Virus record (IMG/VR): IMGVR_UViG_3300037471_001079 | Coordinates: 19,877-83,876 of that record | Length of the DNA stretch: 64,000 nt | Direction: 5' to 3' (one strand) | From: a virus | Lineage: Duplodnaviria > Heunggongvirae > Uroviricota > Caudoviricetes | Shown here: positions 1 through 64,000 of the stretch, in pieces | Layout of the letters: each line of letters begins with the position of its first letter | How positions within the stretch are numbered: the stretch's first letter is position 1 | The notes under the pieces: generated by a model | Databases searched by the model: none | Seen by the model: the letters and a program-made list of their open reading frames with translations, nothing else | Told to the model about the DNA's origin: nothing | Made by a program: the position numbers and the translations under genes

Positions 1-51
1 AATGGGTGTGGTTTCGGTCATGACCGAAATTTATATACAAACTTCGGACAG

Positions 52-77
52 AAAAAGGCCCCTCGCGGGGCCTTTTT
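52..77. terminator. Rho-independent (bidirectional) terminator: AAAAA-GGCCCC-TCGC-GGGGCC-TTTTT downstream of the last late gene
   Basis: perfect 6-bp GC stem with a 4-nt loop, flanked by an A5 run and a T5 run; lies just past the stop of the 97..1701 minus-strand gene. Confidence 0.7.
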
Positions 78-96
78 CGTATCAGTGCTGACGCTC

Positions 97-1701
97 TTAG
101 CTGAAGTACCCTTCGTTGATGGCTGGAGCGTAGACGTCCTCACCAACCTGCAGGGCCTTGAGGAACCCTGGATGGATACCATCCTCGCCGATCGCCAGCT
201 TCACGATGGCACCGGAGGCGTGAGAGTTGGTGACCGAAGACGCAAGTGAGCTGGAGAACGGGCTCGCATTCGAACCAGGCTGCGTGACCGTCAAGATGGT
301 CTTGGACTCAGGCGTACCGCCGGTGTCGATGGCGATGCAGCTGTTCTCTGGTGCAGCCGCGACCAGCGAGGCAGTGGTGGCCGCCGCCGCCATAAGCGCT
401 GATAGTGTCGTCGACCATCCGGAGTTGAACCCGGCGGGCAGAGACCAGGTGTAGCGGGTGCCACCAGCCGAGTACTTGTCCCAACCGTCGAGCGAGTTGA
501 TGATCCGATCGACGCCGACGTTGCGAGGGCCGCTGATGAAGTACTCGTGCAAGCCCCAAGCTGAGCCCGTGCTGTAGGTCCAGTTGGCCGACTGAGCCGA
601 CTGGTTCGTCACCGTAGTGAACCCGTCCGTCGAGGCAATGCGAGGAGCCAACGTCGACTGCACCAGAGGAACGCTGGGCCACTGGGCTTTGACGGCCTGC
701 CACATCGTGGTCATGGTAGAGATCCAGGTCGACAAGGTGCCGGTCTGGTCGTTGGTGCCGAAGCCGGAATAGACCGACGTGAACGGCAGGGCGCCCCTGG
801 GGTTGCCCTTCGAGATCGCCAGGATGGCTCGGGCACGACGGCTGAGACCAGAGCTACCGTTGATACCGGCAGCCAGGCCGCCAGAGACAGCCCAGTTGGC
901 GGCGGGTACACGAGGAGCGCCGTTCTTCTTGCTCGTCAGACCAAGACCGATTGGGCCAGCCTCGCCGAACCGATTGCAATGCATGCGGCTCTGGCCGACG
1001 CCCTGCTCGATCGACGTGCCGAGCACCAGCACCACAGGACGACCGTCCCAACCCTGAGCGACCATGGCGCAGGGACCGAACGGGTACTGGCTGTTGCCGG
1101 AGGGGATGGTCGTGGAGATGCCGCCCGCCATCACCTTGTCGGCGAGAGAGGACGTGCCGACCTCGGCCTTGTCGCCGAAGCGCGGGCGGATACCCTGAGC
1201 CGGAGACGACAGATAGGACGTGGAAGTGGGCACCGACCAGGCCGTACGGACGCAACACAGCGTCGCCGGCGGGATGGCGATCAAGGTGTTGGCGTCGGTC
1301 CAGATCTCAGTGTCGTCCACCAGCGTATAGGGCTGAGTGGAGCTGTTGATCGAGAGCTTGATAGGAGAACCGGCCAGGCCGACCTGCAGGCTCATTGCCT
1401 CGACGGTGGTGTTGTTGCCGTTGGCGGCTTCCTGCCCACCGGCGCCGGACGTCGTCTCATACCAGTTGGCGATCAGGAATCGAGGAGCGAAGGTCCAGTA
1501 GTCGTCAGAGACGAACCACTTCTCCGCGACGCCGAACAAGGCAGAGGCACCAGGCTGGTAGTGTTGAGTCGGCGCCCGGAAGCCGTTCGACGAGAACATA
1601 TACCTGGACTGATTGGCCTGAATATAGGCCGCTGCCGGCCCCATAATGGGGTCGATCAGCTTCTGGGCCAGGTCTCTTCCGAAGACGGTTTCAAAACTCA
1701 T
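97..1701 (-). CDS. 534-aa protein whose C-terminal half looks like an SGNH/GDSL-type hydrolase (esterase); N-terminal ~200 aa unknown
   Basis: GTSIEQG block resembles SGNH block I (GDS variant); C-terminal DGIHPG matches the catalytic DxxH block V; last gene of the late operon, after the lysis cassette. Confidence 0.45.
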   Translation of the reverse strand: MSFETVFGRDLAQKLIDPIMGPAAAYIQANQSRYMFSSNGFRAPTQHYQPGASALFGVAEKWFVSDDYWTFAPRFLIANWYETTSGAGGQEAANGNNTTVEAMSLQVGLAGSPIKLSINSSTQPYTLVDDTEIWTDANTLIAIPPATLCCVRTAWSVPTSTSYLSSPAQGIRPRFGDKAEVGTSSLADKVMAGGISTTIPSGNSQYPFGPCAMVAQGWDGRPVVLVLGTSIEQGVGQSRMHCNRFGEAGPIGLGLTSKKNGAPRVPAANWAVSGGLAAGINGSSGLSRRARAILAISKGNPRGALPFTSVYSGFGTNDQTGTLSTWISTMTTMWQAVKAQWPSVPLVQSTLAPRIASTDGFTTVTNQSAQSANWTYSTGSAWGLHEYFISGPRNVGVDRIINSLDGWDKYSAGGTRYTWSLPAGFNSGWSTTLSALMAAAATTASLVAAAPENSCIAIDTGGTPESKTILTVTQPGSNASPFSSSLASSVTNSHASGAIVKLAIGEDGIHPGFLKALQVGEDVYAPAINEGYFS

Positions 1702-1714
1702 TTAATGTACTCGC

Positions 1715-1927
1715 TTAAACAGCCGACTTGTTGGGCGTGAAATACACAGCCGCATGCCCGACGGCGTAGGCGAACGCCATGGTAATGACGGACTCGTAAG
1801 TGGCCGGAATGTCGACGTGGAAAGAAGCCTCGACGAGGCCGATGCCGAAATTGGCAATAGTGGTTCCGAGACCGGCAGACATAAAGCCACCGATGTAGGC
1901 CTTGGCTGCAGTGAGATCAAACTTCAT
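1715..1927 (-). CDS. Small membrane protein, putative holin (70 aa, two hydrophobic segments)
   Basis: hydrophobic segments GGFMSAGLGTTIANFGIGLV and ITMAFAYAVGHAAVYF; overlaps the endolysin gene's 3' end by 11 nt. Confidence 0.45.
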   Translation of the reverse strand: MKFDLTAAKAYIGGFMSAGLGTTIANFGIGLVEASFHVDIPATYESVITMAFAYAVGHAAVYFTPNKSAV

Positions 1928-2672
1928 TGGTCAGATAATCCTTGATTGAAATACGTTTACCTTTCTTCCACTGAACTGCCCCGGTGGAACTGGCGGGGTA
2001 CACTGAGACCTTACCGTCGTTCGAGTAGACGCCTTCTCGGAAGAGCTTCTGCTCCTTGAGACGTCTTTCCTTGACGGCGGCCGGTTTGAAGAAGTTGGCG
2101 AACGCCTTGCCGGCGCCCTCGACATCACCAGCGTTGAGCAGCTTGGTGATCGAGGCCGTCTTGATGCGGCCGGTGTTCCAATGAAACGAGACCAGGGCGT
2201 TGTACTGGGTCTGCGAGAGCGGGACCTTGACCGCGGCGCGAACGTCGGCCTCGTACTTCTCCAACCCCTTCTTGAAGAGCTTGAGAACGTCCTCAAGTGG
2301 CTGGGCGACACCTTTCGGCATCGAGGCCGGATTGACCAGGCCGGACGCCTTCGTAAGCCCGACGCCGTAGGTCCAGACGCCGACGCTGTCCTTGTAGGGC
2401 ATCGGCACGATCGCCTCGTGCGAGACCAGCTCGACCATACCGTCGAGGTCGAGTGTCATCCGGCCACCCGGCTCAGCCGGGGCGGCCGGATCAGACTGAG
2501 CTCCCTGCAGAGCCTTGGTCGTGATCGGGCCTACCTTCCCATCGATCACCAGGCCATGGTCCTTTTGGAACGCCTTGACCGCAGCCTCGCTCTTCGGTCC
2601 GAAGTCGCCGTCGATCTTGCCGGTGTAGTAACCGAGGGCCTTGAGCTTGGTCTGAATCTCTTCAACAGTCAT
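1917..2672 (-). CDS. Endolysin: N-terminal peptidoglycan-binding domain plus GH24 (T4/lambda-type) lysozyme
   Basis: PG_binding_1-like LGYYTGKIDGDFGPKSEAAVKAFQKDHGLVIDGKVGPIT; catalytic-region motif HEAIVPMPYKDSVGVWTYGVGLT (E...D...T of T4 lysozyme). Confidence 0.75.
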   Translation of the reverse strand: MTVEEIQTKLKALGYYTGKIDGDFGPKSEAAVKAFQKDHGLVIDGKVGPITTKALQGAQSDPAAPAEPGGRMTLDLDGMVELVSHEAIVPMPYKDSVGVWTYGVGLTKASGLVNPASMPKGVAQPLEDVLKLFKKGLEKYEADVRAAVKVPLSQTQYNALVSFHWNTGRIKTASITKLLNAGDVEGAGKAFANFFKPAAVKERRLKEQKLFREGVYSNDGKVSVYPASSTGAVQWKKGKRISIKDYLTNEV

Positions 2673-2968
2673 TATGGCTTCAGCTGCAAGATATTGGTCA
2701 TAAGAAAAGTGATGATGGCAGTACCGGCGACACCGAGGCCACCGATGATCATCTGTAGATATGGTTTGTTCGCGGCGATTTTCAACTCGAGAGCATTGAC
2801 CTTCTCTGTCAGCTTCTCTTGACTCTCCTCGTATTTCTTTAGGGAGTCCTTCATCGTAGTCTGCCGTTCCTCGATCAATACAAGACGGGCGATAGCGTCC
2901 GTGATCTTCTCAATTTGCTCGTCCTGGCGATCGAGTCTATCCGCCAACATATCAATCGAAACCGGCAT
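2672..2968 (-). CDS. XhlA-like lysis-associated protein (N-terminal coiled coil, single C-terminal TM helix)
   Basis: 98 aa; charged coiled-coil N-terminus, C-terminal MIIGGLGVAGTAIITFLMTNIL TM segment; sits immediately upstream of the endolysin; start overlaps the endolysin stop. Confidence 0.4.
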   Translation of the reverse strand: MPVSIDMLADRLDRQDEQIEKITDAIARLVLIEERQTTMKDSLKKYEESQEKLTEKVNALELKIAANKPYLQMIIGGLGVAGTAIITFLMTNILQLKP

Positions 2969-2997
2969 AATTAAAATGAATTCCAGGAAAATAGAAA

Positions 2998-3171
2998 CTA
3001 CTTATGAGGTATATAAGTAGGAATGCCATCTCCGAACAGCTCACGAAATTCTTCGCGAAGTTTCTTGATGATCCATTCCGACTGAGATTGCTTCGAGAGT
3101 GAGGCAAGGATCGCCAGTTTCTGGCGATCCTCTTCTGTCCCCCAGGCCGTGATCTGGTTGCGCTTCTTCAT
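2998..3171 (-). CDS. Ribbon-helix-helix (Arc/MetJ/CopG-like) DNA-binding protein, 57 aa
   Basis: MKKRNQITAWGTEEDRQKLAILASLSKQSQSEWIIKKLREEF fits a beta-strand plus two helices of an RHH fold; start re-assigned to the internal Met of the 2998..3531 ORF, forming an ATGA overlap with the upstream gene stop at 3171. Confidence 0.45.
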   Translation of the reverse strand: MKKRNQITAWGTEEDRQKLAILASLSKQSQSEWIIKKLREEFRELFGDGIPTYIPHK

Positions 3172-3707
3172 CACGCCACCAGCGGCTCGGCGATCGAGCA
3201 GATAGCGTAGACCTTGAACTTGTAGGGCGTGGTCTGCGCCGTGTTCACGGTCACGTAGACACCACTGAAGCGACCGTGCAGCGGAAGCAGGGAGTTGTAC
3301 TCGTCGACTTCGTAGTCGTACTGCTTGGTCGACCGGGTTGGCGCGACCAGCTGGATGCCGGTCTTGCCGGGGCCGGTCCAGATCTCGAACGAGAACGTGG
3401 AATCGGACGGGCCGTCGAAGTTGCTGATCCGGAGCTTCTCGATGAAGAAATCTTCGGCGCCGGTGAAGGCGATGATGGTCTCGCCGGCGGTTGCGCCGTC
3501 GACCCAACCAGACCCACCAGGCTGCTCCCACTCGAAGTGGGTGGCATCCCTGATGCCGTCCGCGTTGGTGAGCTTGATCGGGCCGGCTGAGGTAAAGGAC
3601 CGGCCGATCATCTGGCCATTGTTGTGGGCCATGTTGCCGTTGCCGACAACGGCGGCGGATGCGCCGCCGCCAGATGCCGTCGAGGGGTTGTTCAGATTAA
3701 ATCCCAT
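3171..3707 (-). CDS. Hypothetical protein (178 aa), possibly a fiber-associated structural or assembly protein
   Basis: ORF lies between the distal fiber gene and the lysis genes; Gly/Ser/Thr-rich; no motif recognised. Confidence 0.35.
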   Translation of the reverse strand: MGFNLNNPSTASGGGASAAVVGNGNMAHNNGQMIGRSFTSAGPIKLTNADGIRDATHFEWEQPGGSGWVDGATAGETIIAFTGAEDFFIEKLRISNFDGPSDSTFSFEIWTGPGKTGIQLVAPTRSTKQYDYEVDEYNSLLPLHGRFSGVYVTVNTAQTTPYKFKVYAICSIAEPLVA

Positions 3708-3719
3708 TGATGAAATTCC

Positions 3720-5930
3720 TCAGTAATAGATGGCGTGCGTGCTCGGGAACGCCCCAATGTCCGCGGCGCTGTGAGGCGCGCCGTGGTCGCGCATCCACTG
3801 GCCGACCATGTTGTAGGTGAGCGCCCCAGGCAGGACGTTGTTCAGGAAGCAGTAGGCCATCAGGATGCCGCAGGCGTTGCCGCCGGCCGCATAGCCAGGG
3901 TCGAGCCGGAGCACCGCCCAGCACGGCCGCGAGCACGAGACCGCCGCGGAGACGATCAGGTTGTCGCAGACGCCCTTCTGCGGACGGATGTTGTCGAGAC
4001 CGATACCGATGTAGCTGGCGCCCTCGAACCCATGCGGGTACTCCTGGGTGGAAAGGAGGCCGCCACCCGGCAGAACTGCATCGCGCCCATGGTGGATATC
4101 GAAGGCGTAACCTCCCCACCAGAGGGCATCGACCACCTGGTTGGTGTAAGGCCAGGTCCTGAGTGGGTCGGCCAGGTACTGCCGGTCAATGGTACCGGTC
4201 GATGTGGCGCTGAACGTCATCGGCGAGCCGGTCAGGGTCGCCTTGATCGAATAGCGGTTTGCATCGATGACCGTGTGGACGCGGTAGACCGTACCTTCTG
4301 TCACCTCGGGAGGTAGGGTGGCGCCGCTCTCCTTGGTGAACTTGACACGGAAGTTGGGCTGCAGGTTGTGGGCGGTGTCGGTGACGTAGCTGGTGACGCT
4401 CGAGAACGTGGCCGTCGAGAACGTGTCCTCGCGCTCAGGCTCGTCCTGGGCCAGCTGGTTGCCCCAAACATCAGGCCAGGTGATCACCCGCCGGCCGATG
4501 ATCCGCCGGTCGCCGCGCGTGTAGAGCAGCTCCGGCATGCCCGCGACCATGTAGTATGGCTTGTTGGTGGAGCCGTCGTACTCGTCCTTGCACAGGCCGT
4601 AGGAGGCCACGGAGTTGCGTAGAGCAGCCGGTAGCTCTGAAGCGGTGGCAGCGGTGTAGATCTTGCCGAGCCACTGGTAGTAGAACTCCCACTTCAGCTC
4701 CTCACGGCGCTCGAACGAAGCACGAGGGTATTCCCAAGCCAACCGGCCGCCGATGTCACCGGAGTTGGTGGCGAACTTGTCGAGCGGGACGCCGTTCTTG
4801 ATGATCTGGTTGGAGAACGTACCGGCGGAATAGGACTGAGTGCCGGACTGAGTGCCAGATGTATTGACAGCAGAACCACCAACTGTGGCAGATACTTGGA
4901 ACGTATCAGTGGTAAGACCGCTAGCTATGACATAGTAAGCAATGTCAGCAGTTAGCCCAGTGGGGAGTGCGCCAGTCGTAAAGAAGTAAACTTTAGCACC
5001 TGCAGTGAGACCATGGGCTGTTTTTGTAATAACTGCGGGGGATGCGATAGAGATGGTGCATTGGATGGTAGCAGTCGAGCCCTTACTGATGCCAACGGCA
5101 GCCGCCGTCGTGGCACCGGTGGCCAGCAGATAGTTGATCCACTCGCGGAAGTCGTTCTTGTTGTAGCCCGGCGGCTTGCAGTGAACATCGCCGAACGACC
5201 ACATGTTGGCCGCGGTCTGCGTGATGACCGGTCGGATATTGTACGGCTCTGTGTTGAGATCCGCCGCGTAATCAGGCGCCTCGCCAGGATACTCATACAG
5301 CTTGTAGATCGAACCGCGGCTGTCCCGGAGAGTGGTGGTGGCCTGGACAGTGCCGTTGATGAAGTCCTGGTTGCCGCCAACGAACTCGTTGTACTGGGAG
5401 CGACCCTCTCGGACGCTCGACATGAAGCCGCCCGAGACAGCGTAGAGATCGCCGAGTGGCGAGCAGTCGACCCAGAGGCCGGACGTGATCACCGTCTCGG
5501 TGTTGTCGTCGCGGTTCTTGAACGTGATCGAGGTGAAGCCGTTGGTGTCCTTGCGGACGGAATCTTCCAGTATCTGCTCGCGGTACATGAAGGTGACGGA
5601 CCCCTGAGTGAGGTCCGCCAGCATGTCGTCCATGACCGACTGGGCGTCGGCAGGCAGGAACCACTTCACCGACGGTGGACCGTTGAGGGCATTGGCCGCC
5701 GGGTAGTTGAACTTCTGGATCAGGCGACCCATGAACTCGTTGTAGCGGCCCCAGTGAGCGTGACCCTGTGCGGCCTCGTCAGACCCGAAGATCTGCGTGG
5801 CCATCATGCTGCCCCTGGTCGCGTCAGGGCCGATGCATAGCGCGTCGCCCCCGGTCAGTTCGGCGAAGTCCAGGGCACCGAAAAAGGCACCCATGGTCGT
5901 GTCATAAAATACGCAATCAAATGCTGACAT
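3720..5930 (-). CDS. Large (736 aa) tail fiber or tailspike-like protein, possibly carrying an enzymatic (depolymerase) domain
   Basis: position distal to the J-derived fibers; size; Thr/Ser/Gly-rich central repeats; no specific catalytic motif identified. Confidence 0.4.
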   Translation of the reverse strand: MSAFDCVFYDTTMGAFFGALDFAELTGGDALCIGPDATRGSMMATQIFGSDEAAQGHAHWGRYNEFMGRLIQKFNYPAANALNGPPSVKWFLPADAQSVMDDMLADLTQGSVTFMYREQILEDSVRKDTNGFTSITFKNRDDNTETVITSGLWVDCSPLGDLYAVSGGFMSSVREGRSQYNEFVGGNQDFINGTVQATTTLRDSRGSIYKLYEYPGEAPDYAADLNTEPYNIRPVITQTAANMWSFGDVHCKPPGYNKNDFREWINYLLATGATTAAAVGISKGSTATIQCTISIASPAVITKTAHGLTAGAKVYFFTTGALPTGLTADIAYYVIASGLTTDTFQVSATVGGSAVNTSGTQSGTQSYSAGTFSNQIIKNGVPLDKFATNSGDIGGRLAWEYPRASFERREELKWEFYYQWLGKIYTAATASELPAALRNSVASYGLCKDEYDGSTNKPYYMVAGMPELLYTRGDRRIIGRRVITWPDVWGNQLAQDEPEREDTFSTATFSSVTSYVTDTAHNLQPNFRVKFTKESGATLPPEVTEGTVYRVHTVIDANRYSIKATLTGSPMTFSATSTGTIDRQYLADPLRTWPYTNQVVDALWWGGYAFDIHHGRDAVLPGGGLLSTQEYPHGFEGASYIGIGLDNIRPQKGVCDNLIVSAAVSCSRPCWAVLRLDPGYAAGGNACGILMAYCFLNNVLPGALTYNMVGQWMRDHGAPHSAADIGAFPSTHAIYY

Positions 5931-5933
5931 GAA

Positions 5934-8078
5934 TTACAATCCAGAAATAGCAGTCACGAGAGTATCAACAGCCGCCTTGAGGTTCGTGATCTCGGACGGA
6001 GAGAGAGCCGTCGAGAGGAAGGCGAAACGCATATTCTCTGTTACATAGGAACTGGCCGTGATTGTGCCGTCGCTGTTGTTGACAGCGCAGCCGATCTTGA
6101 ACTCATGCGAGCCAACGCCGGTTGATGCTTGCGTCCAGGTGTGAGTTTCACCATTGGCGTAAGCGTCGTAGTCGGCCGCCTCGCGGCGGGTCATCACCAT
6201 CAAGCCAGTGTGGCTCGTTTGGGTATTCCAGGTATCGGTGCTGGTGGCGTTGGCTCTGGTGAGCAGACCCGTGGTGCGGTTGGAGATCTGCATCAGGCCG
6301 TTGGAGATATGCTGCGTGGCCGAGTTGCTCGCCGGCGTCGTCAGTGCGGAGGCAAACCCGAGCGAGAAGTTGTCCTGGCCGAGAGCGGTACCAGCCAGCA
6401 GCTTGCCGGTGTCGAGGCGGGCGCCGAGGGTGTTACCAGCGAACTGGTAGCCCTGCTTCGAGTCTCGGATGAAGTCGGCGAGCGTCTTGCCGGAGCCGCT
6501 GACGACGGGCGCCGCTGCGTCGTCCGAGGCCCAGTTCTCCAGCGCGAGCAGGTTGTCCGGTCCGACGAAGACGTAGAAGAACACGCTCTTGGCGATGATC
6601 GGCATCGTCGAGGCATAGAAGGCCCGAAGCGGCGTATCCCAGGACGAGGTGAGGATCGTGGAGTTGCGGCTGAGTATCCGATCGAAGCCGATGTCGGCGA
6701 CGATGTTGCGGCCGTCGGTGGTCGACATGTAACAGCTGATCGGCGTGTCGGCGACGTCAGCCTTGATGCGGACCGGGGTTGGCAGCTGCCGGTCGGCCGT
6801 GAAGCTGCCACCCGGGAGGATTTTGGCGCCGGTTGTGGTGGTCGGATCAGCGCCGCCGAAGTCGATCCGGATGATCGGAACCGCCGCGGTCGGATCTGTC
6901 GGCATGTCGGCGTTGTTGAACAACATGAAATCTTTAAGACTCGGCGCAATCGGCACAAGTTCTTGTGCTGATGTTCCGACGTTCATATACAAAGGAAACC
7001 ACGTAACCGGATCGTCCATTAAACTACCTTCCAAAAGTACCCAAGTATTTTCGAGAAAAATTGAGCGCGTATATTCATTCGCGCGGATTACACCAGGATA
7101 AACTCTCGTCCCGTCCGGGTAGACGAGTGGCCGACCGAGAAGAGTAGCATCCTTGGCATTGGTGAACGTGGTCCGCCAGATCAGCTCAGTGCCATTCGGA
7201 ATAATCGCCGGCATTACAGGGCTGGGCGTACCAGTGTAGGCAGCAGACGTGCCACCAGCCGACAGCATCAAATGTGTCTGCGGAGCAACACCATCAGGCG
7301 ACGTCTCAGTGGACGTCACCGTGTATTCATTGGAGATACTGAGGTCGGTGGAGCTGAACGTGTCGTAAGCCCCGACCCGGACGTAGTAGACCGTCGAGGG
7401 AGCGACATCGAGCGTGATGGTATCGTTGACGCCGGCATAGGCCGGCGTCGTCGTCAGTGGATTGAAGCCGGAGATCGTCGACATCCAGACCTTCATGCCG
7501 GCAAAGTCGATGTCGACCGGCCGGTTGATGCCGACGGTCATCTTCGTGTCTGTGATGTCGAAGATGGGGACCGCGGTCCTCGGCACCGGGTTGGACACAC
7601 CAAGCGTGGTCCAGTCTGAAACGTTGCCGAGGCTGTCGGCGACGCGGACGCGCAGGACGAAGTTTCGGTAGGGACCGCCGTCGGTGGTGGCGAACGCCGT
7701 GGTGTATGTGAAAGTCGGGGTGGTAACCGTCCTGGTCGTCGGCGTGCCGAGGACGTTCACCTCGTAGTGGTGGAAGAACGGATCATCGCTGGCCGTCCAC
7801 AGGAACACCGGCTGTGGGACCGTGAAGACGTTGGCGCTGCCGCTGGCAGGATCGAGGATCAGACCGACCGGTTGGGCGATGACGCGGACCGAACCGGCGA
7901 TGTTCTTGGAGATGGTCGTGGTCGGTCCACGCTCGTCGAGATCATTGATGGGAGTGATCGCGACGGTGACCGTGCCGGAGTAAGTCGTCGGGATTTCAAC
8001 GCTAAGATCAGCGGTCGTCGTATTCGAGATGATAGTCCCGTCCGACTCGCGGACGATTACCTCATACAAATAACTCAC
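5934..8078 (-). CDS. Tail fiber / receptor-binding protein, paralog 2 (FN3-like N-terminal module related to the lambda J C-terminal region)
   Basis: N-terminus MSYLYEVIVRESDGTIIS... is paralogous to 8214..9986; YYVRVGAYDTFS motif resembles lambda J YYFYIRSVNTVGKS; C-terminal domain diverged. Confidence 0.55.
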   Translation of the reverse strand: MSYLYEVIVRESDGTIISNTTTADLSVEIPTTYSGTVTVAITPINDLDERGPTTTISKNIAGSVRVIAQPVGLILDPASGSANVFTVPQPVFLWTASDDPFFHHYEVNVLGTPTTRTVTTPTFTYTTAFATTDGGPYRNFVLRVRVADSLGNVSDWTTLGVSNPVPRTAVPIFDITDTKMTVGINRPVDIDFAGMKVWMSTISGFNPLTTTPAYAGVNDTITLDVAPSTVYYVRVGAYDTFSSTDLSISNEYTVTSTETSPDGVAPQTHLMLSAGGTSAAYTGTPSPVMPAIIPNGTELIWRTTFTNAKDATLLGRPLVYPDGTRVYPGVIRANEYTRSIFLENTWVLLEGSLMDDPVTWFPLYMNVGTSAQELVPIAPSLKDFMLFNNADMPTDPTAAVPIIRIDFGGADPTTTTGAKILPGGSFTADRQLPTPVRIKADVADTPISCYMSTTDGRNIVADIGFDRILSRNSTILTSSWDTPLRAFYASTMPIIAKSVFFYVFVGPDNLLALENWASDDAAAPVVSGSGKTLADFIRDSKQGYQFAGNTLGARLDTGKLLAGTALGQDNFSLGFASALTTPASNSATQHISNGLMQISNRTTGLLTRANATSTDTWNTQTSHTGLMVMTRREAADYDAYANGETHTWTQASTGVGSHEFKIGCAVNNSDGTITASSYVTENMRFAFLSTALSPSEITNLKAAVDTLVTAISGL

Positions 8079-8213
8079 GTCGGAAGAGGCTCCTTCCAGG
8101 AGATAATCAACTTCTTGCTGGAGCCACTACCGGTCGTAGTGACCGTCACATCTCTGACATTATCGGGTGTGTTGAAAAGATCCAAAATCATGCTCTACTA
8201 TATAGGTACTGAT

Positions 8214-9986
8214 TTACAGAGTTCCATATGCGGCCAAATACCAGGCCGTACCGTCAAAGACGAACTTTGCCCAACTATTAGTCACCAGTGCTTTCAATGT
8301 GGTGCCGCCAGCATCTTTGACATTCAGGTTCCACGGACCACCAGTATTGCCGCCGGTGCGGGTAATAGTGAACTCGTCGCCAGCGGTTGCGTTGGTAGTC
8401 GACAGAGTCGCTGCCCGGTCGGCCGTCAGGGTGCCGGTGTGGCGCTGGTTCACGGCCGAGGTTAGGACTGTCAGGGTGTAGTCGGCGTTGGTGCTGACCG
8501 ATTGTTGGCCGCCGTTGCCGGCTCGCTTCCACTGGGTGCCGTTGTGGATCAGGAGGTTGCCGCCGCCGCCGAGGTCGGTGGCGTATTCCTGCTTGCCAAC
8601 GGCGCCAGTGTGCAGGGTGGCGACGGTCGCCGTGCGGTTCACATGCAGGCGGTTGTTGTCGATGACCGCGTTGGCTCCAAAGAGTTGCAGCCCCGCCTCG
8701 TGATCGAACCGAAACGCTTCGACCACCGATGCGCCGCCTACCGGCACGATCGAAACGATCAATCTAGAGCCGAACGCGGTAGAGCCTGGTGTCGCCTCCA
8801 CCACCTGGGCGCGGATACGCACACCCTGCCGGAATGCAGCACCGTCGTAGCCGTAGGCGCTGAAGTCGCCGAGGGCGTCGTTCTGAGCAACTGCAGCCGG
8901 TGAGGCGATGGTGCCGCGTGCGTGCTGAGTAGAGATAACAGGAGCGACGCCGCTGCCGAGATAGTTAGTCGCCGTGAAGCCGGCATTCACCTCACCGATC
9001 ATCTGCGTGATCGCGCTACCGCCGGCATGGCTGAACGTCATGCCGACGGTCGAGAAGTCGAACTGATGCACCTTGTCGTAGGTGATGCTGAACACGCCGG
9101 TCGTGGCCGAGAAGATGCCGGCGTCGGCGATCTCGACCGCAGGGGCTGTCAGCGTTCCGCCCGAGGCCAGGTCGATCCTGGTTGGGAGCGTAGCTGCCGA
9201 GGATGTGGTCGAGTACTCCGACGAGATCACCAGGCCGGTCTGGCCGAAGGTGTCGTAACCAGCCACTCGGACGTAGTAGGTCGTGTCCGGATCGACCTTG
9301 GAGGCGATCGAGTCGTTGGTGCCGATATAGATTGGCGTCGTCGTGTTCGGATTGAAGCCGGACGTCGTCGACAGCCACACCTTCATGCCGACGTAGTCGG
9401 GATCGGACGGCGGCGTCACGTCGATGGTCAGCACCGCGGCGTTGACGGTCAGGGTCGGCACCAACGCCGCCGGGGTCGCATTCGAGACGGCCAGCTGGGT
9501 CCAGGCTGAGGTGTTGCCGAAGGTGTCTACGGTGCGGACCTGTAGGGTGAAGCTGCGGCTGGGCGTGCCGCTGTGGTCGGCGGCGTTCTTGGCGAAATCG
9601 TAGGTGTAGGAAGCTGTCGTGACCGTGTCCGACCGCGAGGTTCCCACCACCCCGACTTCATAGTGGTCGAAGTAGAGATCGGTCAGATCCGGGTCCCAGA
9701 CGAAGACCGGTTCCTTGACTGAGAAGGCCGAACCGGCGCCGCTGCCGGGGTCGAGAGCCAGACCGGTTGGGGGCGTCAGCGCGCGGGCTTCGCCGCCGAT
9801 GTTCTGGGTGATAGACGTGGTCGGGCCGCGGGCGCCGGTGGGGCCGATTGGAGTGACACTGATGGTGACGGTGCCGGCGGCGACGGACGGAAGCTCGACG
9901 CTCTTGTCGTTGGTATTGACACTGGAGATGATCGTCCCGTCGCTTTGACGAACAATGACCTCGTATTGCGACGTTATTCCCGACAT
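8214..9986 (-). CDS. Tail fiber / receptor-binding protein, paralog 1 (FN3-like N-terminal module related to the lambda J C-terminal region)
   Basis: N-terminus MSGITSQYEVIVRQSDGTIIS...; YYVRVAGYDTFGQT motif; start overlaps the stop of the J homolog. Confidence 0.55.
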   Translation of the reverse strand: MSGITSQYEVIVRQSDGTIISSVNTNDKSVELPSVAAGTVTISVTPIGPTGARGPTTSITQNIGGEARALTPPTGLALDPGSGAGSAFSVKEPVFVWDPDLTDLYFDHYEVGVVGTSRSDTVTTASYTYDFAKNAADHSGTPSRSFTLQVRTVDTFGNTSAWTQLAVSNATPAALVPTLTVNAAVLTIDVTPPSDPDYVGMKVWLSTTSGFNPNTTTPIYIGTNDSIASKVDPDTTYYVRVAGYDTFGQTGLVISSEYSTTSSAATLPTRIDLASGGTLTAPAVEIADAGIFSATTGVFSITYDKVHQFDFSTVGMTFSHAGGSAITQMIGEVNAGFTATNYLGSGVAPVISTQHARGTIASPAAVAQNDALGDFSAYGYDGAAFRQGVRIRAQVVEATPGSTAFGSRLIVSIVPVGGASVVEAFRFDHEAGLQLFGANAVIDNNRLHVNRTATVATLHTGAVGKQEYATDLGGGGNLLIHNGTQWKRAGNGGQQSVSTNADYTLTVLTSAVNQRHTGTLTADRAATLSTTNATAGDEFTITRTGGNTGGPWNLNVKDAGGTTLKALVTNSWAKFVFDGTAWYLAAYGTL

Positions 9987-9987
9987 T

Positions 9988-12390
9988 TCAAACCCACGAA
10001 ATAACTAGTCTTTTCTCCAAACTGGTTCCGATCTTGCGATTGACTGTTGTCGCACGCAGACTGGTGACAGCATCAGGCGGATCAGTTGGAGTGGAATGAT
10101 CTTGATCAGTAGAACTGGTGTATCCAAGGATCAGAGGAAACTTGTTTCTATTGACGAACGAGGCTGAAATTTGAATCTGATCGGTGTCATCATCTTTCGG
10201 TTCTATCGACAGAACACGATAAGGAAGTGGAACACCGGACTGACTGCCGGCGCTCTCCAGCGTGAACAGAGCGAACTCAGGAAGGAAGTCGATGCCGGGG
10301 CTGTAGGTCAGCTCCCTGGTCATCGGGTTGTAGCCGGTGACCGTTGCCGTCTCGACTTCCAAGCCAATCTGGAACCTGATCTGGTAGGTGAAACCCGGCT
10401 CCATCGAGATCGGCGCCGCCACGATGACGGCGGTCGAGGTCAGCTGCTCGGAGATGCGGCCGGAGATCCCGGTGTTCGAGTCCGGGTCAGCAATCAGGAT
10501 GATCTGGTAGGGCTTGAGATAGAGCCCCTGCCGGTTGGTGGTGAAGGTCACCATCCGGGTTTCGGTCGTGGCCGAGATCGCCTTGGAGTAGGCCCGACGG
10601 TAGGCCTCGGCAGCGTCAATGCAGCCGACCGCGGTGAAGTCGGTCGGGATCAGGCCGTATTTGGCGATGTGGTCGTCGAGCTGGAGCCGCCGGCGGTCTT
10701 CGTTCCAGTTGAGGTCGGGGTTCTTGAACCGGACGATGATGTCGTTGTAGCGGGTCGCAATGTCCGTGTACGAGTAGGAGAACAGGCCGTTCTCCACGTT
10801 CTCCGGCGCGAAGATCGCCACAGCCGGGTCGTTGGCGTCGAGCAGGATCTCGGCGTAGCCGTTGCCGTCGTCGACAAACCGGCCACCGAAGATGCCGCAG
10901 ACGTAGTCGATCAGATCAGAGCCTGGCTGGGCGTCGCTGAGTGTGCCGTTGAAGGTGAACAGCGGCTTGCCGCCCACCATGGTGTCGCAGAACTGGCCCG
11001 CCGCGTAGACGGTCCACTTGTTCAGGACGCAGGGATAGTAGGCGTTGAGACCGTACCGGTCGTTCATCACCAGGTCGTTGACGATGAAGGCCGGGTTGTC
11101 GGTCCAGGCCAGCTTCCAGGTCCCGTCCCAAATACCCGTATATACGCGGGTATCAGGGTTGTAGTTGGTGGGCACATTGACGATGCGACCCCACCAGATC
11201 CCGCTCATATTCTGGACCGAAGGGAACTGGTCGCTAGCCTGCACGAAGATGCGAGCACACGCCAGGTTCGGGAAATTCAGAGGTTTCGAAGACACCTCTT
11301 GAAAACTCTCCCACTGGATGTTCAGGAAGTAGTTGTTGTCGTGGTCCTCCATGTTCTTGACGGTGACACGCATGTCATAGGTGTCATCGATATTGGCGAC
11401 CGCCCAGCGAAGCTCCTTGACGAACGGCTCCTGGATCTTACCGGTGATCCGCAGATACTCGTCGGACGAGACAGTGTAACCGTTGGTCGGGTTGTAGGAC
11501 TGGGAATACTGCCACGCTTCGTTGGTGAAGATCATCACGACCACGCGGCCGGCGTCGGCCGGGTTTGCGGGGTTGATGTCGGTCGTGATCCAGAAGTCAC
11601 CCTCCACACCGGCGGGGGTGGTGGTCTGGTTGTAGAAGGCGTGGGTGGTGGTGCCTGTCTTGGGAGACGTGAAGGTCCACTTACCGGTTGTGCTGGTTAG
11701 ACCGGCAGCGTCGACCCAGGCCGAGCCGGACCAGATCTTCGGTCTGTAGCTGACAGCCGAGTTGAACCAGATGGCGTGATCCGGGATCTGGGCGGCCGGC
11801 GTCGTCGGCGTGGTCGACGAGATCAGCGTGTCGACGTCCCAGTAGGATGAGGGGACGGAGTCACCGTCGGTGCCGAGATGGGTGGAGTCGTCGGTGGTGT
11901 CGATCTCATCGACAAGGGTCGGGTTCTCCAGATAGGTCGCCACCGGCAGCCAGGTCGAGGAGGTCGTCGCCTTGTACTCAAGCTTGACGTCCACGTAGGT
12001 GGATTGGGGACCCTTCTTCTCGCTGTTGGCGTAGAGCTGGTTGATCAGCAGCCGCAGCTCGAGGAAATCGATGTTGCGATGCGTACCGGTGCGGACGACC
12101 GGCGTGCCCATGGCCAGCTCGGTGTTGACGCTGGTCGGCGACGAGGAGCCGCCAAGCTTCAGCTTGATGTTCGGCGGCTCCGGGATGCCCTTGAAGACTT
12201 CGAGCTCGAATGAGACGAAGTTCGACTTGTTGTCGATGTTAACGAGCGGCGTGTCGCCGACAAAGAACTCCTTGGCGCCGCCTTTCAGGCCCAGGATAGG
12301 TCCCTCGGAAATGCCGAGGACCATCTCCATAACATCGTTGGACTCTGCAATGGCCGGCTGGTTCTGGACGTTAACGTTGAAACTAGCCAT
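9988..12390 (-). CDS. J: Tail tip / host-specificity protein, homolog of the N-terminal ~800 aa of lambda gpJ
   Basis: blocks match remembered lambda J: LGISEGPILGLKGG vs ISEGPIEGPVDGL; RIVNVPTNYNPDTRVYTGIWDGTWKLAWTDNPAFIVNDLVMNDRYGL vs RILQVPSNYNPQTRQYSGIWDGTFKPAYSNNMAWCLWDMLTHPRYGM; follows the gpI homolog. Confidence 0.7.
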   Translation of the reverse strand: MASFNVNVQNQPAIAESNDVMEMVLGISEGPILGLKGGAKEFFVGDTPLVNIDNKSNFVSFELEVFKGIPEPPNIKLKLGGSSSPTSVNTELAMGTPVVRTGTHRNIDFLELRLLINQLYANSEKKGPQSTYVDVKLEYKATTSSTWLPVATYLENPTLVDEIDTTDDSTHLGTDGDSVPSSYWDVDTLISSTTPTTPAAQIPDHAIWFNSAVSYRPKIWSGSAWVDAAGLTSTTGKWTFTSPKTGTTTHAFYNQTTTPAGVEGDFWITTDINPANPADAGRVVVMIFTNEAWQYSQSYNPTNGYTVSSDEYLRITGKIQEPFVKELRWAVANIDDTYDMRVTVKNMEDHDNNYFLNIQWESFQEVSSKPLNFPNLACARIFVQASDQFPSVQNMSGIWWGRIVNVPTNYNPDTRVYTGIWDGTWKLAWTDNPAFIVNDLVMNDRYGLNAYYPCVLNKWTVYAAGQFCDTMVGGKPLFTFNGTLSDAQPGSDLIDYVCGIFGGRFVDDGNGYAEILLDANDPAVAIFAPENVENGLFSYSYTDIATRYNDIIVRFKNPDLNWNEDRRRLQLDDHIAKYGLIPTDFTAVGCIDAAEAYRRAYSKAISATTETRMVTFTTNRQGLYLKPYQIILIADPDSNTGISGRISEQLTSTAVIVAAPISMEPGFTYQIRFQIGLEVETATVTGYNPMTRELTYSPGIDFLPEFALFTLESAGSQSGVPLPYRVLSIEPKDDDTDQIQISASFVNRNKFPLILGYTSSTDQDHSTPTDPPDAVTSLRATTVNRKIGTSLEKRLVISWV

Positions 12391-13261
12391 ACTTCAATTG
12401 CAACTTGAACATACTCATAAAAGAATGATCGAGAATTTCTCCGTCCTTTAATATAAGATCGAAGACGCCATAAGTCCAACCGGTGGTGTTGTGCTTGGCG
12501 TAGGCCTCGACATGCTTGTCCGGCATGGCCGAGCCGACGTTCAGAATGGTGATCTTCTTGTTGAGGCCGATCTTCTTGGCGTTTTTGACGTTGGCCACAT
12601 GGGTGTGACCAAAGACGATCGAGTGGATGGCGTCGTTGGCGATCTGGTTCTCGGGCTGCTTGCCGCCATAGGGCTTGCCCATCGTGTTGAACGGCGCGTG
12701 GGTGAAGCCGACGCCGTCGATGAAGACCCAGTCGCCATAGTCGACCGTGGACCAGTCGTGGTCGTGCATCAGGCCGGTCACCCGGCAGTAGAAGTCATCC
12801 TCCACTTCCGGGTGGGCGTTCTCCCAGAGCTTCACCCGATGCTCGTGATTGCCGAGCGTCACATGCTTCTCGGGATCGTACGTAAGCTCTCCATCCAGCA
12901 ACGAGAGCGCTTGTTCGCCGCTCTCCAAATCGGCCAGGAACGACGGCTTCTTCCTGCCAGATATCGTCCCCCACTCCTCGTGCCGGCTGCAGCTGTCCAT
13001 CGTCAGCAGATCGCCGATCTGGACGACGTGATCGGGCTTGGTCTCGTTGATGTGCCGGCCGATCCAGGTGAACCGCCTTTTGTCCTTTAGGTGCGGACTG
13101 TCGTGACTGTCTCCGATGACGCATACCGAAGTGTAATCTTTCTCAGATTTGAGACGACGGCGTAAGGTTCTCTCGGAGATTTGATGACCGATCGAACGGA
13201 GGTAACGCTCAGCAGCACGTATAGAGCCGCAATCTGCAATAATTTTCTCATAATCCATCAC
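12383..13261 (-). CDS. N-terminal HTH domain fused to a calcineurin-like metallophosphoesterase, inserted between the gpI and gpJ homologs
   Basis: metallophosphoesterase motifs GDSHD, GDLL, GNHEH, GHTH in canonical order; N-terminal IIADCGSIRAAERYLRSIGHQISERTLRRRL resembles an HTH. Confidence 0.6.
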   Translation of the reverse strand: MMDYEKIIADCGSIRAAERYLRSIGHQISERTLRRRLKSEKDYTSVCVIGDSHDSPHLKDKRRFTWIGRHINETKPDHVVQIGDLLTMDSCSRHEEWGTISGRKKPSFLADLESGEQALSLLDGELTYDPEKHVTLGNHEHRVKLWENAHPEVEDDFYCRVTGLMHDHDWSTVDYGDWVFIDGVGFTHAPFNTMGKPYGGKQPENQIANDAIHSIVFGHTHVANVKNAKKIGLNKKITILNVGSAMPDKHVEAYAKHNTTGWTYGVFDLILKDGEILDHSFMSMFKLQLKYG

Positions 13262-13785
13262 GAAACAATAGCCATTGCATCAACGTCAAATGAAAGAATG
13301 TGACCGGCCCATTTATCACGGCCGTAAATAATTGCTATCGGCGTACCGATATCGACTGTATTTTCGTTCGACCCTAGATAGTGGTTTTTCTTTGGACCGT
13401 CTGCTTTCGGTGACGGCTGCAGGTAGGACATGATGCCGCCGAGCACCATCAGTGCGCCGGACAGGATCAGATTGACGTTACCGGTGAAGATGCCGACGAT
13501 GATAAGGGCGACACCGATCAGGATCTGGATGAAGCCGCCGGACTTGCCGCCAGCGAACTGGGGAACGATGTCGAGCTCGGTGACCGCCAGGGGTTTGAAG
13601 AGGTCCTCAAAGGTCTCGTGGCCGACGACGGCCACGCGCTTGTAGCCGTTGATCGGATCGGGCCGGAAGCCGGGGAGCTGCCGGGAGATCGCCTCGACCG
13701 CCTCGGCAGCGGTCGCCGCGTTGATGACGATCGGTTCCGGGTGGATAGCCTTGAGCGAGCCGTGCAGGCGTATCGTTATACGCAC
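13258..13785 (-). CDS. I: Tail assembly protein, lambda gpI homolog
   Basis: AGGKSGGFIQILIG and MVLGG match lambda I (AGAKSGGVFQIVLG...MVLGG); ubiquitin-like N-terminus, hydrophobic C-terminus. Confidence 0.65.
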   Translation of the reverse strand: MRITIRLHGSLKAIHPEPIVINAATAAEAVEAISRQLPGFRPDPINGYKRVAVVGHETFEDLFKPLAVTELDIVPQFAGGKSGGFIQILIGVALIIVGIFTGNVNLILSGALMVLGGIMSYLQPSPKADGPKKNHYLGSNENTVDIGTPIAIIYGRDKWAGHILSFDVDAMAIVS

Positions 13786-14159
13786 TCGATCACCTGCCCG
13801 GTTTCATGAACAACGTAGCAGCGGATGCCATCGGAGCCGATGATGTAGTGGGTGAGCTCGGGCCAGGCCCTGAAGGCCAAGTCGTCCCTGAGGCTCATGC
13901 TCGCGGTCTTGCCAGGATGGGTGTGCCAAGTGGCGTCGGCGGTGAGCCCATACGAAAACAGGTCCGAGGCGCTCACCTCGAACCCGTCAGTTGGATCTTT
14001 TGCCTTGTTCTCGACCTCGATCAGGGTGAGGTCTGGCATGATGAAGCCGACCCGCTCAGGCCCTTCCTCGCTGTAGAGCGAGAGCAGCTTCGAATTGAGC
14101 TCGTTTAGCTGGTGAGAGGAGATCCAGGATGTTGGTGCGCTCGGACTGGTCGGATGCAT
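13776..14159 (-). CDS. JAB/MPN+ (JAMM) metalloprotease domain protein, corresponding to the N-terminal half of lambda gpK encoded as a separate ORF
   Basis: JAMM motif HTHPGKTASMSLRD (HxHx7Sx2D) with an upstream Glu; true start may be the internal Met at ~14039, since the long ORF overlaps the NlpC/P60 gene by 104 nt. Confidence 0.6.
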   Translation of the reverse strand: MHPTSPSAPTSWISSHQLNELNSKLLSLYSEEGPERVGFIMPDLTLIEVENKAKDPTDGFEVSASDLFSYGLTADATWHTHPGKTASMSLRDDLAFRAWPELTHYIIGSDGIRCYVVHETGQVIECV

Positions 14160-14550
14160 TTACAACAGAGGGATGTCTTAAATGAGCAACTATGAAATTA
14201 CGCCAGCCCGCAAATGGCTCGACGCGCGACAATCTATTCCAGAGATGGTGTAGGATCTGGCCATTTTCAAGTAGAATCACAGCGTGGTTGGCCACTGTCG
14301 ACTGGATCGCCAAGAGAAAAGCATCGCCAGGGCGCCAGAACGTCGGGTGTTCATCCACTACATCGAAGCCTTCCTTGTAGAAGTTTTCCATGTAGAGGTT
14401 CTTGCCCTCGTCCCACCACTTGGAATCGTGCGGGTAGTCCGCAAGGACCAGGCCGTAGTTGTCCTTGTAGAACCTCTGGACCAGGGTGTAGCAGTCGTTG
14501 ACGCCGTGCTCGAAGGGGATGCCCTGCAGATGGTCGACCTTGAGCATCAC
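14056..14550 (-). CDS. K: NlpC/P60 peptidase domain protein, corresponding to the C-terminal half of lambda gpK
   Basis: FEHGVNDCYTLVQRFY / DSKWWDEGKNLYMENF / NHAVILLENGQILHHL match lambda K C-terminal region (FEHGVTDCYTLFRDAY / EDDWWRNGQNLYLDNL / NHAAIYCGDGELLHHI). Confidence 0.7.
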   Translation of the reverse strand: MMLKVDHLQGIPFEHGVNDCYTLVQRFYKDNYGLVLADYPHDSKWWDEGKNLYMENFYKEGFDVVDEHPTFWRPGDAFLLAIQSTVANHAVILLENGQILHHLWNRLSRVEPFAGWRNFIVAHLRHPSVVNASDQSERTNILDLLSPAKRAQFEAALALQRGRA

Positions 14551-15038
14551 AGGCTCACAGATGGGAAGCCGCCATCCGGCGTGTAGGTCCGCACCGGCAG
14601 CTGGAAGTTGACACCCTCGGACATGGCGCGCAGCTCCAAGGTCACGCCTTGGTTGGCGATGGCTTCAGGAACGCGGCCGACACGCCACATGCGCCGGTTG
14701 GCGATGTTGATGTCCTTGTCGATGTGGGCGCCGAGCACCTCGTACCGGATGACAGTCGCCAGATCGAGGAGGTTGTCGTGCAGGAACGGGTTGAAGATGC
14801 CGAACGGGTTGGCCACACGGAGCGTCGGCTTAGCCTCCTGGCCGTCGGCGGCACGCTTGTCGCCGGAGAACTGGATGGCGCAGCTCTCGAAGAAGATCTT
14901 CTGCCAGGTCGTCGACGGGCCGTCCTTGATGTAGATGGAGGTGCCCGGCGACATCTTGAGGTGGATCGCCCAGAGAGGGACGACTGCATCGGCCGTGAGT
15001 TTCTGACTCTCGGCAATGTGTTCAACAGGTGCTGTCAT
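14547..15038 (-). CDS. L: Minor tail protein, lambda gpL homolog
   Basis: VVPLWAIHL and KPTLRVANPFG resemble lambda L VVLWEIDL and KPTLTVSNLYG; located between M-like and K-like genes. Confidence 0.55.
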   Translation of the reverse strand: MTAPVEHIAESQKLTADAVVPLWAIHLKMSPGTSIYIKDGPSTTWQKIFFESCAIQFSGDKRAADGQEAKPTLRVANPFGIFNPFLHDNLLDLATVIRYEVLGAHIDKDINIANRRMWRVGRVPEAIANQGVTLELRAMSEGVNFQLPVRTYTPDGGFPSVSL

Positions 15039-15430
15039 TGAGGTTGGGCTTGAATGAGCTTGATCGAGAAAGGTTCGACGGCGCCATTACCCTTCGCGAT
15101 GCCCTTCATCGGAGGCAAGGGCTCAGCGAAGCGCACGACTTGCTGGCCCCAGACAGGATGATTGTAGATGAACGGCTCGTAAAGCTGATGTGTCTCGTAA
15201 AATATTTCCAGCCTGAGAGCATTAACCTCCGGCCAGATACCGGCGTCCGGATTTCCGAGTGCATTCTTGAAATAGACCATCGTCGTAAAATCCAGAATGA
15301 AAGTCTTCTGGATTGGGTCTCGAGGTTTTGACGTGAAGGCCCAGCCGCCGCCGAACTGCATCTTGGCAGAGTTATCGTTTCGGGCTATTGAAACAATATG
15401 ATACGGAAAATTGAAGACTGATAAAGCCAT
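15035..15430 (-). CDS. Minor tail protein (gpM-position, distal tail protein); start re-assigned to the internal Met
   Basis: position between the tape measure and the L homolog; start moved from 15487 to 15430 (MALSVFNF...) so it no longer overlaps the oppositely oriented lipoprotein gene. Confidence 0.45.
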   Translation of the reverse strand: MALSVFNFPYHIVSIARNDNSAKMQFGGGWAFTSKPRDPIQKTFILDFTTMVYFKNALGNPDAGIWPEVNALRLEIFYETHQLYEPFIYNHPVWGQQVVRFAEPLPPMKGIAKGNGAVEPFSIKLIQAQPQ

Positions 15431-15526
15431 GGTGAATATATAAGAAGGACTGTCTTGCAGGCAACCCCCTTGCGCCGACTCGGACAACCACTATGTTGGT
15501 CGGCCGGAAGCGCAAGGGAGCTGGGA

Positions 15527-15883
15527 ATGAGACGAATTGTTTTGGTAGCGTTGATGTTGGCGGGGTGTCAGACGACCGCGGAGGTAAACCGGCCGCTGGC
15601 GCCGCCTCCTGCTAACTGGAGGGCTCAAGTAGCGGCTGCTATGAAGGCCAGTCTATTCGATCCGTATTCGGTTCGTGAGGCCGCTGTCACTGAGCCACAC
15701 ATATCAAGCTATACCCATGGTTGGCAGGTCTGCGTCCTGGTGAATGCCAAGAATCGACTTGGAGGTTATACAGGAAGACAAGCTTCAATTTGGTCGTTGT
15801 ATGACGGAAACTGGATCAATACCTCAGGTGATCGGTGTTATGATCCAGTTGGTCCCTTCCCCGAGCTAGGACCTACCACTTAG
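15527..15883 (+). CDS. Lipoprotein moron (118 aa) on the strand opposite the tail operon; candidate superinfection-exclusion / receptor-masking protein
   Basis: signal peptide with lipobox MRRIVLVALMLAGC-QTT; strong SD AAGGGAG 8 nt upstream of the ATG; inserted between the H-like and M-like tail genes and convergent with the tape-measure gene. Confidence 0.6.
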   Translation: MRRIVLVALMLAGCQTTAEVNRPLAPPPANWRAQVAAAMKASLFDPYSVREAAVTEPHISSYTHGWQVCVLVNAKNRLGGYTGRQASIWSLYDGNWINTSGDRCYDPVGPFPELGPTT

Positions 15884-18800
15884 GCGCCGCCGACCTGAAC
15901 CTGCTTGATCAGAGTGCGGATGGCACCCTTCGACTGAATGTCCCGAGCGATGACGTGGACGATGTCCTTTGGCCCGGGGACCGGAACATCGTCCGGCGGG
16001 ACCACATAGACGTTCACGTTGTCGGGCTGGCGCGACTGGATCGGCTGGATGTTGCCCTGGCTGATGTGCCGGTTGCCGAGCGCGTTGATCTCGTCGAGGT
16101 TCTTCTTGCCGATCGCCTGCACCGCAGACTGACGCAGGATGTACTCACCCTGCTGGGCCAGCACCAGGGTATCATCACGCGTCGAGCGAGCTCCGCCCGC
16201 AGCGCGGATCATGCCGGGGATCGAGCCGCCGAGAGCCCGCCGTATATAGAGGCCGTTGGCGGCGGCCGGCACTGGTGCAGCCGCTGCAGCTCCAGATGCG
16301 CCCCCGCCGAAACCTGGAAGCAGGTTGAAGAGACTGTCGACCAGTTTGTCGGCCAGACGCTTGGCGATCACGTTCTGAATGGACGAGATGATGCTGGTCG
16401 CAAAACTCTTAATGGCGTCCTTGGCCTTCATCGAACCATTAGCCAGGTTCTTGAACAGCTCCGCGAACGAGTTCGACAGATCGCCGACAACCTGCTGCAT
16501 GTCGGAGAGGTTGCGGGTGTCGGTGAAGCCTCCGAACCCTCGACCATCGGTATCGATGCCGGCGTTCTGCTGGAAATTCCCGCGGGCGCCTGATAGCAGA
16601 CCGGTGAAGGTAGAGGGGTTGTTAGGACCCTGAGTGCTGAGGGCGTTTTGCTTCCCCTTCTCGCCGGTGATCTGAGCTTCGAGCTCAGCGATCTTGCTCA
16701 GCAGCAGCTGCTTCTGCTCGGCATCGAGGTTGCCGCCCTTCTCCAGCTGGGCCTCGCGCTCCTTGAGCGCCGTCGTCTCGGCCTGCAGGGTCTTGATGTG
16801 CTCAGCCCGGACCTCGTCCTCGATGCCGAGCTTCTGCTTCTCCAGGTTGGTTCGGTCCTGGTCACTGTACTGGGCCGAGAAGCGGGGGTCGCTGGCGCGC
16901 TGGATCGTGGCGTTGACCTGGTCGAGCTTCTGCTGAGACACCTTGTCCTGAGAGGCGGCCAGATCATCATAGAGTTTGATGATGTTATCGATCGCCTTGG
17001 TCTGCAGCTCACGACGCTTGTCTTCGATCTGGCTCTTCTTGTCGTCTTCGGTCAGATCCGGGTTCTTCTGGATCTTGTCGATCTCAGCCTGAATGATCTT
17101 GCTCTGCAGATCATCATAGCTGCCGATCAGCTTCTTGATGTCGTCCGGCGTGGCGCCTTTGGCGCTGGAGATCAGACTATCAAGGGCGCGCTGGTCTGCA
17201 GCCTCTTGGCGATCCAGGGTCTTCTTCAGATTGCTGAAGGTGTTAGTGGCCCCAGCCTTGGCCGTGTCTGCATTATCCTTGGCATCCTTCTCCTGCTGTG
17301 CCTGGAGCGTCGCATCCTTCTTGGCGCGGTCGAGCTCGGCCGGCGAGGTGACCACGTTGAGGATCGGGTTGATGCCCTTCTCCTCGAACGTCTTCGACAA
17401 CTTCTGCAGGACCTGGGCAACGGTATCGTTGGGATTTAGACCATTTGCCTCCAGGTTCTTCGGCTTGACGACAGAACCGGCGCGGGCGTTAGGGTCCGCC
17501 GTCAGCAGAGCTGTGGAGCCTTGCTGATGGAGCACATACCGGTTGAAGTCAGTGACCTGCAGGCCAGCATCCTGCAAAGCCTTATCGTTGGCAGCAGTGA
17601 ACTGACGCATCAGCTCGACCTGCTTCTCGACCGACAGCGTGAACTTGCCGGAGAGGATGTCGGCCTTCAGACCGGCAACATCCTTGATGCCGAGGAGCCC
17701 GGCCAGAGTGGACGGGATAAACTGGAACAGACCGTAGGCGGCCGAAACACCGCCACCAGGGAGAGGTGTCCGATTGACGGCGTTCGGGTTCCGACCGGAC
17801 TCGAATTGCGCCGCCTCCAGGAAGTAGCGGTCGCCACCGGCTCCCTCCAGGATCTTCCTATCGGTCTCGCTGGCGTTCTGGTTCGGCACCGCCGTGTTGA
17901 AGCGGCTCGCGTTGAACGGGCCATTCTGGCTGGCGATATCCTCCAGCACCTTGAGGCGCTGCTGGATCAGATCGTCGATCTTCCGCATCAATTCCTTAAA
18001 CCTGGCCGAGGTGTCGGGCAGGCTCTTGGCCTCGTCGCGGAGCTTGGAGATTTCGGCGTCGAGCGCGTCCTTCTTCGCGGTGAGCGAGCGCTCGAACTCT
18101 TTGATGATCTGTTTCTGCTTCTCACCCTGGTCGGCGATCAGGTCGAGGTTGATTTTCTCGCGCTCGTCGTCGCGTTCTTGTAGCTGAGCGTCGAGAGCCT
18201 CCTGCTCGTCGGACGTCAGCTTCTGGCTCCCCGGCCGGAGCTTAGCCAGCAACGTATCCAGCTCCTTGAGCTGGTCGAAGTAGCCGCCGATAGAGACCTG
18301 GATAGCCTTACTGGTCGAGGCATCGCCAGCCTTGGCCTGGGCGACGGCCAGCTGGATCTGCTTCTGCAGAGCCTTCTTCTGAGCATCGATCGAGGCCTTG
18401 GCGGCCTTGAAAGCGGCTTTCTCATCGCCGAGCGACAGGATGCTGCTCGTGATCTTTGCCATCTCATCCGGGATGCCGGTGCTGCGGATGAGGCTCTCGA
18501 TTTCCTCAGGCGTCTTGCCTTGGCTCTGGAGCTGCAGCCGCACGTCATCGAGAGCGGCCTGGAGGATGTTGATCTGGTTCTTGGTCTCTTCCAGCAGCTT
18601 GTCGCGCTCGGTGATCAGGCCCCGGGCGTCCTTGGCCACGTCAGAGTTGACCAGGCTCAGGACCTGCGTGCGAACCTGGGCGGCCAGGCTCTGGACCTGC
18701 TGGTCGACACCAAGCGTCTGCTGCTTGACCTTCGCCTGCTCTACGGCCTGTGAGGTGGTCTCCTGCTGCTTCTGGTTCAGCTGCTGCTCGCGGGCGCCGG

Positions 18801-21800
18801 CGCGTTGGGCTTCCAGGCCGTTCAGCAGCTGCTGGAACTGCTCGATCTTCCTGACGTCTTCCGCGCCGTTGCCGCCAAGCTGTTCGCTCAGGTCCTTGAA
18901 CTGATTGAACTGGGCCATCAATTGCTTGACAGCAACGACGCCCTTGGTGATGTCATCGTCGGTGAAGTTCTTAGTGACACCGGTGGCGATCTCGAACGCC
19001 TTCCTGATGTCCGGGCCGAATGTCTGCTCCAGACCCTTCGGGATCGCAGCCTTTACCTCTTCAGGGGTCAGAGGCCGCGTGACGTTGCTGTCCCGAACCG
19101 CGGTCACGGCGTAGGGAGCGAACGTCTTGTTGAGAGCAGGCGTCTGCTGCTTGAGGTTTTCCTCAACCTTCTTCGCCAGTTGCTCGTCCAGGAGCTGCAG
19201 GTCGATCAGCTTCTCACGCAGCGCACCGGGGATATCCGCCTGGAGCTTGCCTTCGAGCTTCTCCAGGGCCGTGATCAGGTCGCCAATCGAGCCGGTTGTG
19301 CCCTGGAATTCCAGGCCGAGATCAGCGAAGGCGTTCTTCACCTCGATGATCTTGGTCTGCTTCATGATCGGGTCGTTCTCCAGCTGGGCGCTGCGCGCGT
19401 TGAGCTGGTCGATCGTTTCCCGTATCCTGGCGATCGCGTTCGTCTTCTCCGAGATCGTGCCTTCGACCTCGTTGAGCTTGCCCTTCAGCTTGTCGATCTT
19501 CTCGGCCGTTGTCTCGACCGAGCCGCCCCAGTTGAGGAATCCGATCGCCACAGTTGCCAGGAGGCCAAGGATGACGCCAAATGGGCCGCCGAGGAAGCTG
19601 ACGGCCCTGGAGAGCAGACCGACGGCGCCGGCGGCTTCGGTCACCGCGCCGGTGACGGCCGGCACCGCAGCCGCAACGGCGCCGGCCCCTCGGGTCAGGC
19701 CAAGGAAACCGCCGGCCAGCGAACCAAGAGCGCCTAGAATCTTGGTGGTGGTGAAGGCTGCGAACAGGCTCCCGATGACCGGCACCACGTAGGGGATCTG
19801 GTTCGCAGCGGCGATCACGTTGGTGAGACCGGTCGCGACGAGCTTCAGAGTCTCCAGGAACGGCTTGAACGCATTGTAGGCCGCGGTTAGGACCGTGGAC
19901 CCGAGCTTCGCCATGATGCTGGCGAAGCTCTCCATGTTGGTGGCCGCGGCCTGGGTTGCAGCCTGGGTCAGGGCGAACTGCTGCTCCAGGTTCTTGGCCG
20001 CTTCCAGGTTGTTGTTCAGGGCCGAGTAGGCCTGGACCGCGCGGACCTCGAAGGTCTGGAAGGCGTCCGCGGTGGTGAAGCCCTTCTTGTTCAGGTTGTC
20101 GAGGACCCCGACCAGGCCGTTGGTCTTGAGGTCGATGTCGGCCAGGGTGATGCCGAGCTTGTCGAAGGTGGTCTTCGCCTTCTCGGTCGGGTTCTGGAGA
20201 TCGATGAAGAGCTGGCGCAGGCCGGTGCCAATCGTCGAGCCTGACCGGATGCCGGCGTTGGACAGGGCGCCGATCGCGGCTATCAACGAGGTGTAGTCCT
20301 CGCCAGCGTCCTTGGCGATGTTCGAGGAGTACTGCAGCGCCGTCGACAGCTGATCCATAGTCAGCTTGGTCGAGTTCAAGGCCTGCGTCATCACGTTGGC
20401 GATCTGCGCGATCTCCGGACCCTGGAGATCGAACACGTTGAGCAGGTTCGTCAGCACGTCGGTAGACTGCTGCAGCGTCGAGCCCGAGGCCGAGGCCAGG
20501 TTCAGGACCGCCGGCAGAACATCGGTCACCTGCTTGGCGGACAGACCAGCCTGGCCGAGGGTGGTGGCGATGCCGGCCACCTCGCTGGCAGTGAACTTCG
20601 AGGCCTGGGCGACGGCGAGCAGGTCCTTCTCGAACTGGCCCATCTGCGACTGGGACGTCGCCGTGATGGCCTGGAACTGCTTCAGGTTCTTATCGAGCTC
20701 GACGATGCCGCTGATCAGGCCGTAGACGCCGCCGAAGGCGCCACCGATCAGGGCGTAGTCGGCGATGTTGCTGAACCGCTCAGCCAGTAGTGGGGCGCCA
20801 CCCTGGAAGTTCCGGCGAGCCTGCTGGAACTGCAGCTGGCTACCGACACGGTCTTCCAGCGTCCGCGGTGCAGCGGCGTTGGCCATCTTCTCTCTGGCGG
20901 CTGCTTCCCGCTCCGCGGCCTGGGCTGCCTTGCGATCGGCGGCCTCCTTGATCTTGTTGAGCCGGAGCTGCTCCTGGTAGGTCGCCAGCAGTTGGGTCTG
21001 CTCTTCCTGAGACTTGGCGAAGAATTCATCAGGTGTCAGACCAAGCGCCTTGATCGCCGTACTGGTGCGAATGTCACGGCGAGCGGTGCTCAGGCCGCGA
21101 GCATTTTCACGATTGACGTTGCCCTGGCCGGTGAAGTTCTCAATCGTCTGGGAAAGTGTGTCCGCTTCCTTGGTGGCTCGCGCCTTCAGGAAGGTCTGAG
21201 CGTTAAGGCCGGCAGCTTCGAGCTGCTTGTTGAGTTTCTCTTCTGCCTCGGCCGCACGCTGGGCCTCCCTGGCGCGCCGCTGCTCGGCCTGGAGCCGACG
21301 CTCGGCCTGGCGCAGAATCGCCTTCTTGGCGGCGTCATCCTTATCGGCAAATTCCTGATCGGTCATATTGACCGTGCGGAGGAGATCCTGCCTTCGGTTG
21401 TCGGTGCGAGCTCGGTTGAGCCCCTGCTGAGCCAGGGTGCCGCTCAAGTTGGTGACGAACTTGTCGACCAGCTGGCCGATGTCGTTGTTGAGCTTGGTGA
21501 AGCGGGCCTGCAGGACCTGCGACTGAGAATTGAGCTGTGCCTGGGTCTGCTGGAAGAGCTGGTTGGTGGTGTTCGCCCGAATGTTATCGGTGGAGGCGCC
21601 GGGCGACTTGAGGGTACTGATCTGGAGCTGGCCGAGGCCTTTCTGGAAGGCTTTGCCCTGCAAGGTGGAGAGTCGCTCAATCTGAGAATTGAGCGACTGC
21701 AACTGCTTGGTCAGGACTTCGACCTGCTTGGCAGCACGTTCGGCTTGAGTCTCGGTTGTTCCGAGGTCTAGATTTACGCCAACATTAATATCGTCGTCAG

Positions 21801-21804
21801 CCAC
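15880..21804 (-). CDS. H: Tail tape measure protein (1974 aa) with an embedded lytic transglycosylase (SLT) domain
   Basis: size; long coiled-coil (Q/A/E/K/L-rich) regions; position after the G/GT chaperones; SLT-like AAQFESGRNPNAV...AAYGLFQFIPST block near the C-terminus. Confidence 0.8.
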   Translation of the reverse strand: MADDDINVGVNLDLGTTETQAERAAKQVEVLTKQLQSLNSQIERLSTLQGKAFQKGLGQLQISTLKSPGASTDNIRANTTNQLFQQTQAQLNSQSQVLQARFTKLNNDIGQLVDKFVTNLSGTLAQQGLNRARTDNRRQDLLRTVNMTDQEFADKDDAAKKAILRQAERRLQAEQRRAREAQRAAEAEEKLNKQLEAAGLNAQTFLKARATKEADTLSQTIENFTGQGNVNRENARGLSTARRDIRTSTAIKALGLTPDEFFAKSQEEQTQLLATYQEQLRLNKIKEAADRKAAQAAEREAAAREKMANAAAPRTLEDRVGSQLQFQQARRNFQGGAPLLAERFSNIADYALIGGAFGGVYGLISGIVELDKNLKQFQAITATSQSQMGQFEKDLLAVAQASKFTASEVAGIATTLGQAGLSAKQVTDVLPAVLNLASASGSTLQQSTDVLTNLLNVFDLQGPEIAQIANVMTQALNSTKLTMDQLSTALQYSSNIAKDAGEDYTSLIAAIGALSNAGIRSGSTIGTGLRQLFIDLQNPTEKAKTTFDKLGITLADIDLKTNGLVGVLDNLNKKGFTTADAFQTFEVRAVQAYSALNNNLEAAKNLEQQFALTQAATQAAATNMESFASIMAKLGSTVLTAAYNAFKPFLETLKLVATGLTNVIAAANQIPYVVPVIGSLFAAFTTTKILGALGSLAGGFLGLTRGAGAVAAAVPAVTGAVTEAAGAVGLLSRAVSFLGGPFGVILGLLATVAIGFLNWGGSVETTAEKIDKLKGKLNEVEGTISEKTNAIARIRETIDQLNARSAQLENDPIMKQTKIIEVKNAFADLGLEFQGTTGSIGDLITALEKLEGKLQADIPGALREKLIDLQLLDEQLAKKVEENLKQQTPALNKTFAPYAVTAVRDSNVTRPLTPEEVKAAIPKGLEQTFGPDIRKAFEIATGVTKNFTDDDITKGVVAVKQLMAQFNQFKDLSEQLGGNGAEDVRKIEQFQQLLNGLEAQRAGAREQQLNQKQQETTSQAVEQAKVKQQTLGVDQQVQSLAAQVRTQVLSLVNSDVAKDARGLITERDKLLEETKNQINILQAALDDVRLQLQSQGKTPEEIESLIRSTGIPDEMAKITSSILSLGDEKAAFKAAKASIDAQKKALQKQIQLAVAQAKAGDASTSKAIQVSIGGYFDQLKELDTLLAKLRPGSQKLTSDEQEALDAQLQERDDEREKINLDLIADQGEKQKQIIKEFERSLTAKKDALDAEISKLRDEAKSLPDTSARFKELMRKIDDLIQQRLKVLEDIASQNGPFNASRFNTAVPNQNASETDRKILEGAGGDRYFLEAAQFESGRNPNAVNRTPLPGGGVSAAYGLFQFIPSTLAGLLGIKDVAGLKADILSGKFTLSVEKQVELMRQFTAANDKALQDAGLQVTDFNRYVLHQQGSTALLTADPNARAGSVVKPKNLEANGLNPNDTVAQVLQKLSKTFEEKGINPILNVVTSPAELDRAKKDATLQAQQEKDAKDNADTAKAGATNTFSNLKKTLDRQEAADQRALDSLISSAKGATPDDIKKLIGSYDDLQSKIIQAEIDKIQKNPDLTEDDKKSQIEDKRRELQTKAIDNIIKLYDDLAASQDKVSQQKLDQVNATIQRASDPRFSAQYSDQDRTNLEKQKLGIEDEVRAEHIKTLQAETTALKEREAQLEKGGNLDAEQKQLLLSKIAELEAQITGEKGKQNALSTQGPNNPSTFTGLLSGARGNFQQNAGIDTDGRGFGGFTDTRNLSDMQQVVGDLSNSFAELFKNLANGSMKAKDAIKSFATSIISSIQNVIAKRLADKLVDSLFNLLPGFGGGASGAAAAAPVPAAANGLYIRRALGGSIPGMIRAAGGARSTRDDTLVLAQQGEYILRQSAVQAIGKKNLDEINALGNRHISQGNIQPIQSRQPDNVNVYVVPPDDVPVPGPKDIVHVIARDIQSKGAIRTLIKQVQVGGA

Positions 21805-22195
21805 CTAGTATACCTGCCAATGCCATTTCCATATCCGTCACAGAACTAACTACTTTGTCCGGTTCCGGTTTTGATTTACTATTTTTTTCACTTCCAAATA
21901 TATTGCTCGCAATAATGGCGAGGTTCTCAAAATCTTGATTTACTCTGACCGCCTCAAATTCGATCTTGAGGCGGGTCATAACTCGTAGGTCGTTGATGGA
22001 GTGCGACCAGTAGATGATGTCGAGGTCACTCGGCTTGCAGCCGAGCGACCAGATTATGATGTCCTGCCAGCTACGCTTTTCGAGCCATCGAGAGAGGCAT
22101 TGAGGCCCTTCATTCGATCCTCTTCCTGCTTGTACAGGGCGGTCGTCTTCTCGAGCCTGCTCAGAAAAAAACCAAGGACATGCTCCTTGGCCCAA
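21797..22195 (-). CDS. T: Tail assembly chaperone -1 frame extension (gpT-like); expressed as a G-T fusion by programmed frameshift
   Basis: overlaps the G-like ORF over 22054..22195 in the -1 frame; lies between the major tail and tape-measure genes; contains a U7 slippery run. Confidence 0.6.
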   Translation of the reverse strand: MGQGACPWFFSEQAREDDRPVQAGRGSNEGPQCLSRWLEKRSWQDIIIWSLGCKPSDLDIIYWSHSINDLRVMTRLKIEFEAVRVNQDFENLAIIASNIFGSEKNSKSKPEPDKVVSSVTDMEMALAGILGG

Positions 22196-22434
22196 TCGAG
22201 GACCGAGCAGATGTCCTGAACCGAGTAGTCCAGATCGTCAACGTCAACACCACCCGTACGCTTGCCACTGGGCTTCCGCGGTACGAATACCGCTTCGAGG
22301 ACGCTCTCACGCAGGTCGTCGTCGAAATCGACTGCGCCGATATTGACCGGGTCCTTGATTAGAGCCACAAGCTCCGAGAGGAGGCCATAACTCATAAAAA
22401 ATTCGGTAGTTCCAAGGGTCAGTTTGTCGTTCAA
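22054..22434 (-). CDS. G: Tail assembly chaperone (gpG-like)
   Basis: 126-aa acidic protein directly upstream of the tape measure; overlapped by a -1 frame ORF as in lambda G/GT. Confidence 0.6.
   Translation of the reverse strand: MNDKLTLGTTEFFMSYGLLSELVALIKDPVNIGAVDFDDDLRESVLEAVFVPRKPSGKRTGGVDVDDLDYSVQDICSVLDWAKEHVLGFFLSRLEKTTALYKQEEDRMKGLNASLDGSKSVAGRTS
22165..22171 (-). other. Programmed -1 ribosomal frameshift slippery site (U UUU UUU on the mRNA) joining G and T frames
   Basis: A7 run on the plus strand equals U7 on the minus-strand mRNA; G frame reads ..L G F F L S.., T frame reads ..P W F F S E Q..; a slip at the FF codons would give ...EHVLGFFSEQAREDD... Confidence 0.55.
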
Positions 22435-22496
22435 GACTTGTCTCCAGAAGAATATGAAGGAGATATAATGACGACTCTACTGTATTCAAGATAGGG

Positions 22497-22524
22497 AAAA
22501 GCCCCGCGTTTTGCGGGGCTTTTC
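22497..22524. terminator. Rho-independent terminator/attenuator between the major tail gene and the G/GT chaperones
   Basis: AAAA-GCCCCGC-GTTTT-GCGGGGC-TTTTC hairpin with flanking A-run and T-run; the equivalent position in lambdoid phages carries a readthrough terminator after the major tail gene. Confidence 0.6.
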
Positions 22525-22544
22525 TTGGTGTGGCAGCTGGAGAC

Positions 22545-23339
22545 TTACTGCCGGAGGATGGTGATCGGCGTCGGGTAATCCGCGTAACCGGTATCGGTCG
22601 GCACCGGCGCGTACGGCGACACCTCGAAGGGCAGGTTCGCGAAGTTCTCGGTGTTGAACGAGAAGGCGAAGCCCTTGGTGATCTTGACGCGCGGGAACAC
22701 CAACATGACCGGGGTCTGGTTGTCGATCGCCGTGCCAACGATCTTCATGGAGAAGACGTTGTTCGACGTGGTCGCGTCGGCGTCGATCTTGTTGAACAGG
22801 CCAACACGGTCGACGGTGTTCGAGAAGCTCACACCCGTCGGCACGGCGTAACCGGTAAAGGTCACGGTCGTGTTCGGCGCCGAGTAGCTGGACGAGATCA
22901 CCTTGAAGACGTGGACTACGTCGCCAGAACCCTTCTGGATGAAGCCCCACTTGCCGGCGACGAACGTGGTCGTCTGGTCACCAGTGATGGTCAGGGTCGT
23001 TGCGGCCGCAGCCACGTTACCAGCAAGGGGGTACTGCGTCGAGATTGGGGCGTAACCGGAGCCGGCCTGGAGGCCGAGGCCGTAGGCGATGTTCTTCGCC
23101 GTGAACTCGTACACCTCGAAGGAGGCAGACAGGTTGCGCTTGGTGGGAACCGACATCACCAGGTCGTTGGTGATGCCCTGCGTGAGCTCCACGGTCGAGA
23201 CGTCCGACGTCACCTGAATGTTCTTCGTCAGGCCGAGCGAGTTGTTCGCAGCGTTGAGGGTATGAATTTCGCTCTGGGCGCCGATCATAACGGTGGCGGA
23301 ACCGAGCTGAAACTGAGTAGTTTGAGCCAAACCAGGCAT
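22545..23339 (-). CDS. V: Major tail protein (gpV-like)
   Basis: 264 aa, Thr/Ser/Gly-rich; immediately upstream of the chaperone pair and terminator; gene order. Confidence 0.55.
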   Translation of the reverse strand: MPGLAQTTQFQLGSATVMIGAQSEIHTLNAANNSLGLTKNIQVTSDVSTVELTQGITNDLVMSVPTKRNLSASFEVYEFTAKNIAYGLGLQAGSGYAPISTQYPLAGNVAAAATTLTITGDQTTTFVAGKWGFIQKGSGDVVHVFKVISSSYSAPNTTVTFTGYAVPTGVSFSNTVDRVGLFNKIDADATTSNNVFSMKIVGTAIDNQTPVMLVFPRVKITKGFAFSFNTENFANLPFEVSPYAPVPTDTGYADYPTPITILRQ

Positions 23340-23409
23340 AAAATATGAATCCTTGAAAAGCAGCGGTGGTATTGCTGATTTAAGGACCCGGCACTATATT
23401 ACAAATCTA

Positions 23410-23429
23410 GGAGAAGTTTGGAGAAGTTT
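23410..23429 (+). repeat. Tandem direct repeat GGAGAAGTTT x2 immediately upstream of the antisense RHH gene; a third copy (CGGAGAAGTTTTGAGAA) occurs at 29349..29365
   Basis: exact 10-nt unit repeated head-to-tail; a related copy lies in the portal/protease intergenic region. Confidence 0.5.
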
Positions 23430-23434
23430 TGCGA

Positions 23435-23677
23435 ATGTCTTACAAGGTTGTCACTGTCAGATTGCCGGAAATGTTGTATCGCACCATCGCAGCCAGGGCG
23501 AAGCACAATCTCCGGAACATCACGGCAGAAGTAAATTACCTACTTGAGTGTGGGTTGGCCGAACGCTCAGATGTCACTCGAGAATTTATGCGGGTGATCC
23601 TGATGCAACAGCCGTCAATTGAAGGCAATGACGCCGCTGCAAACGATAGACCGGTAGGCTCTAACCTCAGCTCGTGA
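23435..23677 (+). CDS. Ribbon-helix-helix (Arc/CopG-like) DNA-binding protein encoded antisense within the late operon
   Basis: MSYKVVTVRLPEMLYRTIAARAKHNLRNITAEVNYLLECGL fits an RHH fold (beta-strand plus two helices); sits in the 23340..23614 intergenic gap of the minus-strand operon. Confidence 0.45.
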   Translation: MSYKVVTVRLPEMLYRTIAARAKHNLRNITAEVNYLLECGLAERSDVTREFMRVILMQQPSIEGNDAAANDRPVGSNLSS

Positions 23678-24034
23678 CATAGGCGACACGACCGTTCCAT
23701 CGGTCATCACGATATTCCCAAGTGGGGAACCAGTATCAGCGTCGACCAGGGGGATGCGTTTCTCAGGAGCCAGGGCGTCATAGAGCTTCGCCATGGCACC
23801 GCGCATCCTGAACAGGTTCAGATCATTGAACGAGCAGTAGCCGATTGCAAATGCGAGGTCGTGGACCTTGTTATCGTTGACGATCGAGAAGGACGATAGG
23901 CCGATACAGTCACTCTCGGGTAGACTTTCCATCTCAGCATGAGCCTCGAAGTCGACCAGCTGGACGTCGCTTAGATTGAGATCCTTGCAGAACTTGATCA
24001 AGCTGGCGTGAACGTTTTCCAAAAGCAATGCCAT
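23615..24034 (-). CDS. Hypothetical virion protein (tail terminator position, gpU-like by gene order only)
   Basis: start re-assigned to the internal Met (MALLLENVH...) so it abuts the upstream gene; immediately upstream of the major tail gene. Confidence 0.35.
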   Translation of the reverse strand: MALLLENVHASLIKFCKDLNLSDVQLVDFEAHAEMESLPESDCIGLSSFSIVNDNKVHDLAFAIGYCSFNDLNLFRMRGAMAKLYDALAPEKRIPLVDADTGSPLGNIVMTDGTVVSPMSRAEVRAYRSIVCSGVIAFN

Positions 24035-24035
24035 T

Positions 24036-24947
24036 TTAAGATCCTCTCTGGATACCTTTGAAGAAGTTGCCAATTGCGGACTCGATCGCCCGCGGGATGC
24101 GTTGCAGCGCCCAAACAGCCAGGGCTGGCGCGAACAGAGGCCGCTGGCTATAGACCAGGCCACCACCTTCCAGCTTGTCGTTGTTGGTCAAGCGCCGGCC
24201 GCGGCGGCCGAGCAGTTTCTTCATGACTTGTTCATTGTCCTTGAAGACCAGCTTCGTCAGCGTGGTATTGCTGGTGCGACCTGTGTCAAAGTCGCCGAGT
24301 GCGATCTTACCAGCGGCTTTCAGGTTGAAACCCTTGGCCGGCAGGATGTTGATCTTCAGATTGCCGATTGGGATTTTGGAGCCCTCTGGCGGCTTCGGGT
24401 CTAGGTGCCACTCGACCGTCACACCCCCGAGCTTCTGTGCCGGCAATTCAGCATTCTCCAGGAAGAACTGCTGCAGAGCGCCGGTTCGTTTCCAGAAGCT
24501 GGTAGGATAATTCGGATCACTGCTCCTCTTACGCTTCCTGCGCTTCAGGTAGCGCTCCGTGAGCTCGCGCCATACAACATGACCATCCATGTTTGTCAGG
24601 CCGAACTGATTGATCTGCTTGAGGTTCCTAACCTCTGATGTGTCAGCGCCGAACTGTTGAGCTCCCAACTCTTGTCGGAAAGGACCTGGCCGTCTACCGA
24701 TCAGGTTTGATCCGATGAAGTTCATCAGCCTCGCTAGCTCAGCTATACCTCGCCTCTGCATCGAGGCAGCGACCTTCGGCATCTTCTCGTTGATATTCGC
24801 GATACCTACCTGTTCGACGTACTTCTCGATGCGCTCGCTCATATCGCCTGATATGTTGGCGGCAGCCGCCTCTAGCTGCTTATTCTCCCAGGTCTTGACC
24901 TTGCCACCAAACCTGGTGGTGATCTTCACTCCTACTGACTTGGCCAT
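24036..24947 (-). CDS. Hypothetical head-tail region protein (304 aa)
   Basis: start re-assigned to MAKSVGVKITTRFGG at 24947, shared with the stop of the upstream gene; no motif recognised. Confidence 0.4.
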   Translation of the reverse strand: MAKSVGVKITTRFGGKVKTWENKQLEAAAANISGDMSERIEKYVEQVGIANINEKMPKVAASMQRRGIAELARLMNFIGSNLIGRRPGPFRQELGAQQFGADTSEVRNLKQINQFGLTNMDGHVVWRELTERYLKRRKRKRSSDPNYPTSFWKRTGALQQFFLENAELPAQKLGGVTVEWHLDPKPPEGSKIPIGNLKINILPAKGFNLKAAGKIALGDFDTGRTSNTTLTKLVFKDNEQVMKKLLGRRGRRLTNNDKLEGGGLVYSQRPLFAPALAVWALQRIPRAIESAIGNFFKGIQRGS

Positions 24948-25456
24948 TACTGGATTTCCAGCAGGTTGACGCCGAAGATCTTGACCTTGCGCTTCACGAG
25001 CGCACCGTCGATCTTGTCGCCGAGCTGCACAGGAGCACCGGTGATGACACGACGGATGTCGGCCTCGACCTTGAGTGTGGCGTCGATCGGCACACGGCCG
25101 TAGAGCTCGATGGCACACCAGATCGGAGGCAAGTCGAAGCGATCCGACTCCTTCTTGAGGCCGGTGACCGGATCGGTCGTGGGCATCACCCGCGACCAGG
25201 TGACGAGATCGGTCATCTGGAAGCAGCGGTAGACGTTGACGCCGTGGTGGCCGAGCAGAAACCGCCGGCCGTAAGCATCCACCATAACGTCGCCGATCTT
25301 GACCGGCTCGCCCGGTGCCGTCCTGAGCGCCAGTCGGCCCTCGGCGAAGTCGTAGGTCGGCAGCGAGTTCTCCTCCACCGGCTGGAGGATGCCACGGACG
25401 TAGGTGTCCGGCTCAATGAGGAACTGTTGGGAGAAGCGGGCTTGGGAGGAGCGCAT
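24947..25456 (-). CDS. Hypothetical head-tail joining / tail completion protein (169 aa)
   Basis: position between the capsid and tail modules; translationally coupled to its neighbours. Confidence 0.4.
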   Translation of the reverse strand: MRSSQARFSQQFLIEPDTYVRGILQPVEENSLPTYDFAEGRLALRTAPGEPVKIGDVMVDAYGRRFLLGHHGVNVYRCFQMTDLVTWSRVMPTTDPVTGLKKESDRFDLPPIWCAIELYGRVPIDATLKVEADIRRVITGAPVQLGDKIDGALVKRKVKIFGVNLLEIQ

Positions 25457-26181
25457 TACGCACCTGTGATGGCGTCGGTGCCGGTCGTCAGACTGACGAG
25501 CGCCGGGACAACCTCGTCGGTGTTGGAGATCGAGGCGAGCGCCAGGGTGATTAGCCCCTGGGCGGCCTGGGCCAGCTTGTCGTAGTCGGGCTTGACGCGG
25601 TCGAAGCGCTGGTTGGTAAGGGAGCCGTCGGTCTGCTTGGAGAGCGGCCGGAGCTCGAGCGAAGGGATCAGCCGGAGCGCGCAGGTCGCCACGATGGCGT
25701 CGTTGGCGCGGATGGTAGAGAGATTGCCGGCGGTCAGTGCCGTCTCCAGCTCGCCGGTGTTCAGCAACGAGTTGAATTCGTAGTAGGCCGCGGTCAGATC
25801 CACCTCGTCGTCACGCAGCTCGTCCTCGTCCATGCCGAGGAAGGCCCGGACGTCGTCCGGAGAGACGGTATGGTTGAGGAACGGAACCAGCCGGTAGATC
25901 TTCACCATCCGGTAGGTGTTACCGCCTTGGGTCCACACCACCTGCACCCAGCGCTTTTCGAAAAGCGCTGGGGCAGTGATAGCATTGTCGGACGCGGAGA
26001 CTAGGACGACAACGCTGGTCTGGGTGTCACTGGTGCTGATGGCCTGATCAGTGACGATCAAGTCACCTGAGTTGTTCCGAACGGAATAGGTGACGGAGTC
26101 GGCGTCCGGGATCGACGTCCCGAGCTTGGTTTCGAGATGAAACTGCAGAGAGACATCGGACCCGGCGATGAAGTCCATCAC
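25456..26181 (-). CDS. Hypothetical head-tail connector region protein (241 aa)
   Basis: gene order only; no motif recognised. Confidence 0.4.
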   Translation of the reverse strand: MMDFIAGSDVSLQFHLETKLGTSIPDADSVTYSVRNNSGDLIVTDQAISTSDTQTSVVVLVSASDNAITAPALFEKRWVQVVWTQGGNTYRMVKIYRLVPFLNHTVSPDDVRAFLGMDEDELRDDEVDLTAAYYEFNSLLNTGELETALTAGNLSTIRANDAIVATCALRLIPSLELRPLSKQTDGSLTNQRFDRVKPDYDKLAQAAQGLITLALASISNTDEVVPALVSLTTGTDAITGA

Positions 26182-26480
26182 TTACGGCCCTTGCGAGGAG
26201 CGGGGATGGGCAGCTGCGGCTCGGCGTCCTTGCCAAAGCTGGAGAGGAAGGAGGCTTTGGCGAGTTCGAGGTCGCCATCGGACTCGGTCACATAGTTGCG
26301 CCATTCGGCGTCCGTGGCCGTGTCCTTCAATTCTGCGATGACGGTAAGTCTGTCGCCGCGCATCGCATCGACGAAATTCGTGAAGGGCACCACCGTGTAG
26401 CCCTTCGAGCGGATCTCGACGAGGTTGTTGGGGTCGAGCAGCATGAACCGCCCGAGGGTCTCAACAAGAAGCATTTTCAT
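26178..26480 (-). CDS. Hypothetical head completion protein (~100 aa); start uncertain
   Basis: downstream of the capsid gene; start placed at MKMLLVETLG rather than the ORF's first Met, which would overlap the capsid gene stop. Confidence 0.35.
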   Translation of the reverse strand: MKMLLVETLGRFMLLDPNNLVEIRSKGYTVVPFTNFVDAMRGDRLTVIAELKDTATDAEWRNYVTESDGDLELAKASFLSSFGKDAEPQLPIPAPRKGRK

Positions 26481-26527
26481 GATTGTTTCCCGAGGAGTGG
26501 GAAGGGGGGCTCTCGCCCCCCTTCTCA

Positions 26528-27748
26528 TCAGTTGCCGAAATCGAAGATTTCGCGGGAGCTGGGGAAGATGATCCGGTAGCCGGTGTTCTCGGTCCGGACG
26601 TAGGTGATCGCCTGGTTCTTGATGGCCTTCTCGGACTCGGTGACGAGCGAGTTGGCCTCCTTGAGCTCTTCGATCGCCTCGGCCTTGGTGAGGCCGATCA
26701 GCTTGTTGGCCGGCGCTGTCGAGGACAGGGCGAAGTTCACCTTACCGCCGAGCAGAGGCACGCCGCCGAGGGAGAAGCCGGCGCTGGCGATCTGGTTGGC
26801 GTCCGTGGTGATGGCCGCGGTTGTCGGAACCGAGAAGAGGAACAGCCACTGGATGTAGGCATTCCAGTTGCCGACCACGGTGTCGACCGGGTAGCCGGCC
26901 TGAGCGCGGGCAACCAGCCAGGCGAGCAGATGCTTCCAGGACAGGGTGCCGTTGGTCGCCGTGCCGATCGGGCCGCCGTTGAAGGAGCTCTGGTCCACCT
27001 CGTTCGCAGCCGCAGCCACGCCGTCGCCGTTGATCAGGGTCGTGGTGGCGACACCGACCTTCGACATCTCCACCTCGCGCAGGGCGCGGGCGAGATACGG
27101 GGTGAGGAAGTCGAGCTTGGCCCGGCGGTTGAACTCGTACGACATCTCATAGCCGAAGCCATGCTTGTAGAACTTCACCGACTTCTCGGAGGCGGTGATG
27201 GTCTTGATGCGGACGCGGCCGAGCTCGGCGACCGGGGTCATGGACTGGTAGTCCGTGGCCTGGTCGTTGACCACCGTGGAGAGCAGCTCCGTGCCGTTGA
27301 TCGTGCGGGACTGCGACACGAACGCCGCGGTGTTCTCGTACTGGCTCTGGCGGTAGGACCACTGGAGCATGTCATCGACGACATACGGGAACAGGGCACG
27401 TACGCCGGGGAAGGTGGCGAAGGTGTCCGAAGCCAGCTCGATGAACTTGGCGCTCTCGACGTCGTCGCGCAGCGGCACTTCCAGGACCTGGAGGGCAGCG
27501 GCGTAGCCGTCGATGAAACCGTCGGAGTCGCGGTAAAGTGCCGGGTCTGCCGACATCTTCGGGTCGATGGCGATGGCGAGGAAGTCGTCGAGCGGCAGGC
27601 CGTATTCGGCGGCTTCCTGGACGAGAGCCGTGCCGGCTTCGCCCGAGGCCGTAGTGGACTTGTCGCGGAGCTTCAGCAGCTCCTCGGGAGCCCGGCGCCT
27701 GATCGCGTTGCGCGGAGCAAACTGGTTGATGGGAGCGACGAAAGACAT
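26528..27748 (-). CDS. Major capsid protein (406 aa)
   Basis: size; position downstream of portal/protease/decoration genes. Confidence 0.55.
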   Translation of the reverse strand: MSFVAPINQFAPRNAIRRRAPEELLKLRDKSTTASGEAGTALVQEAAEYGLPLDDFLAIAIDPKMSADPALYRDSDGFIDGYAAALQVLEVPLRDDVESAKFIELASDTFATFPGVRALFPYVVDDMLQWSYRQSQYENTAAFVSQSRTINGTELLSTVVNDQATDYQSMTPVAELGRVRIKTITASEKSVKFYKHGFGYEMSYEFNRRAKLDFLTPYLARALREVEMSKVGVATTTLINGDGVAAAANEVDQSSFNGGPIGTATNGTLSWKHLLAWLVARAQAGYPVDTVVGNWNAYIQWLFLFSVPTTAAITTDANQIASAGFSLGGVPLLGGKVNFALSSTAPANKLIGLTKAEAIEELKEANSLVTESEKAIKNQAITYVRTENTGYRIIFPSSREIFDFGN

Positions 27749-27778
27749 AATTGAAAATTACTCCGTGATGAAAATGAC

Positions 27779-28192
27779 TTAGAAGATGCCGCGGGCGACC
27801 GTGGCGATGCCACTGGCGACCTTGAGGACGATGTTGTCGTTCGGGGCAGCGGTGCCCTTCTTGACTTCGCCGGCATTGGTGCCGCCGACGGCCGTGTCGC
27901 CGACAGCCAGAGCGTCCGCAGCCGTGACCGGGAAGTTCATGATGAACTTGGTCTCGACGGTGACGAGCTTGGTGCCTTCGTTGATGCGGTCTTCGAAGGT
28001 GCGGGCGTAGCCGACGATGCGATCACCGTTGCCGGCAATCTTCACCGTATTCGCGGCCGTGGTGTCGAGCGCGAGAGGCTTGCCGACGACGCTGGCGTAG
28101 GTGAGACCCGAGCCAGAGATGTTCATCGTCAGATGAAAATCCGAAAAGTGCGTACCGGCCAGGTCGACAGTGGTGTGGAAAGGCGTAGACAT
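27779..28192 (-). CDS. Putative head decoration / capsid-associated protein (137 aa)
   Basis: small Gly/Ala/Thr-rich protein between the protease/scaffold and major capsid genes (the gpD position). Confidence 0.35.
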   Translation of the reverse strand: MSTPFHTTVDLAGTHFSDFHLTMNISGSGLTYASVVGKPLALDTTAANTVKIAGNGDRIVGYARTFEDRINEGTKLVTVETKFIMNFPVTAADALAVGDTAVGGTNAGEVKKGTAAPNDNIVLKVASGIATVARGIF

Positions 28193-28213
28193 GAATGAAA
28201 TACCTCGTGAAAA

Positions 28214-29299
28214 TTACTTGCTGCGCCGGAAGGCCGAACGCTTGGGGTAGGTGGATTGGTTCTTCTCGGCGTCGCTGATGGCGTCGCGAGACTTACCGGC
28301 CTCGGCGAGAGCTGCGACGAGGTCTTGGGCCTTCTGCGAGCAGAGGGCGATGATCTCGGCGGGAGCTTCCGGGAGCTTGGGGTCGAGGTCGCCGGCGGCC
28401 ACGAGGACCTTCTTGGCGACATCTTTCAGAGCATCGAGGACGGCGGCATGGTCTTCCGGCTTGATGGCATCAGCGTTCTGCGTCTGAGAGGCAGTCAGCT
28501 GTTCGTTAAGCTGGGCGACCTGGCCGGTCAGGTCCGAGATCTGCGCATCCTTGGCAGCGAGCTGAGCATCGAAGCCCATCTTGCTGGCCTTCAGATCCGT
28601 CAGCTCGGAGAGGAGGGCAGTCAAATCCATTTCAAAGTCCTTGGTGGGTGAAATGCTGGCGTTGAGGACCAAAAACGCGGGGTCCAATCCGCTTGCGGCG
28701 AGCCGATTGTCAGCGAACACGCCTTGCTCTCGTGGGACGATGCGGGCGTTCTGGGCGCCGCCCCGTCCCACGAGAGACATCTCGAACCAATTGGCGAGCC
28801 CCTTGACGATGCCGTGGGAGTTCTCGCCCAGCTGGTTGCCCTTCGGAGACCGGCCCGAATAAAAGGCGTCGGGCTGGCCCTTCTGGTTCATGTCGAAGTA
28901 GTCGAAGCCGTCGACCGAGTTGATGAGCTGCTTGCCGAGGATCGAGACCGACACCTGATCTACGGTGCCGCTATCGATCTTCTCCGCGATATCCGCGTGC
29001 TGCGGATCGACAGAAAAAAGGACGCGGAGCTCATCGCCGTGGAGCTCTCCGTGGAATACGCGTCCAACCGGCAGGGGGCCGGTGTTGTGGTTCAGCTGCA
29101 GCGGCAGCGATTCCTTGTTGACGGCGTCAGCCATCTCCTGGAGGAACGAAGCATCATGGACCGCGCCCTTGTAAAGCCAGTGGCTCTTGCGGATCGGCAG
29201 CGTATTCAGCGCGATGGCTTCGTACACGTTGACGTCCTCACTGATGCCACTGGCTTTCAGTTTGTCGAGAATGTCAGCGCTTTTGGTAACTTGCTTCAT
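28214..29299 (-). CDS. Putative prohead protease / scaffolding protein (C-terminal coiled coil)
   Basis: follows the portal gene; C-terminal 120 aa form a coiled coil (LTALLSELTDLKASKMGFDAQLAAKDAQISDLTGQVAQLNEQL) typical of scaffolds; N-terminal domain has no motif I recognise. Confidence 0.4.
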   Translation of the reverse strand: MKQVTKSADILDKLKASGISEDVNVYEAIALNTLPIRKSHWLYKGAVHDASFLQEMADAVNKESLPLQLNHNTGPLPVGRVFHGELHGDELRVLFSVDPQHADIAEKIDSGTVDQVSVSILGKQLINSVDGFDYFDMNQKGQPDAFYSGRSPKGNQLGENSHGIVKGLANWFEMSLVGRGGAQNARIVPREQGVFADNRLAASGLDPAFLVLNASISPTKDFEMDLTALLSELTDLKASKMGFDAQLAAKDAQISDLTGQVAQLNEQLTASQTQNADAIKPEDHAAVLDALKDVAKKVLVAAGDLDPKLPEAPAEIIALCSQKAQDLVAALAEAGKSRDAISDAEKNQSTYPKRSAFRRSK

Positions 29300-29313
29300 A
29301 GTGCCTGAGATGT

Positions 29314-30849
29314 TTATTGCTGTTCTAAAAGCAACTCTGTGAGAATTTCGGAGAAGTTTTGAGAATTTTTCTGCCCCTTCTTGGCAGACTTGGTCATCTT
29401 GCTGGCGGTCTTGGAACCTGTAGGGGCAAGAGACTTGCTGAGCGGGCCGCCATTTGTGGTCGAGACGTCAGCTGCGCCAGTGTCTCCGGCCGGAACCGGC
29501 GTCATGAACCCAGTGCCGGAGAGTGGTGGGGCGCCGTCGTTCGGCAGCCGGCCGTACATCTCCAGGGTGTACTCTTCGTCGGTGATGATGCCGTCGGAGA
29601 GGTCCTGACGCAGGCGCGCGGCCTTGAGGGTGAGCTGGGGCTCCAGTTCGGTTTCCGGCCGGAGCTCGGCCTTGCGGAAGCGGACCTCGGCGTAACCCTG
29701 GAAGCCGTTCTGGTTGAGGAGGAACGTAAGCACTCTTGCCAGGAGGTCCGACAATGGCTCATTGAGTTCGTCGGCGAACATGGCGGCAATGCGAGCCTCG
29801 ACCGAGCCGGTGTTGGCACCGTTCTCACCACGTCCAATGACGGTGCTCATGACCTTGAGCGCCGCCTGGTTCTGGGCGTTCAGGGTGTCGACGACGGCCG
29901 AGATGTCGATGGACGCACCAGGCTTCTTGTCGTTGAGCATGCCGAGCTCGACGGCGTCGGTATGCGTGACAGCCTGGTCGGCGCGGATGTTGGCGAAGGA
30001 GGCGGACAGCTCCCCCATTCGCGTATTGACCCAGGACTTGAGGGCGTTCTGGTCGGCCTTGACGTTGGCCGGCGCGTTCTTGATCAGCACCTCTTCCATG
30101 ATGGTGATTTCCATCCTGGGGTAGCCGGTGATCTGCATGATCCGGTAGAGGTCGTTGATGACCTGCTGGCGGGCGGCGATGGTGTTGATCGCGGCGACGA
30201 AGGCCGAGTTGGCGTAGATTGCGGTCGGATCGCGCCGGTAAAAGGCGACGAAGAAGGTCGGGAAGTCGAGCGAGACTTCGTCAGAGGAGCCCGGTACGAG
30301 CTGCACTGGCTTGTACTGGCCGGACTGCTTCTCGTACCACTTGATGGTGGCCATATCGACCTGGCGTAGCGAGTCCGGGGTGAGCTGCTTGTCGACGATG
30401 AGCTCGACGCCGATGGCGCCGCGGAGAAGCAGCATGTAGCGGTACTCGGCCAGTATTTGGCGCAGCGACTGCTTCAGTTGGAATTTGAGGGTGTAGTCGG
30501 TCTGAATCGCGAGCTTGACCAGGATCTGGTGCAGCTGCTTGGTCGCGTCAGGATCGATCTGTCCATCAATGGTGCGGGCGATGACGACCGGGTCGGTGTT
30601 CGACAGCGTCAGATAGGCATGGACCGCTGCGGAGATGTCGGGGTCGTGGACGAACAGGCTCTTGAGAAGATCTCGACTGTTGTCCGCCTGGCGGCTGGAG
30701 AAGATGTCGGTGAGATGGTCCTGGTAAGTAGGGACCGTCAGGACGTTTTCAGCTTGGCTCGGATTGAACGTTGCAGAACTAGTCGTGCCACCCTTCTTGG
30801 GATTGCCTTTCGGCAGCACGAACTGGAGCAGATTGTCTAGTACACCCAT
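29314..30849 (-). CDS. Portal protein (511 aa)
   Basis: size; immediately downstream of the large terminase in a lambda-type order. Confidence 0.6.
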   Translation of the reverse strand: MGVLDNLLQFVLPKGNPKKGGTTSSATFNPSQAENVLTVPTYQDHLTDIFSSRQADNSRDLLKSLFVHDPDISAAVHAYLTLSNTDPVVIARTIDGQIDPDATKQLHQILVKLAIQTDYTLKFQLKQSLRQILAEYRYMLLLRGAIGVELIVDKQLTPDSLRQVDMATIKWYEKQSGQYKPVQLVPGSSDEVSLDFPTFFVAFYRRDPTAIYANSAFVAAINTIAARQQVINDLYRIMQITGYPRMEITIMEEVLIKNAPANVKADQNALKSWVNTRMGELSASFANIRADQAVTHTDAVELGMLNDKKPGASIDISAVVDTLNAQNQAALKVMSTVIGRGENGANTGSVEARIAAMFADELNEPLSDLLARVLTFLLNQNGFQGYAEVRFRKAELRPETELEPQLTLKAARLRQDLSDGIITDEEYTLEMYGRLPNDGAPPLSGTGFMTPVPAGDTGAADVSTTNGGPLSKSLAPTGSKTASKMTKSAKKGQKNSQNFSEILTELLLEQQ

Positions 30850-30858
30850 GAACTATGT

Positions 30859-32709
30859 TTAGGCAACCATTCCGAGAGAAATATTGGCTTTCGCCCTTGA
30901 CTTGCTATTTAGTGCGCCACTCGGAGAGTTCAAGAGGTTCGTTCCAAACAGGAAAGCATTGAACCGGGCTTCACTGTTGTTGGCGAAGTCGATCACCTGT
31001 TTTGTCCGCATCGCCAGGAACAAATATCCTAGCGCGTGGAAGAAGTGGTCGTTTCCTGTGAGCTTCTGCCAACGAGCGTCTTCACCAGGGACCTCAATTC
31101 GAACCATGTCTTGTAGTTGTGCAACGATGATGTGTTCGAGCTGTCCGTATCCGACGAAAGAGACTGCTTGCTTCCGAACCATGCGGGCGACTGTGTCGAT
31201 CGCCATGGTTCGATTAGCGACAAGATGGCTAAAGACATCGAATTCATCCGTTTTGGTTGTGACTGCCTGGACAGAGTTGGTGGTGGAATAGTCGACCGGC
31301 AGGATGATATGGGCCGTGTCGTCCCGGATCTCCTCAGCCGTTGGGCGGTACGGCTCCAAGTCCATACAGCCACCGACGATGTTGTACTTGCTTCGCAAGG
31401 ACGAGATGGTCGATTTCAGCTCAGCCTGAGGTACCTGGCGCCACTCGAACACCACTCCAGGCTTGCCGACGACGACGTGGCAGATCAGGCCGACGTCGAT
31501 GCCGATGAAGCATTCGTCCACGGCCGAGGGCTCGACGGCTTGGGAGCCGTTCATGCAACCCCTGATCTGGGCCTCGTTCAGGCGGGCGTTGGAGTCGTTG
31601 AAGGCCTCACCCAAGACGGTATTGTGGAAGCCGCGGAGGTTGTTGGTCGCCTTGTACTGCCCGAGCTGCTTGAAGACGTAGGCGGGGTCGGCGATCAGGC
31701 GGACGCCGAAGGGACGGACTCGATAGCCCCGAGTTTTCCGAGCCGGGTGCTCGGCGATCCAGCTCCAGTTGGCGGGATCGTGGTTGATCCCTCGACGGCA
31801 ATGCTCACAACAGATGAAGGACGAATTGAAGTCAATTCGGCCAACTTGGTCTGCATCGAGGCTAGTAAGGTCCTCGACATCGGGTACTCCCGGAAGGCAG
31901 AGAAATCTGGGATGAAAGATGGGGATCTGGTAGCGGGTGCAGTGGGGGCAGCGATAGGTCCACTCATTCTTGTCTGAGGCCTCGTAGAAAGCGTCGATGC
32001 CGTAGCCGACGAAGGTTGGGGTGGAGAAGCGTTGGGTGATGCGATGCGTCGAGCCCTGCAGGCGCGACTGGAACAGGGAGATCATGGTCTGATCGGAGAG
32101 GTCGACCTCGTCGTTGAAGAGGTAGTCCGCGGCGATCGAGGTGGCGTCGTTCTCCTTCGCGCCGGTGAAGTAACAGAAGGAGTCGTCGATCTGGTAGAGG
32201 TCCTTGCGTCGAACCAGCTTCTCGACGCCCCCATCCATGTTGAAGACCTTCTCGGTGTCGAGCAGAGGCTTCACGCGCGTCATAGAGGTACGATCACGCA
32301 TCTGATCAGTCGGACTTGAGAAGATGCCGGTCGTGCCGGGGTTGCGCTTGGCGAAGCTCAAGAACTTACGGATCTGGATCTCGGTCAGGCCGATCTGGGA
32401 CGGCTTGATGACGGACAGGTCCTTATGCCAGTCGTCGATGATCTGACGCTGGAACTCATAGTTCTCGAACGAGAAGGCCTTCTTTTTCAGGTGGGTGTTG
32501 GTTGACACCCACAGCGACGTGGGCATATCCGCCCGGTCGGCGTCGAAACGGTCCTGCAGCTGGGAATAGAAGTCCGCCAGGTATTGGTTCATCCAAGGCG
32601 GATATAAGAAGAGCGCGCGGCAGGTACAAGTTATACTAACTCGTTGAGGAAACTCGAAACCTAGTACTTGCGATTTTCGAGACCTATATCCATCTCCGTT
32701 TGACACCAA
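30859..32709 (-). CDS. A: Terminase large subunit, GpA (lambda A) family
   Basis: Walker-A-like IKPSQIGLTE vs lambda VKSARVGYSK; Cys clusters TYRCPHCTRYQIPIF and SFICCEHCRRG vs lambda FHVACPHCGEEQYLKF and VFYLCEHNACV; 616 aa. Confidence 0.7.
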   Translation of the reverse strand: MVSNGDGYRSRKSQVLGFEFPQRVSITCTCRALFLYPPWMNQYLADFYSQLQDRFDADRADMPTSLWVSTNTHLKKKAFSFENYEFQRQIIDDWHKDLSVIKPSQIGLTEIQIRKFLSFAKRNPGTTGIFSSPTDQMRDRTSMTRVKPLLDTEKVFNMDGGVEKLVRRKDLYQIDDSFCYFTGAKENDATSIAADYLFNDEVDLSDQTMISLFQSRLQGSTHRITQRFSTPTFVGYGIDAFYEASDKNEWTYRCPHCTRYQIPIFHPRFLCLPGVPDVEDLTSLDADQVGRIDFNSSFICCEHCRRGINHDPANWSWIAEHPARKTRGYRVRPFGVRLIADPAYVFKQLGQYKATNNLRGFHNTVLGEAFNDSNARLNEAQIRGCMNGSQAVEPSAVDECFIGIDVGLICHVVVGKPGVVFEWRQVPQAELKSTISSLRSKYNIVGGCMDLEPYRPTAEEIRDDTAHIILPVDYSTTNSVQAVTTKTDEFDVFSHLVANRTMAIDTVARMVRKQAVSFVGYGQLEHIIVAQLQDMVRIEVPGEDARWQKLTGNDHFFHALGYLFLAMRTKQVIDFANNSEARFNAFLFGTNLLNSPSGALNSKSRAKANISLGMVA

Positions 32710-32721
32710 GCACGAGGTTTC

Positions 32722-33204
32722 ATGTCAATTCCTACTTACCCGACATTCCCGCCGAACGTGGGAATGTCACTGCAAGCTATTGCCTTCGCATTGGCGAAGG
32801 ACCCTGAATTTCTCGACCGACCAGAGTGTCCCTACCCAGCGCAGCTGAAAGAGTTCCTGGCCCGCCTGGTGGTGCCACCGCCGCCCGGTGGTGAGGGGGG
32901 GAATATGTTCGTCGGCGCCGACGGTGAGCGGGGCGACGACTACGAAATCCTGATCGACGAGATCGAGAAGTCGATCACCTCCATGCAGCAGCTGGAGCTG
33001 ACCATCAAGGACAGCAACGAGCGGCTGCAGATAGCGAAGGTAAAAGCTGCTCTTATCGACAAGTGGCTCAGCCAAAAAGAACGTCTTTTGAACTTGCGAT
33101 CATTGTCTCAGTTCCAGAAAATCGTGGTCGACACGATGGATGGTATTTTGAATAAAGACCAACGTACGGATTTTATGGAGAAAATTGTTGAATATCTTCG
33201 GTAA
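32722..33204 (+). CDS. Hypothetical protein (160 aa), first gene of the rightward operon
   Basis: ORF with a plausible start; C-terminal coiled coil; its stop overlaps the primase gene start by 20 nt. Confidence 0.45.
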   Translation: MSIPTYPTFPPNVGMSLQAIAFALAKDPEFLDRPECPYPAQLKEFLARLVVPPPPGGEGGNMFVGADGERGDDYEILIDEIEKSITSMQQLELTIKDSNERLQIAKVKAALIDKWLSQKERLLNLRSLSQFQKIVVDTMDGILNKDQRTDFMEKIVEYLR

Positions 33205-35650
33205 TAATTGCCAAAAGTACTGGGCGGCCGGGTTGCCGGTCATTCCGCTGATCAAGAACGACAAGCGCCCATTCCTCGGCGGCTGGCAGCGCATGGCCAC
33301 TCAGATGCCGACCGACGAAGAGAAGGCGCACTGGGCGGTCGAGCATGCCGACTGCAACATGGGCCTGGTGCTCGGACCGCAGTCCGGCCTGATCGCGCTC
33401 GACATCGACGTCGATGACCCGATCGTCATGAAGGTGCTCGATGCCGTCCTGCCCAAGAGCCCCTGGATCAGGAAGGGCGCCAAGGGTGAGGTGCGGATCT
33501 ATAAATTCACCGGCCAGGCCACGTTCAGGGTGCGAACGGAGGACGGTGGCACGATCTGCGAATTGCTTTCGCAAAGGACGCAGGTCGTGCTGCCGCCCTC
33601 GATCCACCCCAAGACCATGGCTCCATACACAGCCAACTGCGAGCTCCTGGACGTGATCGACCGGGTGCCGGTGCTGCCTCGCGACATCGAGGTCATCGTC
33701 AAGGCCGCCCTGGCGGCCGAGGGCATCGGCACCCAGACCGCCGGCAAGGTTGCCATTGCCTCCTGGGTGCCGGCTGGGGCTCGTGACAACGCCATGGTCG
33801 CCCACGCCGGCATCATGGCCAGGGGGGTGGTTCGTGGGGAGAGGTCCCTGCGCGAGGCCATGTCAGAGATGCACCACTGGGTCGACAGCTTCGTTGAGAA
33901 GGTGTTCGGCGACGAGCTCGACCCACAGAAGGGCATCCAGAAACTGATCGAGTTTCTGCGGAAAGACGTCTTGATCGCCAAGCGGCCCCTACCGTCCGGT
34001 TGGGACGATGGCCTCACCGACGAGGACAAGGAAAGGGTCGGCGTCGCTGACTTCGGCGCCGACAACATCAAGTATGGCTACACCAGGCTCTGGGATGACT
34101 TCCAGGCCGAGGTGTCAAAGGAAGGCATCCGGCCAGGCGACCAGGCCTGGCAACGGGCAGTCGAGACCACTCTCGACCGCATGGCTGCCAACAAGGACCT
34201 GACGGCGATCGAAGAGGATAGGCTCCTGGGTCTGATGGTCGACTCCTCGGCCCGCCAGATCACCAAGGGGGGTCTGCGTCGCGATCTGCGTCAGCGCCGG
34301 GTGCGGGATACGCTCGGCGATGATCATGCCTCGATTGCCTCGGCGGTGCTGGAGGATCTGTCCGCGGTTCATGGTCCGCTCCGGTTCACGTCCGGGGGTT
34401 GGGTCCACTGGCAGGGTGCCTGCTGGGAGCCGTTCGACGTCACCAGGATCAGGTCGCTCATCACCAGCAGCTATGGTGCGATCGAGGGGTCGAAGCGGTA
34501 TTCCGACTACTCCCAGGTCGAGAAGACCATGCAGATGCTGGAAGAGGCCCAGAAGCCGATCAAGGTGATCGACAAGAACGGCATCAACTTCGTGAATGGG
34601 GTTCTGACTGAAGATCTGGAGCTGATCCCGCACAACATGGACTACGGGATGACCTACTGCCTGCCGTTCCCGTACCTGCCCGACCAGGCCGGTAAGGTGT
34701 CGAAGTGGCTGGACATGCTCATCACCTATTGGGGTGACGACGAGGACTGCGCCGAGAAGATCGAGGCCTTGCGGGAAGCCATGGCTGCGACCCTGTTCGG
34801 CGTGGCTCCCAAGTACCAGCGCTCGTTCATCCTCTATGGGGTGGCCGGGTCGGGCAAGTCGCGCATCATCGAGATCATGGAGGGTCTGATGCCGAAGGGA
34901 TGCATCTCGCACGTCTCGCCCTTCGACTTCGACGACAAGTTCATCCCGGCGGCGATGGCCAACAAGCTGATGAATGTCGGCGGTGATCTGTCTGAGAAGC
35001 GGACGATCGGCGGCGAAATGTTCAAGAAGATCATCGGCGGCGAGACCATCACGGCCCAGCACAAGAACCAGCAGCCGTTCGAGTACAAGCCGATCTGCGC
35101 GCAGTGGTTCGGGTCCAATCATATGCCCAAGTCGACCGACTCGTCCGACGGCATGGGCAGGAGGTTCCTGTTCTTCAAGTTTTCCAAAGCGATCCCCGAC
35201 AAGGACAAGATCGAGGACTACCATCTGCAGGTCCTGCAGGAGGAACGGGAGGCGATTGCGGCCTGGGCCGTGGAGGGCTACCGAGCGCTGCGTGAGCGCA
35301 GGGGGTATACCCTTGCTGAGAGCCACAAGCGGTGTGTCGACGAGATGATGGAGCAGAACAATTCCGTCCGTTTTTTTATCTCGAGCCTCCTCGCTCAGGG
35401 GAGGCTACTGGTGGGAGAGCCAGCACACTACGGGAAGTCGCAAGATTCGACCACGAGCGAACCCCTGCACAGGGAATACTCCACTTTCTGCAGCTTGGTG
35501 GCAAATGTGCGGCATGTTTCATTGACGAAGTTTCAAGAAATGATGCAAGAATGCCAGGGGAAGTATGGCTTCTCGAAAATCATCGAGATGAAACCGAACG
35601 GGGCGCAGATAGTAAAGTGGAAGTACATCACACTTGTGGCCAAAAAATAG
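33185..35650 (+). CDS. DNA primase-helicase: N-terminal bifunctional primase/polymerase (PrimPol) domain plus D5/P4-alpha-type SF3 helicase
   Basis: PrimPol-like N-terminus (AAGLPVIPLIKNDKRPFLGGWQ, DIDVDD acidic cluster); Walker A GVAGSGKSRIIE in the C-terminal third; 821 aa. Confidence 0.75.
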   Translation: MLNIFGNNCQKYWAAGLPVIPLIKNDKRPFLGGWQRMATQMPTDEEKAHWAVEHADCNMGLVLGPQSGLIALDIDVDDPIVMKVLDAVLPKSPWIRKGAKGEVRIYKFTGQATFRVRTEDGGTICELLSQRTQVVLPPSIHPKTMAPYTANCELLDVIDRVPVLPRDIEVIVKAALAAEGIGTQTAGKVAIASWVPAGARDNAMVAHAGIMARGVVRGERSLREAMSEMHHWVDSFVEKVFGDELDPQKGIQKLIEFLRKDVLIAKRPLPSGWDDGLTDEDKERVGVADFGADNIKYGYTRLWDDFQAEVSKEGIRPGDQAWQRAVETTLDRMAANKDLTAIEEDRLLGLMVDSSARQITKGGLRRDLRQRRVRDTLGDDHASIASAVLEDLSAVHGPLRFTSGGWVHWQGACWEPFDVTRIRSLITSSYGAIEGSKRYSDYSQVEKTMQMLEEAQKPIKVIDKNGINFVNGVLTEDLELIPHNMDYGMTYCLPFPYLPDQAGKVSKWLDMLITYWGDDEDCAEKIEALREAMAATLFGVAPKYQRSFILYGVAGSGKSRIIEIMEGLMPKGCISHVSPFDFDDKFIPAAMANKLMNVGGDLSEKRTIGGEMFKKIIGGETITAQHKNQQPFEYKPICAQWFGSNHMPKSTDSSDGMGRRFLFFKFSKAIPDKDKIEDYHLQVLQEEREAIAAWAVEGYRALRERRGYTLAESHKRCVDEMMEQNNSVRFFISSLLAQGRLLVGEPAHYGKSQDSTTSEPLHREYSTFCSLVANVRHVSLTKFQEMMQECQGKYGFSKIIEMKPNGAQIVKWKYITLVAKK

Positions 35651-35735
35651 GCCCGGAAATGGTCTCAAAACCGTGGTTTGACTGGCAAAATCGCTATATT
35701 CGCACCAGAAATGAGCGATTTTGGTCTGATTAACT

Positions 35736-35765
35736 AAAAAAAGGCGCCGAAAGGCGCCTTTTTTA
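35736..35765. terminator. Rho-independent terminator after the primase-helicase gene
   Basis: AAAAAAA-GGCGCC-GAAA-GGCGCC-TTTTTT hairpin. Confidence 0.75.
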
Positions 35766-36171
35766 TTGGAAACGAACAGAGTTAGTATAACTCAGGCTTT
35801 TTAGGGGTCGACGGCGGCCAGGTTGGCGTGCGATGTACAGGTCGTCGCCGGCAACGTAGTTCGGCCAGCCTGGATCGGAGCCTGAAGATGAATGAGCGCC
35901 TCTAAAGCGTACTAGTATAGGAAATCTGAAATTTTGGGGGGCGTAAAATTGGCATACTCGCCCCCCGAGGCCGTGTTTTGCCTGGGAAAACCTACCACTC
36001 CCTCCCATTTTACCTCACTATTCTGGCCCATACGGCGTGGTACTGTTGGTCATCGGCCGACGGGGTCGATGCCGGACCGGGGCCGCTTCCCCGAGGGGAG
36101 ACCTGTGAGCATAGCGATGTCGGACAAACGTCCTGAGGGACGCAAGGCGGAGCTATGCCACTGAGAAACCT

Positions 36172-36183
36172 GGACAATTGTCC
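36172..36183. promoter_or_regulatory. Operator-like perfect palindrome GGACAATTGTCC upstream of the 36208 gene (imperfect copy GGACAAACGTCC at 36122..36133)
   Basis: 12-bp perfect palindrome; the same or a near-identical sequence recurs at 37111, 38089 and 40397, each just upstream of or overlapping a gene start. Confidence 0.5.
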
Positions 36184-36207
36184 CTCACATACGGAGCTTG
36201 AACGATC

Positions 36208-36912
36208 ATGTCACAGTTCACTGACAAGCGCCTCGATGCGCTCACGAAGAAAGTCGCAACCGAGTTCGGAACCAAAACGATCGGCGTCATCGCCGCCTAC
36301 GTCATGAACCTGCACCATGGCCGCAACGGCGGTGTGGTCGCCGAAGGGATGCGGCTCGATGCCGGCGGGCCGGACAGCATCAATTCCCGCGTCTTCAAGA
36401 TCGGTGACTTGATCGCCGAACGCGCCAAGGTCGCCTATGGCGACAATGCCAATGAGAGTGTCGCCTTCGCCGCCCTTCAGACGTGGATCAAGCAGGAAAA
36501 GGGCGATCAGTCCATGTTCGACACGTGGCTGCCGCGTCTGCTCAATCAGCCGACGAAAGCGGAGAAGGAAGCCACGGCCAAGCTGGAAGCGGATACCCGC
36601 GTCGCCAAGGCGGTTGCCGCCAAGGTCAAGGGCGACGAAAAGGCCGAAGACTTGGAGCGGCTGAAGGCGGAGGCGGAGCGTGCCGACAAGCGGTCGCAGG
36701 CCGTCACGAAGCAAATCGCCACCTTGGGCAAGTGGGCGGGTGGCGCCGACCTCGCCGACATACCGGCCGCGGTGTATGCGCTCTTGGAGCGCTTGGAGAC
36801 CGCCAAGGCGTCGGCCTTGCTGTCGGAGATCGGGCGGGACGTCGAGCGCCGCCTGGAGGCCCTCGCCAAGGCTGGTGCCGACACCCTGGTGCCCGCCCAG
36901 CAGGCGGCCTGA
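36208..36912 (+). CDS. Hypothetical early protein (234 aa), Ala/Lys/Glu-rich C-terminus
   Basis: ORF with SD-like ACGGAGC; no motif recognised. Confidence 0.5.
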   Translation: MSQFTDKRLDALTKKVATEFGTKTIGVIAAYVMNLHHGRNGGVVAEGMRLDAGGPDSINSRVFKIGDLIAERAKVAYGDNANESVAFAALQTWIKQEKGDQSMFDTWLPRLLNQPTKAEKEATAKLEADTRVAKAVAAKVKGDEKAEDLERLKAEAERADKRSQAVTKQIATLGKWAGGADLADIPAAVYALLERLETAKASALLSEIGRDVERRLEALAKAGADTLVPAQQAA

Positions 36913-37052
36913 GGGGGGAGCGCGGGAGGGGGAAACCCCTCCCAGCCAGGCCGTGGCCGTGGCGCACGCTCACGACCACACCCACGTCTGCGCCCACGCC
37001 CGCGCGTAAGTGCATGGCGTGGTTGGGAATGTGAGTGTTGCTCACAATCACG

Positions 37053-37071
37053 CTCGGAAGCTGGTCCAAAT
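37053..37071. promoter_or_regulatory. Perfect inverted repeat GTCCAAATTAATTTTGGAC (operator-like)
   Basis: 19-bp palindrome sharing TTGGAC/GTCCAA half-sites with the GGACAATTGTCC family. Confidence 0.45.
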
Positions 37072-37110
37072 TAATTTTGGACAACGGCGAAGCCTGCCCA
37101 AATCAATCCC

Positions 37111-37122
37111 GGACAATTGTCC
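37111..37122. promoter_or_regulatory. GGACAATTGTCC palindrome inside a conserved ~45-bp element (ACGGCGAAGCCTGCCCAAATCAATCCCGGACAATTGTCC) upstream of the 37142 gene
   Basis: same element recurs at 38060..38100 with 36/45 identities. Confidence 0.5.
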
Positions 37123-37141
37123 AAACCCTGGAGTTCACATC

Positions 37142-37768
37142 ATGACCTGGTCGATGCCGACGGACGACGAGATGCGGACGATCATCGGTTGCGCCGCCAA
37201 CACGCCCTACCAGCCGGCCACGTTCATCTACGGCGATCGTTACAAGAACGTGAGCCACGACCTGATCCACGTCATCGATACGATCGGGCCGATGATTGCT
37301 GGCTCGCTTCATTTCAAGCGGTTGTGTGCGGTGTCGGTCGAGAGCCTGGGTCTCGTCGACTTCAGCGTGTTGACCCCACGTGTGATCGAGATCGCCCTCG
37401 ATCTCGTGGAAAGCTGCCGTTCGGAGCGATTGACGGCGCTCAGGGACTCACTCACGGCCGCGAGAGAGGGTCAGGCTCCGGCTCGGATCGAGAGCCCGAA
37501 CGCGTCCCGGCAGTACCTCAACTGGGCGATCCAGTCCTACGGCCGTGCCGTGGCCTCGGGTGAGATGTATCAGGAGGGTCTCATCTCCTACGAGGAGCAT
37601 TGCCAGGTCTACGGCGATGAGCTGACGCGAGCGATCATGTTCTCGGCTCTTGCTGTCGTCTACCTGCGGGACAGCGCCTATGTGAACGAGTTCGCCAAGC
37701 AGCTGACCGAGGTCCTCATGTACGACCTCAACGTGCCGGGTGGGGTCTACGCCTGCCTCGCTCACTGA
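37142..37768 (+). CDS. Hypothetical early protein (208 aa)
   Basis: ORF beginning MTWSMPTDDEM; no motif recognised. Confidence 0.5.
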   Translation: MTWSMPTDDEMRTIIGCAANTPYQPATFIYGDRYKNVSHDLIHVIDTIGPMIAGSLHFKRLCAVSVESLGLVDFSVLTPRVIEIALDLVESCRSERLTALRDSLTAAREGQAPARIESPNASRQYLNWAIQSYGRAVASGEMYQEGLISYEEHCQVYGDELTRAIMFSALAVVYLRDSAYVNEFAKQLTEVLMYDLNVPGGVYACLAH

Positions 37769-37827
37769 ACGTGTGGCCACCCCGGTCGGCGATTGTCAGC
37801 CGACCGGGGGTGTGGGGAGGATTGTCC

Positions 37828-38025
37828 ATGATGACGCTCGAAGAGCAGCTGCACATCCAAGCTCATGATCTGTTGGATGAGCAGATCCAAAACCGCATCC
37901 GATTGAACTCGATCAAGTCTAGGGTCCAGGATGCGATCGATGCCATCGAGATCAACGCGCCGGAGATCGCTCTGGCTCGGCTCAAGTCGGTGCTCAGGCT
38001 GATCGCCGAGCAAAAGCTGAACTAA
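37828..38025 (+). CDS. Small coiled-coil protein (65 aa)
   Basis: strong SD GGGGAGG 6 nt upstream of ATGATG. Confidence 0.45.
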   Translation: MMTLEEQLHIQAHDLLDEQIQNRIRLNSIKSRVQDAIDAIEINAPEIALARLKSVLRLIAEQKLN

Positions 38026-38088
38026 ACGACCACACCACCAGTTTCGACCCTGATCGAAACGACGGCGAAGCTTGCCCAAGTGAATGGA

Positions 38089-38100
38089 GGACAAATGTCC
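38089..38100. promoter_or_regulatory. GGACAAATGTCC palindrome overlapping the start codon of the 38095 micro-ORF
   Basis: second copy of the conserved 45-bp promoter/operator element (ACGACGGCGAAGCTTGCCCAAGTGAATGGAGGACAAATGTCC). Confidence 0.45.
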
Positions 38101-38199
38101 TGGGATTTCAACGACATCATGACCTGGGTTTACATCGGCGATGCGCTGATCATCCCGGCAGTCATCTTCACACTCTGGCATTCATTCGCAAGGGGCTGA
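38095..38199 (+). CDS. 34-aa hydrophobic micro-protein (MSWDFNDIMTWVYIGDALIIPAVIFTLWHSFARG)
   Basis: single TM-like segment; start codon embedded in the operator palindrome; too short for the ORF track. Confidence 0.3.
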   Translation: MSWDFNDIMTWVYIGDALIIPAVIFTLWHSFARG

Positions 38200-38203
38200 G
38201 ACA

Positions 38204-38602
38204 ATGGCCAGCAAGCAAACGCAAAACGGCGGGAGCGCTCCCCGCACCGCCTATCGCCACTGGTCAATTGGCCGTGACCACACGGTCGGCGCCTTCTCGG
38301 ACACACAAGCCAAGGGCGGCTGCCCTTGGAACGATCCGCCTGATCGTGAAGACTCCGTCGCCCGTATCAAAGTCTTAGGTGTCGACATCAAGCGGGACAA
38401 GCTGGTGTTCGAACACTCCGAACTACGTTCGAACTTCCGTAAAGGAAGGTCTTTCGTGCCAGAGAGTGGTGACTTCGACCTGTTTGACGCCGCCACTGGT
38501 GTCCGGGTTCTGATCGGTGTGTCGGATCGAGCAATCAAGGCCTTCATCCGACGCGAAAAACTGAAGGCCGGCGAGTATTGGACGGAGGACACCATGCGCT
38601 AG
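38204..38602 (+). CDS. Hypothetical protein with a C-terminal excisionase/MerR-like HTH (candidate regulator)
   Basis: C-terminus VSDRAIKAFIRREKLKAGEYW resembles the HTH_17 (Xis/AlpA-type) recognition pattern; SD AAGGGG upstream. Confidence 0.4.
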   Translation: MASKQTQNGGSAPRTAYRHWSIGRDHTVGAFSDTQAKGGCPWNDPPDREDSVARIKVLGVDIKRDKLVFEHSELRSNFRKGRSFVPESGDFDLFDAATGVRVLIGVSDRAIKAFIRREKLKAGEYWTEDTMR

Positions 38603-39005
38603 TCAGCAAGTGAACCACGCTTTGAAGCGACGGCGTGGTTCGTATCCCTAGTCGCAACGGCGCTCCCACACTGGCTGAGCTAGAGGCATCCTCGCTGTAT
38701 GCCTGGCTATGAGGCCACCCCATCATATGCTGAACCTGAGCATGTTCTAAAACTGCTCAATCAATTCTAGAGGCCCTAGGAGAGTCATACACGGCTTTCT
38801 AGGGGTCTTTGGCTACGTGGGTAGCTCCCCACCCAGTACTTGGCCGTCCTAGGCCTGTTTCCTGCCACTACAGACTCCCTGCCACAACCTGGCTTCGCCT
38901 GGTTCACGCACTGAGTCCAAAACGAACGAGATTGTCGAGTGCTGGATGAGCCAGCAACGGCGAAGCTATGCCCCGACTTTGTCCTCTGGATAAGGAGTTA
39001 TCCGA

Positions 39006-39191
39006 ATGATCACCCGCTTCTTCAATTGGATGGACGACAATCCCGGCAAGGTCATGACCGTTCAGGCCGCCGGCTTTGGCTCGATGCTCTACAACATCAT
39101 CGGCATCGATGAGCCGGGCAAGCTTGTCCTCGTCATCACCCTCACCATTCTGGCGACGGTCGGCCTCACCCTGGTCCAGAGGAACATCTGA
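39006..39191 (+). CDS. Small membrane protein (61 aa)
   Basis: strong SD AAGGAG 8 nt upstream; C-terminal hydrophobic helix LVLVITLTILATVGLTLV. Confidence 0.5.
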   Translation: MITRFFNWMDDNPGKVMTVQAAGFGSMLYNIIGIDEPGKLVLVITLTILATVGLTLVQRNI

Positions 39192-39355
39192 TGTCCAGGA
39201 TCGAGCAGGTTTTACAGCACAAGGCTGTCCTACGACAGAAAGTGTGGCATTTGAGCAACAAACAGGCCATGAGGCTTGTAAGGCTCTACGCCGACGCCGT
39301 GCTGGCCATTAGGCTCCGTTACGACGAGGCCGTGATCATTATCGATCAACTCTAG
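39191..39355 (+). CDS. Small hypothetical protein (54 aa), translationally coupled (TGATG overlap)
   Basis: ATG overlaps the upstream stop by 1 nt; ends just before a terminator hairpin. Confidence 0.35.
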   Translation: MSRIEQVLQHKAVLRQKVWHLSNKQAMRLVRLYADAVLAIRLRYDEAVIIIDQL

Positions 39356-39386
39356 GGGCTGAACAGCCCCTAACCTCTTGATTTTT
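39354..39386. terminator. Rho-independent terminator (AGGGGCTG-AA-CAGCCCCT followed by a T-rich tract)
   Basis: perfect 8-bp stem with a T-run downstream. Confidence 0.6.
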
Positions 39387-39520
39387 ATAACCTTATTTCT
39401 ATTTCTTTTTATACTTTTTATTTTCCCCACATCAGGTGCTTCCAGGAGAAAATTTGAAGAGATAATATAACTCAATAATATATTTCTTTAGAGCCATCCA
39501 CTTCCCCCCGCATAAAAAGT
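39372..39520. other. ~150-bp AT-rich island (about 25% GC) in a ~60% GC genome, directly upstream of the HNH endonuclease gene
   Basis: TTTTTATAACCTTATTTCTATTTCTTTTTATACTTTTTATTTTCC...AATAATATATTTCTTTAGAG; sharp compositional break. Confidence 0.6.
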
Positions 39521-39524
39521 AGTG

Positions 39525-40013
39525 ATGAAAAACCGAAAAGCTCTTCGTTCAAAAGCATTTAGACGTGGTTGGCTACCCAAGCAACCCTCCCGGCCATCCC
39601 GCAAAACCCACTACAAAACGGCCGAACGACTGGCCAAAGAGCATATCTTGGCCTTGTTCCCGGATCGCGAAGCCTGCTGGCCCTGGCCTGGGCCGTTCCG
39701 GCTCCCCATTCCGAAGTCCTATCAGGGCACGATCTATCGCTACCGCGGCCCATACCTCGCCATCGGCGGCCGGCAGTTCAGCTCCCTGCCGGCCTTGTTC
39801 AACCCGCCTCCCAAAGGTTTCAGTCTTCGCAGGACCTGCGAAACGCCCGACTGCATCAACCCCGACCATTGGGAGCCTGATCTGCGTCCAGTCAAGAACT
39901 GGATCATACGCAATCCGGAACTGTCGTTCCCGGAAGTCGCTGGCAGTGAATTCTGCCAGAACGTCGACCCATCAGCTTTGATGGACATCTACGCCACCGT
40001 TCGAGGAGATTAG
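39525..40013 (+). CDS. HNH-family (HNH_3-like) homing endonuclease
   Basis: ACWPWPG...GTIYRYRGPYLAIGGRQFS...RRTCETPDCINPDHWE fits the CWxW...G...HR...C.NP.C.NP.HL HNH_3 pattern; preceded by the AT-rich island. Confidence 0.55.
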   Translation: MKNRKALRSKAFRRGWLPKQPSRPSRKTHYKTAERLAKEHILALFPDREACWPWPGPFRLPIPKSYQGTIYRYRGPYLAIGGRQFSSLPALFNPPPKGFSLRRTCETPDCINPDHWEPDLRPVKNWIIRNPELSFPEVAGSEFCQNVDPSALMDIYATVRGD

Positions 40014-40017
40014 CCCT

Positions 40018-40344
40018 ATGATCAACAACGTCGACATCCTCAAATATGCCAGGAAGCTGGCCGAGCAGAAGCCCGCTTCCGTCCGTGCCTTCACCCCTCT
40101 CGGTCAGGTCTATATCAGCCCGACCAAGTGCATCGACGAGAGCTTGAGGCAGCTCGGTCTCCCAGCCTGGCCCGCACTCGGCCTGTTCTACCTGCTCGAC
40201 AACGCGGTCCCGATCAAGACCAAGACCGCCGAGGAATACTTCGTCAACAGGGCGAACGCCCAGATCATGATGGTGTTCGACGACGCGATCGCCCACCAGG
40301 CCCGGCTCGACCAGGAGTTCGGCGAGCTGCAGCTCGCGGCCTGA
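40018..40344 (+). CDS. Hypothetical protein (108 aa)
   Basis: ORF with SD GGAG upstream. Confidence 0.45.
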   Translation: MINNVDILKYARKLAEQKPASVRAFTPLGQVYISPTKCIDESLRQLGLPAWPALGLFYLLDNAVPIKTKTAEEYFVNRANAQIMMVFDDAIAHQARLDQEFGELQLAA

Positions 40345-40396
40345 CCAAAAAGCCTTTTCCAATTCTGGCCAGCGGAGCCAGGTCCCCAATAAACCC

Positions 40397-40408
40397 AGAC
40401 AATTGTCC
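40397..40408. promoter_or_regulatory. AGACAATTGTCC operator-like palindrome variant upstream of the 40433 gene
   Basis: GACAATTGTC core shared with the 36172, 37111 and 38089 sites. Confidence 0.4.
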
Positions 40409-40432
40409 AACCCTGAAAGGGAATGCACTGCC

Positions 40433-40807
40433 ATGACCAACGACAACGCCACCTACGCCGTCCGTGCCATCATCACCAACGACACGTACGAGAACCTCCG
40501 CCCCCTGGCCGACGTCGCCGTTCGTGCCCCGGACGTGCTCATGGCCGTGATCAATAACGACCCCATCCCGGTCAAGGAGGTCTTCCTCCCCAACCCGAGC
40601 TATGACGACCTGGTCCGTGCCATCAAGATGGACATCAAGACGACGGGCACCGACCCGGAGCGCTGGATGAGCCTGGTCCGTGCCGGCGCCAAGATCGAGG
40701 CCATTAAGGAGTACAGGAACCAGACCGGCATCGGTCTCAAGAGCTCGAAGGACTTCATCGAGTTCATGTGGGACTTCATCCGCCCCCCAGTGGCGGTGGC
40801 GGCCTGA
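40433..40807 (+). CDS. Hypothetical protein (124 aa)
   Basis: preceded by the conserved 25-nt element CCCTGAAAGGGAATGCACTGCCATG, which also precedes the 40895 gene. Confidence 0.45.
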   Translation: MTNDNATYAVRAIITNDTYENLRPLADVAVRAPDVLMAVINNDPIPVKEVFLPNPSYDDLVRAIKMDIKTTGTDPERWMSLVRAGAKIEAIKEYRNQTGIGLKSSKDFIEFMWDFIRPPVAVAA

Positions 40808-40894
40808 TCAAGACTAACACCCACACCGTGGCGCCTGGCAGCGCCACGGTCATGGTCAGAGTTTGATTTCACCCCTGAAAGGGAATGCACTGTC

Positions 40895-41506
40895 ATGTCT
40901 GCCATTATCCATCTCGACGAAGCTACCGCCCGTCGCATCCTCGCCACCGTTGACGCCGGCCTCTCCCACGGCCTAGGCGCCCCTCACCCTGGCCACATGT
41001 GTGTCGAGGCCGCGGTCTGCTTCGCTCTGGACCTGCCTCACAGCGACGACCCAAAGTGCGTCGCCCAGTCGCTCAGGAAGCTGAAGATCGCGCTGAACGA
41101 CCTTGCTTGGCCCTCTCCTGCGGAGAGGGCCAAAGCGCTCCGCAGACTGGCCATCGCCCAACTCGGCACCAACAAGGACCTCGACGAGCTCGAGTTCACC
41201 AAGCGTGTCCTCGATCTGATCAACACCACGATCCTGCCGATCGAGAAGGCCTACTTCGACACCCACCACGACACCTGGTGGCAGCCCTTCGTGACCGATT
41301 GGGCCAAGGATATCGCCTTGGATATCGACGAAGGCTTCTTCGACGACAGCCACGGCGGCGCCCTCGGCGACATCGTCGGCAAGAGCGTGCGCTACACCGA
41401 CTACGATTTCGCCCACGTGGCCCAGTTCTGCGAGGGCGTGGTCCAGATCCTGATCGCCATGGGTGCTAAGGGCACCGAGTGGCTGCACCTGACCGAGGCC
41501 CACTAA
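40895..41506 (+). CDS. Hypothetical protein (203 aa)
   Basis: preceded by CCCTGAAAGGGAATGCACTGTCATG; stop TAA lies inside an ACTAACACCCACA motif. Confidence 0.5.
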   Translation: MSAIIHLDEATARRILATVDAGLSHGLGAPHPGHMCVEAAVCFALDLPHSDDPKCVAQSLRKLKIALNDLAWPSPAERAKALRRLAIAQLGTNKDLDELEFTKRVLDLINTTILPIEKAYFDTHHDTWWQPFVTDWAKDIALDIDEGFFDDSHGGALGDIVGKSVRYTDYDFAHVAQFCEGVVQILIAMGAKGTEWLHLTEAH

Positions 41507-41600
41507 CACCCACAATCACGGTCACACCCTCCCTCGGTCACACCCTCATTCACGGTGAGAGTGTGACAACTATCACAATTGTGAAAGGAACCTCTCTCGG

Positions 41601-41879
41601 ATGACCAACTATCTCGCCCTCTCATTCCCGGCCGACCCCTATGTGGCCAAGTACCCGGCCTTGGACGAGTACCTGGCCAACATCTACTACCACGAGCCCA
41701 ACGCGACCCTGGACGCCATTCACAAGGCTGGGTCCCTGGGTGAGGTCAGGCTCATTCTGGAATTTTACGACGCCTTCTTCGACGACGAGAACGGCCCCAG
41801 CCGCGAGCTCGTGCTGTTCAACCTGAACCAGCACGACCCAGTGTGGGCGGCCTTCAGCAAGAAGTACCAGTATGAATGA
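41601..41879 (+). CDS. Small protein, member 1 of a 3-member paralog family (conserved ...DPVW..F.KKY C-terminus)
   Basis: paralogous to 41876..42139 and 42719..43018; SD GAAAGGAA. Confidence 0.5.
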   Translation: MTNYLALSFPADPYVAKYPALDEYLANIYYHEPNATLDAIHKAGSLGEVRLILEFYDAFFDDENGPSRELVLFNLNQHDPVWAAFSKKYQYE

Positions 41880-42139
41880 CCACAATCGCTGAGGACTACC
41901 CCGAGCTCAACCAGCTGCTTGACCATGTCACCAACCCCTTCCGGACCAGGCATGGTCATCCGCCACCCAAGATACTGGACCTGATCCTAAGGTCCACCAA
42001 CAGGGACGAGCAGCAGCACTTGTTCGAGCTAGCGCTGGCCAGGCACAGCTACGGTGGTGATTGGGAACCGGCGGTTTGGACCCTGTGTCTGACCGAAGAC
42101 CCGGTCTGGGTGTACTTCCACAAGAAGTACTTCACATGA
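41876..42139 (+). CDS. Small protein, member 2 of the same paralog family
   Basis: ILDLILRSTNRDEQQHLFELAL vs VLDYILRSKDREEQDKILDLYS in 42719..43018; ATGAATGA overlap with upstream gene. Confidence 0.5.
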   Translation: MTTIAEDYPELNQLLDHVTNPFRTRHGHPPPKILDLILRSTNRDEQQHLFELALARHSYGGDWEPAVWTLCLTEDPVWVYFHKKYFT

Positions 42140-42462
42140 ACCCCATCGCCAAGTTTTTCAAAAAGGGTCGCATCCGACCCCCAACCGGCTGGGAGCGGAT
42201 GTGCTCGGCGTGCGAGGAGGACATCCAGACCTCCGTATTCCCAGGCTCGATCGACGCTGTGATCGAGCTCTACAGCCTGGCCTTGGAAGCCATGCAGGCT
42301 TACCGCGGCACGATCGACGCAGACGGGTATGCCGTCCCCTTCCTCTCAATGGACGACCGCGAACGCCTCGGCCTGATCATCTGGTACGCCCTGAGCGACG
42401 ACATCGCCAGAACCAGGCTCAGGGGCCTCCAGGACGGCTTCCAGGCCGGCGCGGGCATCTAG
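42136..42462 (+). CDS. Hypothetical protein (108 aa)
   Basis: ATGA start/stop overlap with the upstream gene. Confidence 0.4.
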   Translation: MNPIAKFFKKGRIRPPTGWERMCSACEEDIQTSVFPGSIDAVIELYSLALEAMQAYRGTIDADGYAVPFLSMDDRERLGLIIWYALSDDIARTRLRGLQDGFQAGAGI

Positions 42463-42534
42463 CAGCGCTTTATCCCTAAGGCCACCAGCGGACTCTCTAG
42501 CGCGGCCAGAATCAATTCTAGAAGGAACCCTTCC

Positions 42535-42726
42535 ATGTACATGCTGATCGAGTACGATTACGGTGGCAACCATTTCGAGGTATATCAAGACCTCCCCTCC
42601 CTCAAAGACTACCTCAGGAAGCGGAAGGCCGTGTACGGCCGCGGCTTCGACATCGACGACTATGAGGTCTACGTGCTGGCCCAGGCTGAGCCTCTGAACC
42701 TCAGGGAGCTGCTCGCCGATGACTGA
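42535..42726 (+). CDS. Small hypothetical protein (63 aa)
   Basis: preceded by AATCAATTCTAGAAGGAACCC (SD AAGGAA); the AATCAATTCTAGA motif also occurs at 38757. Confidence 0.4.
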   Translation: MYMLIEYDYGGNHFEVYQDLPSLKDYLRKRKAVYGRGFDIDDYEVYVLAQAEPLNLRELLADD

Positions 42727-43018
42727 TTACGCCACCCGCTTCCCGATCTTCGACGAGTACGTTCGGGCTCACATCGACTACAAGTCGTTCGGTGGATCAC
42801 TCTTCGATCCGACGCCTTACCCGAGGGTGCTGGATTACATCCTTCGCTCCAAGGACCGCGAGGAACAGGACAAGATCCTGGACCTCTACTCTCGCGCCAC
42901 ACTCTACAGCGAGAGCCCTCTCAACCGCCTCGCCGACTACAACTGGTACGACGAGGACGATCCTGTCCATGATCTATTCAAGTTCTTCGCCAGGAAGTAC
43001 GACCTCGATCGAGACTAA
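42719..43018 (+). CDS. Small protein, member 3 of the 41601/41876 paralog family
   Basis: shared blocks; stop TAA inside an ACTAACACCCACA motif. Confidence 0.5.
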   Translation: MTDYATRFPIFDEYVRAHIDYKSFGGSLFDPTPYPRVLDYILRSKDREEQDKILDLYSRATLYSESPLNRLADYNWYDEDDPVHDLFKFFARKYDLDRD

Positions 43019-43119
43019 CACCCACAGTCACAGTCACGCTCATTCAAGCCACACTCTCACTCACGGTGAGAGTGTGAAGACGCTTGTTCAATCGGGTCGG
43101 TGCTGCGCACGACCCTCAT

Positions 43120-43197
43120 GCTCCCATCGTCTAACTGGCCTAGGACCCGGCGCCGCTCCGCGCCGGAATGCAGGTTCGAATCCTGCTGGGAGCGCCA
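43120..43197 (+). tRNA. tRNA-like gene 1 (78 nt, encoded CCA) with a non-canonical anticodon arm (6-nt or 8-nt loop CCGCTCCG containing CTC)
   Basis: perfect 7-bp acceptor stem GCTCCCA/TGGGAGC, discriminator G, CCA; D arm GTCT/GGAC with A14 R15 G18G19 A21; T arm GCAGG-TTCGAAT-CCTGC; anticodon stem CGGCG/CGCCG closes an 8-nt loop only. Confidence 0.55.
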
Positions 43198-43226
43198 TTT
43201 GCAACGCAATTAAGGGAACTCCTTCC

Positions 43227-43616
43227 ATGTACGACCCCACCTACGCCCAGGCTCTGTTCGACGAGTCCTACACCAAACTGGCAGCCCAGGGCTGTGCCGC
43301 CGTCAACGGCCTCGGCCACTGCAAGTACCGTACCGACCAGGGGCATGCCTGCGCCGTCGGCGTTCTCCTGACCGACGAGGAATACGACCCTCAGATGGAC
43401 GAGGAGAACATGACGGTCACTCTTATGAGCGACCGCGGTCTGCTTCCTGCCAGGCTCGAGCCCTACATCGACCTGTTGGTCGCCCTACAGTCGAAGCACG
43501 ACTACTATCTGTATGCCCTGGACGGCATCAGTTACCCCACCGGCATTCAGCCGTGGAAGAACGAGCTGCGTACCGTGGCCGCGAACCATGGCCTGTCGGC
43601 GGCAATCCTCTCATGA
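43227..43616 (+). CDS. Cys-containing small protein, member of a 3-member paralog family (C.YR...G..CAVG.L.TDEEY.P)
   Basis: GHCKYRTDQGHACAVGVLLTDEEYDPQMD vs 45743 (GKCKYRASDGSVCAVGALIPDEVYDPRVE) and 48003 (PRCLYRGPGGRKCAVGILITDEEYKPEMD); SD AAGGGAA. Confidence 0.5.
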   Translation: MYDPTYAQALFDESYTKLAAQGCAAVNGLGHCKYRTDQGHACAVGVLLTDEEYDPQMDEENMTVTLMSDRGLLPARLEPYIDLLVALQSKHDYYLYALDGISYPTGIQPWKNELRTVAANHGLSAAILS

Positions 43617-43864
43617 GCCGCACCAATCCGCTCTACCCAGTCTACCGTTACAGCTGCACCTTCGCCCCGCCGGGATACGCAACCCCGGCGGTCGTGATCA
43701 ACGAGCAGGCGTTCACCAGCCGCAAAGACTTCGAGCGCCATATCCATGTGTGGAACCTGCATCCACACTATCGGTACGTCGCAGAGCAACCACCCCTTAC
43801 TGGGCGGTTTGATGTACTCAACAAGGTTACTCATGTAAAGCCGGTGCAGAAAGCGCCGTTGTGA
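43613..43864 (+). CDS. Small hypothetical protein (83 aa)
   Basis: ATGA overlap with the upstream gene. Confidence 0.4.
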   Translation: MSRTNPLYPVYRYSCTFAPPGYATPAVVINEQAFTSRKDFERHIHVWNLHPHYRYVAEQPPLTGRFDVLNKVTHVKPVQKAPL

Positions 43865-43897
43865 TGTATTATCCAAGTATTCACAGTGAGCCATCCC

Positions 43898-44143
43898 ATG
43901 CCCAACAAGTATCTGCAAGTCGGCATCGGCGGCTGGAAATGCCCCTGCTGCTTCCCCGGAAGGGGATCAAAGGATCGTTATCTTCGCTTCCGCGCCGCCA
44001 AGCGGCGCGAGGCGAATGCTCATCTCAATGAGGAGATGGAGCAGATCAACCCTCAACCGAGGAGCTACGGCTATGACCCTGGACGAATTCAAACACCTGG
44101 TGGACGTAACACCGATTGTGCCGCCTCTCCTCCACGGCTGTGA
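43898..44143 (+). CDS. Small Cys-rich (WKCPCC) protein; 3' extent uncertain (overlaps the next gene in another frame)
   Basis: MPNKYLQVGIGGWKCPCCFPGRGSKDRYLRF zinc-ribbon-like N-terminus; its C-terminal 70 nt overlap the 44073 gene. Confidence 0.3.
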   Translation: MPNKYLQVGIGGWKCPCCFPGRGSKDRYLRFRAAKRREANAHLNEEMEQINPQPRSYGYDPGRIQTPGGRNTDCAASPPRL

Positions 44144-44456
44144 CCTGGAGAACCGCGAGGACAGGACCCTGCTCTGGGGCTACAACACTCTACGCTGGTG
44201 TTGGCACGTCTACATCAAGAACGAGCGGCTGGCTTTTCTCAGCTACGAGACCGCCCCAGGCACCGGCTATGCTCTGCGCCTGGAGCCGCTGCCGCCGTCT
44301 ATCCTAATCCCGGACAAGCGCCTCTACCCCGAGGCGTGCGACTTCGAGTTCTGCGAGATGCTGACGGGCCTCGGCTTCAGCCTGCCTTTTACCCACTTCA
44401 ACGCCACGCGACAGCCTCAGCAGTACTACGGCAAGACACTGGAGCAGCTGTCATGA
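44073..44456 (+). CDS. Hypothetical protein (127 aa)
   Basis: SD GGAG upstream of ATG; protein-like composition (MTLDEFKHLVDVTPIVPPLLHGCDLENRED...). Confidence 0.45.
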   Translation: MTLDEFKHLVDVTPIVPPLLHGCDLENREDRTLLWGYNTLRWCWHVYIKNERLAFLSYETAPGTGYALRLEPLPPSILIPDKRLYPEACDFEFCEMLTGLGFSLPFTHFNATRQPQQYYGKTLEQLS

Positions 44457-44815
44457 CGGCCTCCGTGTTCCCGATCACTCTTCGCTGCGACCACACTGGC
44501 TGGAGCGCCTACGACTTCCGTGATGCGTTCCTCGCCGCCAAGCCGGCCGGCCTCACCTACTACGCCTACGACACAATCATCCACAGCCGGACCGAAGTCG
44601 AGTTCGTTGCCTACGACATGCTCGACAACTGTTACGGCGGCGTCGGCAAGGAGAAGGCCAGGTTCAGGGCCACAGTCTCCAGGGATCTCACCGACGAGGC
44701 TGTGAAGAAGCAGGTCTACCTCGTCGCCCAGGACCGGCGTGAGAGAGAACTGGATCAACGAGAAGAGTTGATCATCCGCGCCTATGCGGCCGAGATCGAG
44801 CGACAGCTCGACTAA
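44453..44815 (+). CDS. Hypothetical protein (120 aa)
   Basis: ATGA overlap with the upstream gene; stop TAA inside an ACTAACACCCACA motif, followed by a perfect UUCG-tetraloop hairpin. Confidence 0.45.
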   Translation: MTASVFPITLRCDHTGWSAYDFRDAFLAAKPAGLTYYAYDTIIHSRTEVEFVAYDMLDNCYGGVGKEKARFRATVSRDLTDEAVKKQVYLVAQDRRERELDQREELIIRAYAAEIERQLD

Positions 44816-44885
44816 CACCCACAGTCACAACCTGGCTTCGCCAGGTTCACACTCATGGTCTGAGTGTAATTTCCAAGTTACCTAG

Positions 44886-44962
44886 GCTCCCGTCGTCTAA
44901 CTGGACTAGGACGGTCGGCCCCTCAGCCGCCCATGCACGTTCGAGTCGTGCCGGGAGCGCCA
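44886..44962 (+). tRNA. tRNA-like gene 2 (77 nt, encoded CCA) with a weak, non-canonical anticodon stem (loop region CCCCTCAG containing CTC); possibly a pseudo- or variant tRNA
   Basis: acceptor GCTCCCG/CGGGAGC, discriminator G, CCA; D arm GTCT-AACTGGACTA-GGAC; T arm GCACG-TTCGAGT-CGTGC; only a 4-bp anticodon stem (CGGC/GCCG) with a 6-nt loop can be drawn. Confidence 0.45.
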
Positions 44963-44999
44963 CTTCAAGCATCGCTTTAACTGAACGAAGGAACCCACA

Positions 45000-45392
45000 A
45001 TGGGAATGCATCCCCTGCCCGAACGGCGGGCAAATCGTGCTGCCTGGGCGGCCGAACTCCGCTCTGGCAAATACCCACAGATCCGCGGACAGCTTCATGA
45101 CGGGGTCGGCTACTGCTGCCTCGGCGTGGCGTGTGCCATGAGGCTCGAGCCCAAGCTCGTCCGCGAGGCCTCCACAGAATTCGGTGCCGTCTACGAGTTC
45201 GACGGCGAGGGCGCGGTCCTGCACTACTCCGTGAAGGAATGGCTCGGCATTGTCGACTTTGCCGGCACCTACATCGACGCCGACGGCCAGTACCAGAGCC
45301 TGACCGGCGACAACGACCACCGCCGGTTCACGTTCGCCCAGATCGCCGACATCATCGAGGCGGAACCCGAAGGGTTGTTCATCAATGACTGA
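45000..45392 (+). CDS. Small protein, tandem paralog A (…AWAAELRSGKYPQ…FCCLGVACA…FAQIADIIEAEPEGLFIND)
   Basis: shares the N-terminal block and an identical C-terminal 19 aa with the next gene; SD GAAGGAA. Confidence 0.5.
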   Translation: MGMHPLPERRANRAAWAAELRSGKYPQIRGQLHDGVGYCCLGVACAMRLEPKLVREASTEFGAVYEFDGEGAVLHYSVKEWLGIVDFAGTYIDADGQYQSLTGDNDHRRFTFAQIADIIEAEPEGLFIND

Positions 45393-45750
45393 CTACGCTG
45401 CAAACCGCGCTGCCTGGGTCGCTGCGCTGCGCTCCGGCAACTACCAGCAGGGTCGTGAATACCTGCGGCTTGGCGACACTTTCTGCTGCCTCGGCGTCGG
45501 CTGCGCCGTGATGGGCATGGAGCCCGTCCATGACACCTTCGATGACACCTACGGCTACGACGACGAGTTCTCAGTCGCCCCCAAGTCCTTCAGAGATTGG
45601 GTCGGCCTCAGGACCGCAGCCGGTGAATACACGGCCCAGAACGGTGACAGCGGGTCTCTAACCGAGGACAACGACCACCACGACCTCACCTTCGCCCAGA
45701 TCGCCGACCTGATCGAGGCTGAACCCGAGGGGTTGTTCATCAATGACTGA
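45385..45750 (+). CDS. Small protein, tandem paralog B
   Basis: AAWVAALRSGNYQQ...FCCLGVGCA...FAQIADLIEAEPEGLFIND. Confidence 0.5.
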   Translation: MTDYAANRAAWVAALRSGNYQQGREYLRLGDTFCCLGVGCAVMGMEPVHDTFDDTYGYDDEFSVAPKSFRDWVGLRTAAGEYTAQNGDSGSLTEDNDHHDLTFAQIADLIEAEPEGLFIND

Positions 45751-46096
45751 GCTCACAGCACAAGTCATTTTCGACACCTCCTGTCGAGCCATACTCCGCC
45801 AGGGCAAGGCCGCCGTCGAGAACGGCAAGTGCAAGTACCGAGCCTCCGACGGATCGGTGTGCGCCGTCGGGGCGCTGATCCCCGACGAGGTCTATGACCC
45901 CCGCGTGGAGGGTTGCGGCGTCAGCACCATCACCAGCTGGGTGCCGGAGCTCGTGCCTCACTACCACCTGCTCTGCCGCCTGCAGGAGGCCCACGACTCC
46001 ACCCTGCGCGACCGCGGTATCCCCGGCTGGACACACCACGTCGCCGGGATCGCCAGGGAGTTCAATCTGTCCATCGAGGTTCTCAATCATGTCTGA
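45743..46096 (+). CDS. Cys-containing small protein, member 2 of the CKYR/CAVG paralog family
   Basis: see 43227..43616. Confidence 0.5.
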   Translation: MTELTAQVIFDTSCRAILRQGKAAVENGKCKYRASDGSVCAVGALIPDEVYDPRVEGCGVSTITSWVPELVPHYHLLCRLQEAHDSTLRDRGIPGWTHHVAGIAREFNLSIEVLNHV

Positions 46097-46694
46097 TTTC
46101 AAGCCCGGCGACCGCGTCATCTGTGTCAACGCCAACGGTCACTTCGTATATCAGCGTCTGACCGAGGGCAGGTCCTATGAGGTGCTACAGTTCACCGGCG
46201 CATTCTTGCGACTGACCGCCGACGATATGGGCGGGTCGCTCTATCACTTCGACCCCGACCGGTTCCGCAAGGCCCCGCAGCCTGAGCCCGATCCTGAATT
46301 CCTGATCGGTGACCAGATTGTCTGTATCGACACCACCGGCACTCATACTGGTGAGCTGACCAAGGGCAAGACCTACGAGGTCAAGGGGATTGGCGACGGC
46401 GGCTATGTCGAGATCATCGACGACCTTGGTGGGACCACCATTCCTTATCGGAGCCGCAGGTTCAAGCTGGCTCAGACACCGACACCCGAGCCACCTCTGA
46501 ACCTCTACTACCGCGTCCGCGGCTCCTACTACCTCAACGGACCGTACAAGGACGCCGAGACGATCAAGAAGATCGCGCCGGAGAAGCATACGGCCGAGGA
46601 GCTGGAGCACATCGAGCTCTTCGAAATGACCGGTAGCCTCGCTTATATTCCGCCGGCGCCGGCCGCCGGGATCTGGGCGTTCACCGCCTCATGA
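46089..46694 (+). CDS. Hypothetical protein with an internal duplication of an SH3/KOW-like module
   Basis: GDRVICVNANGHFVYQRLTEGRSYEV and GDQIVCIDTTGTHTGELTKGKTYEV repeat within 201 aa; start placed at the internal ATG at 46089. Confidence 0.45.
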   Translation: MSDFKPGDRVICVNANGHFVYQRLTEGRSYEVLQFTGAFLRLTADDMGGSLYHFDPDRFRKAPQPEPDPEFLIGDQIVCIDTTGTHTGELTKGKTYEVKGIGDGGYVEIIDDLGGTTIPYRSRRFKLAQTPTPEPPLNLYYRVRGSYYLNGPYKDAETIKKIAPEKHTAEELEHIELFEMTGSLAYIPPAPAAGIWAFTAS

Positions 46695-46768
46695 TCAATC
46701 AAGCTCCCATCGTCTAGCGGCCCAGGACCCCGCCTCCTCACGGCGGTGACGTCAGTTCGAATCTGGCT
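46693..46768 (+). tRNA. tRNA-like gene 3 (76 nt, encoded CCA), canonical cloverleaf; anticodon loop TCCTCAC suggests CUC (Glu) but position 33 is C rather than U
   Basis: acceptor GCTCCCA/TGGGAGC; D arm GTCT-AGCGGCCCA-GGAC (G18G19); anticodon stem CCGCC/GGCGG with a 7-nt loop; T arm GTCAG-TTCGAAT-CTGGC; starts inside the stop codon of the upstream gene. Confidence 0.6.
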
Positions 46769-46815
46769 GGGAGCGCCACTAACATCGTTTTTGCCTTTTC
46801 AAGGATTGCAACGCA

Positions 46816-47181
46816 ATGAACAGCGTAACCGTACGCTTCGACGGCAGCAGCCGCGAATACAACTACCTGTGCCCCTTCGAGGTGAGGAAGGGCGATCGTG
46901 TCATCGTCGACACGCCATCCTCCGGCTACACCACCGTGACGGTGGTGGAGTTCTATCCGAACGCCCGCGTCGGCTCGGCCTCGAAGCAGGTCGTCGCCAC
47001 CATCGACGACGAGGACTTCAAGGCCCGCCAGGCCAAGGCCAAGGAAGTGGCCGAGATCAAGAAGGAGCTCAAGCAGATCGAGGAGCAGATCAAGGAGCGC
47101 AACCGCCTGGCGGCCATCGCCGCCCAGTCGCCGCAGGCGCAGCTGCTGTTCGACCGCTTGGCGGCATTAGGGGAAGTCTGA
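46816..47181 (+). CDS. Hypothetical protein (121 aa) with a C-terminal coiled coil
   Basis: SD AAGGA upstream; EIKKELKQIEEQIKERNRLAAIAA. Confidence 0.45.
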   Translation: MNSVTVRFDGSSREYNYLCPFEVRKGDRVIVDTPSSGYTTVTVVEFYPNARVGSASKQVVATIDDEDFKARQAKAKEVAEIKKELKQIEEQIKERNRLAAIAAQSPQAQLLFDRLAALGEV

Positions 47182-47357
47182 TGAAGCTGCTCCTGGCACT
47201 GCTTCTGACCGCGCCTGACCCTGGCTGGGACGCCTTCGACAAGGCGCGAGGCAACTACAGCAACATCCCCGAGACCCACTACGTGTTCTGCCGAGAGCGC
47301 AGCAACCCGCTTGAACGAGCGGATTGCTCGGAGACGCCATGGAGGAGACCTCAGTGA
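47181..47357 (+). CDS. Small protein (58 aa) with a signal-peptide-like N-terminus (MKLLLALLLTAP)
   Basis: TGATG overlap with the upstream gene. Confidence 0.35.
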   Translation: MKLLLALLLTAPDPGWDAFDKARGNYSNIPETHYVFCRERSNPLERADCSETPWRRPQ

Positions 47358-47782
47358 CCTACCCCTCCTCCTACGAGGTCGACCTCGACGTCCTCAGCAT
47401 CTACGAGGGCAAGCCCTACGAACACCGCCTGGTCCCGACCATCCGGCCCGATCCCGACCGCGAGCACTGGCTCCTGTATGTGACCTACACGTCAGGGGAC
47501 AGCAACGGTCGATATCCCGGCCTCTACCATGAGTTCGTCGATCTCTACCTGACGCGCGACGAGGCGGCGGCTGCGGCCAAGATTATCCGCGATCACTACG
47601 TTTGGGCCAATGCCCCTCGCTTCTCACCTGTCAGTTTCGAGAAGAGCCACGGCGCCGACCTACCCCACGGCAACGGCGACACTCTCTACACTCACTTCCA
47701 TTGGTGCGGCTACTTCGAGGAGCTCGTCGATATCATCGTCGCTCCCGTCACCCTCAACAAACCTCGGATCGAGAAATTCTGA
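47339..47782 (+). CDS. Hypothetical protein (147 aa)
   Basis: ORF start MEETSVTYPSSYEV...; no motif recognised. Confidence 0.45.
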   Translation: MEETSVTYPSSYEVDLDVLSIYEGKPYEHRLVPTIRPDPDREHWLLYVTYTSGDSNGRYPGLYHEFVDLYLTRDEAAAAAKIIRDHYVWANAPRFSPVSFEKSHGADLPHGNGDTLYTHFHWCGYFEELVDIIVAPVTLNKPRIEKF

Positions 47783-48006
47783 TGGTCATCGTTAAACCCG
47801 ACCTGGAGCGCGACGAGCTCGCGCTTCGGATGCTCTGCGCCTTCAACAACGTCCCGTACGAGACGGAACGTCTCTACGCCGAGCGCGACCAACTCCTGGA
47901 ACCTGGTCAGCGCCCTAGCGGGTACGCTTCCTTTCACAACCCCACCACCAAGGCGGCCTGGGCACGAGTTGCCGACGCCGCCAGATCCTTTCTGGAGTCG
48001 AAATGA
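47782..48006 (+). CDS. Small hypothetical protein (74 aa)
   Basis: TGATG overlap with the upstream gene. Confidence 0.4.
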   Translation: MVIVKPDLERDELALRMLCAFNNVPYETERLYAERDQLLEPGQRPSGYASFHNPTTKAAWARVADAARSFLESK

Positions 48007-48380
48007 CTATCACTGAACAGGAAATCTTCGACCAATCCACCCTCGGCCTCATCGCCCAGGGTGGCCCCAGCAAGGCCAAGGATAGCCCTCGCTGCCTCTA
48101 CCGAGGCCCCGGTGGGCGCAAGTGCGCTGTCGGCATCCTCATCACCGACGAGGAGTACAAGCCGGAAATGGACGGCGACGCCTCCAGCGTCCAATGCCTC
48201 GTCGACAATGGTCTTCTGCCGGAGCGCCTTAAGCCTCACGTCCATCTGCTGTGTGTCTTGCAGGACGCTCACGACAACACTCTGACCAACAGCTGGGCGG
48301 ATTGGAAGGCTGATCTGAACGAGATCGCCCTCGATTTCGGACTGTCGACCGCGGTGCTGGATCAATGCCCGTCATCTTGA
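48003..48380 (+). CDS. Cys-containing small protein, member 3 of the CKYR/CAVG paralog family
   Basis: see 43227..43616. Confidence 0.5.
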   Translation: MTITEQEIFDQSTLGLIAQGGPSKAKDSPRCLYRGPGGRKCAVGILITDEEYKPEMDGDASSVQCLVDNGLLPERLKPHVHLLCVLQDAHDNTLTNSWADWKADLNEIALDFGLSTAVLDQCPSS

Positions 48381-48529
48381 CGCGTGACCAGGAGCGCCTG
48401 CTGAAGAAGCAGGTCACAACCCGAGCCTGTCTCCGGACCGAGTTGTGCAAACTCCGGCCAGAGTTGGCCCGCGTAATCAAGGATTTGAGCGAGGCCAATC
48501 TCTGGAAGCTGTACCAGGCGGTCCGCTGA
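48365..48529 (+). CDS. Small hypothetical protein (54 aa)
   Basis: ORF overlapping the upstream gene end; followed by a TGATG junction into the next gene. Confidence 0.3.
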   Translation: MPVILTRDQERLLKKQVTTRACLRTELCKLRPELARVIKDLSEANLWKLYQAVR

Positions 48530-48786
48530 TGGCCTGGTTCCTGAACAAGTATCACTGCCAGGATTGTGACATCTCCTGGGAGGATGAGTGGTCCTGCACC
48601 TGCGACGACGAATGTCCGGTGTGCGGCCACAGCATCGAGCCGGAAGACAGCGACGACCTGACCGTCGTCCTCGACGGTTGTGAAGTCCACGTCTCTCAAC
48701 CAGACGCGGAAGACGATCCGAACTACCTCACCTTCTATTTCACCAATCCGGAAGAAGCGGCGGCGTTCGCCAGCTCTCACCTGTAG
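48529..48786 (+). CDS. Small zinc-ribbon-like protein (CQDCD...CPVCGH), acidic C-terminus
   Basis: two CxxC pairs spaced ~25 aa apart. Confidence 0.4.
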   Translation: MAWFLNKYHCQDCDISWEDEWSCTCDDECPVCGHSIEPEDSDDLTVVLDGCEVHVSQPDAEDDPNYLTFYFTNPEEAAAFASSHL

Positions 48787-48849
48787 TCATTCCACCAGGA
48801 AAATGAAACCAGCCGCCCCCAGGGCGGCTTTTTTGTTGGCTAAAGGACC

Positions 48850-50373
48850 ATGATCAACTTCAACGACTTCCTGCCCCTGGCTGTACCCAACAACGAGTAT
48901 TGGCGCGGTCACTGCGACCGTCTTGGCGTGCCCCACCCCCCCGCGGATCAGGTTTCATTCAACCCGCTCTGGGCGTCGATCGTCTATCATTCAGGCATCA
49001 TCGGCTATCCCTATATCTACGACAACGAGTACAACCGCCTGGAAAGGGCGCTGACCTATACCCACAACGCAGTAGCTGGCCAGCACCTCTTTGATCTGCT
49101 GCCGAAGACCACTCGGCCCGACGACATCGACAACGCCCGCGCCGCCGCTTCCGTCGCTGTGAGCTGCTTCTACAGCTCCTACAATAGCCCCCAAAGGACT
49201 CTCCTCGAGATGCGGGACGGCGCATACCTGCCTTGGTGGGGTTGGCAGGATAGGGTCCAGAAGCAGTTCAATGACGGGGAGTTGAGCGCCCCAACCTGGC
49301 CCTTGGAACCGATCCCGAACCACTTCGTCCACCTGACCCCGGACGACAAGCAGCTCCTGGTCTCCTACTTCGCCAGCGTCCCTCACGGCGAGATCGGCCG
49401 CAAGACTACCTGCAAGCCCGGCCGGTACCTGACGCGGTTCTACAAGGATCTCGACGCCAAGACAGTCCAGGAGATCGTCACCAGCCTGGAGACGCGCGAC
49501 ACGCTGTCGTTCGCCACCACGGCCGACGAGATGGTAGAGGTCTACACCAACGGCCCGCGGAGCTGCATGTCGCACGGCTTCTCCAGCCGGCGACATCCAG
49601 TCAGGGTGTATGCCTACCCCCAAGACGGCTCGTCCGAGTTGCAGCTTGCCTACCTAGGCCCGATCGACGCTCCGGTCGCTCGATGCCTCGTATGGCCCAA
49701 GAACATGGTCTACGGCCGCCGGTACGGCGACGTCCACCGCATCAAGGCCCGGCTAGAGGCTCTCGGCTACGAGGAAGGCTCGTTCGTCGGCGCCAAGATC
49801 GCCGCGATCGACCACCCTGATGAAGGTTGGCTGATGCCGTACATCGACCGCTACAGCGGCGACGAGTACGGCCCCAGCGTCGGAGCCTACGACGTCGACT
49901 ACAACAGCCGAGGCAACTACTTCACGATCGTCGACAGCGGCGACTACACCGCCAACCAGCACGAGGAAGGTCGTGTCGGCTTCAGCGAAGACGAGGACGA
50001 GGACGACTATTTCGCAATCTGCACCTACTCCGGCAACTATATCTACAGCGAGTACGACGCCACGTATCTCCGGGACACCGGCAATTATGTTCACGATGAT
50101 TATCGCGATAACTATTATGAGTGCGACGCAACCGGCAACTACTATCAGCGCCTCTCCAGCATGACCTCGATGGAGGGCGGTGAGTACTACTGGAGCAGAG
50201 ACTACTTCGCCGACTACGGCGGAACCTGCGCCATCGACGGCTGGAACTATCCGAGCAGTCAGCTAGTCGAGCTCGCCGACGGCCGTTTCGTCCACAACAG
50301 CCACGCCATCCAGAATGAGGATGGCGACTATGTTCTCAAGGAACCTGAACTCAACTTGGAGCAAGCAGCGTGA
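48850..50373 (+). CDS. Large hypothetical protein (507 aa), paralog A of a conserved ~150-aa core (CKPGRYL...NGPRSCM...HPVRVYA...AYLGPI...RCLVWP)
   Basis: core region about 45% identical to 50370..51497; Asp/Tyr-rich repetitive C-terminus (DYxxNYY repeats). Confidence 0.55.
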   Translation: MINFNDFLPLAVPNNEYWRGHCDRLGVPHPPADQVSFNPLWASIVYHSGIIGYPYIYDNEYNRLERALTYTHNAVAGQHLFDLLPKTTRPDDIDNARAAASVAVSCFYSSYNSPQRTLLEMRDGAYLPWWGWQDRVQKQFNDGELSAPTWPLEPIPNHFVHLTPDDKQLLVSYFASVPHGEIGRKTTCKPGRYLTRFYKDLDAKTVQEIVTSLETRDTLSFATTADEMVEVYTNGPRSCMSHGFSSRRHPVRVYAYPQDGSSELQLAYLGPIDAPVARCLVWPKNMVYGRRYGDVHRIKARLEALGYEEGSFVGAKIAAIDHPDEGWLMPYIDRYSGDEYGPSVGAYDVDYNSRGNYFTIVDSGDYTANQHEEGRVGFSEDEDEDDYFAICTYSGNYIYSEYDATYLRDTGNYVHDDYRDNYYECDATGNYYQRLSSMTSMEGGEYYWSRDYFADYGGTCAIDGWNYPSSQLVELADGRFVHNSHAIQNEDGDYVLKEPELNLEQAA

Positions 50374-51497
50374 GCTTTATCACCAGCCAATCTCGTTTCA
50401 ATGACGCTATCGAGAACTTCCACAAGGCGTTCTCGTGGCGCAATAACCTCTACGGCTATGCCTACTGGAAAGCGAGGGCGACAGACCTGGCCGCCCTCGC
50501 CGGCCGTGAGCCGATCCTGCAGGAGCCCGACACAGAGCTCACTTATGACTATGAGATGCTCGCCGAAGATCTCAACTACGGCATGCATTGGGCCGACACC
50601 CCGCAGGGCAACCGCTACTGGCGGGAGGTCAAACGCCGCATCGAGGACTCCTCAAGTGACACAGTCGCCTCCAGCGACTGGCGCGAGCGTGAGCAGCTCC
50701 GTATCGACCGCGGCATCTATGATCCGATCAAGTTCCAGGGCCTGGAACCGATCACCGAACACTACCTGCATAGGGCGCTGGAGAACGAGGCCTTAGTCGC
50801 CTACACCCCGTCGGACGAGTACGGCCAGCGCGATCGGCAGGTCTCCTGCAAGCCAGGCGCCTATCTGAAGAAGTTCTATCCGTCGCTGTCCGCGACGGAA
50901 GTGCAGAACCTCGCCACCTCGATCGATATGAGGCTGCTGAACTTCGCCGTGACGGCGGATGAGATCGAGAGGGTGTATCGGAACGGCCCGTCCTCGTGCA
51001 TGGCGTACTCGGCCTCGAACTTCGAGACCGAAGGTGTCCATCCGGTCCGGGCCTACGCCGGCCCCGACCTCCAGGTCGCCTATCTCGGGCCGATCGCCAA
51101 ACCGATCGCCCGCTGCCTGGTCTGGCCGGAGCAGAAGCGGCGCAGCACGATCTACGGCGACTACCACCGTATGAAGAGCGCCCTGGAGAAAGCCGGCTAC
51201 AACAACACGGACCTGACCGGCGCCCGCATGTCGATCCTGCGCCGGAAGGATAACCTCCTGATCTGTCCGTACATCGACGGCGTCGGTGGGGTCAAACTGT
51301 CCTACGACAAGCAACACCTCATCATCAGCGACGGTTATGGGTGCATTGGTGCAGCCAACACGTCAGGTTACACCTCCGGTGTTATCTGCTCCATCACTGG
51401 CGATCTGGCGCCGGCCCACTGCAAAGTGGGCAGCAAGTACCTGAGCCACATCGAATACAACGAAACTCTCAAAGAAAGATCTTCCATTGCTGCCTGA
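50370..51497 (+). CDS. Large hypothetical protein (375 aa), paralog B of the same core; GTG start overlapping the upstream stop
   Basis: CKPGAYLKKFY...NGPSSCMAYS...HPVRAYAGPDLQVAYLGPIAKPIARCLVWPE. Confidence 0.5.
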   Translation: MSFITSQSRFNDAIENFHKAFSWRNNLYGYAYWKARATDLAALAGREPILQEPDTELTYDYEMLAEDLNYGMHWADTPQGNRYWREVKRRIEDSSSDTVASSDWREREQLRIDRGIYDPIKFQGLEPITEHYLHRALENEALVAYTPSDEYGQRDRQVSCKPGAYLKKFYPSLSATEVQNLATSIDMRLLNFAVTADEIERVYRNGPSSCMAYSASNFETEGVHPVRAYAGPDLQVAYLGPIAKPIARCLVWPEQKRRSTIYGDYHRMKSALEKAGYNNTDLTGARMSILRRKDNLLICPYIDGVGGVKLSYDKQHLIISDGYGCIGAANTSGYTSGVICSITGDLAPAHCKVGSKYLSHIEYNETLKERSSIAA

Positions 51498-51513
51498 CCT
51501 CAACCTACTGGAC

Positions 51514-52530
51514 ATGCTCCAGTACCGCCGGCCCGCCTTCTCTGAAACTGAACGCAAATTCATCCGGAAATACATCGAACCCTTCGGCGCCAAGCCCGAC
51601 GAGTTCGGTAATTACATCTTAAAGATCGGCGATGCTCCGGTCCTGTGGTCGAGCCACACCGACACCGTGCATTACGTCCACGGCATGCAGCAGGTCTGGG
51701 TCGACAAGGCCAAGCAGTTCGCTTGGACAGACACCAAGAAGTCGAACTGCCTCGGCGCCGACTGCACCACCGGCGTCTACGTGATGTTGCGGATGATAGA
51801 GGCCGGCGTGCCAGGCCTCTACATCTTCCATCGCGACGAGGAGGCCGGCGGTGGTGGCTCCAGCCACATTGCCAAGAAGACGCCCGAGCTCCTCGACGGC
51901 ATCAAGTATGCCATCGCCTTCGACCGCAAGGGCTCCAACTCGATCATCACCCATCAGTGGGGCGGTCGCTGCTGCTCTTCCGAGTTCGCCAAGGCTCTCG
52001 GCGAGCATCTGATGATGAAGGAGGACAGCGGCGGGACGTTCACCGACACCGCCAACTACACCGACATCATTCCGGAATGCACCAACATCAGCGTCGGCTA
52101 CATGAACCAGCACACCGCCGGCGAGTGGCAGGACCTCCAGTTCGCCGAGGAGCTGGTCAAGCTCATGCTGACGCTTGACGTCGCTAGCCTACCGGTGGCG
52201 CGTGATCCGAAGGCCAAACCGGCCAACTGGTGGGAGGATGATGACGAGTTCGGCTGGTATCACGGCCACCGGACTTTGAAGTCCAGCAAAGGCGGCTACC
52301 GAAGTCTCAGGACTGGGGAGCCGCTCGACGACGACCAGCATTATTACGGGAGGGCCTACGGCTCGTCCCAAACCTATGTCGACGACAGCTGGTACGACGC
52401 CTACGATCTTGAGGACCTGGTCCGCACCCGCCCTGCCGACATCGTCAACTACCTCCTCCGCAATGGTGTCAACGCCCGCGACATCATGGAGGAGATCGGC
52501 ATCACCCACATCAACTCGGCGGCAGCCTGA
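51514..52530 (+). CDS. Putative Zn-dependent peptidase of the M20/M28/M42 superfamily (start may instead be TTG at 51487)
   Basis: metal-ligand motifs in canonical order: SSHTDTVH (HxD), DCTTG (Asp), FHRDEEAGGGGS (Glu-Glu), GYMNQHTAGE (His). Confidence 0.45.
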   Translation: MLQYRRPAFSETERKFIRKYIEPFGAKPDEFGNYILKIGDAPVLWSSHTDTVHYVHGMQQVWVDKAKQFAWTDTKKSNCLGADCTTGVYVMLRMIEAGVPGLYIFHRDEEAGGGGSSHIAKKTPELLDGIKYAIAFDRKGSNSIITHQWGGRCCSSEFAKALGEHLMMKEDSGGTFTDTANYTDIIPECTNISVGYMNQHTAGEWQDLQFAEELVKLMLTLDVASLPVARDPKAKPANWWEDDDEFGWYHGHRTLKSSKGGYRSLRTGEPLDDDQHYYGRAYGSSQTYVDDSWYDAYDLEDLVRTRPADIVNYLLRNGVNARDIMEEIGITHINSAAA

Positions 52531-52531
52531 C

Positions 52532-52684
52532 ATGCAGTTCAACCCAGGCACCTTCACCGCCGACATCCAGCTCCTGCCGCCATACCTGAATGACCTAGTC
52601 TTTCAAGAGGCGGACTGGTTTGTCGAACCTGATGACATCCTCGACCTTGATATCGAGGTCGAGAGGGACGAGGACGAGTACTGA
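52532..52684 (+). CDS. Small acidic protein (50 aa)
   Basis: ATG immediately after the upstream stop; too short for the ORF track. Confidence 0.3.
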   Translation: MQFNPGTFTADIQLLPPYLNDLVFQEADWFVEPDDILDLDIEVERDEDEY

Positions 52685-61239: not shown

Positions 61240-61566
61240 ATGGCTTTTAAAATCCTGACCCCGCTTCCGAAGAAGCGGGCAAGCAAGCCCGGCTTCTCAG
61301 TGACGAAGCAGGGCCAGGGCGAGGTCAAGCTGCCCGACGACATCTCCGCTCAGTTTCCCAATGGAACGAAGTTCGATGTTATGGAGGGCGACGGCCCCGA
61401 CACCGGCTGGTATGCCCTCGTGCCCACCACCGAGAGCAATCGCCCCTCCCTCACCAACGGCCGGCTCCGCAGCCCACTGCTCGCCAGAGGGCTCGAGCCT
61501 TCCAAGCGCAAGGAGGTGACCTTCGAGGTGAAGGACGGCTCCATCTTCTTCAAGAGGCCTGGGTGA
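61240..61566 (+). CDS. Hypothetical protein (108 aa)
   Basis: first ORF after the terminator/structured region. Confidence 0.45.
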   Translation: MAFKILTPLPKKRASKPGFSVTKQGQGEVKLPDDISAQFPNGTKFDVMEGDGPDTGWYALVPTTESNRPSLTNGRLRSPLLARGLEPSKRKEVTFEVKDGSIFFKRPG

Positions 61567-62240
61567 GGTTCTCTCTCACTCTGGTTTCCAGGAACGCCAA
61601 GACCGGACCAATGCCAGTTTCCACATCGAGCTCGGACACCTGTCCGAGCTCGTGTCGTTTGAGAGGCAACGGCTGCTACGCCGAATTTGGTCCCTTGGCG
61701 CTCCACTGGCGAAATGGTCTGACATTATCGTGGACAGAGTTCCTGGAGGCGGTCGCGGACCTTCCCCGGCGGCGCCCCTGGCGCTATGGACAGGCAGGTG
61801 ACTTGCCGCGAGGGAGGGATGACAAGTTAGCACTGGCTAAGGCCAACGACCGGCGCAATGTGATAGCGTTCACCCATGACAGGGATCTGGACACCCTTCG
61901 CGAAATGACGGATATGGGATTCCATATCAATCTTTCAGCCGATCATTTATCGGAGGCAGACAGTCTGGCTGATACTGGGATGTCCGTGGCCACGGTCTTG
62001 CCTTCGGTTTATCATAAAAACAAGACGGAATCGCTCACGGAGTACCGAAACCGCTTGGGTGGGAAGCTGAAGCAGCTCACCCCAGCAGGCCGGACAATAG
62101 CAATTTGTCCAGCCACTTACAGCAAAACGACGTGTCTGGACTGCCAATTGTGTACGAGGCCCCGTAAAAACGGCGTCATCATTGGTTTTCCCGCACATGG
62201 AACGGGACGGCGGAAAATAGATGAAGCATACATAACGTAA
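61563..62240 (+). CDS. Cys-rich hypothetical protein (225 aa; GTG start or internal ATG at 61611)
   Basis: CPSSCRLRGNGCYAEFGP and CPATYSKTTCLDCQLC cysteine clusters. Confidence 0.4.
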   Translation: MRFSLTLVSRNAKTGPMPVSTSSSDTCPSSCRLRGNGCYAEFGPLALHWRNGLTLSWTEFLEAVADLPRRRPWRYGQAGDLPRGRDDKLALAKANDRRNVIAFTHDRDLDTLREMTDMGFHINLSADHLSEADSLADTGMSVATVLPSVYHKNKTESLTEYRNRLGGKLKQLTPAGRTIAICPATYSKTTCLDCQLCTRPRKNGVIIGFPAHGTGRRKIDEAYIT

Positions 62241-62255
62241 ACAGGAGAGTGCCTT

Positions 62256-62513
62256 ATGTGCAGCGCCGACAACGAAGGACATGGTCCAAACGAGACAATT
62301 CAGAACCCGGCAGTGCAAATGGATTTGATGGAAGAGTTGGCCGAAGAAGTCGCCATGTATGTGGATGCCCATTGGGCGCCGGAAGAGTATGGACATCTTT
62401 TTGAGACATTCCGAAAGCTGAAGGCGTTCGTGGTGTATCAGAAGGAGCGTGACCGACCACTTCCTCATTTCGTTGAGCGAGTGATCGGGTACTACGACAG
62501 CCAGCTCAACTGA
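62256..62513 (+). CDS. Hypothetical acidic protein (85 aa)
   Basis: strong SD AGGAGAG 7 nt upstream. Confidence 0.45.
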   Translation: MCSADNEGHGPNETIQNPAVQMDLMEELAEEVAMYVDAHWAPEEYGHLFETFRKLKAFVVYQKERDRPLPHFVERVIGYYDSQLN

Positions 62514-62712
62514 ATGGGGTGGGTGAGATAGGGGGGATTGATATAAAATGCGATTGTTGTGGCGCTGTTAACACATCGGTATGCAAACCCGCAGGGGGAC
62601 ATAAAAATCCCATAAAAACCGCTTCCGAAATAAGACCACTTCGTGGCATTGGTCTCATCACAGGTGAGGCGCCGCCGGCCGGGGGCGCTTGGCAGATTCC
62701 GTAGAGGCGACC

Positions 62713-63120
62713 ATGCTAGTCCCACTAGTACCAACGATACAAAGTAGAGTACAAATATCCAAACGCGTGATTTATAACTGGGCTCAGCGAAAGATTATTC
62801 CAGGCTGTATTCAAATCAATCGGACTTGGTTTGTATCTTTATCCATTCTAGAAAAATGGATTACTGAGCGGAAGGAACAATCATGCGAGAAATATACGAA
62901 CGAGCCGACAGCCCCCACTGGCAAGCCTGGATTGTCGTCGGAGGCCACCGCAAGCGGATATCGACCGGTGTCCCCGTCCATCCAGATACCCCAGTCGCCC
63001 GTCGGCGAGCTGCCGAGGTCGCGAGGGAAAGGGAAGATCACGAGAACGAGGTTCTGCGAACACGTTCGCTCGTTACATTCCAAGATGCCGTCTACGCCTT
63101 CTTCAAACACAAGGAGCTAG
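62713..63120 (+). CDS. xis: Excisionase/AlpA-like HTH protein (Xis candidate); the ORF continues 238 nt into the integrase gene in another frame
   Basis: ISKRVIYNWAQRKIIPGCIQINRTWFVSLSILEKWI matches the HTH_17/AlpA pattern; directly upstream of int. Confidence 0.4.
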   Translation: MLVPLVPTIQSRVQISKRVIYNWAQRKIIPGCIQINRTWFVSLSILEKWITERKEQSCEKYTNEPTAPTGKPGLSSEATASGYRPVSPSIQIPQSPVGELPRSRGKGKITRTRFCEHVRSLHSKMPSTPSSNTRS

Positions 63121-63974
63121 CCCCACCCTCGGTCGAGTCCTACGAGCTGATGTTCGACTATATCTACGGCGCGCTCGGCAATCTACCGCTCGTCGAGATG
63201 AAGCCGAAGCTTCTCTACGAGTTGATCGCGTGGGGACAGGACCACGGCCTGGCTGACGGGCGCATCCGTCACATGCTGAAGGTGCTGTCGTCGCTGCTGA
63301 GCTGGTCGATCAAACACTACAAGCGCTACGACGACATGGTGGTGCCGGAGGTCAACACGGTCCTGCAGCTCGATCTCTCTGACCTGAAACGTTACAAGCG
63401 GGTTCCGAGAGCGTTGACGCCCGACGAGCTGCGCCGCCTGATGCAGGCGGTGGAGACTGAAGGCCGTGAGATCGACAAGGACATCTACAAACTTCTGGTT
63501 GAAACCGGTATGCGCCGCGAAGAGCTACTCGGCATGCCATGGCGGGAGGTCAATCTGGACGACGGCGTGATCCGCCTCGACCCCGAGCGGTCCAAGACCG
63601 ACCAAGGCCGGTTTATCCCGCTGTCCGACACTGCGCTGACCATCCTGCAGCGCCGCAAGGCAGGGTCTCCTGATCACGATCACGTGATCACCTATCCGGA
63701 CGGTCGGCGCATGACCTACCCGGAATATTTCTGGGACCGCATCCGCAAGGCGGCGAAGCTGCCTGGCGTACGAATTCACGATTTGCGTCATACGTTTGCG
63801 ACGATGACGAGAGTAGGAGGACTGGCAAGAGAAGACAGGAAGGCCATCATGGGTCATTCGTCGGAAGAGGCGCATGACCTATACGCAGCGGCGAGCGTGG
63901 ACGCGCTCCGCGAGGTGCTCAACCGAGCCTCGCCGCTGACACAACTGGAGCACAGAACTTGCACACCGACCTGA
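62883..63974 (+). CDS. int: Tyrosine recombinase / phage integrase
   Basis: N-terminal arm-binding type start (MREIYERADSPHWQAWIVVGGHRKRISTGV); catalytic region RIHDLRHTFATMT, GHSSEEAHDLYAA (R...HxxR...Y); at the right edge of the phage region. Confidence 0.8.
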   Translation: MREIYERADSPHWQAWIVVGGHRKRISTGVPVHPDTPVARRRAAEVAREREDHENEVLRTRSLVTFQDAVYAFFKHKELAPPSVESYELMFDYIYGALGNLPLVEMKPKLLYELIAWGQDHGLADGRIRHMLKVLSSLLSWSIKHYKRYDDMVVPEVNTVLQLDLSDLKRYKRVPRALTPDELRRLMQAVETEGREIDKDIYKLLVETGMRREELLGMPWREVNLDDGVIRLDPERSKTDQGRFIPLSDTALTILQRRKAGSPDHDHVITYPDGRRMTYPEYFWDRIRKAAKLPGVRIHDLRHTFATMTRVGGLAREDRKAIMGHSSEEAHDLYAAASVDALREVLNRASPLTQLEHRTCTPT

Positions 63975-64000
63975 CCACCCCATATAACTAATTGATACCA

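Follow-up and report, generated by a model that had tools for sequence, protein, structure and literature searches.

The window, that is, the whole 64,000-nt stretch of DNA analysed here, matches a metagenomic phage contig of 83.8 kb that carries RNR genes, and no sign of the prophage status assumed in a preliminary description of this DNA was found. Two assemblies carry the arrangement reported below; they are 100% identical, base for base, and may stem from one sample. The window has no close relative, and the nearest J homolog is 41–43% identical. The tail-tip block consists of a J-like gene, two tandem fibre genes (RBP-A and RBP-B), a short ORF (the stub) and an adjacent large gene. The ORF coordinates in the preliminary description were all correct, and the N-termini quoted there, as well as the YYVRVAGYDTFG motif, were found. 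The features are as follows:

9988..12390, minus strand: J-like ORF, 800 aa; a J-type tail-tip hub protein, shortened in comparison with single-chain J proteins
9991..10083, minus strand: J tail (residues ~770–800), strands A and B of the first FN3, ending in ..KRLVISWV*
8214..9986, minus strand: RBP-A ORF, 590 aa, ATG start
9156..9986, minus strand: RBP-A N-terminal module (aa 1–277), strands C–G of FN3-1 and two more FN3-like domains
8214..9155, minus strand: RBP-A distal part (aa 278–590), presumed from its position only to be the receptor-binding end
8075..8191, minus strand: stub, an ORF of 38 codons (MILDLFNTPDNVRDVTVTTTGSGSSKKLIISWKEPLPT*) that duplicates the J tail, i.e. FN3 strands A–B
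5934..8078, minus strand: RBP-B ORF, 714 aa, GTG start
7248..8078, minus strand: RBP-B N-terminal module (aa 1–277), paralog of the RBP-A module
5934..7247, minus strand: RBP-B distal part (aa 278–714), an orphan sequence
3720..5930, minus strand: PF12831-like ORF, 736 aa, beginning 3 nt past the RBP-B stop

The J ORF is preceded by gpM/L/K/I-like genes. Five ORFs upstream of J belong to PHROG tail families, and a tape-measure-sized ORF (1974 aa) is also present there, which places J at the end of a tape-measure/M/L/K/I tail-tip gene series, the position typical of the J family. One extra gene, for a metallophosphoesterase, is placed before J.

Based on Pfam annotation, J contains FNIII-A_GpJ (PF24801, 41.5 bits at a cut-off of 27) and Phage-tail_3 (PF13550, 30.1 bits at a cut-off of 23). 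The NCBIfam scores stay below the curated cut-offs, with 154.6 bits for lambda_TipJ (1950 needed) and 59.9 bits for attach_TipJ_rel (140 needed), and J is a distant relative of the lambda TipJ/host-specificity protein J family, not an equivalog. The J ORF matches phrog_31, "central tail fiber J" (E 7e-110), from profile position 390 to 894 of 1565; the match stops there, and the N-terminal modules of both fibres pick up from position ~902. J is 35% identical to the J protein of Caulobacter phage Seuss, a single ORF of 1577 aa that is colinear with J plus RBP-A. The concatenated J and RBP-A sequences align with it without a gap at the junction (35% identity, 1105 aa, E 2e-158), the RBP-A module being colinear with Seuss J residues ~826–1096, and the junction is likewise gap-free against J of Rhizobium phage RHph_X66. 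Thus, no single polypeptide combines hub, FNIII string and a distal fibre bearing a receptor-binding domain (RBD): the J ORF ends at residue 800, and the remainder lies in the next ORF. BLASTP, phrog_31 and the Seuss alignment all bear out the earlier proposal that J stops at 800 aa and that two tandem paralogs take up the FN3 string of a J-type protein.

The homology of the two N-termini, also proposed earlier, is clear from their pairwise BLASTP alignment (139/277 identities, 50%, E 1e-79; residues 5–277 and 8–278). The nucleotide identity of the two modules is about 60% on the whole and 67–68% in the best segments, and they form the sole DNA repeat in the block, in direct orientation. Their dN/dS is about 0.48 at a dS of about 1, which indicates that both copies were constrained for most of their divergence. 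A profile of the module gave 1422 matches, nearly all internal to long J-like proteins; the module is an FN3 string found within single-chain J proteins. Its third domain resembles Pfam Fn3-I_PB4 (PF24169) weakly (E 0.005, 17.7 bits, cut-off 27).

The position of the cut escaped the preliminary description and is the more interesting point. The J tail aligns to the start of an FN3 in the J proteins of Seuss and RHph_X66, and the cut lies directly after the conserved SW of that domain. J terminates just past the strand-B tryptophan of its first FN3 (..LVISWV*), and the fibre opens with strand C (..YEVIVR); therefore, the cut in J is within an FN3 domain rather than between domains. Strands A–B cannot be gained by an upstream extension of either fibre ORF: the RBP-A frame hits a TAG six codons upstream, and the 16 open codons upstream of RBP-B contain no start codon. 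AlphaFold2 (AF2), given the J tail fused to the RBP-A N-terminus as a single sequence, produced a confident seven-stranded sandwich (pLDDT 75–93) with strands A and B (16–28 and 31–42) from J and five strands from RBP-A, the junction being at 41/42; as a covalently fused chain, this model shows only that the sequences are compatible with one FN3. Its best PDB matches by Foldseek were lambda gpJ and the T1 tip, followed by canonical FN3 domains. Two Pfam profiles run across the junctions below their gathering scores, namely Ig_J (PF24421) over J tail/RBP-A (E 0.0027) and fn3 (PF00041) over stub/RBP-B (E 0.003).

Independent cuts within a domain were found in three further lineages, making four with the window. 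In L012, the cut falls between strands A and B, and Pfam fn3 spans the junction with 28.7 bits (cut-off 25). L027 has a different hub type and is also cut between A and B. In a clade of four J proteins with 45–64% mutual identity, all members end just past the strand-B Trp of the second FN3-like domain, and the next ORF begins 1–2 nt downstream. The frame offset is +1 at the first window junction and in L014, and −1 at the second window junction and in L012, L013, L018 and L020.

It could be asked whether J and RBP-A are really one protein, made by programmed ribosomal frameshifting (+1 at GUU UGA A) or only seemingly split, by an indel that sequencing or assembly introduced into the run GGGTTTGAAA. 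Indeed, at both junctions the frames would be joined by the change of one base, and programmed frameshifts are known in phage tail genes (lambda G/GT). However, the two window junctions need opposite shifts (+1 and −1), and elsewhere the offsets vary, yet the cut site is conserved among proteins that are 45–64% identical and come from different samples. No slippery heptamer (X XXY YYZ) was seen by eye at either window junction, and the RNA downstream shows no unusual structure (z −0.9 and −0.2). Moreover, the agreement of the two assemblies speaks against an indel. We regard a single protein as highly improbable; the varying offsets, the lack of a heptamer and the unremarkable RNA argue for two separate, translationally coupled proteins.

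The segment 8079..8213 between the two fibre genes had been described as a 135-bp spacer of lower GC content. The low GC content holds (0.46 vs. 0.594 for the window, with a similar 0.47 in the final 120 nt of J), but the segment is not a mere spacer, as it holds the 38-codon stub. The stub reproduces the J tail (..KKLIISWKEPLPT*) and runs into the second fibre gene, its TGA overlapping the GTG start of RBP-B (GTGA). Within J, its best local match is the very end, residues 771–799, with a score of 48 that was reached by 4 of 2000 shuffles. The stub ends in ..LIISW, aligned to the last 29 residues of J; 11 of 24 amino acids are identical, with a pN of 0.37 vs. a pS of 0.83. Since the "spacer" thus contains a copy of the J tail, the repeated unit is the J tail plus a fibre. 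It should be noted that a 38-aa peptide, if made, could fill the incomplete domain of RBP-B and keep this fibre off the hub, which counts against the joining of both fibres to J preferred below.

Two other explanations of the stub were considered. According to the first, RBP-A is the sole working central fibre, and the stub with RBP-B is a recombination leftover from the split J and fibre of another phage, inserted downstream; RBP-B would then be unassembled or in the process of being lost, and the stub would be open only for the translational coupling of RBP-B or by chance. It is consistent with this that the stub begins exactly where the similarity to J begins, with stop codons preceding it, that 15% of composition-matched shuffles likewise lack a stop across 37 codons, that the distal part of RBP-B is an orphan and that no second fibre with a stub was found in L013 or L018. 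Nevertheless, the RBP-B frame is fully open over 714 codons and has a good Shine–Dalgarno sequence (GGAAGGAG) besides the start overlapping the stub stop; the constraint on the N-terminal modules, the FN3 hallmark residues retained in the stub and its pN/pS values also speak against this view, and we find a leftover unlikely. According to the second explanation, the 38-aa peptide is made and is reserved for RBP-B, to which it donates its strands or which it caps. It could keep RBP-B soluble until displaced by the J tail, as in chaperone-usher donor-strand exchange, or could complete RBP-B permanently, in which case RBP-B would be a side fibre attached elsewhere or a free protein. The order of elements is maintained in both copies, the peptide maintains the A–B hairpin pattern, and gene callers picked up its ORF in both source assemblies. 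On the other hand, the Shine–Dalgarno sequence read before the stub ATG is weak, the instance is the single one known, with no relatives, and no precedent was found in the literature searched, so that a private donor appears rather improbable.

Past residue ~277, BLASTP found nothing significant between the two fibres, in agreement with the earlier statement that their C-terminal parts are unrelated at the sequence level. Residues 277–~480 of RBP-A match residues 34–240 of P0001 (29% identity, E 2e-25), a fibre-like protein from an unrelated podophage-like contig with a T7-type portal. The similarity of the paralogs ends exactly where RBP-A becomes P0001-like, and such a sharp module boundary is what the domain swapping suggested in the preliminary description predicts. 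The last ~100 aa of RBP-B are weakly similar to the P0001 C-terminus (pairwise E 6e-5); a profile of the RBP-B and P0001 C-termini compared with the RBP-A C-terminus by hhalign gave a probability of 0.1%. No family match was obtained for the distal part of RBP-A in Pfam and NCBIfam or for that of RBP-B, which retrieved only itself in a search of 5.8 billion proteins and gave no usable AF2 model (pLDDT 31.7). No lambda-type helical shaft, beta-prism or RBD was recognisable in RBP-A or RBP-B. Since both distal parts lack a family assignment, receptor binding is assumed from their position only. The pair has the make-up of a tandem RBP cassette, a paralogous N-terminal module followed by non-homologous distal parts, and host-range diversification by fibre duplication would be plausible. 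Both genes lie on the same strand, and neither flanking inverted repeats, as for inversion of the Mu G/P1 C type, nor a template/variable repeat pair, as for a diversity-generating retroelement, were found.

The adjacent 736-aa protein had been taken for a third fibre or tailspike, a designation that we do not retain. It belongs to the FAD-oxidoreductase family (FAD_oxidored, PF12831, E 7.5e-24) and carries a short phage-tail-type insert: residues 291–356 are 53–60% identical to tail and minor-tail proteins of Microbacterium, Sinorhizobium and Rhizobium phages. No PDB or NCBIfam match was obtained and no fibre or spike was recognisable in it; whether it is part of the fibre apparatus is uncertain.

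Based on the above results, we suggest that this phage probably uses a two-chain joint between hub and fibre, formed by FN3 strand complementation and serving two alternative central fibres. The J protein of this lambda-like siphophage would be made as two polypeptides, an 800-aa hub and, as a chain of its own, a central fibre comparable to T5 pb4. The hub would end with an A–B beta-hairpin and the fibre would begin with strand C, neither piece forming a domain alone; for this reason, the joint is most likely the FN3 itself, rebuilt from two chains. The "A–B hairpin plus fibre" unit would be present twice in tandem: RBP-A would use the hairpin at the J end, and RBP-B, preceded by the J stub that still appears to encode the hairpin, would be translationally coupled to it through the GTGA overlap. 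The three-domain FN3 string common to both fibres is proposed to dock on the hub. With this shared string and unrelated distal parts, either receptor-binding end can probably be mounted on the same hub. If both fibres are assembled in virions and their distal parts bind different receptors, the outcome would be two kinds of tips or a spare specificity.

The nearest known system is T5, where the hub pb3 and the separate central fibre pb4 share one FNIII string, with two domains at the pb3 C-terminus and three at the pb4 N-terminus (PMC10038345). As in T5, the window encodes a hub ending in FNIII and a separate downstream protein beginning with FNIII, the central fibre running on into the distal, presumably receptor-binding end. 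However, the T5 string is cut between whole FNIII domains, with contact via loops and the pb4 N-terminus, whereas the window string is cut inside an FN3 (A–B in the hub, C–G in the fibre). Furthermore, T5 carries a single pb4 gene, its RBP (pb5) being a different protein, whereas the window would have two alternative genes for the fibre as well as the stub. Lambda gpJ and the J proteins of Seuss and RHph_X66 share with the window the hub domains, the FNIII string and the gene order after the M/L/K/I homologs, but each is one polypeptide of 1132–2064 aa, and the window J lacks everything past strand B of FNIII-1.

Tandem RBPs in which the N-terminal anchor is conserved and the distal domains have been exchanged are known from the SP6/K1-5 dual tailspikes, CBA120 TSP1–4 and the depolymerase sets of Klebsiella phages. 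These systems resemble the window in the common N-terminal attachment module, the unrelated C-terminal specificity modules and the sharp recombination boundary. They differ in being side or branched tailspikes of podo- and myophages with whole adaptor domains, whereas the window would encode alternative siphophage central fibres with an incomplete-domain anchor. The principle of an incomplete sandwich finished by another chain, with a very stable joint as the result, may be compared with donor-strand complementation in chaperone-usher pili and with engineered split Ig-like domains (SpyTag/SpyCatcher). The missing element differs, in that pilins lack the C-terminal G strand and the window fibre would lack the N-terminal A–B hairpin; the window has no sequence relationship to these systems, no chaperone or usher, and no isopeptide bond is implied.

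In comparison with the preliminary description, the cut within a domain, the copy of the J tail in the "spacer" and the recurrence of in-domain cuts elsewhere are new. How readily host range can shift, in nature or by engineering, depends on the way in which the central fibre of a siphophage is attached to the hub. To our knowledge, the fibre is in known cases either part of one long J chain (lambda) or a second chain that meets the hub at the faces of complete domains (T5). Given an in-domain cut in four lineages, conserved in one of them over deep divergence, the joint would be a two-chain domain, which could bear the pulling force that opens the tube, yet accept different fibres. A more far-reaching view, to which we give little credence, is that siphophages repeatedly evolved a split-FN3 tag and catcher, with the 38-aa hairpin being a strand-donor chaperone of RBP-B displaced by the J tail during assembly. 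The hub would then end in one or two beta-strands, and any fibre with a matching incomplete FN3 would plug in, so that virions with either receptor-binding end could arise from one genome with no DNA switch. As for the two-chain joint itself, the window represents a natural experiment, with two fibres having the same incomplete domain, and with the hairpin that they lack present as a free copy. The joint, if confirmed, would offer a small, defined interface (about 30 hub residues) for the plug-in retargeting of phages and tailocins and would be a novel instance of strand complementation in the assembly of a virus.

The tail-tip region was found to be a block of minus-strand genes, in which the lambda-J-type hub protein (J) is followed by two tandem fibre proteins (RBP-A and RBP-B) and by gene 3.

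Features of the block and its flanks
12383..13261, minus: metallophosphoesterase gene (phrog_221, E 2e-38)
9988..12390, minus: J-like ORF, 800 aa
8214..9986, minus: RBP-A ORF, 590 aa
Between RBP-A and RBP-B: interval of 135 bp
8075..8191, minus: 38-codon ORF (the stub), MILDLFNTPDNVRDVTVTTTGSGSSKKLIISWKEPLPT followed by a stop
5934..8078, minus: RBP-B ORF, 714 aa, GTG start
3720..5930, minus: gene 3 ORF, 736 aa
97..1701, minus: SGNH/lysophospholipase-L1-like esterase, 534 aa (phrog_8480, E 1e-28), after the lysis genes

Upstream of the block lie a 1974-aa tape-measure-sized ORF and genes of PHROG tail families matching lambda M, L, K and I, and an endolysin gene and the esterase-like gene are located 3′ of it. 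The 534-aa esterase may deacetylate surface polysaccharides, with a link to adsorption. The metallophosphoesterase gene occupies an odd place for such an enzyme, with the gpI-like tail assembly gene on one side and J on the other. The equivalent of lambda gpK is split into two ORFs, NlpC/P60 and then JAB/MPN (13776..14550, minus), and the same layout occurs in two related contigs (L013, 8695..9475; L020, 1225..1966). No promoter-like or terminator-like sites were found between the genes on the coding strand, with counts not above the shuffled background. The GC content dips to 0.53–0.56 inside genes at 6800..7400 (module/distal boundary of RBP-B), 4800..5200, 11000..11600 and others, which is consistent with mosaic joints.

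As the preliminary description proposed, the two fibres have paralogous N-termini and unrelated C-terminal halves: in a pairwise BLASTP alignment, 139 of 277 residues were identical (E 1e-79), and no similarity was detected beyond this shared N-module. Aligned as DNA, the modules show about 60% identity; dS is close to 1 and dN/dS close to 0.48. The pair thus arose by a duplication long ago or was acquired from a diverged relative, and both copies were under constraint. An invertible segment or a DGR was rejected, since the only DNA repeat in the block is the N-module pair itself, and both copies are in direct orientation.

The J ORF spans positions 390–894 of the PHROG J profile, and both fibres begin at about position 902. 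The J+RBP-A concatenate was aligned to the 1577-aa single J of Caulobacter phage Seuss (35% identity over 1105 residues, E 2e-158) with a gapless junction, and also to the 2064-aa J of Rhizobium phage RHph_X66. The shared N-module is the FN3 string of J. In an exhaustive HMMER search its profile matched 1422 proteins, and in about 145 of the best 150 matches the module was found at approximately residues 680–1100 of proteins of 1200–4000 aa. Since the module is almost always internal to long proteins, a separate fibre gene starting with it is the exception.

The distal part of RBP-A (residues 277 to ~480) shares 29% identity (E 2e-25) with the N-terminal half of P0001, a fibre-like protein whose contig also carries a T7-type portal gene and, next to P0001, a SASA esterase gene. 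This similarity begins exactly where that between RBP-A and RBP-B ends, which is direct evidence of module exchange. The core of the earlier interpretation, a duplicated anchor with swapped distal parts, is thus supported. P0001 was the only match of RBP-A, and a distant one, in a word-indexed search of 5.8 billion proteins; its neighbour is an esterase, as is the product of 97..1701 in the window. The same search with the distal part of RBP-B returned only a fragment of RBP-B itself, and tblastn against phages gave no match. The last ~100 residues of RBP-B weakly match the P0001 C-terminus, and a profile of these two C-termini did not match that of RBP-A (hhalign probability 0.1%). No usable AF2 model was obtained for the distal part of RBP-B (mean pLDDT 31.7), and no enzymatic or lectin family was assignable to RBP-A or RBP-B in family searches. 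A LamG-like C-terminus of RBP-B, guessed by eye, was dropped because no Pfam match supported it.

Gene 3 had been taken for a third fibre or tailspike gene. No recognisable fibre or spike was found in its product, which matches Pfam PF12831, a FAD-dependent oxidoreductase family (E 7.5e-24). Residues 291–356 (~65 residues) are 53–60% identical to tail and minor-tail proteins of Microbacterium, Sinorhizobium phiLM21 and Rhizobium phages; a PDB sequence search gave no match. Gene 3 starts 3 nt past the RBP-B stop, and so the two are probably co-expressed. Its product may be an enzyme or a binding protein associated with the tail, from an unusual fold family. Visual inspection suggests that its N-terminal glycine motif for dinucleotide binding is degenerate (VFYDTTMGAFFGAL). 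An internal repeat suspected by eye was unsupported by BLASTP.

Three findings go beyond the preliminary description: the cut within a domain, the J-tail stub and the occurrence of similar cuts elsewhere. The J protein ends with ..EKRLVISWV and a stop, and RBP-A starts with MSGITSQYEVIVRQ; in the single-chain J proteins the same stretch reads ..LTVSWDASPSKW.. (Seuss) and ..LTVSWSPPPNTLVRGFVVAV.. (RHph_X66). In an FN3 domain, this stretch corresponds to strand B, the following loop and strand C. A fusion of the C-terminal 41 residues of J with residues 1–178 of RBP-A was modelled by AF2 with no alignment, giving a confident seven-stranded sandwich (pLDDT 75–93) in which J contributes strands 16–28 and 31–42 and RBP-A five strands, with the junction at 41/42; past residue 106, including the second domain, pLDDT was <50 throughout. 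The nearest structures found by Foldseek were lambda gpJ and the T1 tip, followed by canonical FN3 domains at 2–4 Å rmsd; querying PDB sequences with the junction region yielded nothing useful. For both fibres, upstream extension of the ORF to take in the missing strands is impossible, so each begins with an FN3 domain in which one three-stranded sheet is short of two strands.

The interval between RBP-A and RBP-B had been described as a lower-GC 135-bp spacer. Its GC content is indeed low (0.46, close to the 0.47 of the last 120 nt of J), but it is not a spacer, as it holds a 38-codon copy of the J tail. Within all of J, the best local alignment of the stub falls on residues 771–799, the very end of the protein, with a score reached by 4 of 2000 shuffles. 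Eleven of the 24 aligned residues are identical, and synonymous sites are saturated (pN 0.37, pS 0.83). Across the stub/RBP-B junction, Pfam fn3 was matched with an E-value of 0.003, under the gathering score. The stop codon of the stub (TGA) and the start codon of RBP-B (GTG) overlap as GTGA, and a Shine-Dalgarno sequence (GGAAGGAG) lies inside the stub. Because of this J-tail copy, the repeated unit is an A–B hairpin plus fibre, not the fibre alone. The stub may be a relic retained as a translational coupler, may act as a private strand donor for RBP-B, or may serve as a temporary cap that is swapped for the J tail.

Cuts inside a domain were also found at contig loci of other phages.

Hub–fibre junctions at other loci
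L012: J, 791 aa, 40% identical to J of the window; ends ..PPSNLQVTTI and a stop (strand A); next ORF in ATGA overlap, starting MNNGVQISISWDP..
L027 (2010..5707 of Logan SRR29078156_5103): hub of a different type, 667 aa; ends ..PPNVSGLEIFTP and a stop (strand A); next ORF in GTGA overlap, starting VTTNVQWLGRDCKFVW..
L013 (10001..15738), L014 (1..3613), L018 (891..7297), L020 (2498..6348): four J proteins, 930–947 aa

The L012 junction scores 28.7 bits with Pfam fn3, above the 25-bit cut-off. In L027, where a neighbour of the hub carries a T5 pb9-like DTP domain, FN3 is cut between strands A and B and the hub family is unrelated. The other four J proteins, from different samples, share 45–64% mutual identity and end with ..(I/L)(V/I)W(G/S/D) and a stop, past the strand-B Trp of the second FN3-like domain. 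Their fibre ORFs start 1–2 nt past the stop (GTG, ATG, TTG and TTG, respectively) and continue with (S)HY.IEI.., and the domain cut here is contiguous in RBP-A and RBP-B. Within this clade the cut has been kept over deep divergence. Three other proteins were set aside: P0026 (428 aa, L015, Logan ERR7015320_535314), apparently a stand-alone module protein, results from a gene-calling error where the contig ends, with the frame open upstream, P0045 is a fragment without a start, and P0100 is ambiguous. The L015 contig end looks adaptor-derived by eye, its three frames reading DVYKRQ / MCIRDRS.

A programmed frameshift joining hub and fibre was rejected. The frame offsets among the junctions vary (+1 or −1) and RNA folding 3′ of the window's junctions is unremarkable, which makes a shared frameshift signal or a sequencing error very unlikely. 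These sequence features argue for hub and fibre being separate, translationally coupled proteins.

No match to the 8.7-kb block was found by megablast among 50,697 phage records. When collections of viral, metagenome and genome contigs were scanned with J, no locus closer than ~40% identity was found, all of those recovered carrying a single long J, and a scan of viral contigs with the N-module profile gave 3 loci only. Two contigs, one of 83.8 kb (Logan) and one of 13.6 kb (JGI), are 100% identical to the window over the common parts and hence are not independent evidence. The best named J homologs are from Hyphomicrobiales (Terrihabitans, Rhizobium). In the phage collection no cultured phage belongs to the split clade or has an in-domain cut, the nearest being Seuss with a single ORF.

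Split hub/fibre systems with modular RBPs are already known, and the arrangement in the window is a variant of these. In T5, the hub pb3 ends in two FNIII domains and the fibre pb4 starts with three, and the two meet through loops, each domain being complete (PMC10038345). The FNIII string of lambda and of F-type pyocins lies within one J chain and relays the receptor signal for opening of the tube (PMC11101478, PMC13455828). Like T5, the window has a separate fibre; unlike in T5, the break falls inside a domain. The literature searched contains no account of such a cut in siphophage tips (as strand complementation, donor strand or split J), but coverage was incomplete and novelty is thus unproven.

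Based on the anatomy and on the conservation of the cut, we suggest that the hub–fibre joint would be a two-chain domain, in which the C-terminal hairpin of the hub completes the FN3 of the fibre. By analogy with lambda and T5, J would be a trimer with three FNIII strings, so that a trimer of RBP-A or of RBP-B could fill the three hairpins. Either fibre trimer might then be mounted on one hub, and two kinds of tips would be produced from one genome.

Follow-up and report, generated by a model that had tools for sequence, protein, structure and literature searches.

An antisense phrog_2320-family lipoprotein gene beside the tape measure gene of a siphophage, and the position of its relatives

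The lipoprotein gene and its setting in the late block

The window analysed here, a 64,000-nucleotide stretch of a tailed-phage genome, carries a minus-strand late block of ~32 kb (97-32709) that starts with terminase, portal and major head genes, continues with the tail genes and finishes with the tail tip, fibres and endolysin (Table 1). The first tail-tip gene after the tape measure protein (TMP) gene, called M-like here by its position, belongs to a PHROG family of unknown function, and its homologues lie directly 3′ of the TMP gene in Caulobacter phage Seuss, Achromobacter phage JWF and Xylophilus phage Lumi. L comes after the M-like gene, and beyond it lie an NlpC/P60 ORF and a JAB ORF, I, a metallophosphoesterase gene and J. 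Between the TMP and M-like genes we found a lipoprotein ORF on the plus strand. An earlier, sequence-only reading of the window had placed an ORF at this junction and on the strand opposite the late operon, and our analysis bears out both points: all other credible genes in 97-32709 are on the minus strand, and this is the sole plus-strand ORF of the late block to fall in a gap, instead of lying across from a gene on the minus strand.

Together with Achromobacter phage 2-1, the three phages named above are distant relatives of this phage, sharing 46-50% identity in the major head protein and 38-42% in the M-like protein. Megablast of positions 13000-19000 against 50,697 phage records gave no match. 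A temperate lifestyle is plausible, since the window encodes a tyrosine integrase and a relative is resident in an Inquilinus limosus genome (locus L091).

Table 1. Coordinates and supporting evidence for features of the window discussed in the text
Feature	Position	Strand	Details
L	14547..15038	-	After the M-like gene
M-like gene (by position)	15035..15430	-	131 aa; phrog_34212, E 3.3e-34; first tail-tip gene after TMP
Spacer separating the start codons of the divergent M-like and lipoprotein genes	15431..15526		96 nt
Inserted segment	15431..15879		~449 bp; extra compared with related phages, whose TMP stop adjoins the M-like start
Long imperfect inverted repeat (hairpin)	15462..15523		Inside the 96-nt spacer
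Shine-Dalgarno sequence AAGGGAG	15514..15520	+	6 nt 5′ of the lipoprotein ATG
Lipoprotein CDS	15527..15883	+	118 aa; ORF and translation, phrog_2320 match, homologues
Tape measure protein (TMP) gene	15880..21804	-	1974 aa; PF10145 PhageMin_Tail, E 1.8e-35; phmmer match to other TMPs
Endolysin gene	1917..2672	-	Late block
Tyrosine integrase gene	62883..63974		PF00589, E 1e-22

The translation of the lipoprotein ORF begins MRRIVLVALMLAGCQTT, and its signal sequence is MRRIVLVALMLAGC. It comprises an n-region (MRR), an 8-residue hydrophobic core (IVLVALML, mean Kyte-Doolittle 3.5) and a lipobox, L-A-G-C, at residues 11-14, of which Cys14 is the predicted lipidated residue. The lipoprotein signal described in the sequence-only reading is thus present, yet the signal peptide (residues 1-13) is unusually short. 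The mature protein would have 105 residues, ~11.5 kDa and a computed pI of 6.9. Also as described earlier, the gene has a strong Shine-Dalgarno sequence of its own. Its TAG stop codon overlaps the TAA of the convergent TMP gene as TTAG (15880-15883), and on its other side the M-like gene starts with an ATG at 15430-15428, so that the locus as first delimited, from 15431, begins at the first base of the spacer. The same reading had the longest ORF of the M-like gene overlapping the lipoprotein gene, which does not hold: that ORF, which extends to 15487, meets only a TTG-extended form of the plus-strand ORF (from 15455) and not the lipoprotein CDS.

Comparison with relatives identified the segment that carries the gene as an insertion. 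In Seuss, JWF and Lumi, the three annotated genomes, the end of the TMP gene abuts or overlaps the start of the M-like gene. An M-like profile supplied 25 more loci: in at least 12 of these the two genes are -1 to 42 nt apart, and the few wider gaps are filled by a 117-aa gene on the same strand or by duplication or extension of the M-like gene. A lipoprotein gene was found at this junction in none of the relatives examined. Because the TMP and M-like genes abut in relatives, the additional ~449 bp in the window are an insertion. Its size is approximate: a genome-contig scan with the M-like profile returned only 2 loci, the best at 44% identity, and so gave no close relative by which to set its ends or gauge selection. 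The composition of the lipoprotein gene is foreign as well. Its GC3 of 0.504 is the lowest among the 17 window genes scored (others 0.59-0.90), against 0.82 for TMP, 0.84 for L, 0.90 for the major head gene and 0.73-0.90 for most late genes; the M-like neighbour, at 0.59, is also low. A 21-nt direct repeat (15343/15882) was considered as an insertion scar and rejected, since it falls within the M-like gene and conserved Q-[FV]-G-G motifs are encoded by its two copies.

Because its strand opposes the late operon, the lipoprotein gene would have to be transcribed apart from it. No plus-strand sigma-70-like promoter scoring at least 9/12 was found for the gene, on rules that may not be those of the host. 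The best plus-strand promoter-like site scores 8/12 (TTATCG-19-TATGAT from 15372, with a 19-nt spacer) and lies inside the M-like gene, and any dedicated promoter must be either within 15431-15526 or in the M-like gene. Likewise, no intrinsic terminator-like site was found in 14500-16800, on either side of the gene; because the lipoprotein and TMP stop codons overlap, any termination of a lipoprotein transcript must be inside the TMP gene, for example via Rho.

The spacer holds a long imperfect inverted repeat. As minus-strand RNA, in the sense of the late operon, this hairpin folds at a dG of -44.4 kcal/mol (z -4.35; none of 200 shuffles was as good), and as plus-strand RNA it is much less stable relative to shuffles (z -1.55). 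Its 3′ arm includes the lipoprotein Shine-Dalgarno sequence, which can be sequestered. We considered and rejected the hairpin as an intrinsic terminator, as it has no U-tract on either strand. The window holds no second copy of the hairpin core, and an Rfam scan of 14800-16500 returned no family.

These results bear on the label of moron that the sequence-only reading had given to the gene. In the summary of Juhala et al. (2000) given in PMC3594210, a moron is an extra gene between otherwise adjacent genes, with a composition that differs from theirs; a promoter and a terminator of its own and expression from the repressed prophage are named there as further hallmarks. The insertion and the atypical GC3 (0.50) agree with the label; of the transcriptional hallmarks, no promoter was recognised and no intrinsic terminator was found.

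The phrog_2320 family and its linkage to tape measure genes

The lipoprotein matched phrog_2320, a family of unknown function (E 6.7e-14, residues 4-90). We found 18 database homologues at 33-46% identity (E down to 7.6e-14), mostly from alphaproteobacteria (Stappia, Roseibium, Mesorhizobium and Brucella/Ochrobactrum), and tblastn matched Rhizobium phage P106B gp46, Klebsiella phage KPP5665-2 GP14 (6e-5) and Salmonella phage ES18 gp20 (3e-6). A profile run exhaustively against 1.84 billion cluster representatives returned 7277 at E ≤0.001 and 1042 at ≤1e-10. Among 5.8 billion proteins there was no relative of more than 46% identity to the window lipoprotein, and an exact-sequence look-up found it not to be on record.

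Across 22 aligned homologues, the lipobox Cys is invariant. So are, in the family, D45, P46 and S48 of an FDPYSVR motif and N73, N76, G79, Y81 and G83 of an NAKNRLGGYTG motif; C69 and C104 are near-invariant, and an FPEL motif is also common to the homologues. The window lipoprotein keeps all invariant and near-invariant residues, including C14 and Y47. Given the phrog_2320 match, the homologues, the 7277 cluster representatives and the retention of these residues, ORF 15527..15883 is a genuine gene and not a chance ORF. Taking the sequence and the junction together, we are highly confident that it is a real, intact and horizontally acquired member of the phrog_2320 family, inserted antisense between the TMP and M-like genes.

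We found a lipobox in 149 of 164 family representatives, and in 137 of these 149 the mature part has exactly two Cys. Because both features are conserved in the family, the mature lipoprotein is probably exported and disulfide-bonded (Cys69-Cys104). In E. coli, lipoproteins without Asp at +2 are sorted to the outer membrane, a rule that may not hold for this host. None of the 149 lipobox-bearing representatives has Asp at +2, and because the family never has it, the protein is most likely tethered to the outer membrane, on its periplasmic face.

The family is large and has neither domain annotation nor known function. Pfam and NCBIfam searches with the lipoprotein and its homologues gave no family, only signal-peptide noise, and a sequence-profile search of the PDB gave nothing past signal peptides. 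In PADLOC-DB, the window lipoprotein hit only PbeC at a noise-level E of 0.095, and three homologues hit nothing. E. coli RefSeq labels for genes like ES18 gp20 read only 'putative periplasmic lipoprotein' or 'hypothetical', and our literature searches found no published papers on lipoproteins of the phrog_2320 type. An AlphaFold2 model built from 19 sequences (mean pLDDT 84.7, pTM 0.73) predicts a disordered tether, a helix at residues 31-42 and a four-stranded antiparallel sheet. Foldseek matched this model to nothing in the PDB at E ≤0.001 and to a single unnamed 220-aa protein in BFVD (E 3.5e-4); the predicted fold offers no functional pointer.

Members of the family are linked to TMP genes. 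Scanning IMG/VR, we found relatives in at least 178 viral contigs and kept 80 loci; the viral lipoproteins were dereplicated at 60% identity into 38 clusters, and TMPs were detected by phmmer. In about half of the loci a long ORF lies directly alongside the lipoprotein ORF. When such neighbours were scanned against PHROGs, the same-strand downstream ones were TMPs in 9 of 9 tested and the opposite-strand ones in 7 of 9, the other two being a tail fibre and a DNA polymerase. A TMP gene lies within 112 bp of the lipoprotein gene in 11 of the 38 clusters, within 650 bp in 13 and within 5 kb in 18. These adjacent cases span at least nine TMP PHROG families, and the Pfam types of the TMPs include PhageMin_Tail, TMP_3, Tape_meas_lam_C, one with Phage_lysozyme2 and several unmatched. 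At a chance of 0.03-0.08 per junction, a binomial calculation puts the probability of at least 11 in 38 at 1e-8 to 1e-4, with the rate assumed and the clusters not fully independent. In aggregate, members of the family adjoin TMP genes of unrelated types at a rate far above that of chance placement.

The linkage takes several forms. In ES18, Klebsiella and other phages the lipoprotein gene is on the same strand as the TMP gene and just 5′ of it. In alphaproteobacterial phages it sits in antisense orientation immediately 5′ of the TMP gene, separating that gene from the chaperone gene, an insertion that is recurrent (L012 and L037). In a third arrangement (L046) the two genes share a strand and the lipoprotein gene is the 3′ one. 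To these three, seen in the clusters, the window contributes a fourth, in which the lipoprotein gene is antisense and follows the 3′ end of TMP. Besides the window, the lipoprotein gene is antisense to the late operon in seven clusters.

Other members lie away from TMP genes. The P106B copy follows the DNA polymerase gene, among replication genes; others sit in islands with resolvases, integrases and defence genes, in a Mu-like phage, at prophage ends, adjoining TerL, or between portal and integrase genes. The closest homologues occur throughout in phage or mobile-element contexts, with no core-genome neighbourhoods among them. The adjacency to TMP genes may mirror tolerance of insertions at such sites, without a functional link. 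What is new here is the linkage across the family, and it is the part worth testing.

Known systems at comparable positions

The nearest named relative of the window gene is ES18 gp20, annotated as 'possible moron; function unknown', just upstream of the TMP gene and flanked on both sides by annotated terminators. ES18 gp20 and KPP5665-2 GP14 belong to the same family as the window lipoprotein, with the lipobox, DPxS and NAKNxxGGYxG common to all three, and like the window gene they are single extra genes touching a TMP gene. They differ from it in sharing the strand of the TMP gene and adjoining its 5′ end, in the chaperone/TMP gap, whereas the window gene runs antisense and adjoins the 3′ end; identity to the window lipoprotein is only ~27-38%. 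A further ES18 gene, gp22, occupies the same slot in the same orientation, as an antisense 'possible moron' in the gap between TMP and gpM, so the position and orientation of the window gene have a precedent. As a homologue gp22 was rejected: it is unrelated, with an N-terminal transmembrane helix and neither lipobox nor family motifs. TMP-gene boundaries are known hot spots for unrelated morons, with ES18 gp18-20 and gp22 and HK97 gp15 as examples.

HK97 gp15 is a moron between the tail chaperone and TMP genes whose product blocks genome entry; it is expressed from the prophage, and the block depends on the tail of the incoming phage (PMC3594210). Like the window gene, gp15 is an extra tail-operon gene that directly adjoins the TMP gene, and its product is envelope-located. 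It differs in that its product is a small YebO-related protein of the inner membrane and no lipoprotein, and in that it lies on the same strand as the tail genes; no sequence relationship between the two proteins was detected, and none was expected.

The sequence-only reading had drawn its comparison with Llp of T5 and Cor of phi80 and N15. These receptor-blocking proteins too are small phage lipoproteins whose genes adjoin tail or host-specificity genes: T5 llp, which is expressed early, adjoins and diverges from the receptor-binding protein gene oad/pb5, and phi80 cor lies inside the tail-fibre region. The likeness does not extend to kinship. By hhalign, the alignments with phi80 Cor and with T5 Llp (T5.158) each cover 22 columns, all of them signal peptide, and no Cor-annotated PHROG was matched. 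The mature parts of Cor and Llp have ~60 residues, against 105 in the window lipoprotein. Cor and Llp are absent from the fold-search matches listed, in libraries that may not include a structure of either.

By analogy, the closest functional model for a TMP-directed action is Ltp of Streptococcus thermophilus phage TP-J34, a prophage-expressed lipoprotein that targets the TMP of the incoming phage and blocks DNA injection (Bebeacua 2013, as cited in PMC3952083). Ltp acts in a Gram-positive host and is surface-exposed, unlike the window lipoprotein, which has no match to the Ltp family in Pfam. The Ltp fold is all-helical, and the ltp gene belongs to the lysogeny module, away from the TMP gene. 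With ES18 gp22, HK97 gp15, Cor, Llp and lambda Bor as precedents, an antisense lipoprotein moron in a tail operon is ordinary phage biology.

Candidate roles of the lipoprotein

Our preferred reading is that the lipoprotein is expressed independently of the late operon and excludes superinfecting phages, at the receptor or at the tail-tip/TMP step; position and analogy across the family suggest this role, to which we assign a probability of roughly 40%. On this proposal, a Seuss/JWF-like siphophage acquired a moron-type cargo gene horizontally, in antisense orientation, at the junction of its TMP gene with the first tail-tip gene. Its product would be exported through the Sec and signal-peptidase-II route, and its mature domain of ~105 residues, a helix packed on a four-stranded antiparallel sheet with probably one disulfide, would be anchored on the periplasmic face of the outer membrane. 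Transcribed separately, most likely in the lysogen, it would exclude superinfecting phages at the envelope by interfering with an outer-membrane receptor from the periplasmic side or, alternatively, by hindering the passage of tail tip and tape measure through the periplasm. Adjacency to the TMP gene would keep the exclusion gene linked to the matching entry machinery, the same logic as that of T5 llp beside its receptor-binding protein gene. Given the precedents of T5 llp, HK97 gp15 and Ltp, an entry block genetically linked to a matched tail gene appears the most economical reading.

Other roles account for parts of the same evidence. The lipoprotein might instead serve lysogenic conversion or host fitness with no part in exclusion, its TMP adjacency marking permissive insertion sites. 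An envelope-stress or serum-resistance factor in the manner of lambda Bor would be one example; a protein with a cystatin- or NTF2-like scaffold that binds or inhibits a target in the periplasm would be another. The size of the family (7277 cluster representatives), its copies in bacterial islands and beside non-tail genes, and the many unrelated morons at tail-operon junctions in the ES18 annotation all fit such a role. Yet at least nine TMP PHROG families and four arrangements exceed what permissiveness alone would lead one to expect, and the closest homologues are all in phage or mobile-element contexts; we regard a fitness role as somewhat unlikely. A further idea, that the protein acts in the periplasm to inhibit a muralytic domain of the TMP, was rejected, as few of the adjacent TMPs, a minority, had such a domain detected. 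Improbable, to our mind, is a role in the lytic cycle, in which the protein would guard progeny from ejection onto debris or infected cells, in the 'lytic conversion' style of T5 Llp, or aid the passage of the phage's own tail and TMP. Most enterobacterial members lie on the same strand in the chaperone/TMP gap and could be co-transcribed late, the P106B copy lies among replication genes, and T5 llp adjoins and diverges from its tail gene; however, in the window and in seven other clusters the antisense gene would be met by late transcription in collision and not expressed by it, and a lipoprotein with a signal peptide is an unlikely assembly factor for a tail built in the cytoplasm.

The gene might also be an inert passenger, acquired and now unexpressed or decaying, with no current function. 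The lack of a recognised promoter or terminator, the low GC3, a Shine-Dalgarno sequence that can pair inside the hairpin and the short signal peptide point that way, and the 5.8 billion proteins offered no relative above 46% identity for a test of purifying selection. Against decay stand the full-length ORF, the retention of C14, D45, P46, Y47, S48, N73, N76, G79, Y81, G83, C69 and C104, the strong Shine-Dalgarno sequence at ideal spacing and the confident AlphaFold2 model, and we think an inert gene quite improbable. That the protein is an outer-membrane spanin subunit encoded outside the lysis cassette we consider very improbable indeed. No lipobox ORF of at least 40 aa lies beside the endolysin gene, which would leave room for a distant one, but the lipoprotein gene is 13 kb away on the opposite strand and has no adjacent or embedded ORF for an inner-membrane spanin partner; its predicted product is a folded 105-aa alpha/beta domain and not a short proline-rich peptide, and its homologues are single genes beside TMP genes or in islands, outside lysis cassettes.

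Extended from the window to its relatives, the exclusion reading would make phrog_2320-type lipoproteins a widespread Gram-negative class of exclusion proteins that act at the periplasmic TMP/tail-tip step, counterparts of Ltp whose genes stay linked to TMP genes so that specificity travels with them. In this general form we hold the proposal to be speculative and rather unlikely. If the linkage reflects insertion tolerance only, the window gene is one more uncharacterised cargo gene. If it is functional, it would point to a new mechanism of exclusion, directed at the crossing of the periplasm by tape measure and DNA, which is the least understood step of siphophage infection, and it would account for numerous 'hypothetical lipoprotein' genes carried by prophages of Salmonella, Klebsiella, E. 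coli and alphaproteobacteria. The added value of this locus lies in its family, with its thousands of members and its linkage to unrelated types of tape measure gene.

Base composition, a hairpin and a repeat around the lipoprotein gene

Compared with the tape measure protein (TMP) gene (GC3 of 0.82), we observed low GC3 in two neighbouring ORFs, the M-like gene (15035..15430, minus strand; 0.59) and a small ORF on the far side of the TMP gene (0.49). Given these values in both flanking ORFs, the foreign segment may reach past the lipoprotein gene; alternatively, the small ORF may be the frameshifted part of the chaperone.

As plus-strand RNA, the long hairpin next to the lipoprotein gene has a z of -1.55; as minus-strand RNA, the sense of the late mRNA, it is far stronger (dG -44.4, z -4.35). 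The hairpin has no U-tract, no second copy within the window and no match in Rfam, and its possible roles are mRNA processing, mRNA stability or translational control. A 21-nt direct repeat was also considered as an insertion scar, which it probably is not. Both copies encode Q-[FV]-G-G-[GA], at residues 24-30 of the M-like protein and at the TMP C-terminus, and these conserved motifs probably resemble each other by chance.

Features described in this part (window positions unless stated)
Feature	Position	Strand	Description
98-aa coiled-coil ORF	2672..2968		C-terminal hydrophobic segment; just upstream of endolysin gene
Metallophosphoesterase gene	12383..13261	-	PF00149/PF12850, phrog_221; between tail genes I and J
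JAB/MPN ORF	13776..14159	-	second part of split lambda-K equivalent, after NlpC/P60 ORF
NlpC/P60 ORF	14056..14550	-	first part of split lambda-K equivalent
21-nt direct repeat	15343..15363 and 15882..15902		81% identity; copies 539 nt apart
Long hairpin	15462..15523		spacer between M-like and lipoprotein genes; contains lipoprotein Shine-Dalgarno
Small ORF	21797..22195	-	directly upstream of TMP gene
Three ARAGORN tRNA/tRNA-like genes	43120..43197, 44886..44962, 46703..46778		
Lipoprotein-family member	6001..6399 of L039	same as TMP gene	~2 kb upstream of TMP gene, amid head-tail genes

Tail-tip genes and the tape measure protein

Gene order points to the metallophosphoesterase gene, whose GC3 of 0.75 is typical for the phage, as what looks like a second insertion in the tail-tip module, this one on the same strand: I directly adjoins J in the distantly related phages JWF and Seuss. 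The window shares with JWF the two-gene NlpC/P60 and JAB/MPN layout, here with a 104-nt overlap, in a domain order that is the reverse of that in lambda gpK. Within TMP, by-eye inspection picked out a transglycosylase-like stretch at about residues 1290-1330 (…AAYGLFQFIPSTLAGL…), and the JWF homologue is annotated 'putative lysin'; Pfam at E <= 0.001 returned only PhageMin_Tail for TMP.

Lysis and early regions

Beside the endolysin gene (1917..2672), region 1650..3720 contains no lipobox-bearing ORF of at least 40 aa, so no spanin gene was found there. For the early region, ARAGORN reported one normal tRNA-Glu(CTC) and two tRNA-like genes, both with abnormal anticodon loops (a 4-nt anticodon in one, 2-nt in the other).

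The lipoprotein family in a related phage

L039, an IMG/VR viral locus (IMGVR_UViG_3300044996_000405), encodes a TMP related to that of the window (phmmer E 3.6e-93), and its lipoprotein gene lies elsewhere, upstream of the TMP gene; the family was therefore acquired at different sites by related phages.

Follow-up and report, generated by a model that had tools for sequence, protein, structure and literature searches.

Putative operator palindromes within a family-wide leader module before the first early genes of ~80-kb phages

The first early-gene block of the uncultured 84-kb phage analyzed here is dotted with short palindromes of the family GGACAAWTGTCC, which we interpret, with moderate confidence, as operator-type DNA sites for a phage-encoded dimer that represses or blocks transcription of this block. 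The palindromes form part of a composite leader, organized as a small hairpin, a conserved box and the palindrome itself. As judged from the window (the whole stretch of 64,000 nucleotides under analysis), the remainder of the genome and 22 distant relatives, this module is common to the whole phage family, with the palindrome differing by lineage.

The whole phage genome (83,749 bp) was rebuilt from overlapping contigs that are 100% identical. With at most one mismatch, GGACAAWTGTCC yields 9 strand-hits compared to 0.55 expected, a number reached by none of 100 shuffles, and the 8-bp core ACAATTGT occurs four times compared to 0.45 expected. Among the 37 perfect 12-bp palindromes genome-wide, GGACAATTGTCC is the only one present twice. 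The family is restricted to an early segment of 5.5 kb (36122-41584), where all sites are intergenic or overlap a start codon. No further copies at one mismatch or fewer are present elsewhere in the 83,749 bp and, in the genome-wide check of coding regions suggested by the sequence-only reading, none lies inside a gene; the observation withstands this check.

The individual sites (palindromes are given without strand) are placed as follows. Gene 1 (36208-36912, 234 aa; gene call confirmed by relative L026) is preceded by a tandem pair spaced 50 bp centre-to-centre: a distal centre variant with one mismatch, GGACAAACGTCC (36122..36133), 74 nt from the ATG, and the perfect palindrome GGACAATTGTCC (36172..36183), ending 24 nt before ATG 36208. 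The second GGACAATTGTCC copy (37111..37122) ends 19 nt before ATG 37142 of a 208-aa gene. Palindrome GGACAAATGTCC (38089..38100) contains the ATG (38095) of a called 34-aa ORF, and ends -6 nt before this codon or 18 nt before the alternative ATG 38119; a 132-aa gene starts downstream at 38204. Further on, AGACAATTGTCC (40397..40408, one mismatch) ends 24 nt before ATG 40433 of a 124-aa, L7/L12-CTD-like gene. These five positions agree with the sequence-only reading, and its description as perfect or near-perfect holds with one mismatch each at 36122 and 40397, but its list overlooked the variant perfect palindrome TCACAATTGTGA (41573..41584), which ends 16 nt before ATG 41601. In this variant the central 8 bp are unchanged and both arms are altered symmetrically (TCAC-AATT-GTGA vs GGAC-AATT-GTCC). 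A half-palindrome, GACTTTGTCC, is located 21 nt before ATG 39006, and a weak candidate resembling a half-site, GGAGGATTGTCC (37816..37827, + strand, two mismatches), abuts ATG 37828. The proposed distance of about 30 nt or less to a start, or overlap with it, is correct for four of the five listed sites (24, 19, -6 or 18, and 24 nt) but not for 36122. A supposedly related 19-bp palindrome at 37053 lies in fact at 37064-37082; it is an imperfect inverted repeat with 7-bp arms and a 5-nt spacer, and its half-sites run the other way round (GTCC...GGAC).

What had been taken for a 45-bp promoter context is a three-part module comprising a hairpin of free sequence, a family-conserved box and the palindrome. 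In the window the order is hairpin A, 2-4 nt, box GGCGRAGCYRTGYC, approximately 11-13 nt and palindrome. Before gene 1, hairpin A (GTCC-TGAG-GGAC, 36130..36141, + strand) stands 4 nt before box GGCGGAGCTATGCC (36146..36159, + strand), while the distal palindrome has its own variant box 11 nt upstream (GGGGAGACCTGTGAGC, 36095..36110, + strand), resembling variants of L070, L108 and L052. The following modules, all on the + strand, combine GTCCAAA-TTAAT-TTTGGAC (37064..37082, z = -2.8) with GGCGAAGCCTGCCC (37086..37099) in module 2, TTTCGA-CCCTGA-TCGAAA (38042..38059, z = -3.1) with GGCGAAGCTTGCCC (38064..38077) in module 3, and GCTGG-ATGAG-CCAGC (38941..38955) with GGCGAAGCTATGCCCC in module 4, whose box is joined to half-palindrome GACTTTGTCC without a gap (38959..38984). 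A degenerate box, CGGAGCCAGGTCCCC, precedes palindrome 40397. The string ACGGCGAAGC occurs exactly at 37084, 38062 and 38957 only, the last copy being absent from the earlier list. The 42-nt contexts 37081-37122 and 38059-38100 are 81% identical, with 36142-36183 as a weaker third copy, and modules 2 and 3 share approximately 70 bp including the start-codon context ACATCATGACCTGG, the leader of ATG 38119 that is common to 37137-37150. A leader is also duplicated, without palindrome, at 40411 and 40873. Other repeat families (CACCCACA... and GGCCGTGGCCGTGGC) occupy the same intergenic spaces. Neither hairpin A nor the palindromes are followed by a T run as in an intrinsic terminator, the folds predicted for the five window modules are no stabler than shuffles (z -1.4 to +1.1), and Rfam gave no gathering-score match in the window, with chance-level matches only in 35.6-41 kb.

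The same architecture is found in 22 distant relatives, JWF/Seuss-like siphophages with primases 34-47% identical, in which the first post-primase genes are preceded by a GC hairpin, the box, a spacer, a lineage-specific palindrome, a Shine-Dalgarno sequence (SD) and the ATG. Each phage repeats its own palindrome: 62 matches, 40 of them beyond the reference copy, were counted in the 128.7 kb that follow the primase, compared to none in 133.9 kb of structural-side DNA. Examples are CCAAAAATTTTTGG (six copies, L044), TGCGCAC-N-GTGCGCA (five, L058), AGTCCTAGCTAGGACT (five, L088) and GGTTCGTTACGAACC (two, JWF). The extra copies concentrate around ORF starts (27/40 at -10 to +45 nt vs 45.5% of random positions, p = 0.004), and some sit away from starts, after stop codons or before terminators. 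Tandem pairs recur, at 25 bp in L052, 30 bp in L081 and 66 bp in L041/L043. In four independent phages (the window phage with site 38089, L039, L038 and L040) the ATG of the second gene falls within the second copy of the palindrome, and in L058 and L056 the palindrome keeps a fixed distance to a conserved SD leader. Family-wide, the box is much more strongly conserved than the proteins encoded downstream of it (Gibbs motif of 10.1 bits vs 6.7-7.2 for shuffles; exact GGCG[GA]AGC in 14 loci). Hairpin A, conserved in position and not in sequence, ends 2-3 nt before the box in 14/17 cases, which points to some single-strand structural role. The distance from box to palindrome is a constant 11-12 nt in the window, whereas it ranges from 3 to 60 nt across the family.

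A bidirectional intrinsic terminator, A7-GGCGCC-GAAA-GGCGCC-T6 (35736..35764, no strand; direct reading), ends the primase operon, and genes from 36208 onward therefore need their own promoter(s). Weak Rfam matches to terminator-type sRNAs fall at the same position. Sigma-70 promoters are defined by -35/-10 hexamers spaced 16-18 bp apart, the -10 hexamer having A as its second and T as its sixth base. A sigma-70 scan gave no site on the + strand of 32.5-41.5 kb, and the manual -10 candidates (TTGTCC, ATGTCC) lack the required A. In sigma-54 promoters the GG and GC elements stand at a distance of exactly 10 nt (TGGCAC-N5-TTGC); this spacing is 1 nt short in GGCGGAGCTATGC and 2 nt short in GGCGAAGCCTGC. 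The variable distance of the box to the palindrome across the family likewise gives no support to a 45-bp promoter. The repeated context of the earlier promoter/operator element stands (as 42 nt at 81% identity) but its promoter part is not supported, and an operator at a promoter remains putative because no promoter can be placed beside any site. The positions of the palindromes relative to the ATG are compatible with -10/+1 or leader locations. The palindrome region adjoins the inferred terminal-repeat boundary; the early block probably lies inside the repeat, and expression after injection therefore probably begins with this block.

Absence of a CI/Cro pair, noted before, is borne out by our search, in which none is detectable. 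The regulators proposed by the sequence-only reading fared less well. The protein of 38204-38602, suggested to be HTH_17-like (PF12728, Xis/AlpA-like), has no Pfam match at E<=0.1 and no homologue among 5.8 billion proteins; a set of 1.8 billion gave a single weak match, to a repeat protein, and the AlphaFold model is unusable (pLDDT 40). The 55 proteins encoded on the + strand of the window include no RHH family, which leaves the RHH candidates unsupported, nor any HTH, Cro/CI or other DNA-binding family. The only HTH_17 domain (29.2 bits vs a cutoff of 27) belongs to ORF 62689-63120, beside the integrase; the remaining 20 kb outside the window adds only GapR and an Xis-like HTH_17, and in a set of 150 early ORFs from 20 relatives one weak HTH_23 match was the sole HTH/RHH signal. 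NusG/KOW, Q-like and N-like proteins were not detected. The lack of a known domain leaves room for a regulator with a new fold; speculatively, the fast-evolving, all-helical gene 1 protein, which in relatives mostly ends in -AA, is a candidate.

In the preferred reading, one two-fold symmetric phage protein would read all GGACAAWTGTCC sites on DNA as a dimer, in line with the earlier proposal of a single dimeric regulator, as the sites do behave like targets of one sequence-specific symmetric factor. The bound dimer would repress the first early block or block transcription through it; repression is suggested because only some 20-37 nt separate the palindrome centres from the ATG, a distance too short for an activator site upstream of -35. 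The lineage-specific palindromes may represent swapped specificity, by analogy with heteroimmune phages. Within each phage, arm positions 3-5 are nearly invariant, while 13/23 one-sided changes fall in the innermost 1-2 bp and 7/23 in the outermost bp. Such constant arms with variable centres are what a dimer touching both half-sites should leave. In many sites the symmetry includes the centre, which is not required of an RNA hairpin loop and would favour a DNA operator. The enrichment and confinement of the sites, their early-side recurrence in relatives, their closeness to start codons, the tandem pairs and the unremarkable predicted folds likewise speak for this reading. Weighing against a DNA operator are the regulator search of the window, the rest of the genome and the relatives, which gave no candidate family beyond weak HTH_23, GapR and HTH_17, the lack of a placeable promoter, the copies on start codons, the symmetric double changes and the positional conservation of hairpin A.

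The outcome of the regulator search, together with the lack of a promoter beside the sites, lends some weight to translational control, which we consider a less probable but serious alternative: the palindromes would be 5'-leader hairpins of a polycistronic early mRNA, where a phage-specific RNA-binding protein would cover the adjacent SD/AUG, much as MS2 coat protein or T4 RegA and gp43 do. The location of the sites, which overlap start codons or precede them by 9-31 nt, and the fixed SD spacing of L058/L056 agree with this, and the copies on start codons in four independent phages are just as compatible with translational control. Hairpin A, next to the palindromes, shows a covariation-like conservation of structure. 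Symmetric double changes, including window site 41573, exceed expectation (six, approximately 4-5 independent events, vs ~0.7) and favour selection for base pairing, yet template-switch correction of quasi-palindromes could also yield them, and there is no wobble signal of a sense-RNA stem because G.U replacements on the sense strand (2) are not above A.C (8). Moreover, the stems would measure only 4-6 bp and predicted folds are no better than shuffles; the loop varies within one phage (AATT, AAAT, AAAC) while the arms stay constant, the reverse of known coat-protein/boxB operators; the sites are symmetric through the centre; and copies after stop codons or before terminators are hard to place in such a scheme.

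The strong conservation of the box and its close coupling to hairpin A are in favour of a further reading, which we regard as rather improbable: the module could serve as a promoter of unconventional type or as a loading site for pausing/antitermination. RNA polymerase would stop at the hairpin-preceded box, shortly before the palindrome, and a lineage-specific factor would then be loaded or would bar its passage. With the box spacing of the window, the front of a box-halted polymerase would fall on the palindrome, and most box variants fit GG-N8-YG, like the elemental pause consensus and RfaH ops GGCGGTAGnnTG. This match may be due to chance, since so short a consensus is not very informative. 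The 12-nt boxes conform to GG-N8-TG and have 9/12 positions in common with ops; the two short boxes of the window agree at G(-10) alone. In the his pause the hairpin is approximately 11-12 nt from the pause end, whereas here it is 14-15 nt from the putative one; in addition, no NusG/KOW, Q-like or N-like protein accompanies the module, and the variable box-to-palindrome distance in more distant relatives is difficult to reconcile with it. Least probable, and in our view very unlikely, is a non-regulatory origin as scars of cassette duplication/recombination, mobile intergenic repeats, or DNA-structure elements for replication/packaging near the terminal repeat. Since modules 2 and 3 share ~70 bp, duplication did spread modules, and the palindrome-less leader duplication, the other repeat families in the same spaces and the adjacency to the terminal-repeat boundary are in line with it. 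Duplication alone, however, does not explain 22 diverged phages each with several copies of their own palindrome at equivalent positions, with arms conserved and none on the structural side.

A bolder proposal, to which we give only tentative credence, is an undescribed family-wide early switch made of a structure-only hairpin, a pause/ops-like box and a lineage-specific palindrome, the palindrome being read by a new-fold regulator, possibly the hypervariable gene 1 product as a self-limiting timer owing to its ssrA-like -AA tail. Instead of occluding a promoter in the classical way, such a switch could halt or reload RNA polymerase or obstruct ribosomes, and would, equally tentatively, span terminal-repeat siphophages of Alpha- and Betaproteobacteria. 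Hosts of the family include Rhizobiales, Caulobacter, Achromobacter, Xylophilus and related bacteria, and bacterial assemblies also contain members, either as prophages or as contigs of 80 kb. The site family offers a testable handle on first-gene control in a large, almost unstudied group of ~80-kb phages, and three cultured relatives, JWF, Seuss and Lumi, make experiments feasible. A non-coding box better conserved than any early protein, combined with a palindrome varying by lineage, is what one would expect of a code for immunity or timing, and as no known DNA-binding domain was found, identifying the reader could reveal a new regulator family.

Several known systems share elements of this organization. 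Stoperators are repressor sites that occur in many copies scattered over short intergenic spaces and can act post-initiation as roadblocks; they are 13 bp long, asymmetric, orientation-biased and genome-wide, whereas the sites here are symmetric and confined to 5.5 kb. The gp71 stoperators of mycobacteriophage L5/Cluster A are mentioned in PMC3203893. The start-associated sequences (SAS) of Cluster K mycobacteriophages, 13-bp asymmetric elements at the RBS position (GGGATAGGAGCCC), occur in the non-structural half only, immediately upstream of start codons, and the inverted-repeat consensus of their extended form (ESAS; arms of 17 bp, spacers of 4-13 bp) differs between subclusters, with function and reader unknown (PMC3203893). 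Early-side restriction, start-codon proximity and a lineage-specific inverted repeat are common to both systems, whereas our phages have a compact 12-16 bp palindrome with a separate conserved box upstream; GGGATAGGAGCCC itself is absent here, and the elements are symmetric and upstream of the SD. A conserved box followed, after a short fixed spacing, by a lineage-specific symmetric element in early-operon leaders recalls lambda nut (boxA + boxB), RfaH ops and hairpin-dependent pauses, yet the boxA consensus is unmatched, the palindromes are centre-symmetric and centre-variable and N, Q or NusG-like proteins are lacking, so that the likeness to nut and ops is a resemblance only. Lambda-type OR/OL operators are two-fold symmetric, with conserved half-sites, variable centres, tandem copies and a specificity differing between related phages. 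The sites described here share symmetry, half-site conservation, tolerant centres, tandem arrangement and lineage specificity, but lie before at least five separate genes, with no CI/Cro genes and no divergent promoter pair. The conserved inverted repeats (CIRs) of Streptomyces phage phiC31 are bound by the c repressor. They adjoin unusual, mutually similar early promoter sequences, and repressor gene and promoters are known there, whereas here the host is Gram-negative, a family-conserved box and hairpin lie beside the sites and neither repressor nor promoter is recognised. Both phages nevertheless display many copies of one short inverted repeat in the intergenic regions of the early arm, all of which are read by one protein in phiC31.

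The palindromes in front of the early genes of this phage are real and non-random. All five 12-mers of the sequence-only reading are present at 36122, 36172, 37111, 38089 and 40397, with nine strand-hits at one mismatch or fewer against 0.55 expected, while the core ACAATTGT occurs four times against 0.45 expected and adds the site TCACAATTGTGA at 41573. Every site is intergenic or lies on a start codon and the full genome holds no further copy, hence the motif is not equally dense in coding DNA genome-wide. The proximity to gene starts claimed earlier holds for sites ending 24, 19, -6 (or 18), 21, 24 and 16 nt before the ATGs; 36122 is the exception, being the distal partner in a tandem pair 50 bp apart. 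What had been called a 19-bp palindrome at 37053 is an imperfect inverted repeat located at 37064-37082. GGACAA-N7-TTGTCC also occurs as a split site at 62092, within the DUF7227 gene and probably by chance. The gapped combination of box (see below) and palindrome gave no match in IMG/VR and three single chance matches in JGI metagenomes; the exact code of this phage is not shared by any other sampled phage.

The window covers 64 kb of an uncultured siphophage genome of ~84 kb, which we assembled as a circle of 83,749 bp by joining two pieces of a Logan contig that overlap; several metagenomes contain contigs 100% identical to the window. The structural genes, including that of a 1974-aa tape-measure protein, occupy the - strand (97-32592), and the + strand arm begins at 32722 with a conserved gene of 160 aa, followed by a P4-type primase-helicase (33185-35650, +; Prim-Pol, D5_N and DUF5906). 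Because a strong bidirectional terminator (35736-35764) closes the primase operon, the early genes beyond it need their own promoter(s). Among isolates, Caulobacter phage Seuss, Achromobacter phages JWF and 2-1 and Xylophilus phage Lumi come nearest by the primase (~38-41% identical), and the closest metagenomic primases, some of them in Rhizobiales chromosomes or on 80-kb contigs, reach just 47%. These primase homologues, together with an 82-aa GapR-type DNA-binding protein (PF10073, E 1.5e-31) encoded ~4.9 kb past the window end (15867-16115 of L122, a locus that continues this phage's DNA), point to a presumably alphaproteobacterial host. No close relative was found by megablast/tblastn searches of 50,697 phage records with the region and with gene 1 (36208-36912), which is the first gene to follow the primase, nor by IMG/VR searches with gene 1 or the primase as single proteins; only a primase alignment retrieved related loci.

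Four good copies of the module share the same four parts in the same order. A hairpin of 4-7 bp, different in sequence in each copy (GTCC/GGAC, GTCCAAA/TTTGGAC, TTTCGA/TCGAAA, GCTGG/CCAGC), is followed after 3-4 nt by the box GGCG(A/G)AGC(C/T/TA)TGCC, after a further 11-12 nt by the palindrome and 3-12 nt later by a Shine-Dalgarno sequence and ATG. The box occurs in its exact form ACGGCGAAGC solely at 37084, 38062 and 38957 of the full genome, and in a fourth module (38941-38984) it is fused to a half-palindrome. The hairpin keeps its position and not its sequence, ending 2-3 nt 5' of the box in 14 of 17 modules (mean z = -1.76). The 25 single matches of the box 18-mer in IMG/VR all lie in a coding MYGEACP(I/N) context and are chance or unrelated. 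The RTG of the box was also considered, and rejected, as the start of a leader ORF: in some copies it is in frame, in others it is out of frame or opens a short uORF, and two window copies read CTG/TTG. The ATG within the box at 38968 starts a 12-codon uORF whose TGA overlaps the ATG at 39006 (ATGA), and an inverted repeat at 38988-39003 (GGATAA-GGAG-TTATCC) places the Shine-Dalgarno sequence of this 61-aa gene in a hairpin loop. Elsewhere in the region a 20-nt leader, CCCTGAAAGGGAATGCACTG, is duplicated exactly at 40411-40430 and 40873-40892 before consecutive genes (ATG 40433 and 40895), with a palindrome at the first only. The 13-mer AATCAATTCTAGA occurs twice exactly (38759-38771 and 42510-42522; four hits at two mismatches or fewer against 0.69 expected), its 42510 copy forming AGAAT-CA-ATTCT 15 nt before the ATG at 42535. 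The 124-aa protein directly 3' of a palindrome (40433-40807, +) weakly matches the C-terminal domain of ribosomal protein L7/L12 (E 1e-4), and an early ORF of a relative matches the same family (E 2.9e-7).

The same arrangement recurs in relatives, for which three loci were obtained by exact-protein look-up and 80 from IMG/VR via the primase alignment. All fetched loci show the primase, then a gap, then a gene 1 of ~220-290 aa. Although the gene 1 proteins cannot be aligned by BLAST across subgroups, 14 loci carry the box GGCG[GA]AGC[CT][AG]TG letter for letter 5' of gene 1, and a Gibbs sampler returned the family consensus ~GGGAGAGGTGTGTCC / GGCGGAGCYRTGCC, whose information content of 10.1 bits compares with 6.7-7.2 bits for shuffles. 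The palindrome 3' of the box is phage-specific: TGCTCAATTGAGCA in L039, L041 and L043, TTCC-N7-GGAA in L038, L040 and L045, TCCCCCGCGGGGGA in L048 and L052, TGCGCAAGTTGCGCA in L056, TTGGGAAATTTCCCAA in L091, L108 and L109, AGTCCTAGCTAGGACT in L088, CCAAAAATTTTTGG in L044 and GGTTCGTTACGAACC, twice, in JWF. When each locus was searched with its own palindrome, 62 matches (40 besides the reference copy) were found in 128.7 kb of DNA downstream of the primase and none in 133.9 kb of the opposite, structural arm; 27 of the 40 extra copies fall within -10 to +45 nt of an ORF start, a placement found for 45.5% of random positions (p = 0.004). In L039, L038 and L040 the ATG of the second gene falls inside the second palindrome copy, as at 38089 in the window. 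Since box, own-palindrome copies and early-side confinement recur in relatives, the window palindromes are, by sequence comparison, one instance of an apparently conserved regulatory scheme whose recognition sequences differ between lineages. The literature on JWF-like phages yielded no account of these motifs, and Acinetobacter phage TCUP2199 proved too diverged for a comparison of the module.

The spacer between genes 1 and 2 is alternating purine-pyrimidine and GCGC/GTGC-rich in many family members (e.g., window 36945-37012, L038 12400-12500, L040 13430-13530, L080 and L109), and GGCCGTGGCCGTGGC (window 36947) is also repeated in intergenic DNA of TCUP2199, whose primase is just 30% identical. 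An AT-rich island (39356-39524) precedes an HNH endonuclease gene (39525-40013), which probably reflects insertion of a homing endonuclease; in relatives, HNH/endonuclease genes are found at other points just 3' of the primase (L038 10831-11334; JWF gp003 and gp004). L038 (12936-13060) and L040 (14230-14375) share a structured-looking non-coding block of ~130 nt, gtgagagccc...gggaggggtcc..gactggatatggatg..ggacgtgtgccggaagctcgggagagcg...acgggtcaacacacgggaggc.aagccctctcaca, which has no Rfam match and was not seen in the window.

JWF has a direct terminal repeat of 1,466 bp that starts 175 nt upstream of gene 1. Its boundary (record position 1466), ...AAAATTTTCAAAAATTTTACAATTG|TGGGG, aligns with a conserved AAAAATTTT...TG|TGG box of relatives, of which the window copy lies at ~35925-35952 and which is followed by a conserved TACCACTCCYTCCC / GTGNTACCCTTC element; this box is a likely family-wide signal for terminase cutting or for the boundary of the terminal repeat. 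In Lumi, a 2,298-bp repeat is located at the equivalent place (PMC9959647). Given both repeat positions and the boundary box in the window, the first modules probably sit in the terminal repeat.

In the best reading, the palindromes form an operator code, specific to the lineage, for a putative phage regulator of the early genes proximal to the terminal repeat. Recognition as DNA operators by a dimer is the reading that we place first and somewhat favour: within one phage the arms hardly change and variation falls on the innermost 1-2 bp and the outermost bp, symmetry runs through the centre in many sites, tandem pairs are common, one-sided changes on the sense strand give A.C rather than G.U (8 vs 2), and predicted RNA folds are no better than shuffles and match no Rfam family. 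Placed second, and rather unlikely in our view, is an RNA translational operator. In favour of RNA, or at least of some base-paired state, the sites stay near the Shine-Dalgarno sequence and ATG, the hairpin is conserved in position without conservation of sequence, and six symmetric double changes (~4-5 independent events) were counted against ~0.7 expected, although template-switch correction of quasi-palindromes could also yield the latter. With regard to the direction of control, just ~20-37 nt separate the centre of a palindrome from the ATG, the last 8-15 nt of them filled by the Shine-Dalgarno sequence, a spacing that does not fit an activator site upstream of -35. Because this distance is short and partly Shine-Dalgarno, the palindromes would have to overlap -10/+1 or sit in the leader, which are positions of repression or roadblock and not of activation.

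The 45-bp context of the palindromes had been taken for a promoter, an assignment that is not supported by the sigma-70 scan, with no + strand site in 32.5-41.5 kb, and against which the box-to-palindrome distance of 3 to 60 nt over the family also counts. The box fits neither sigma-54, the GG/GC spacing being 1-2 nt short, nor an ECF promoter (GGAAC-N16-CGT), owing to wrong spacing, and host sites of the LexA, CRP or FNR type were rejected on testing or inspection. Box and upstream hairpin suggest a pause or loading site, which we keep as a rival reading of low probability. The box matches the elemental pause consensus GG-N8-YG and has 9 of 12 positions in common with the RfaH ops element, which would put the pause at the T preceding the final G of GGCGGAGCYRTG; however, the GG-N8-YG pattern holds little information, and proteins resembling NusG, Q or N were not detected.

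As for the protein that would read the operators, the idea of one phage regulator stands as the best reading, while the proteins proposed for it, like the promoter, are unsupported. Searches of the 55 + strand window proteins against Pfam, PHROGs and NCBIfam gave no HTH, RHH or CI/Cro protein, in agreement with the reported absence of a CI/Cro pair and at odds with the proposed RHH regulators. The 132-aa protein at 38204-38602, put forward as HTH_17-like, has no Pfam hit, and its homologue searches were uninformative: among 5.8 billion proteins only itself was returned, and an exhaustive HMMER search gave one weak repeat-protein match without informative domain. Its single-sequence AlphaFold model (pLDDT 40) is unusable; that of gene 1 reached 47. 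The other 20 kb of the genome add just GapR, plus an HTH_17 ORF (62689-63120), as DNA-binding candidates, and GapR is rejected as reader because it binds AT-rich DNA without specific sequence. Across 150 early ORFs from 20 relatives, one weak HTH_23 match is the sole HTH. The HTH_17 (excisionase-like) ORF overlaps, in another frame on the + strand, the 5' part of a tyrosine integrase gene (62883-63974, +) by ~240 nt; the integrase closes a lower-GC segment that also holds the DUF7227 gene (61563-62240), which suggests an integration module or nested mobile element. Gene 1 is hypervariable; its homologue search matched only itself, and the aligned gene 1 proteins (alignment A4) have no Pfam family and are predicted, with low confidence, to be all-helical. 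Sixteen of 22 end in -AA, recalling ssrA-type ClpXP degrons. By this analogy the ends suggest regulated proteolysis, and gene 1 may, speculatively, be a candidate short-lived regulator.

A 256-aa protein (53696-54466, +) matches the NCBIfam model NF052498, 'TIGR-Tas system RNA-guided endonuclease' (108.5 bits vs a cutoff of 100, E 4.6e-31), and weakly an IS110 transposase; upstream, ~600 bp of non-coding DNA (52531-53196) contain four successive long hairpins (52693-52754, 52755-52832, 52897-52959 and 52960-53043) that may be its guide-RNA array. Three mutually similar tRNA-like genes (43120-43197, 44886-44962 and 46703-46778), none at the Rfam tRNA gathering score, are called by ARAGORN as one tRNA-Glu(CUC) and two with abnormal anticodon loops ('gctc', 'ct'). 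Each is next to one gene of a paralogous family (repeats at 43350, 45860 and 48123), an RtcB RNA ligase gene (57508-58827) is near, and L038 has the same triple repeat (15260, 15505 and 15804). After stop codons the motif CACCCACA(R)TCAC(R)GTCAC recurs, followed by a 10-12 bp hairpin (e.g., TCACACTCTCAC...GTGAGAGTGTGA), at 40808-40870, 41507-41570, 43019-43090, 44815-44870 and 38885-38915, and GGTCACACCCTC is iterated at 41520-41560. Possible roles are those of processing or stabiliser hairpins, or of iterons.

The closest functional analogues of the putative operator code are the phiC31 CIR/repressor regulon, the L5 stoperators and lambda-type operators, and in descriptive terms the Cluster K SAS/ESAS, likewise of no known function (PMC3203893), comes nearest. 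Compared to these known systems, the present case lacks a recognisable regulator, and is featured by a compact symmetric site that is accompanied by a family-conserved box and a hairpin.
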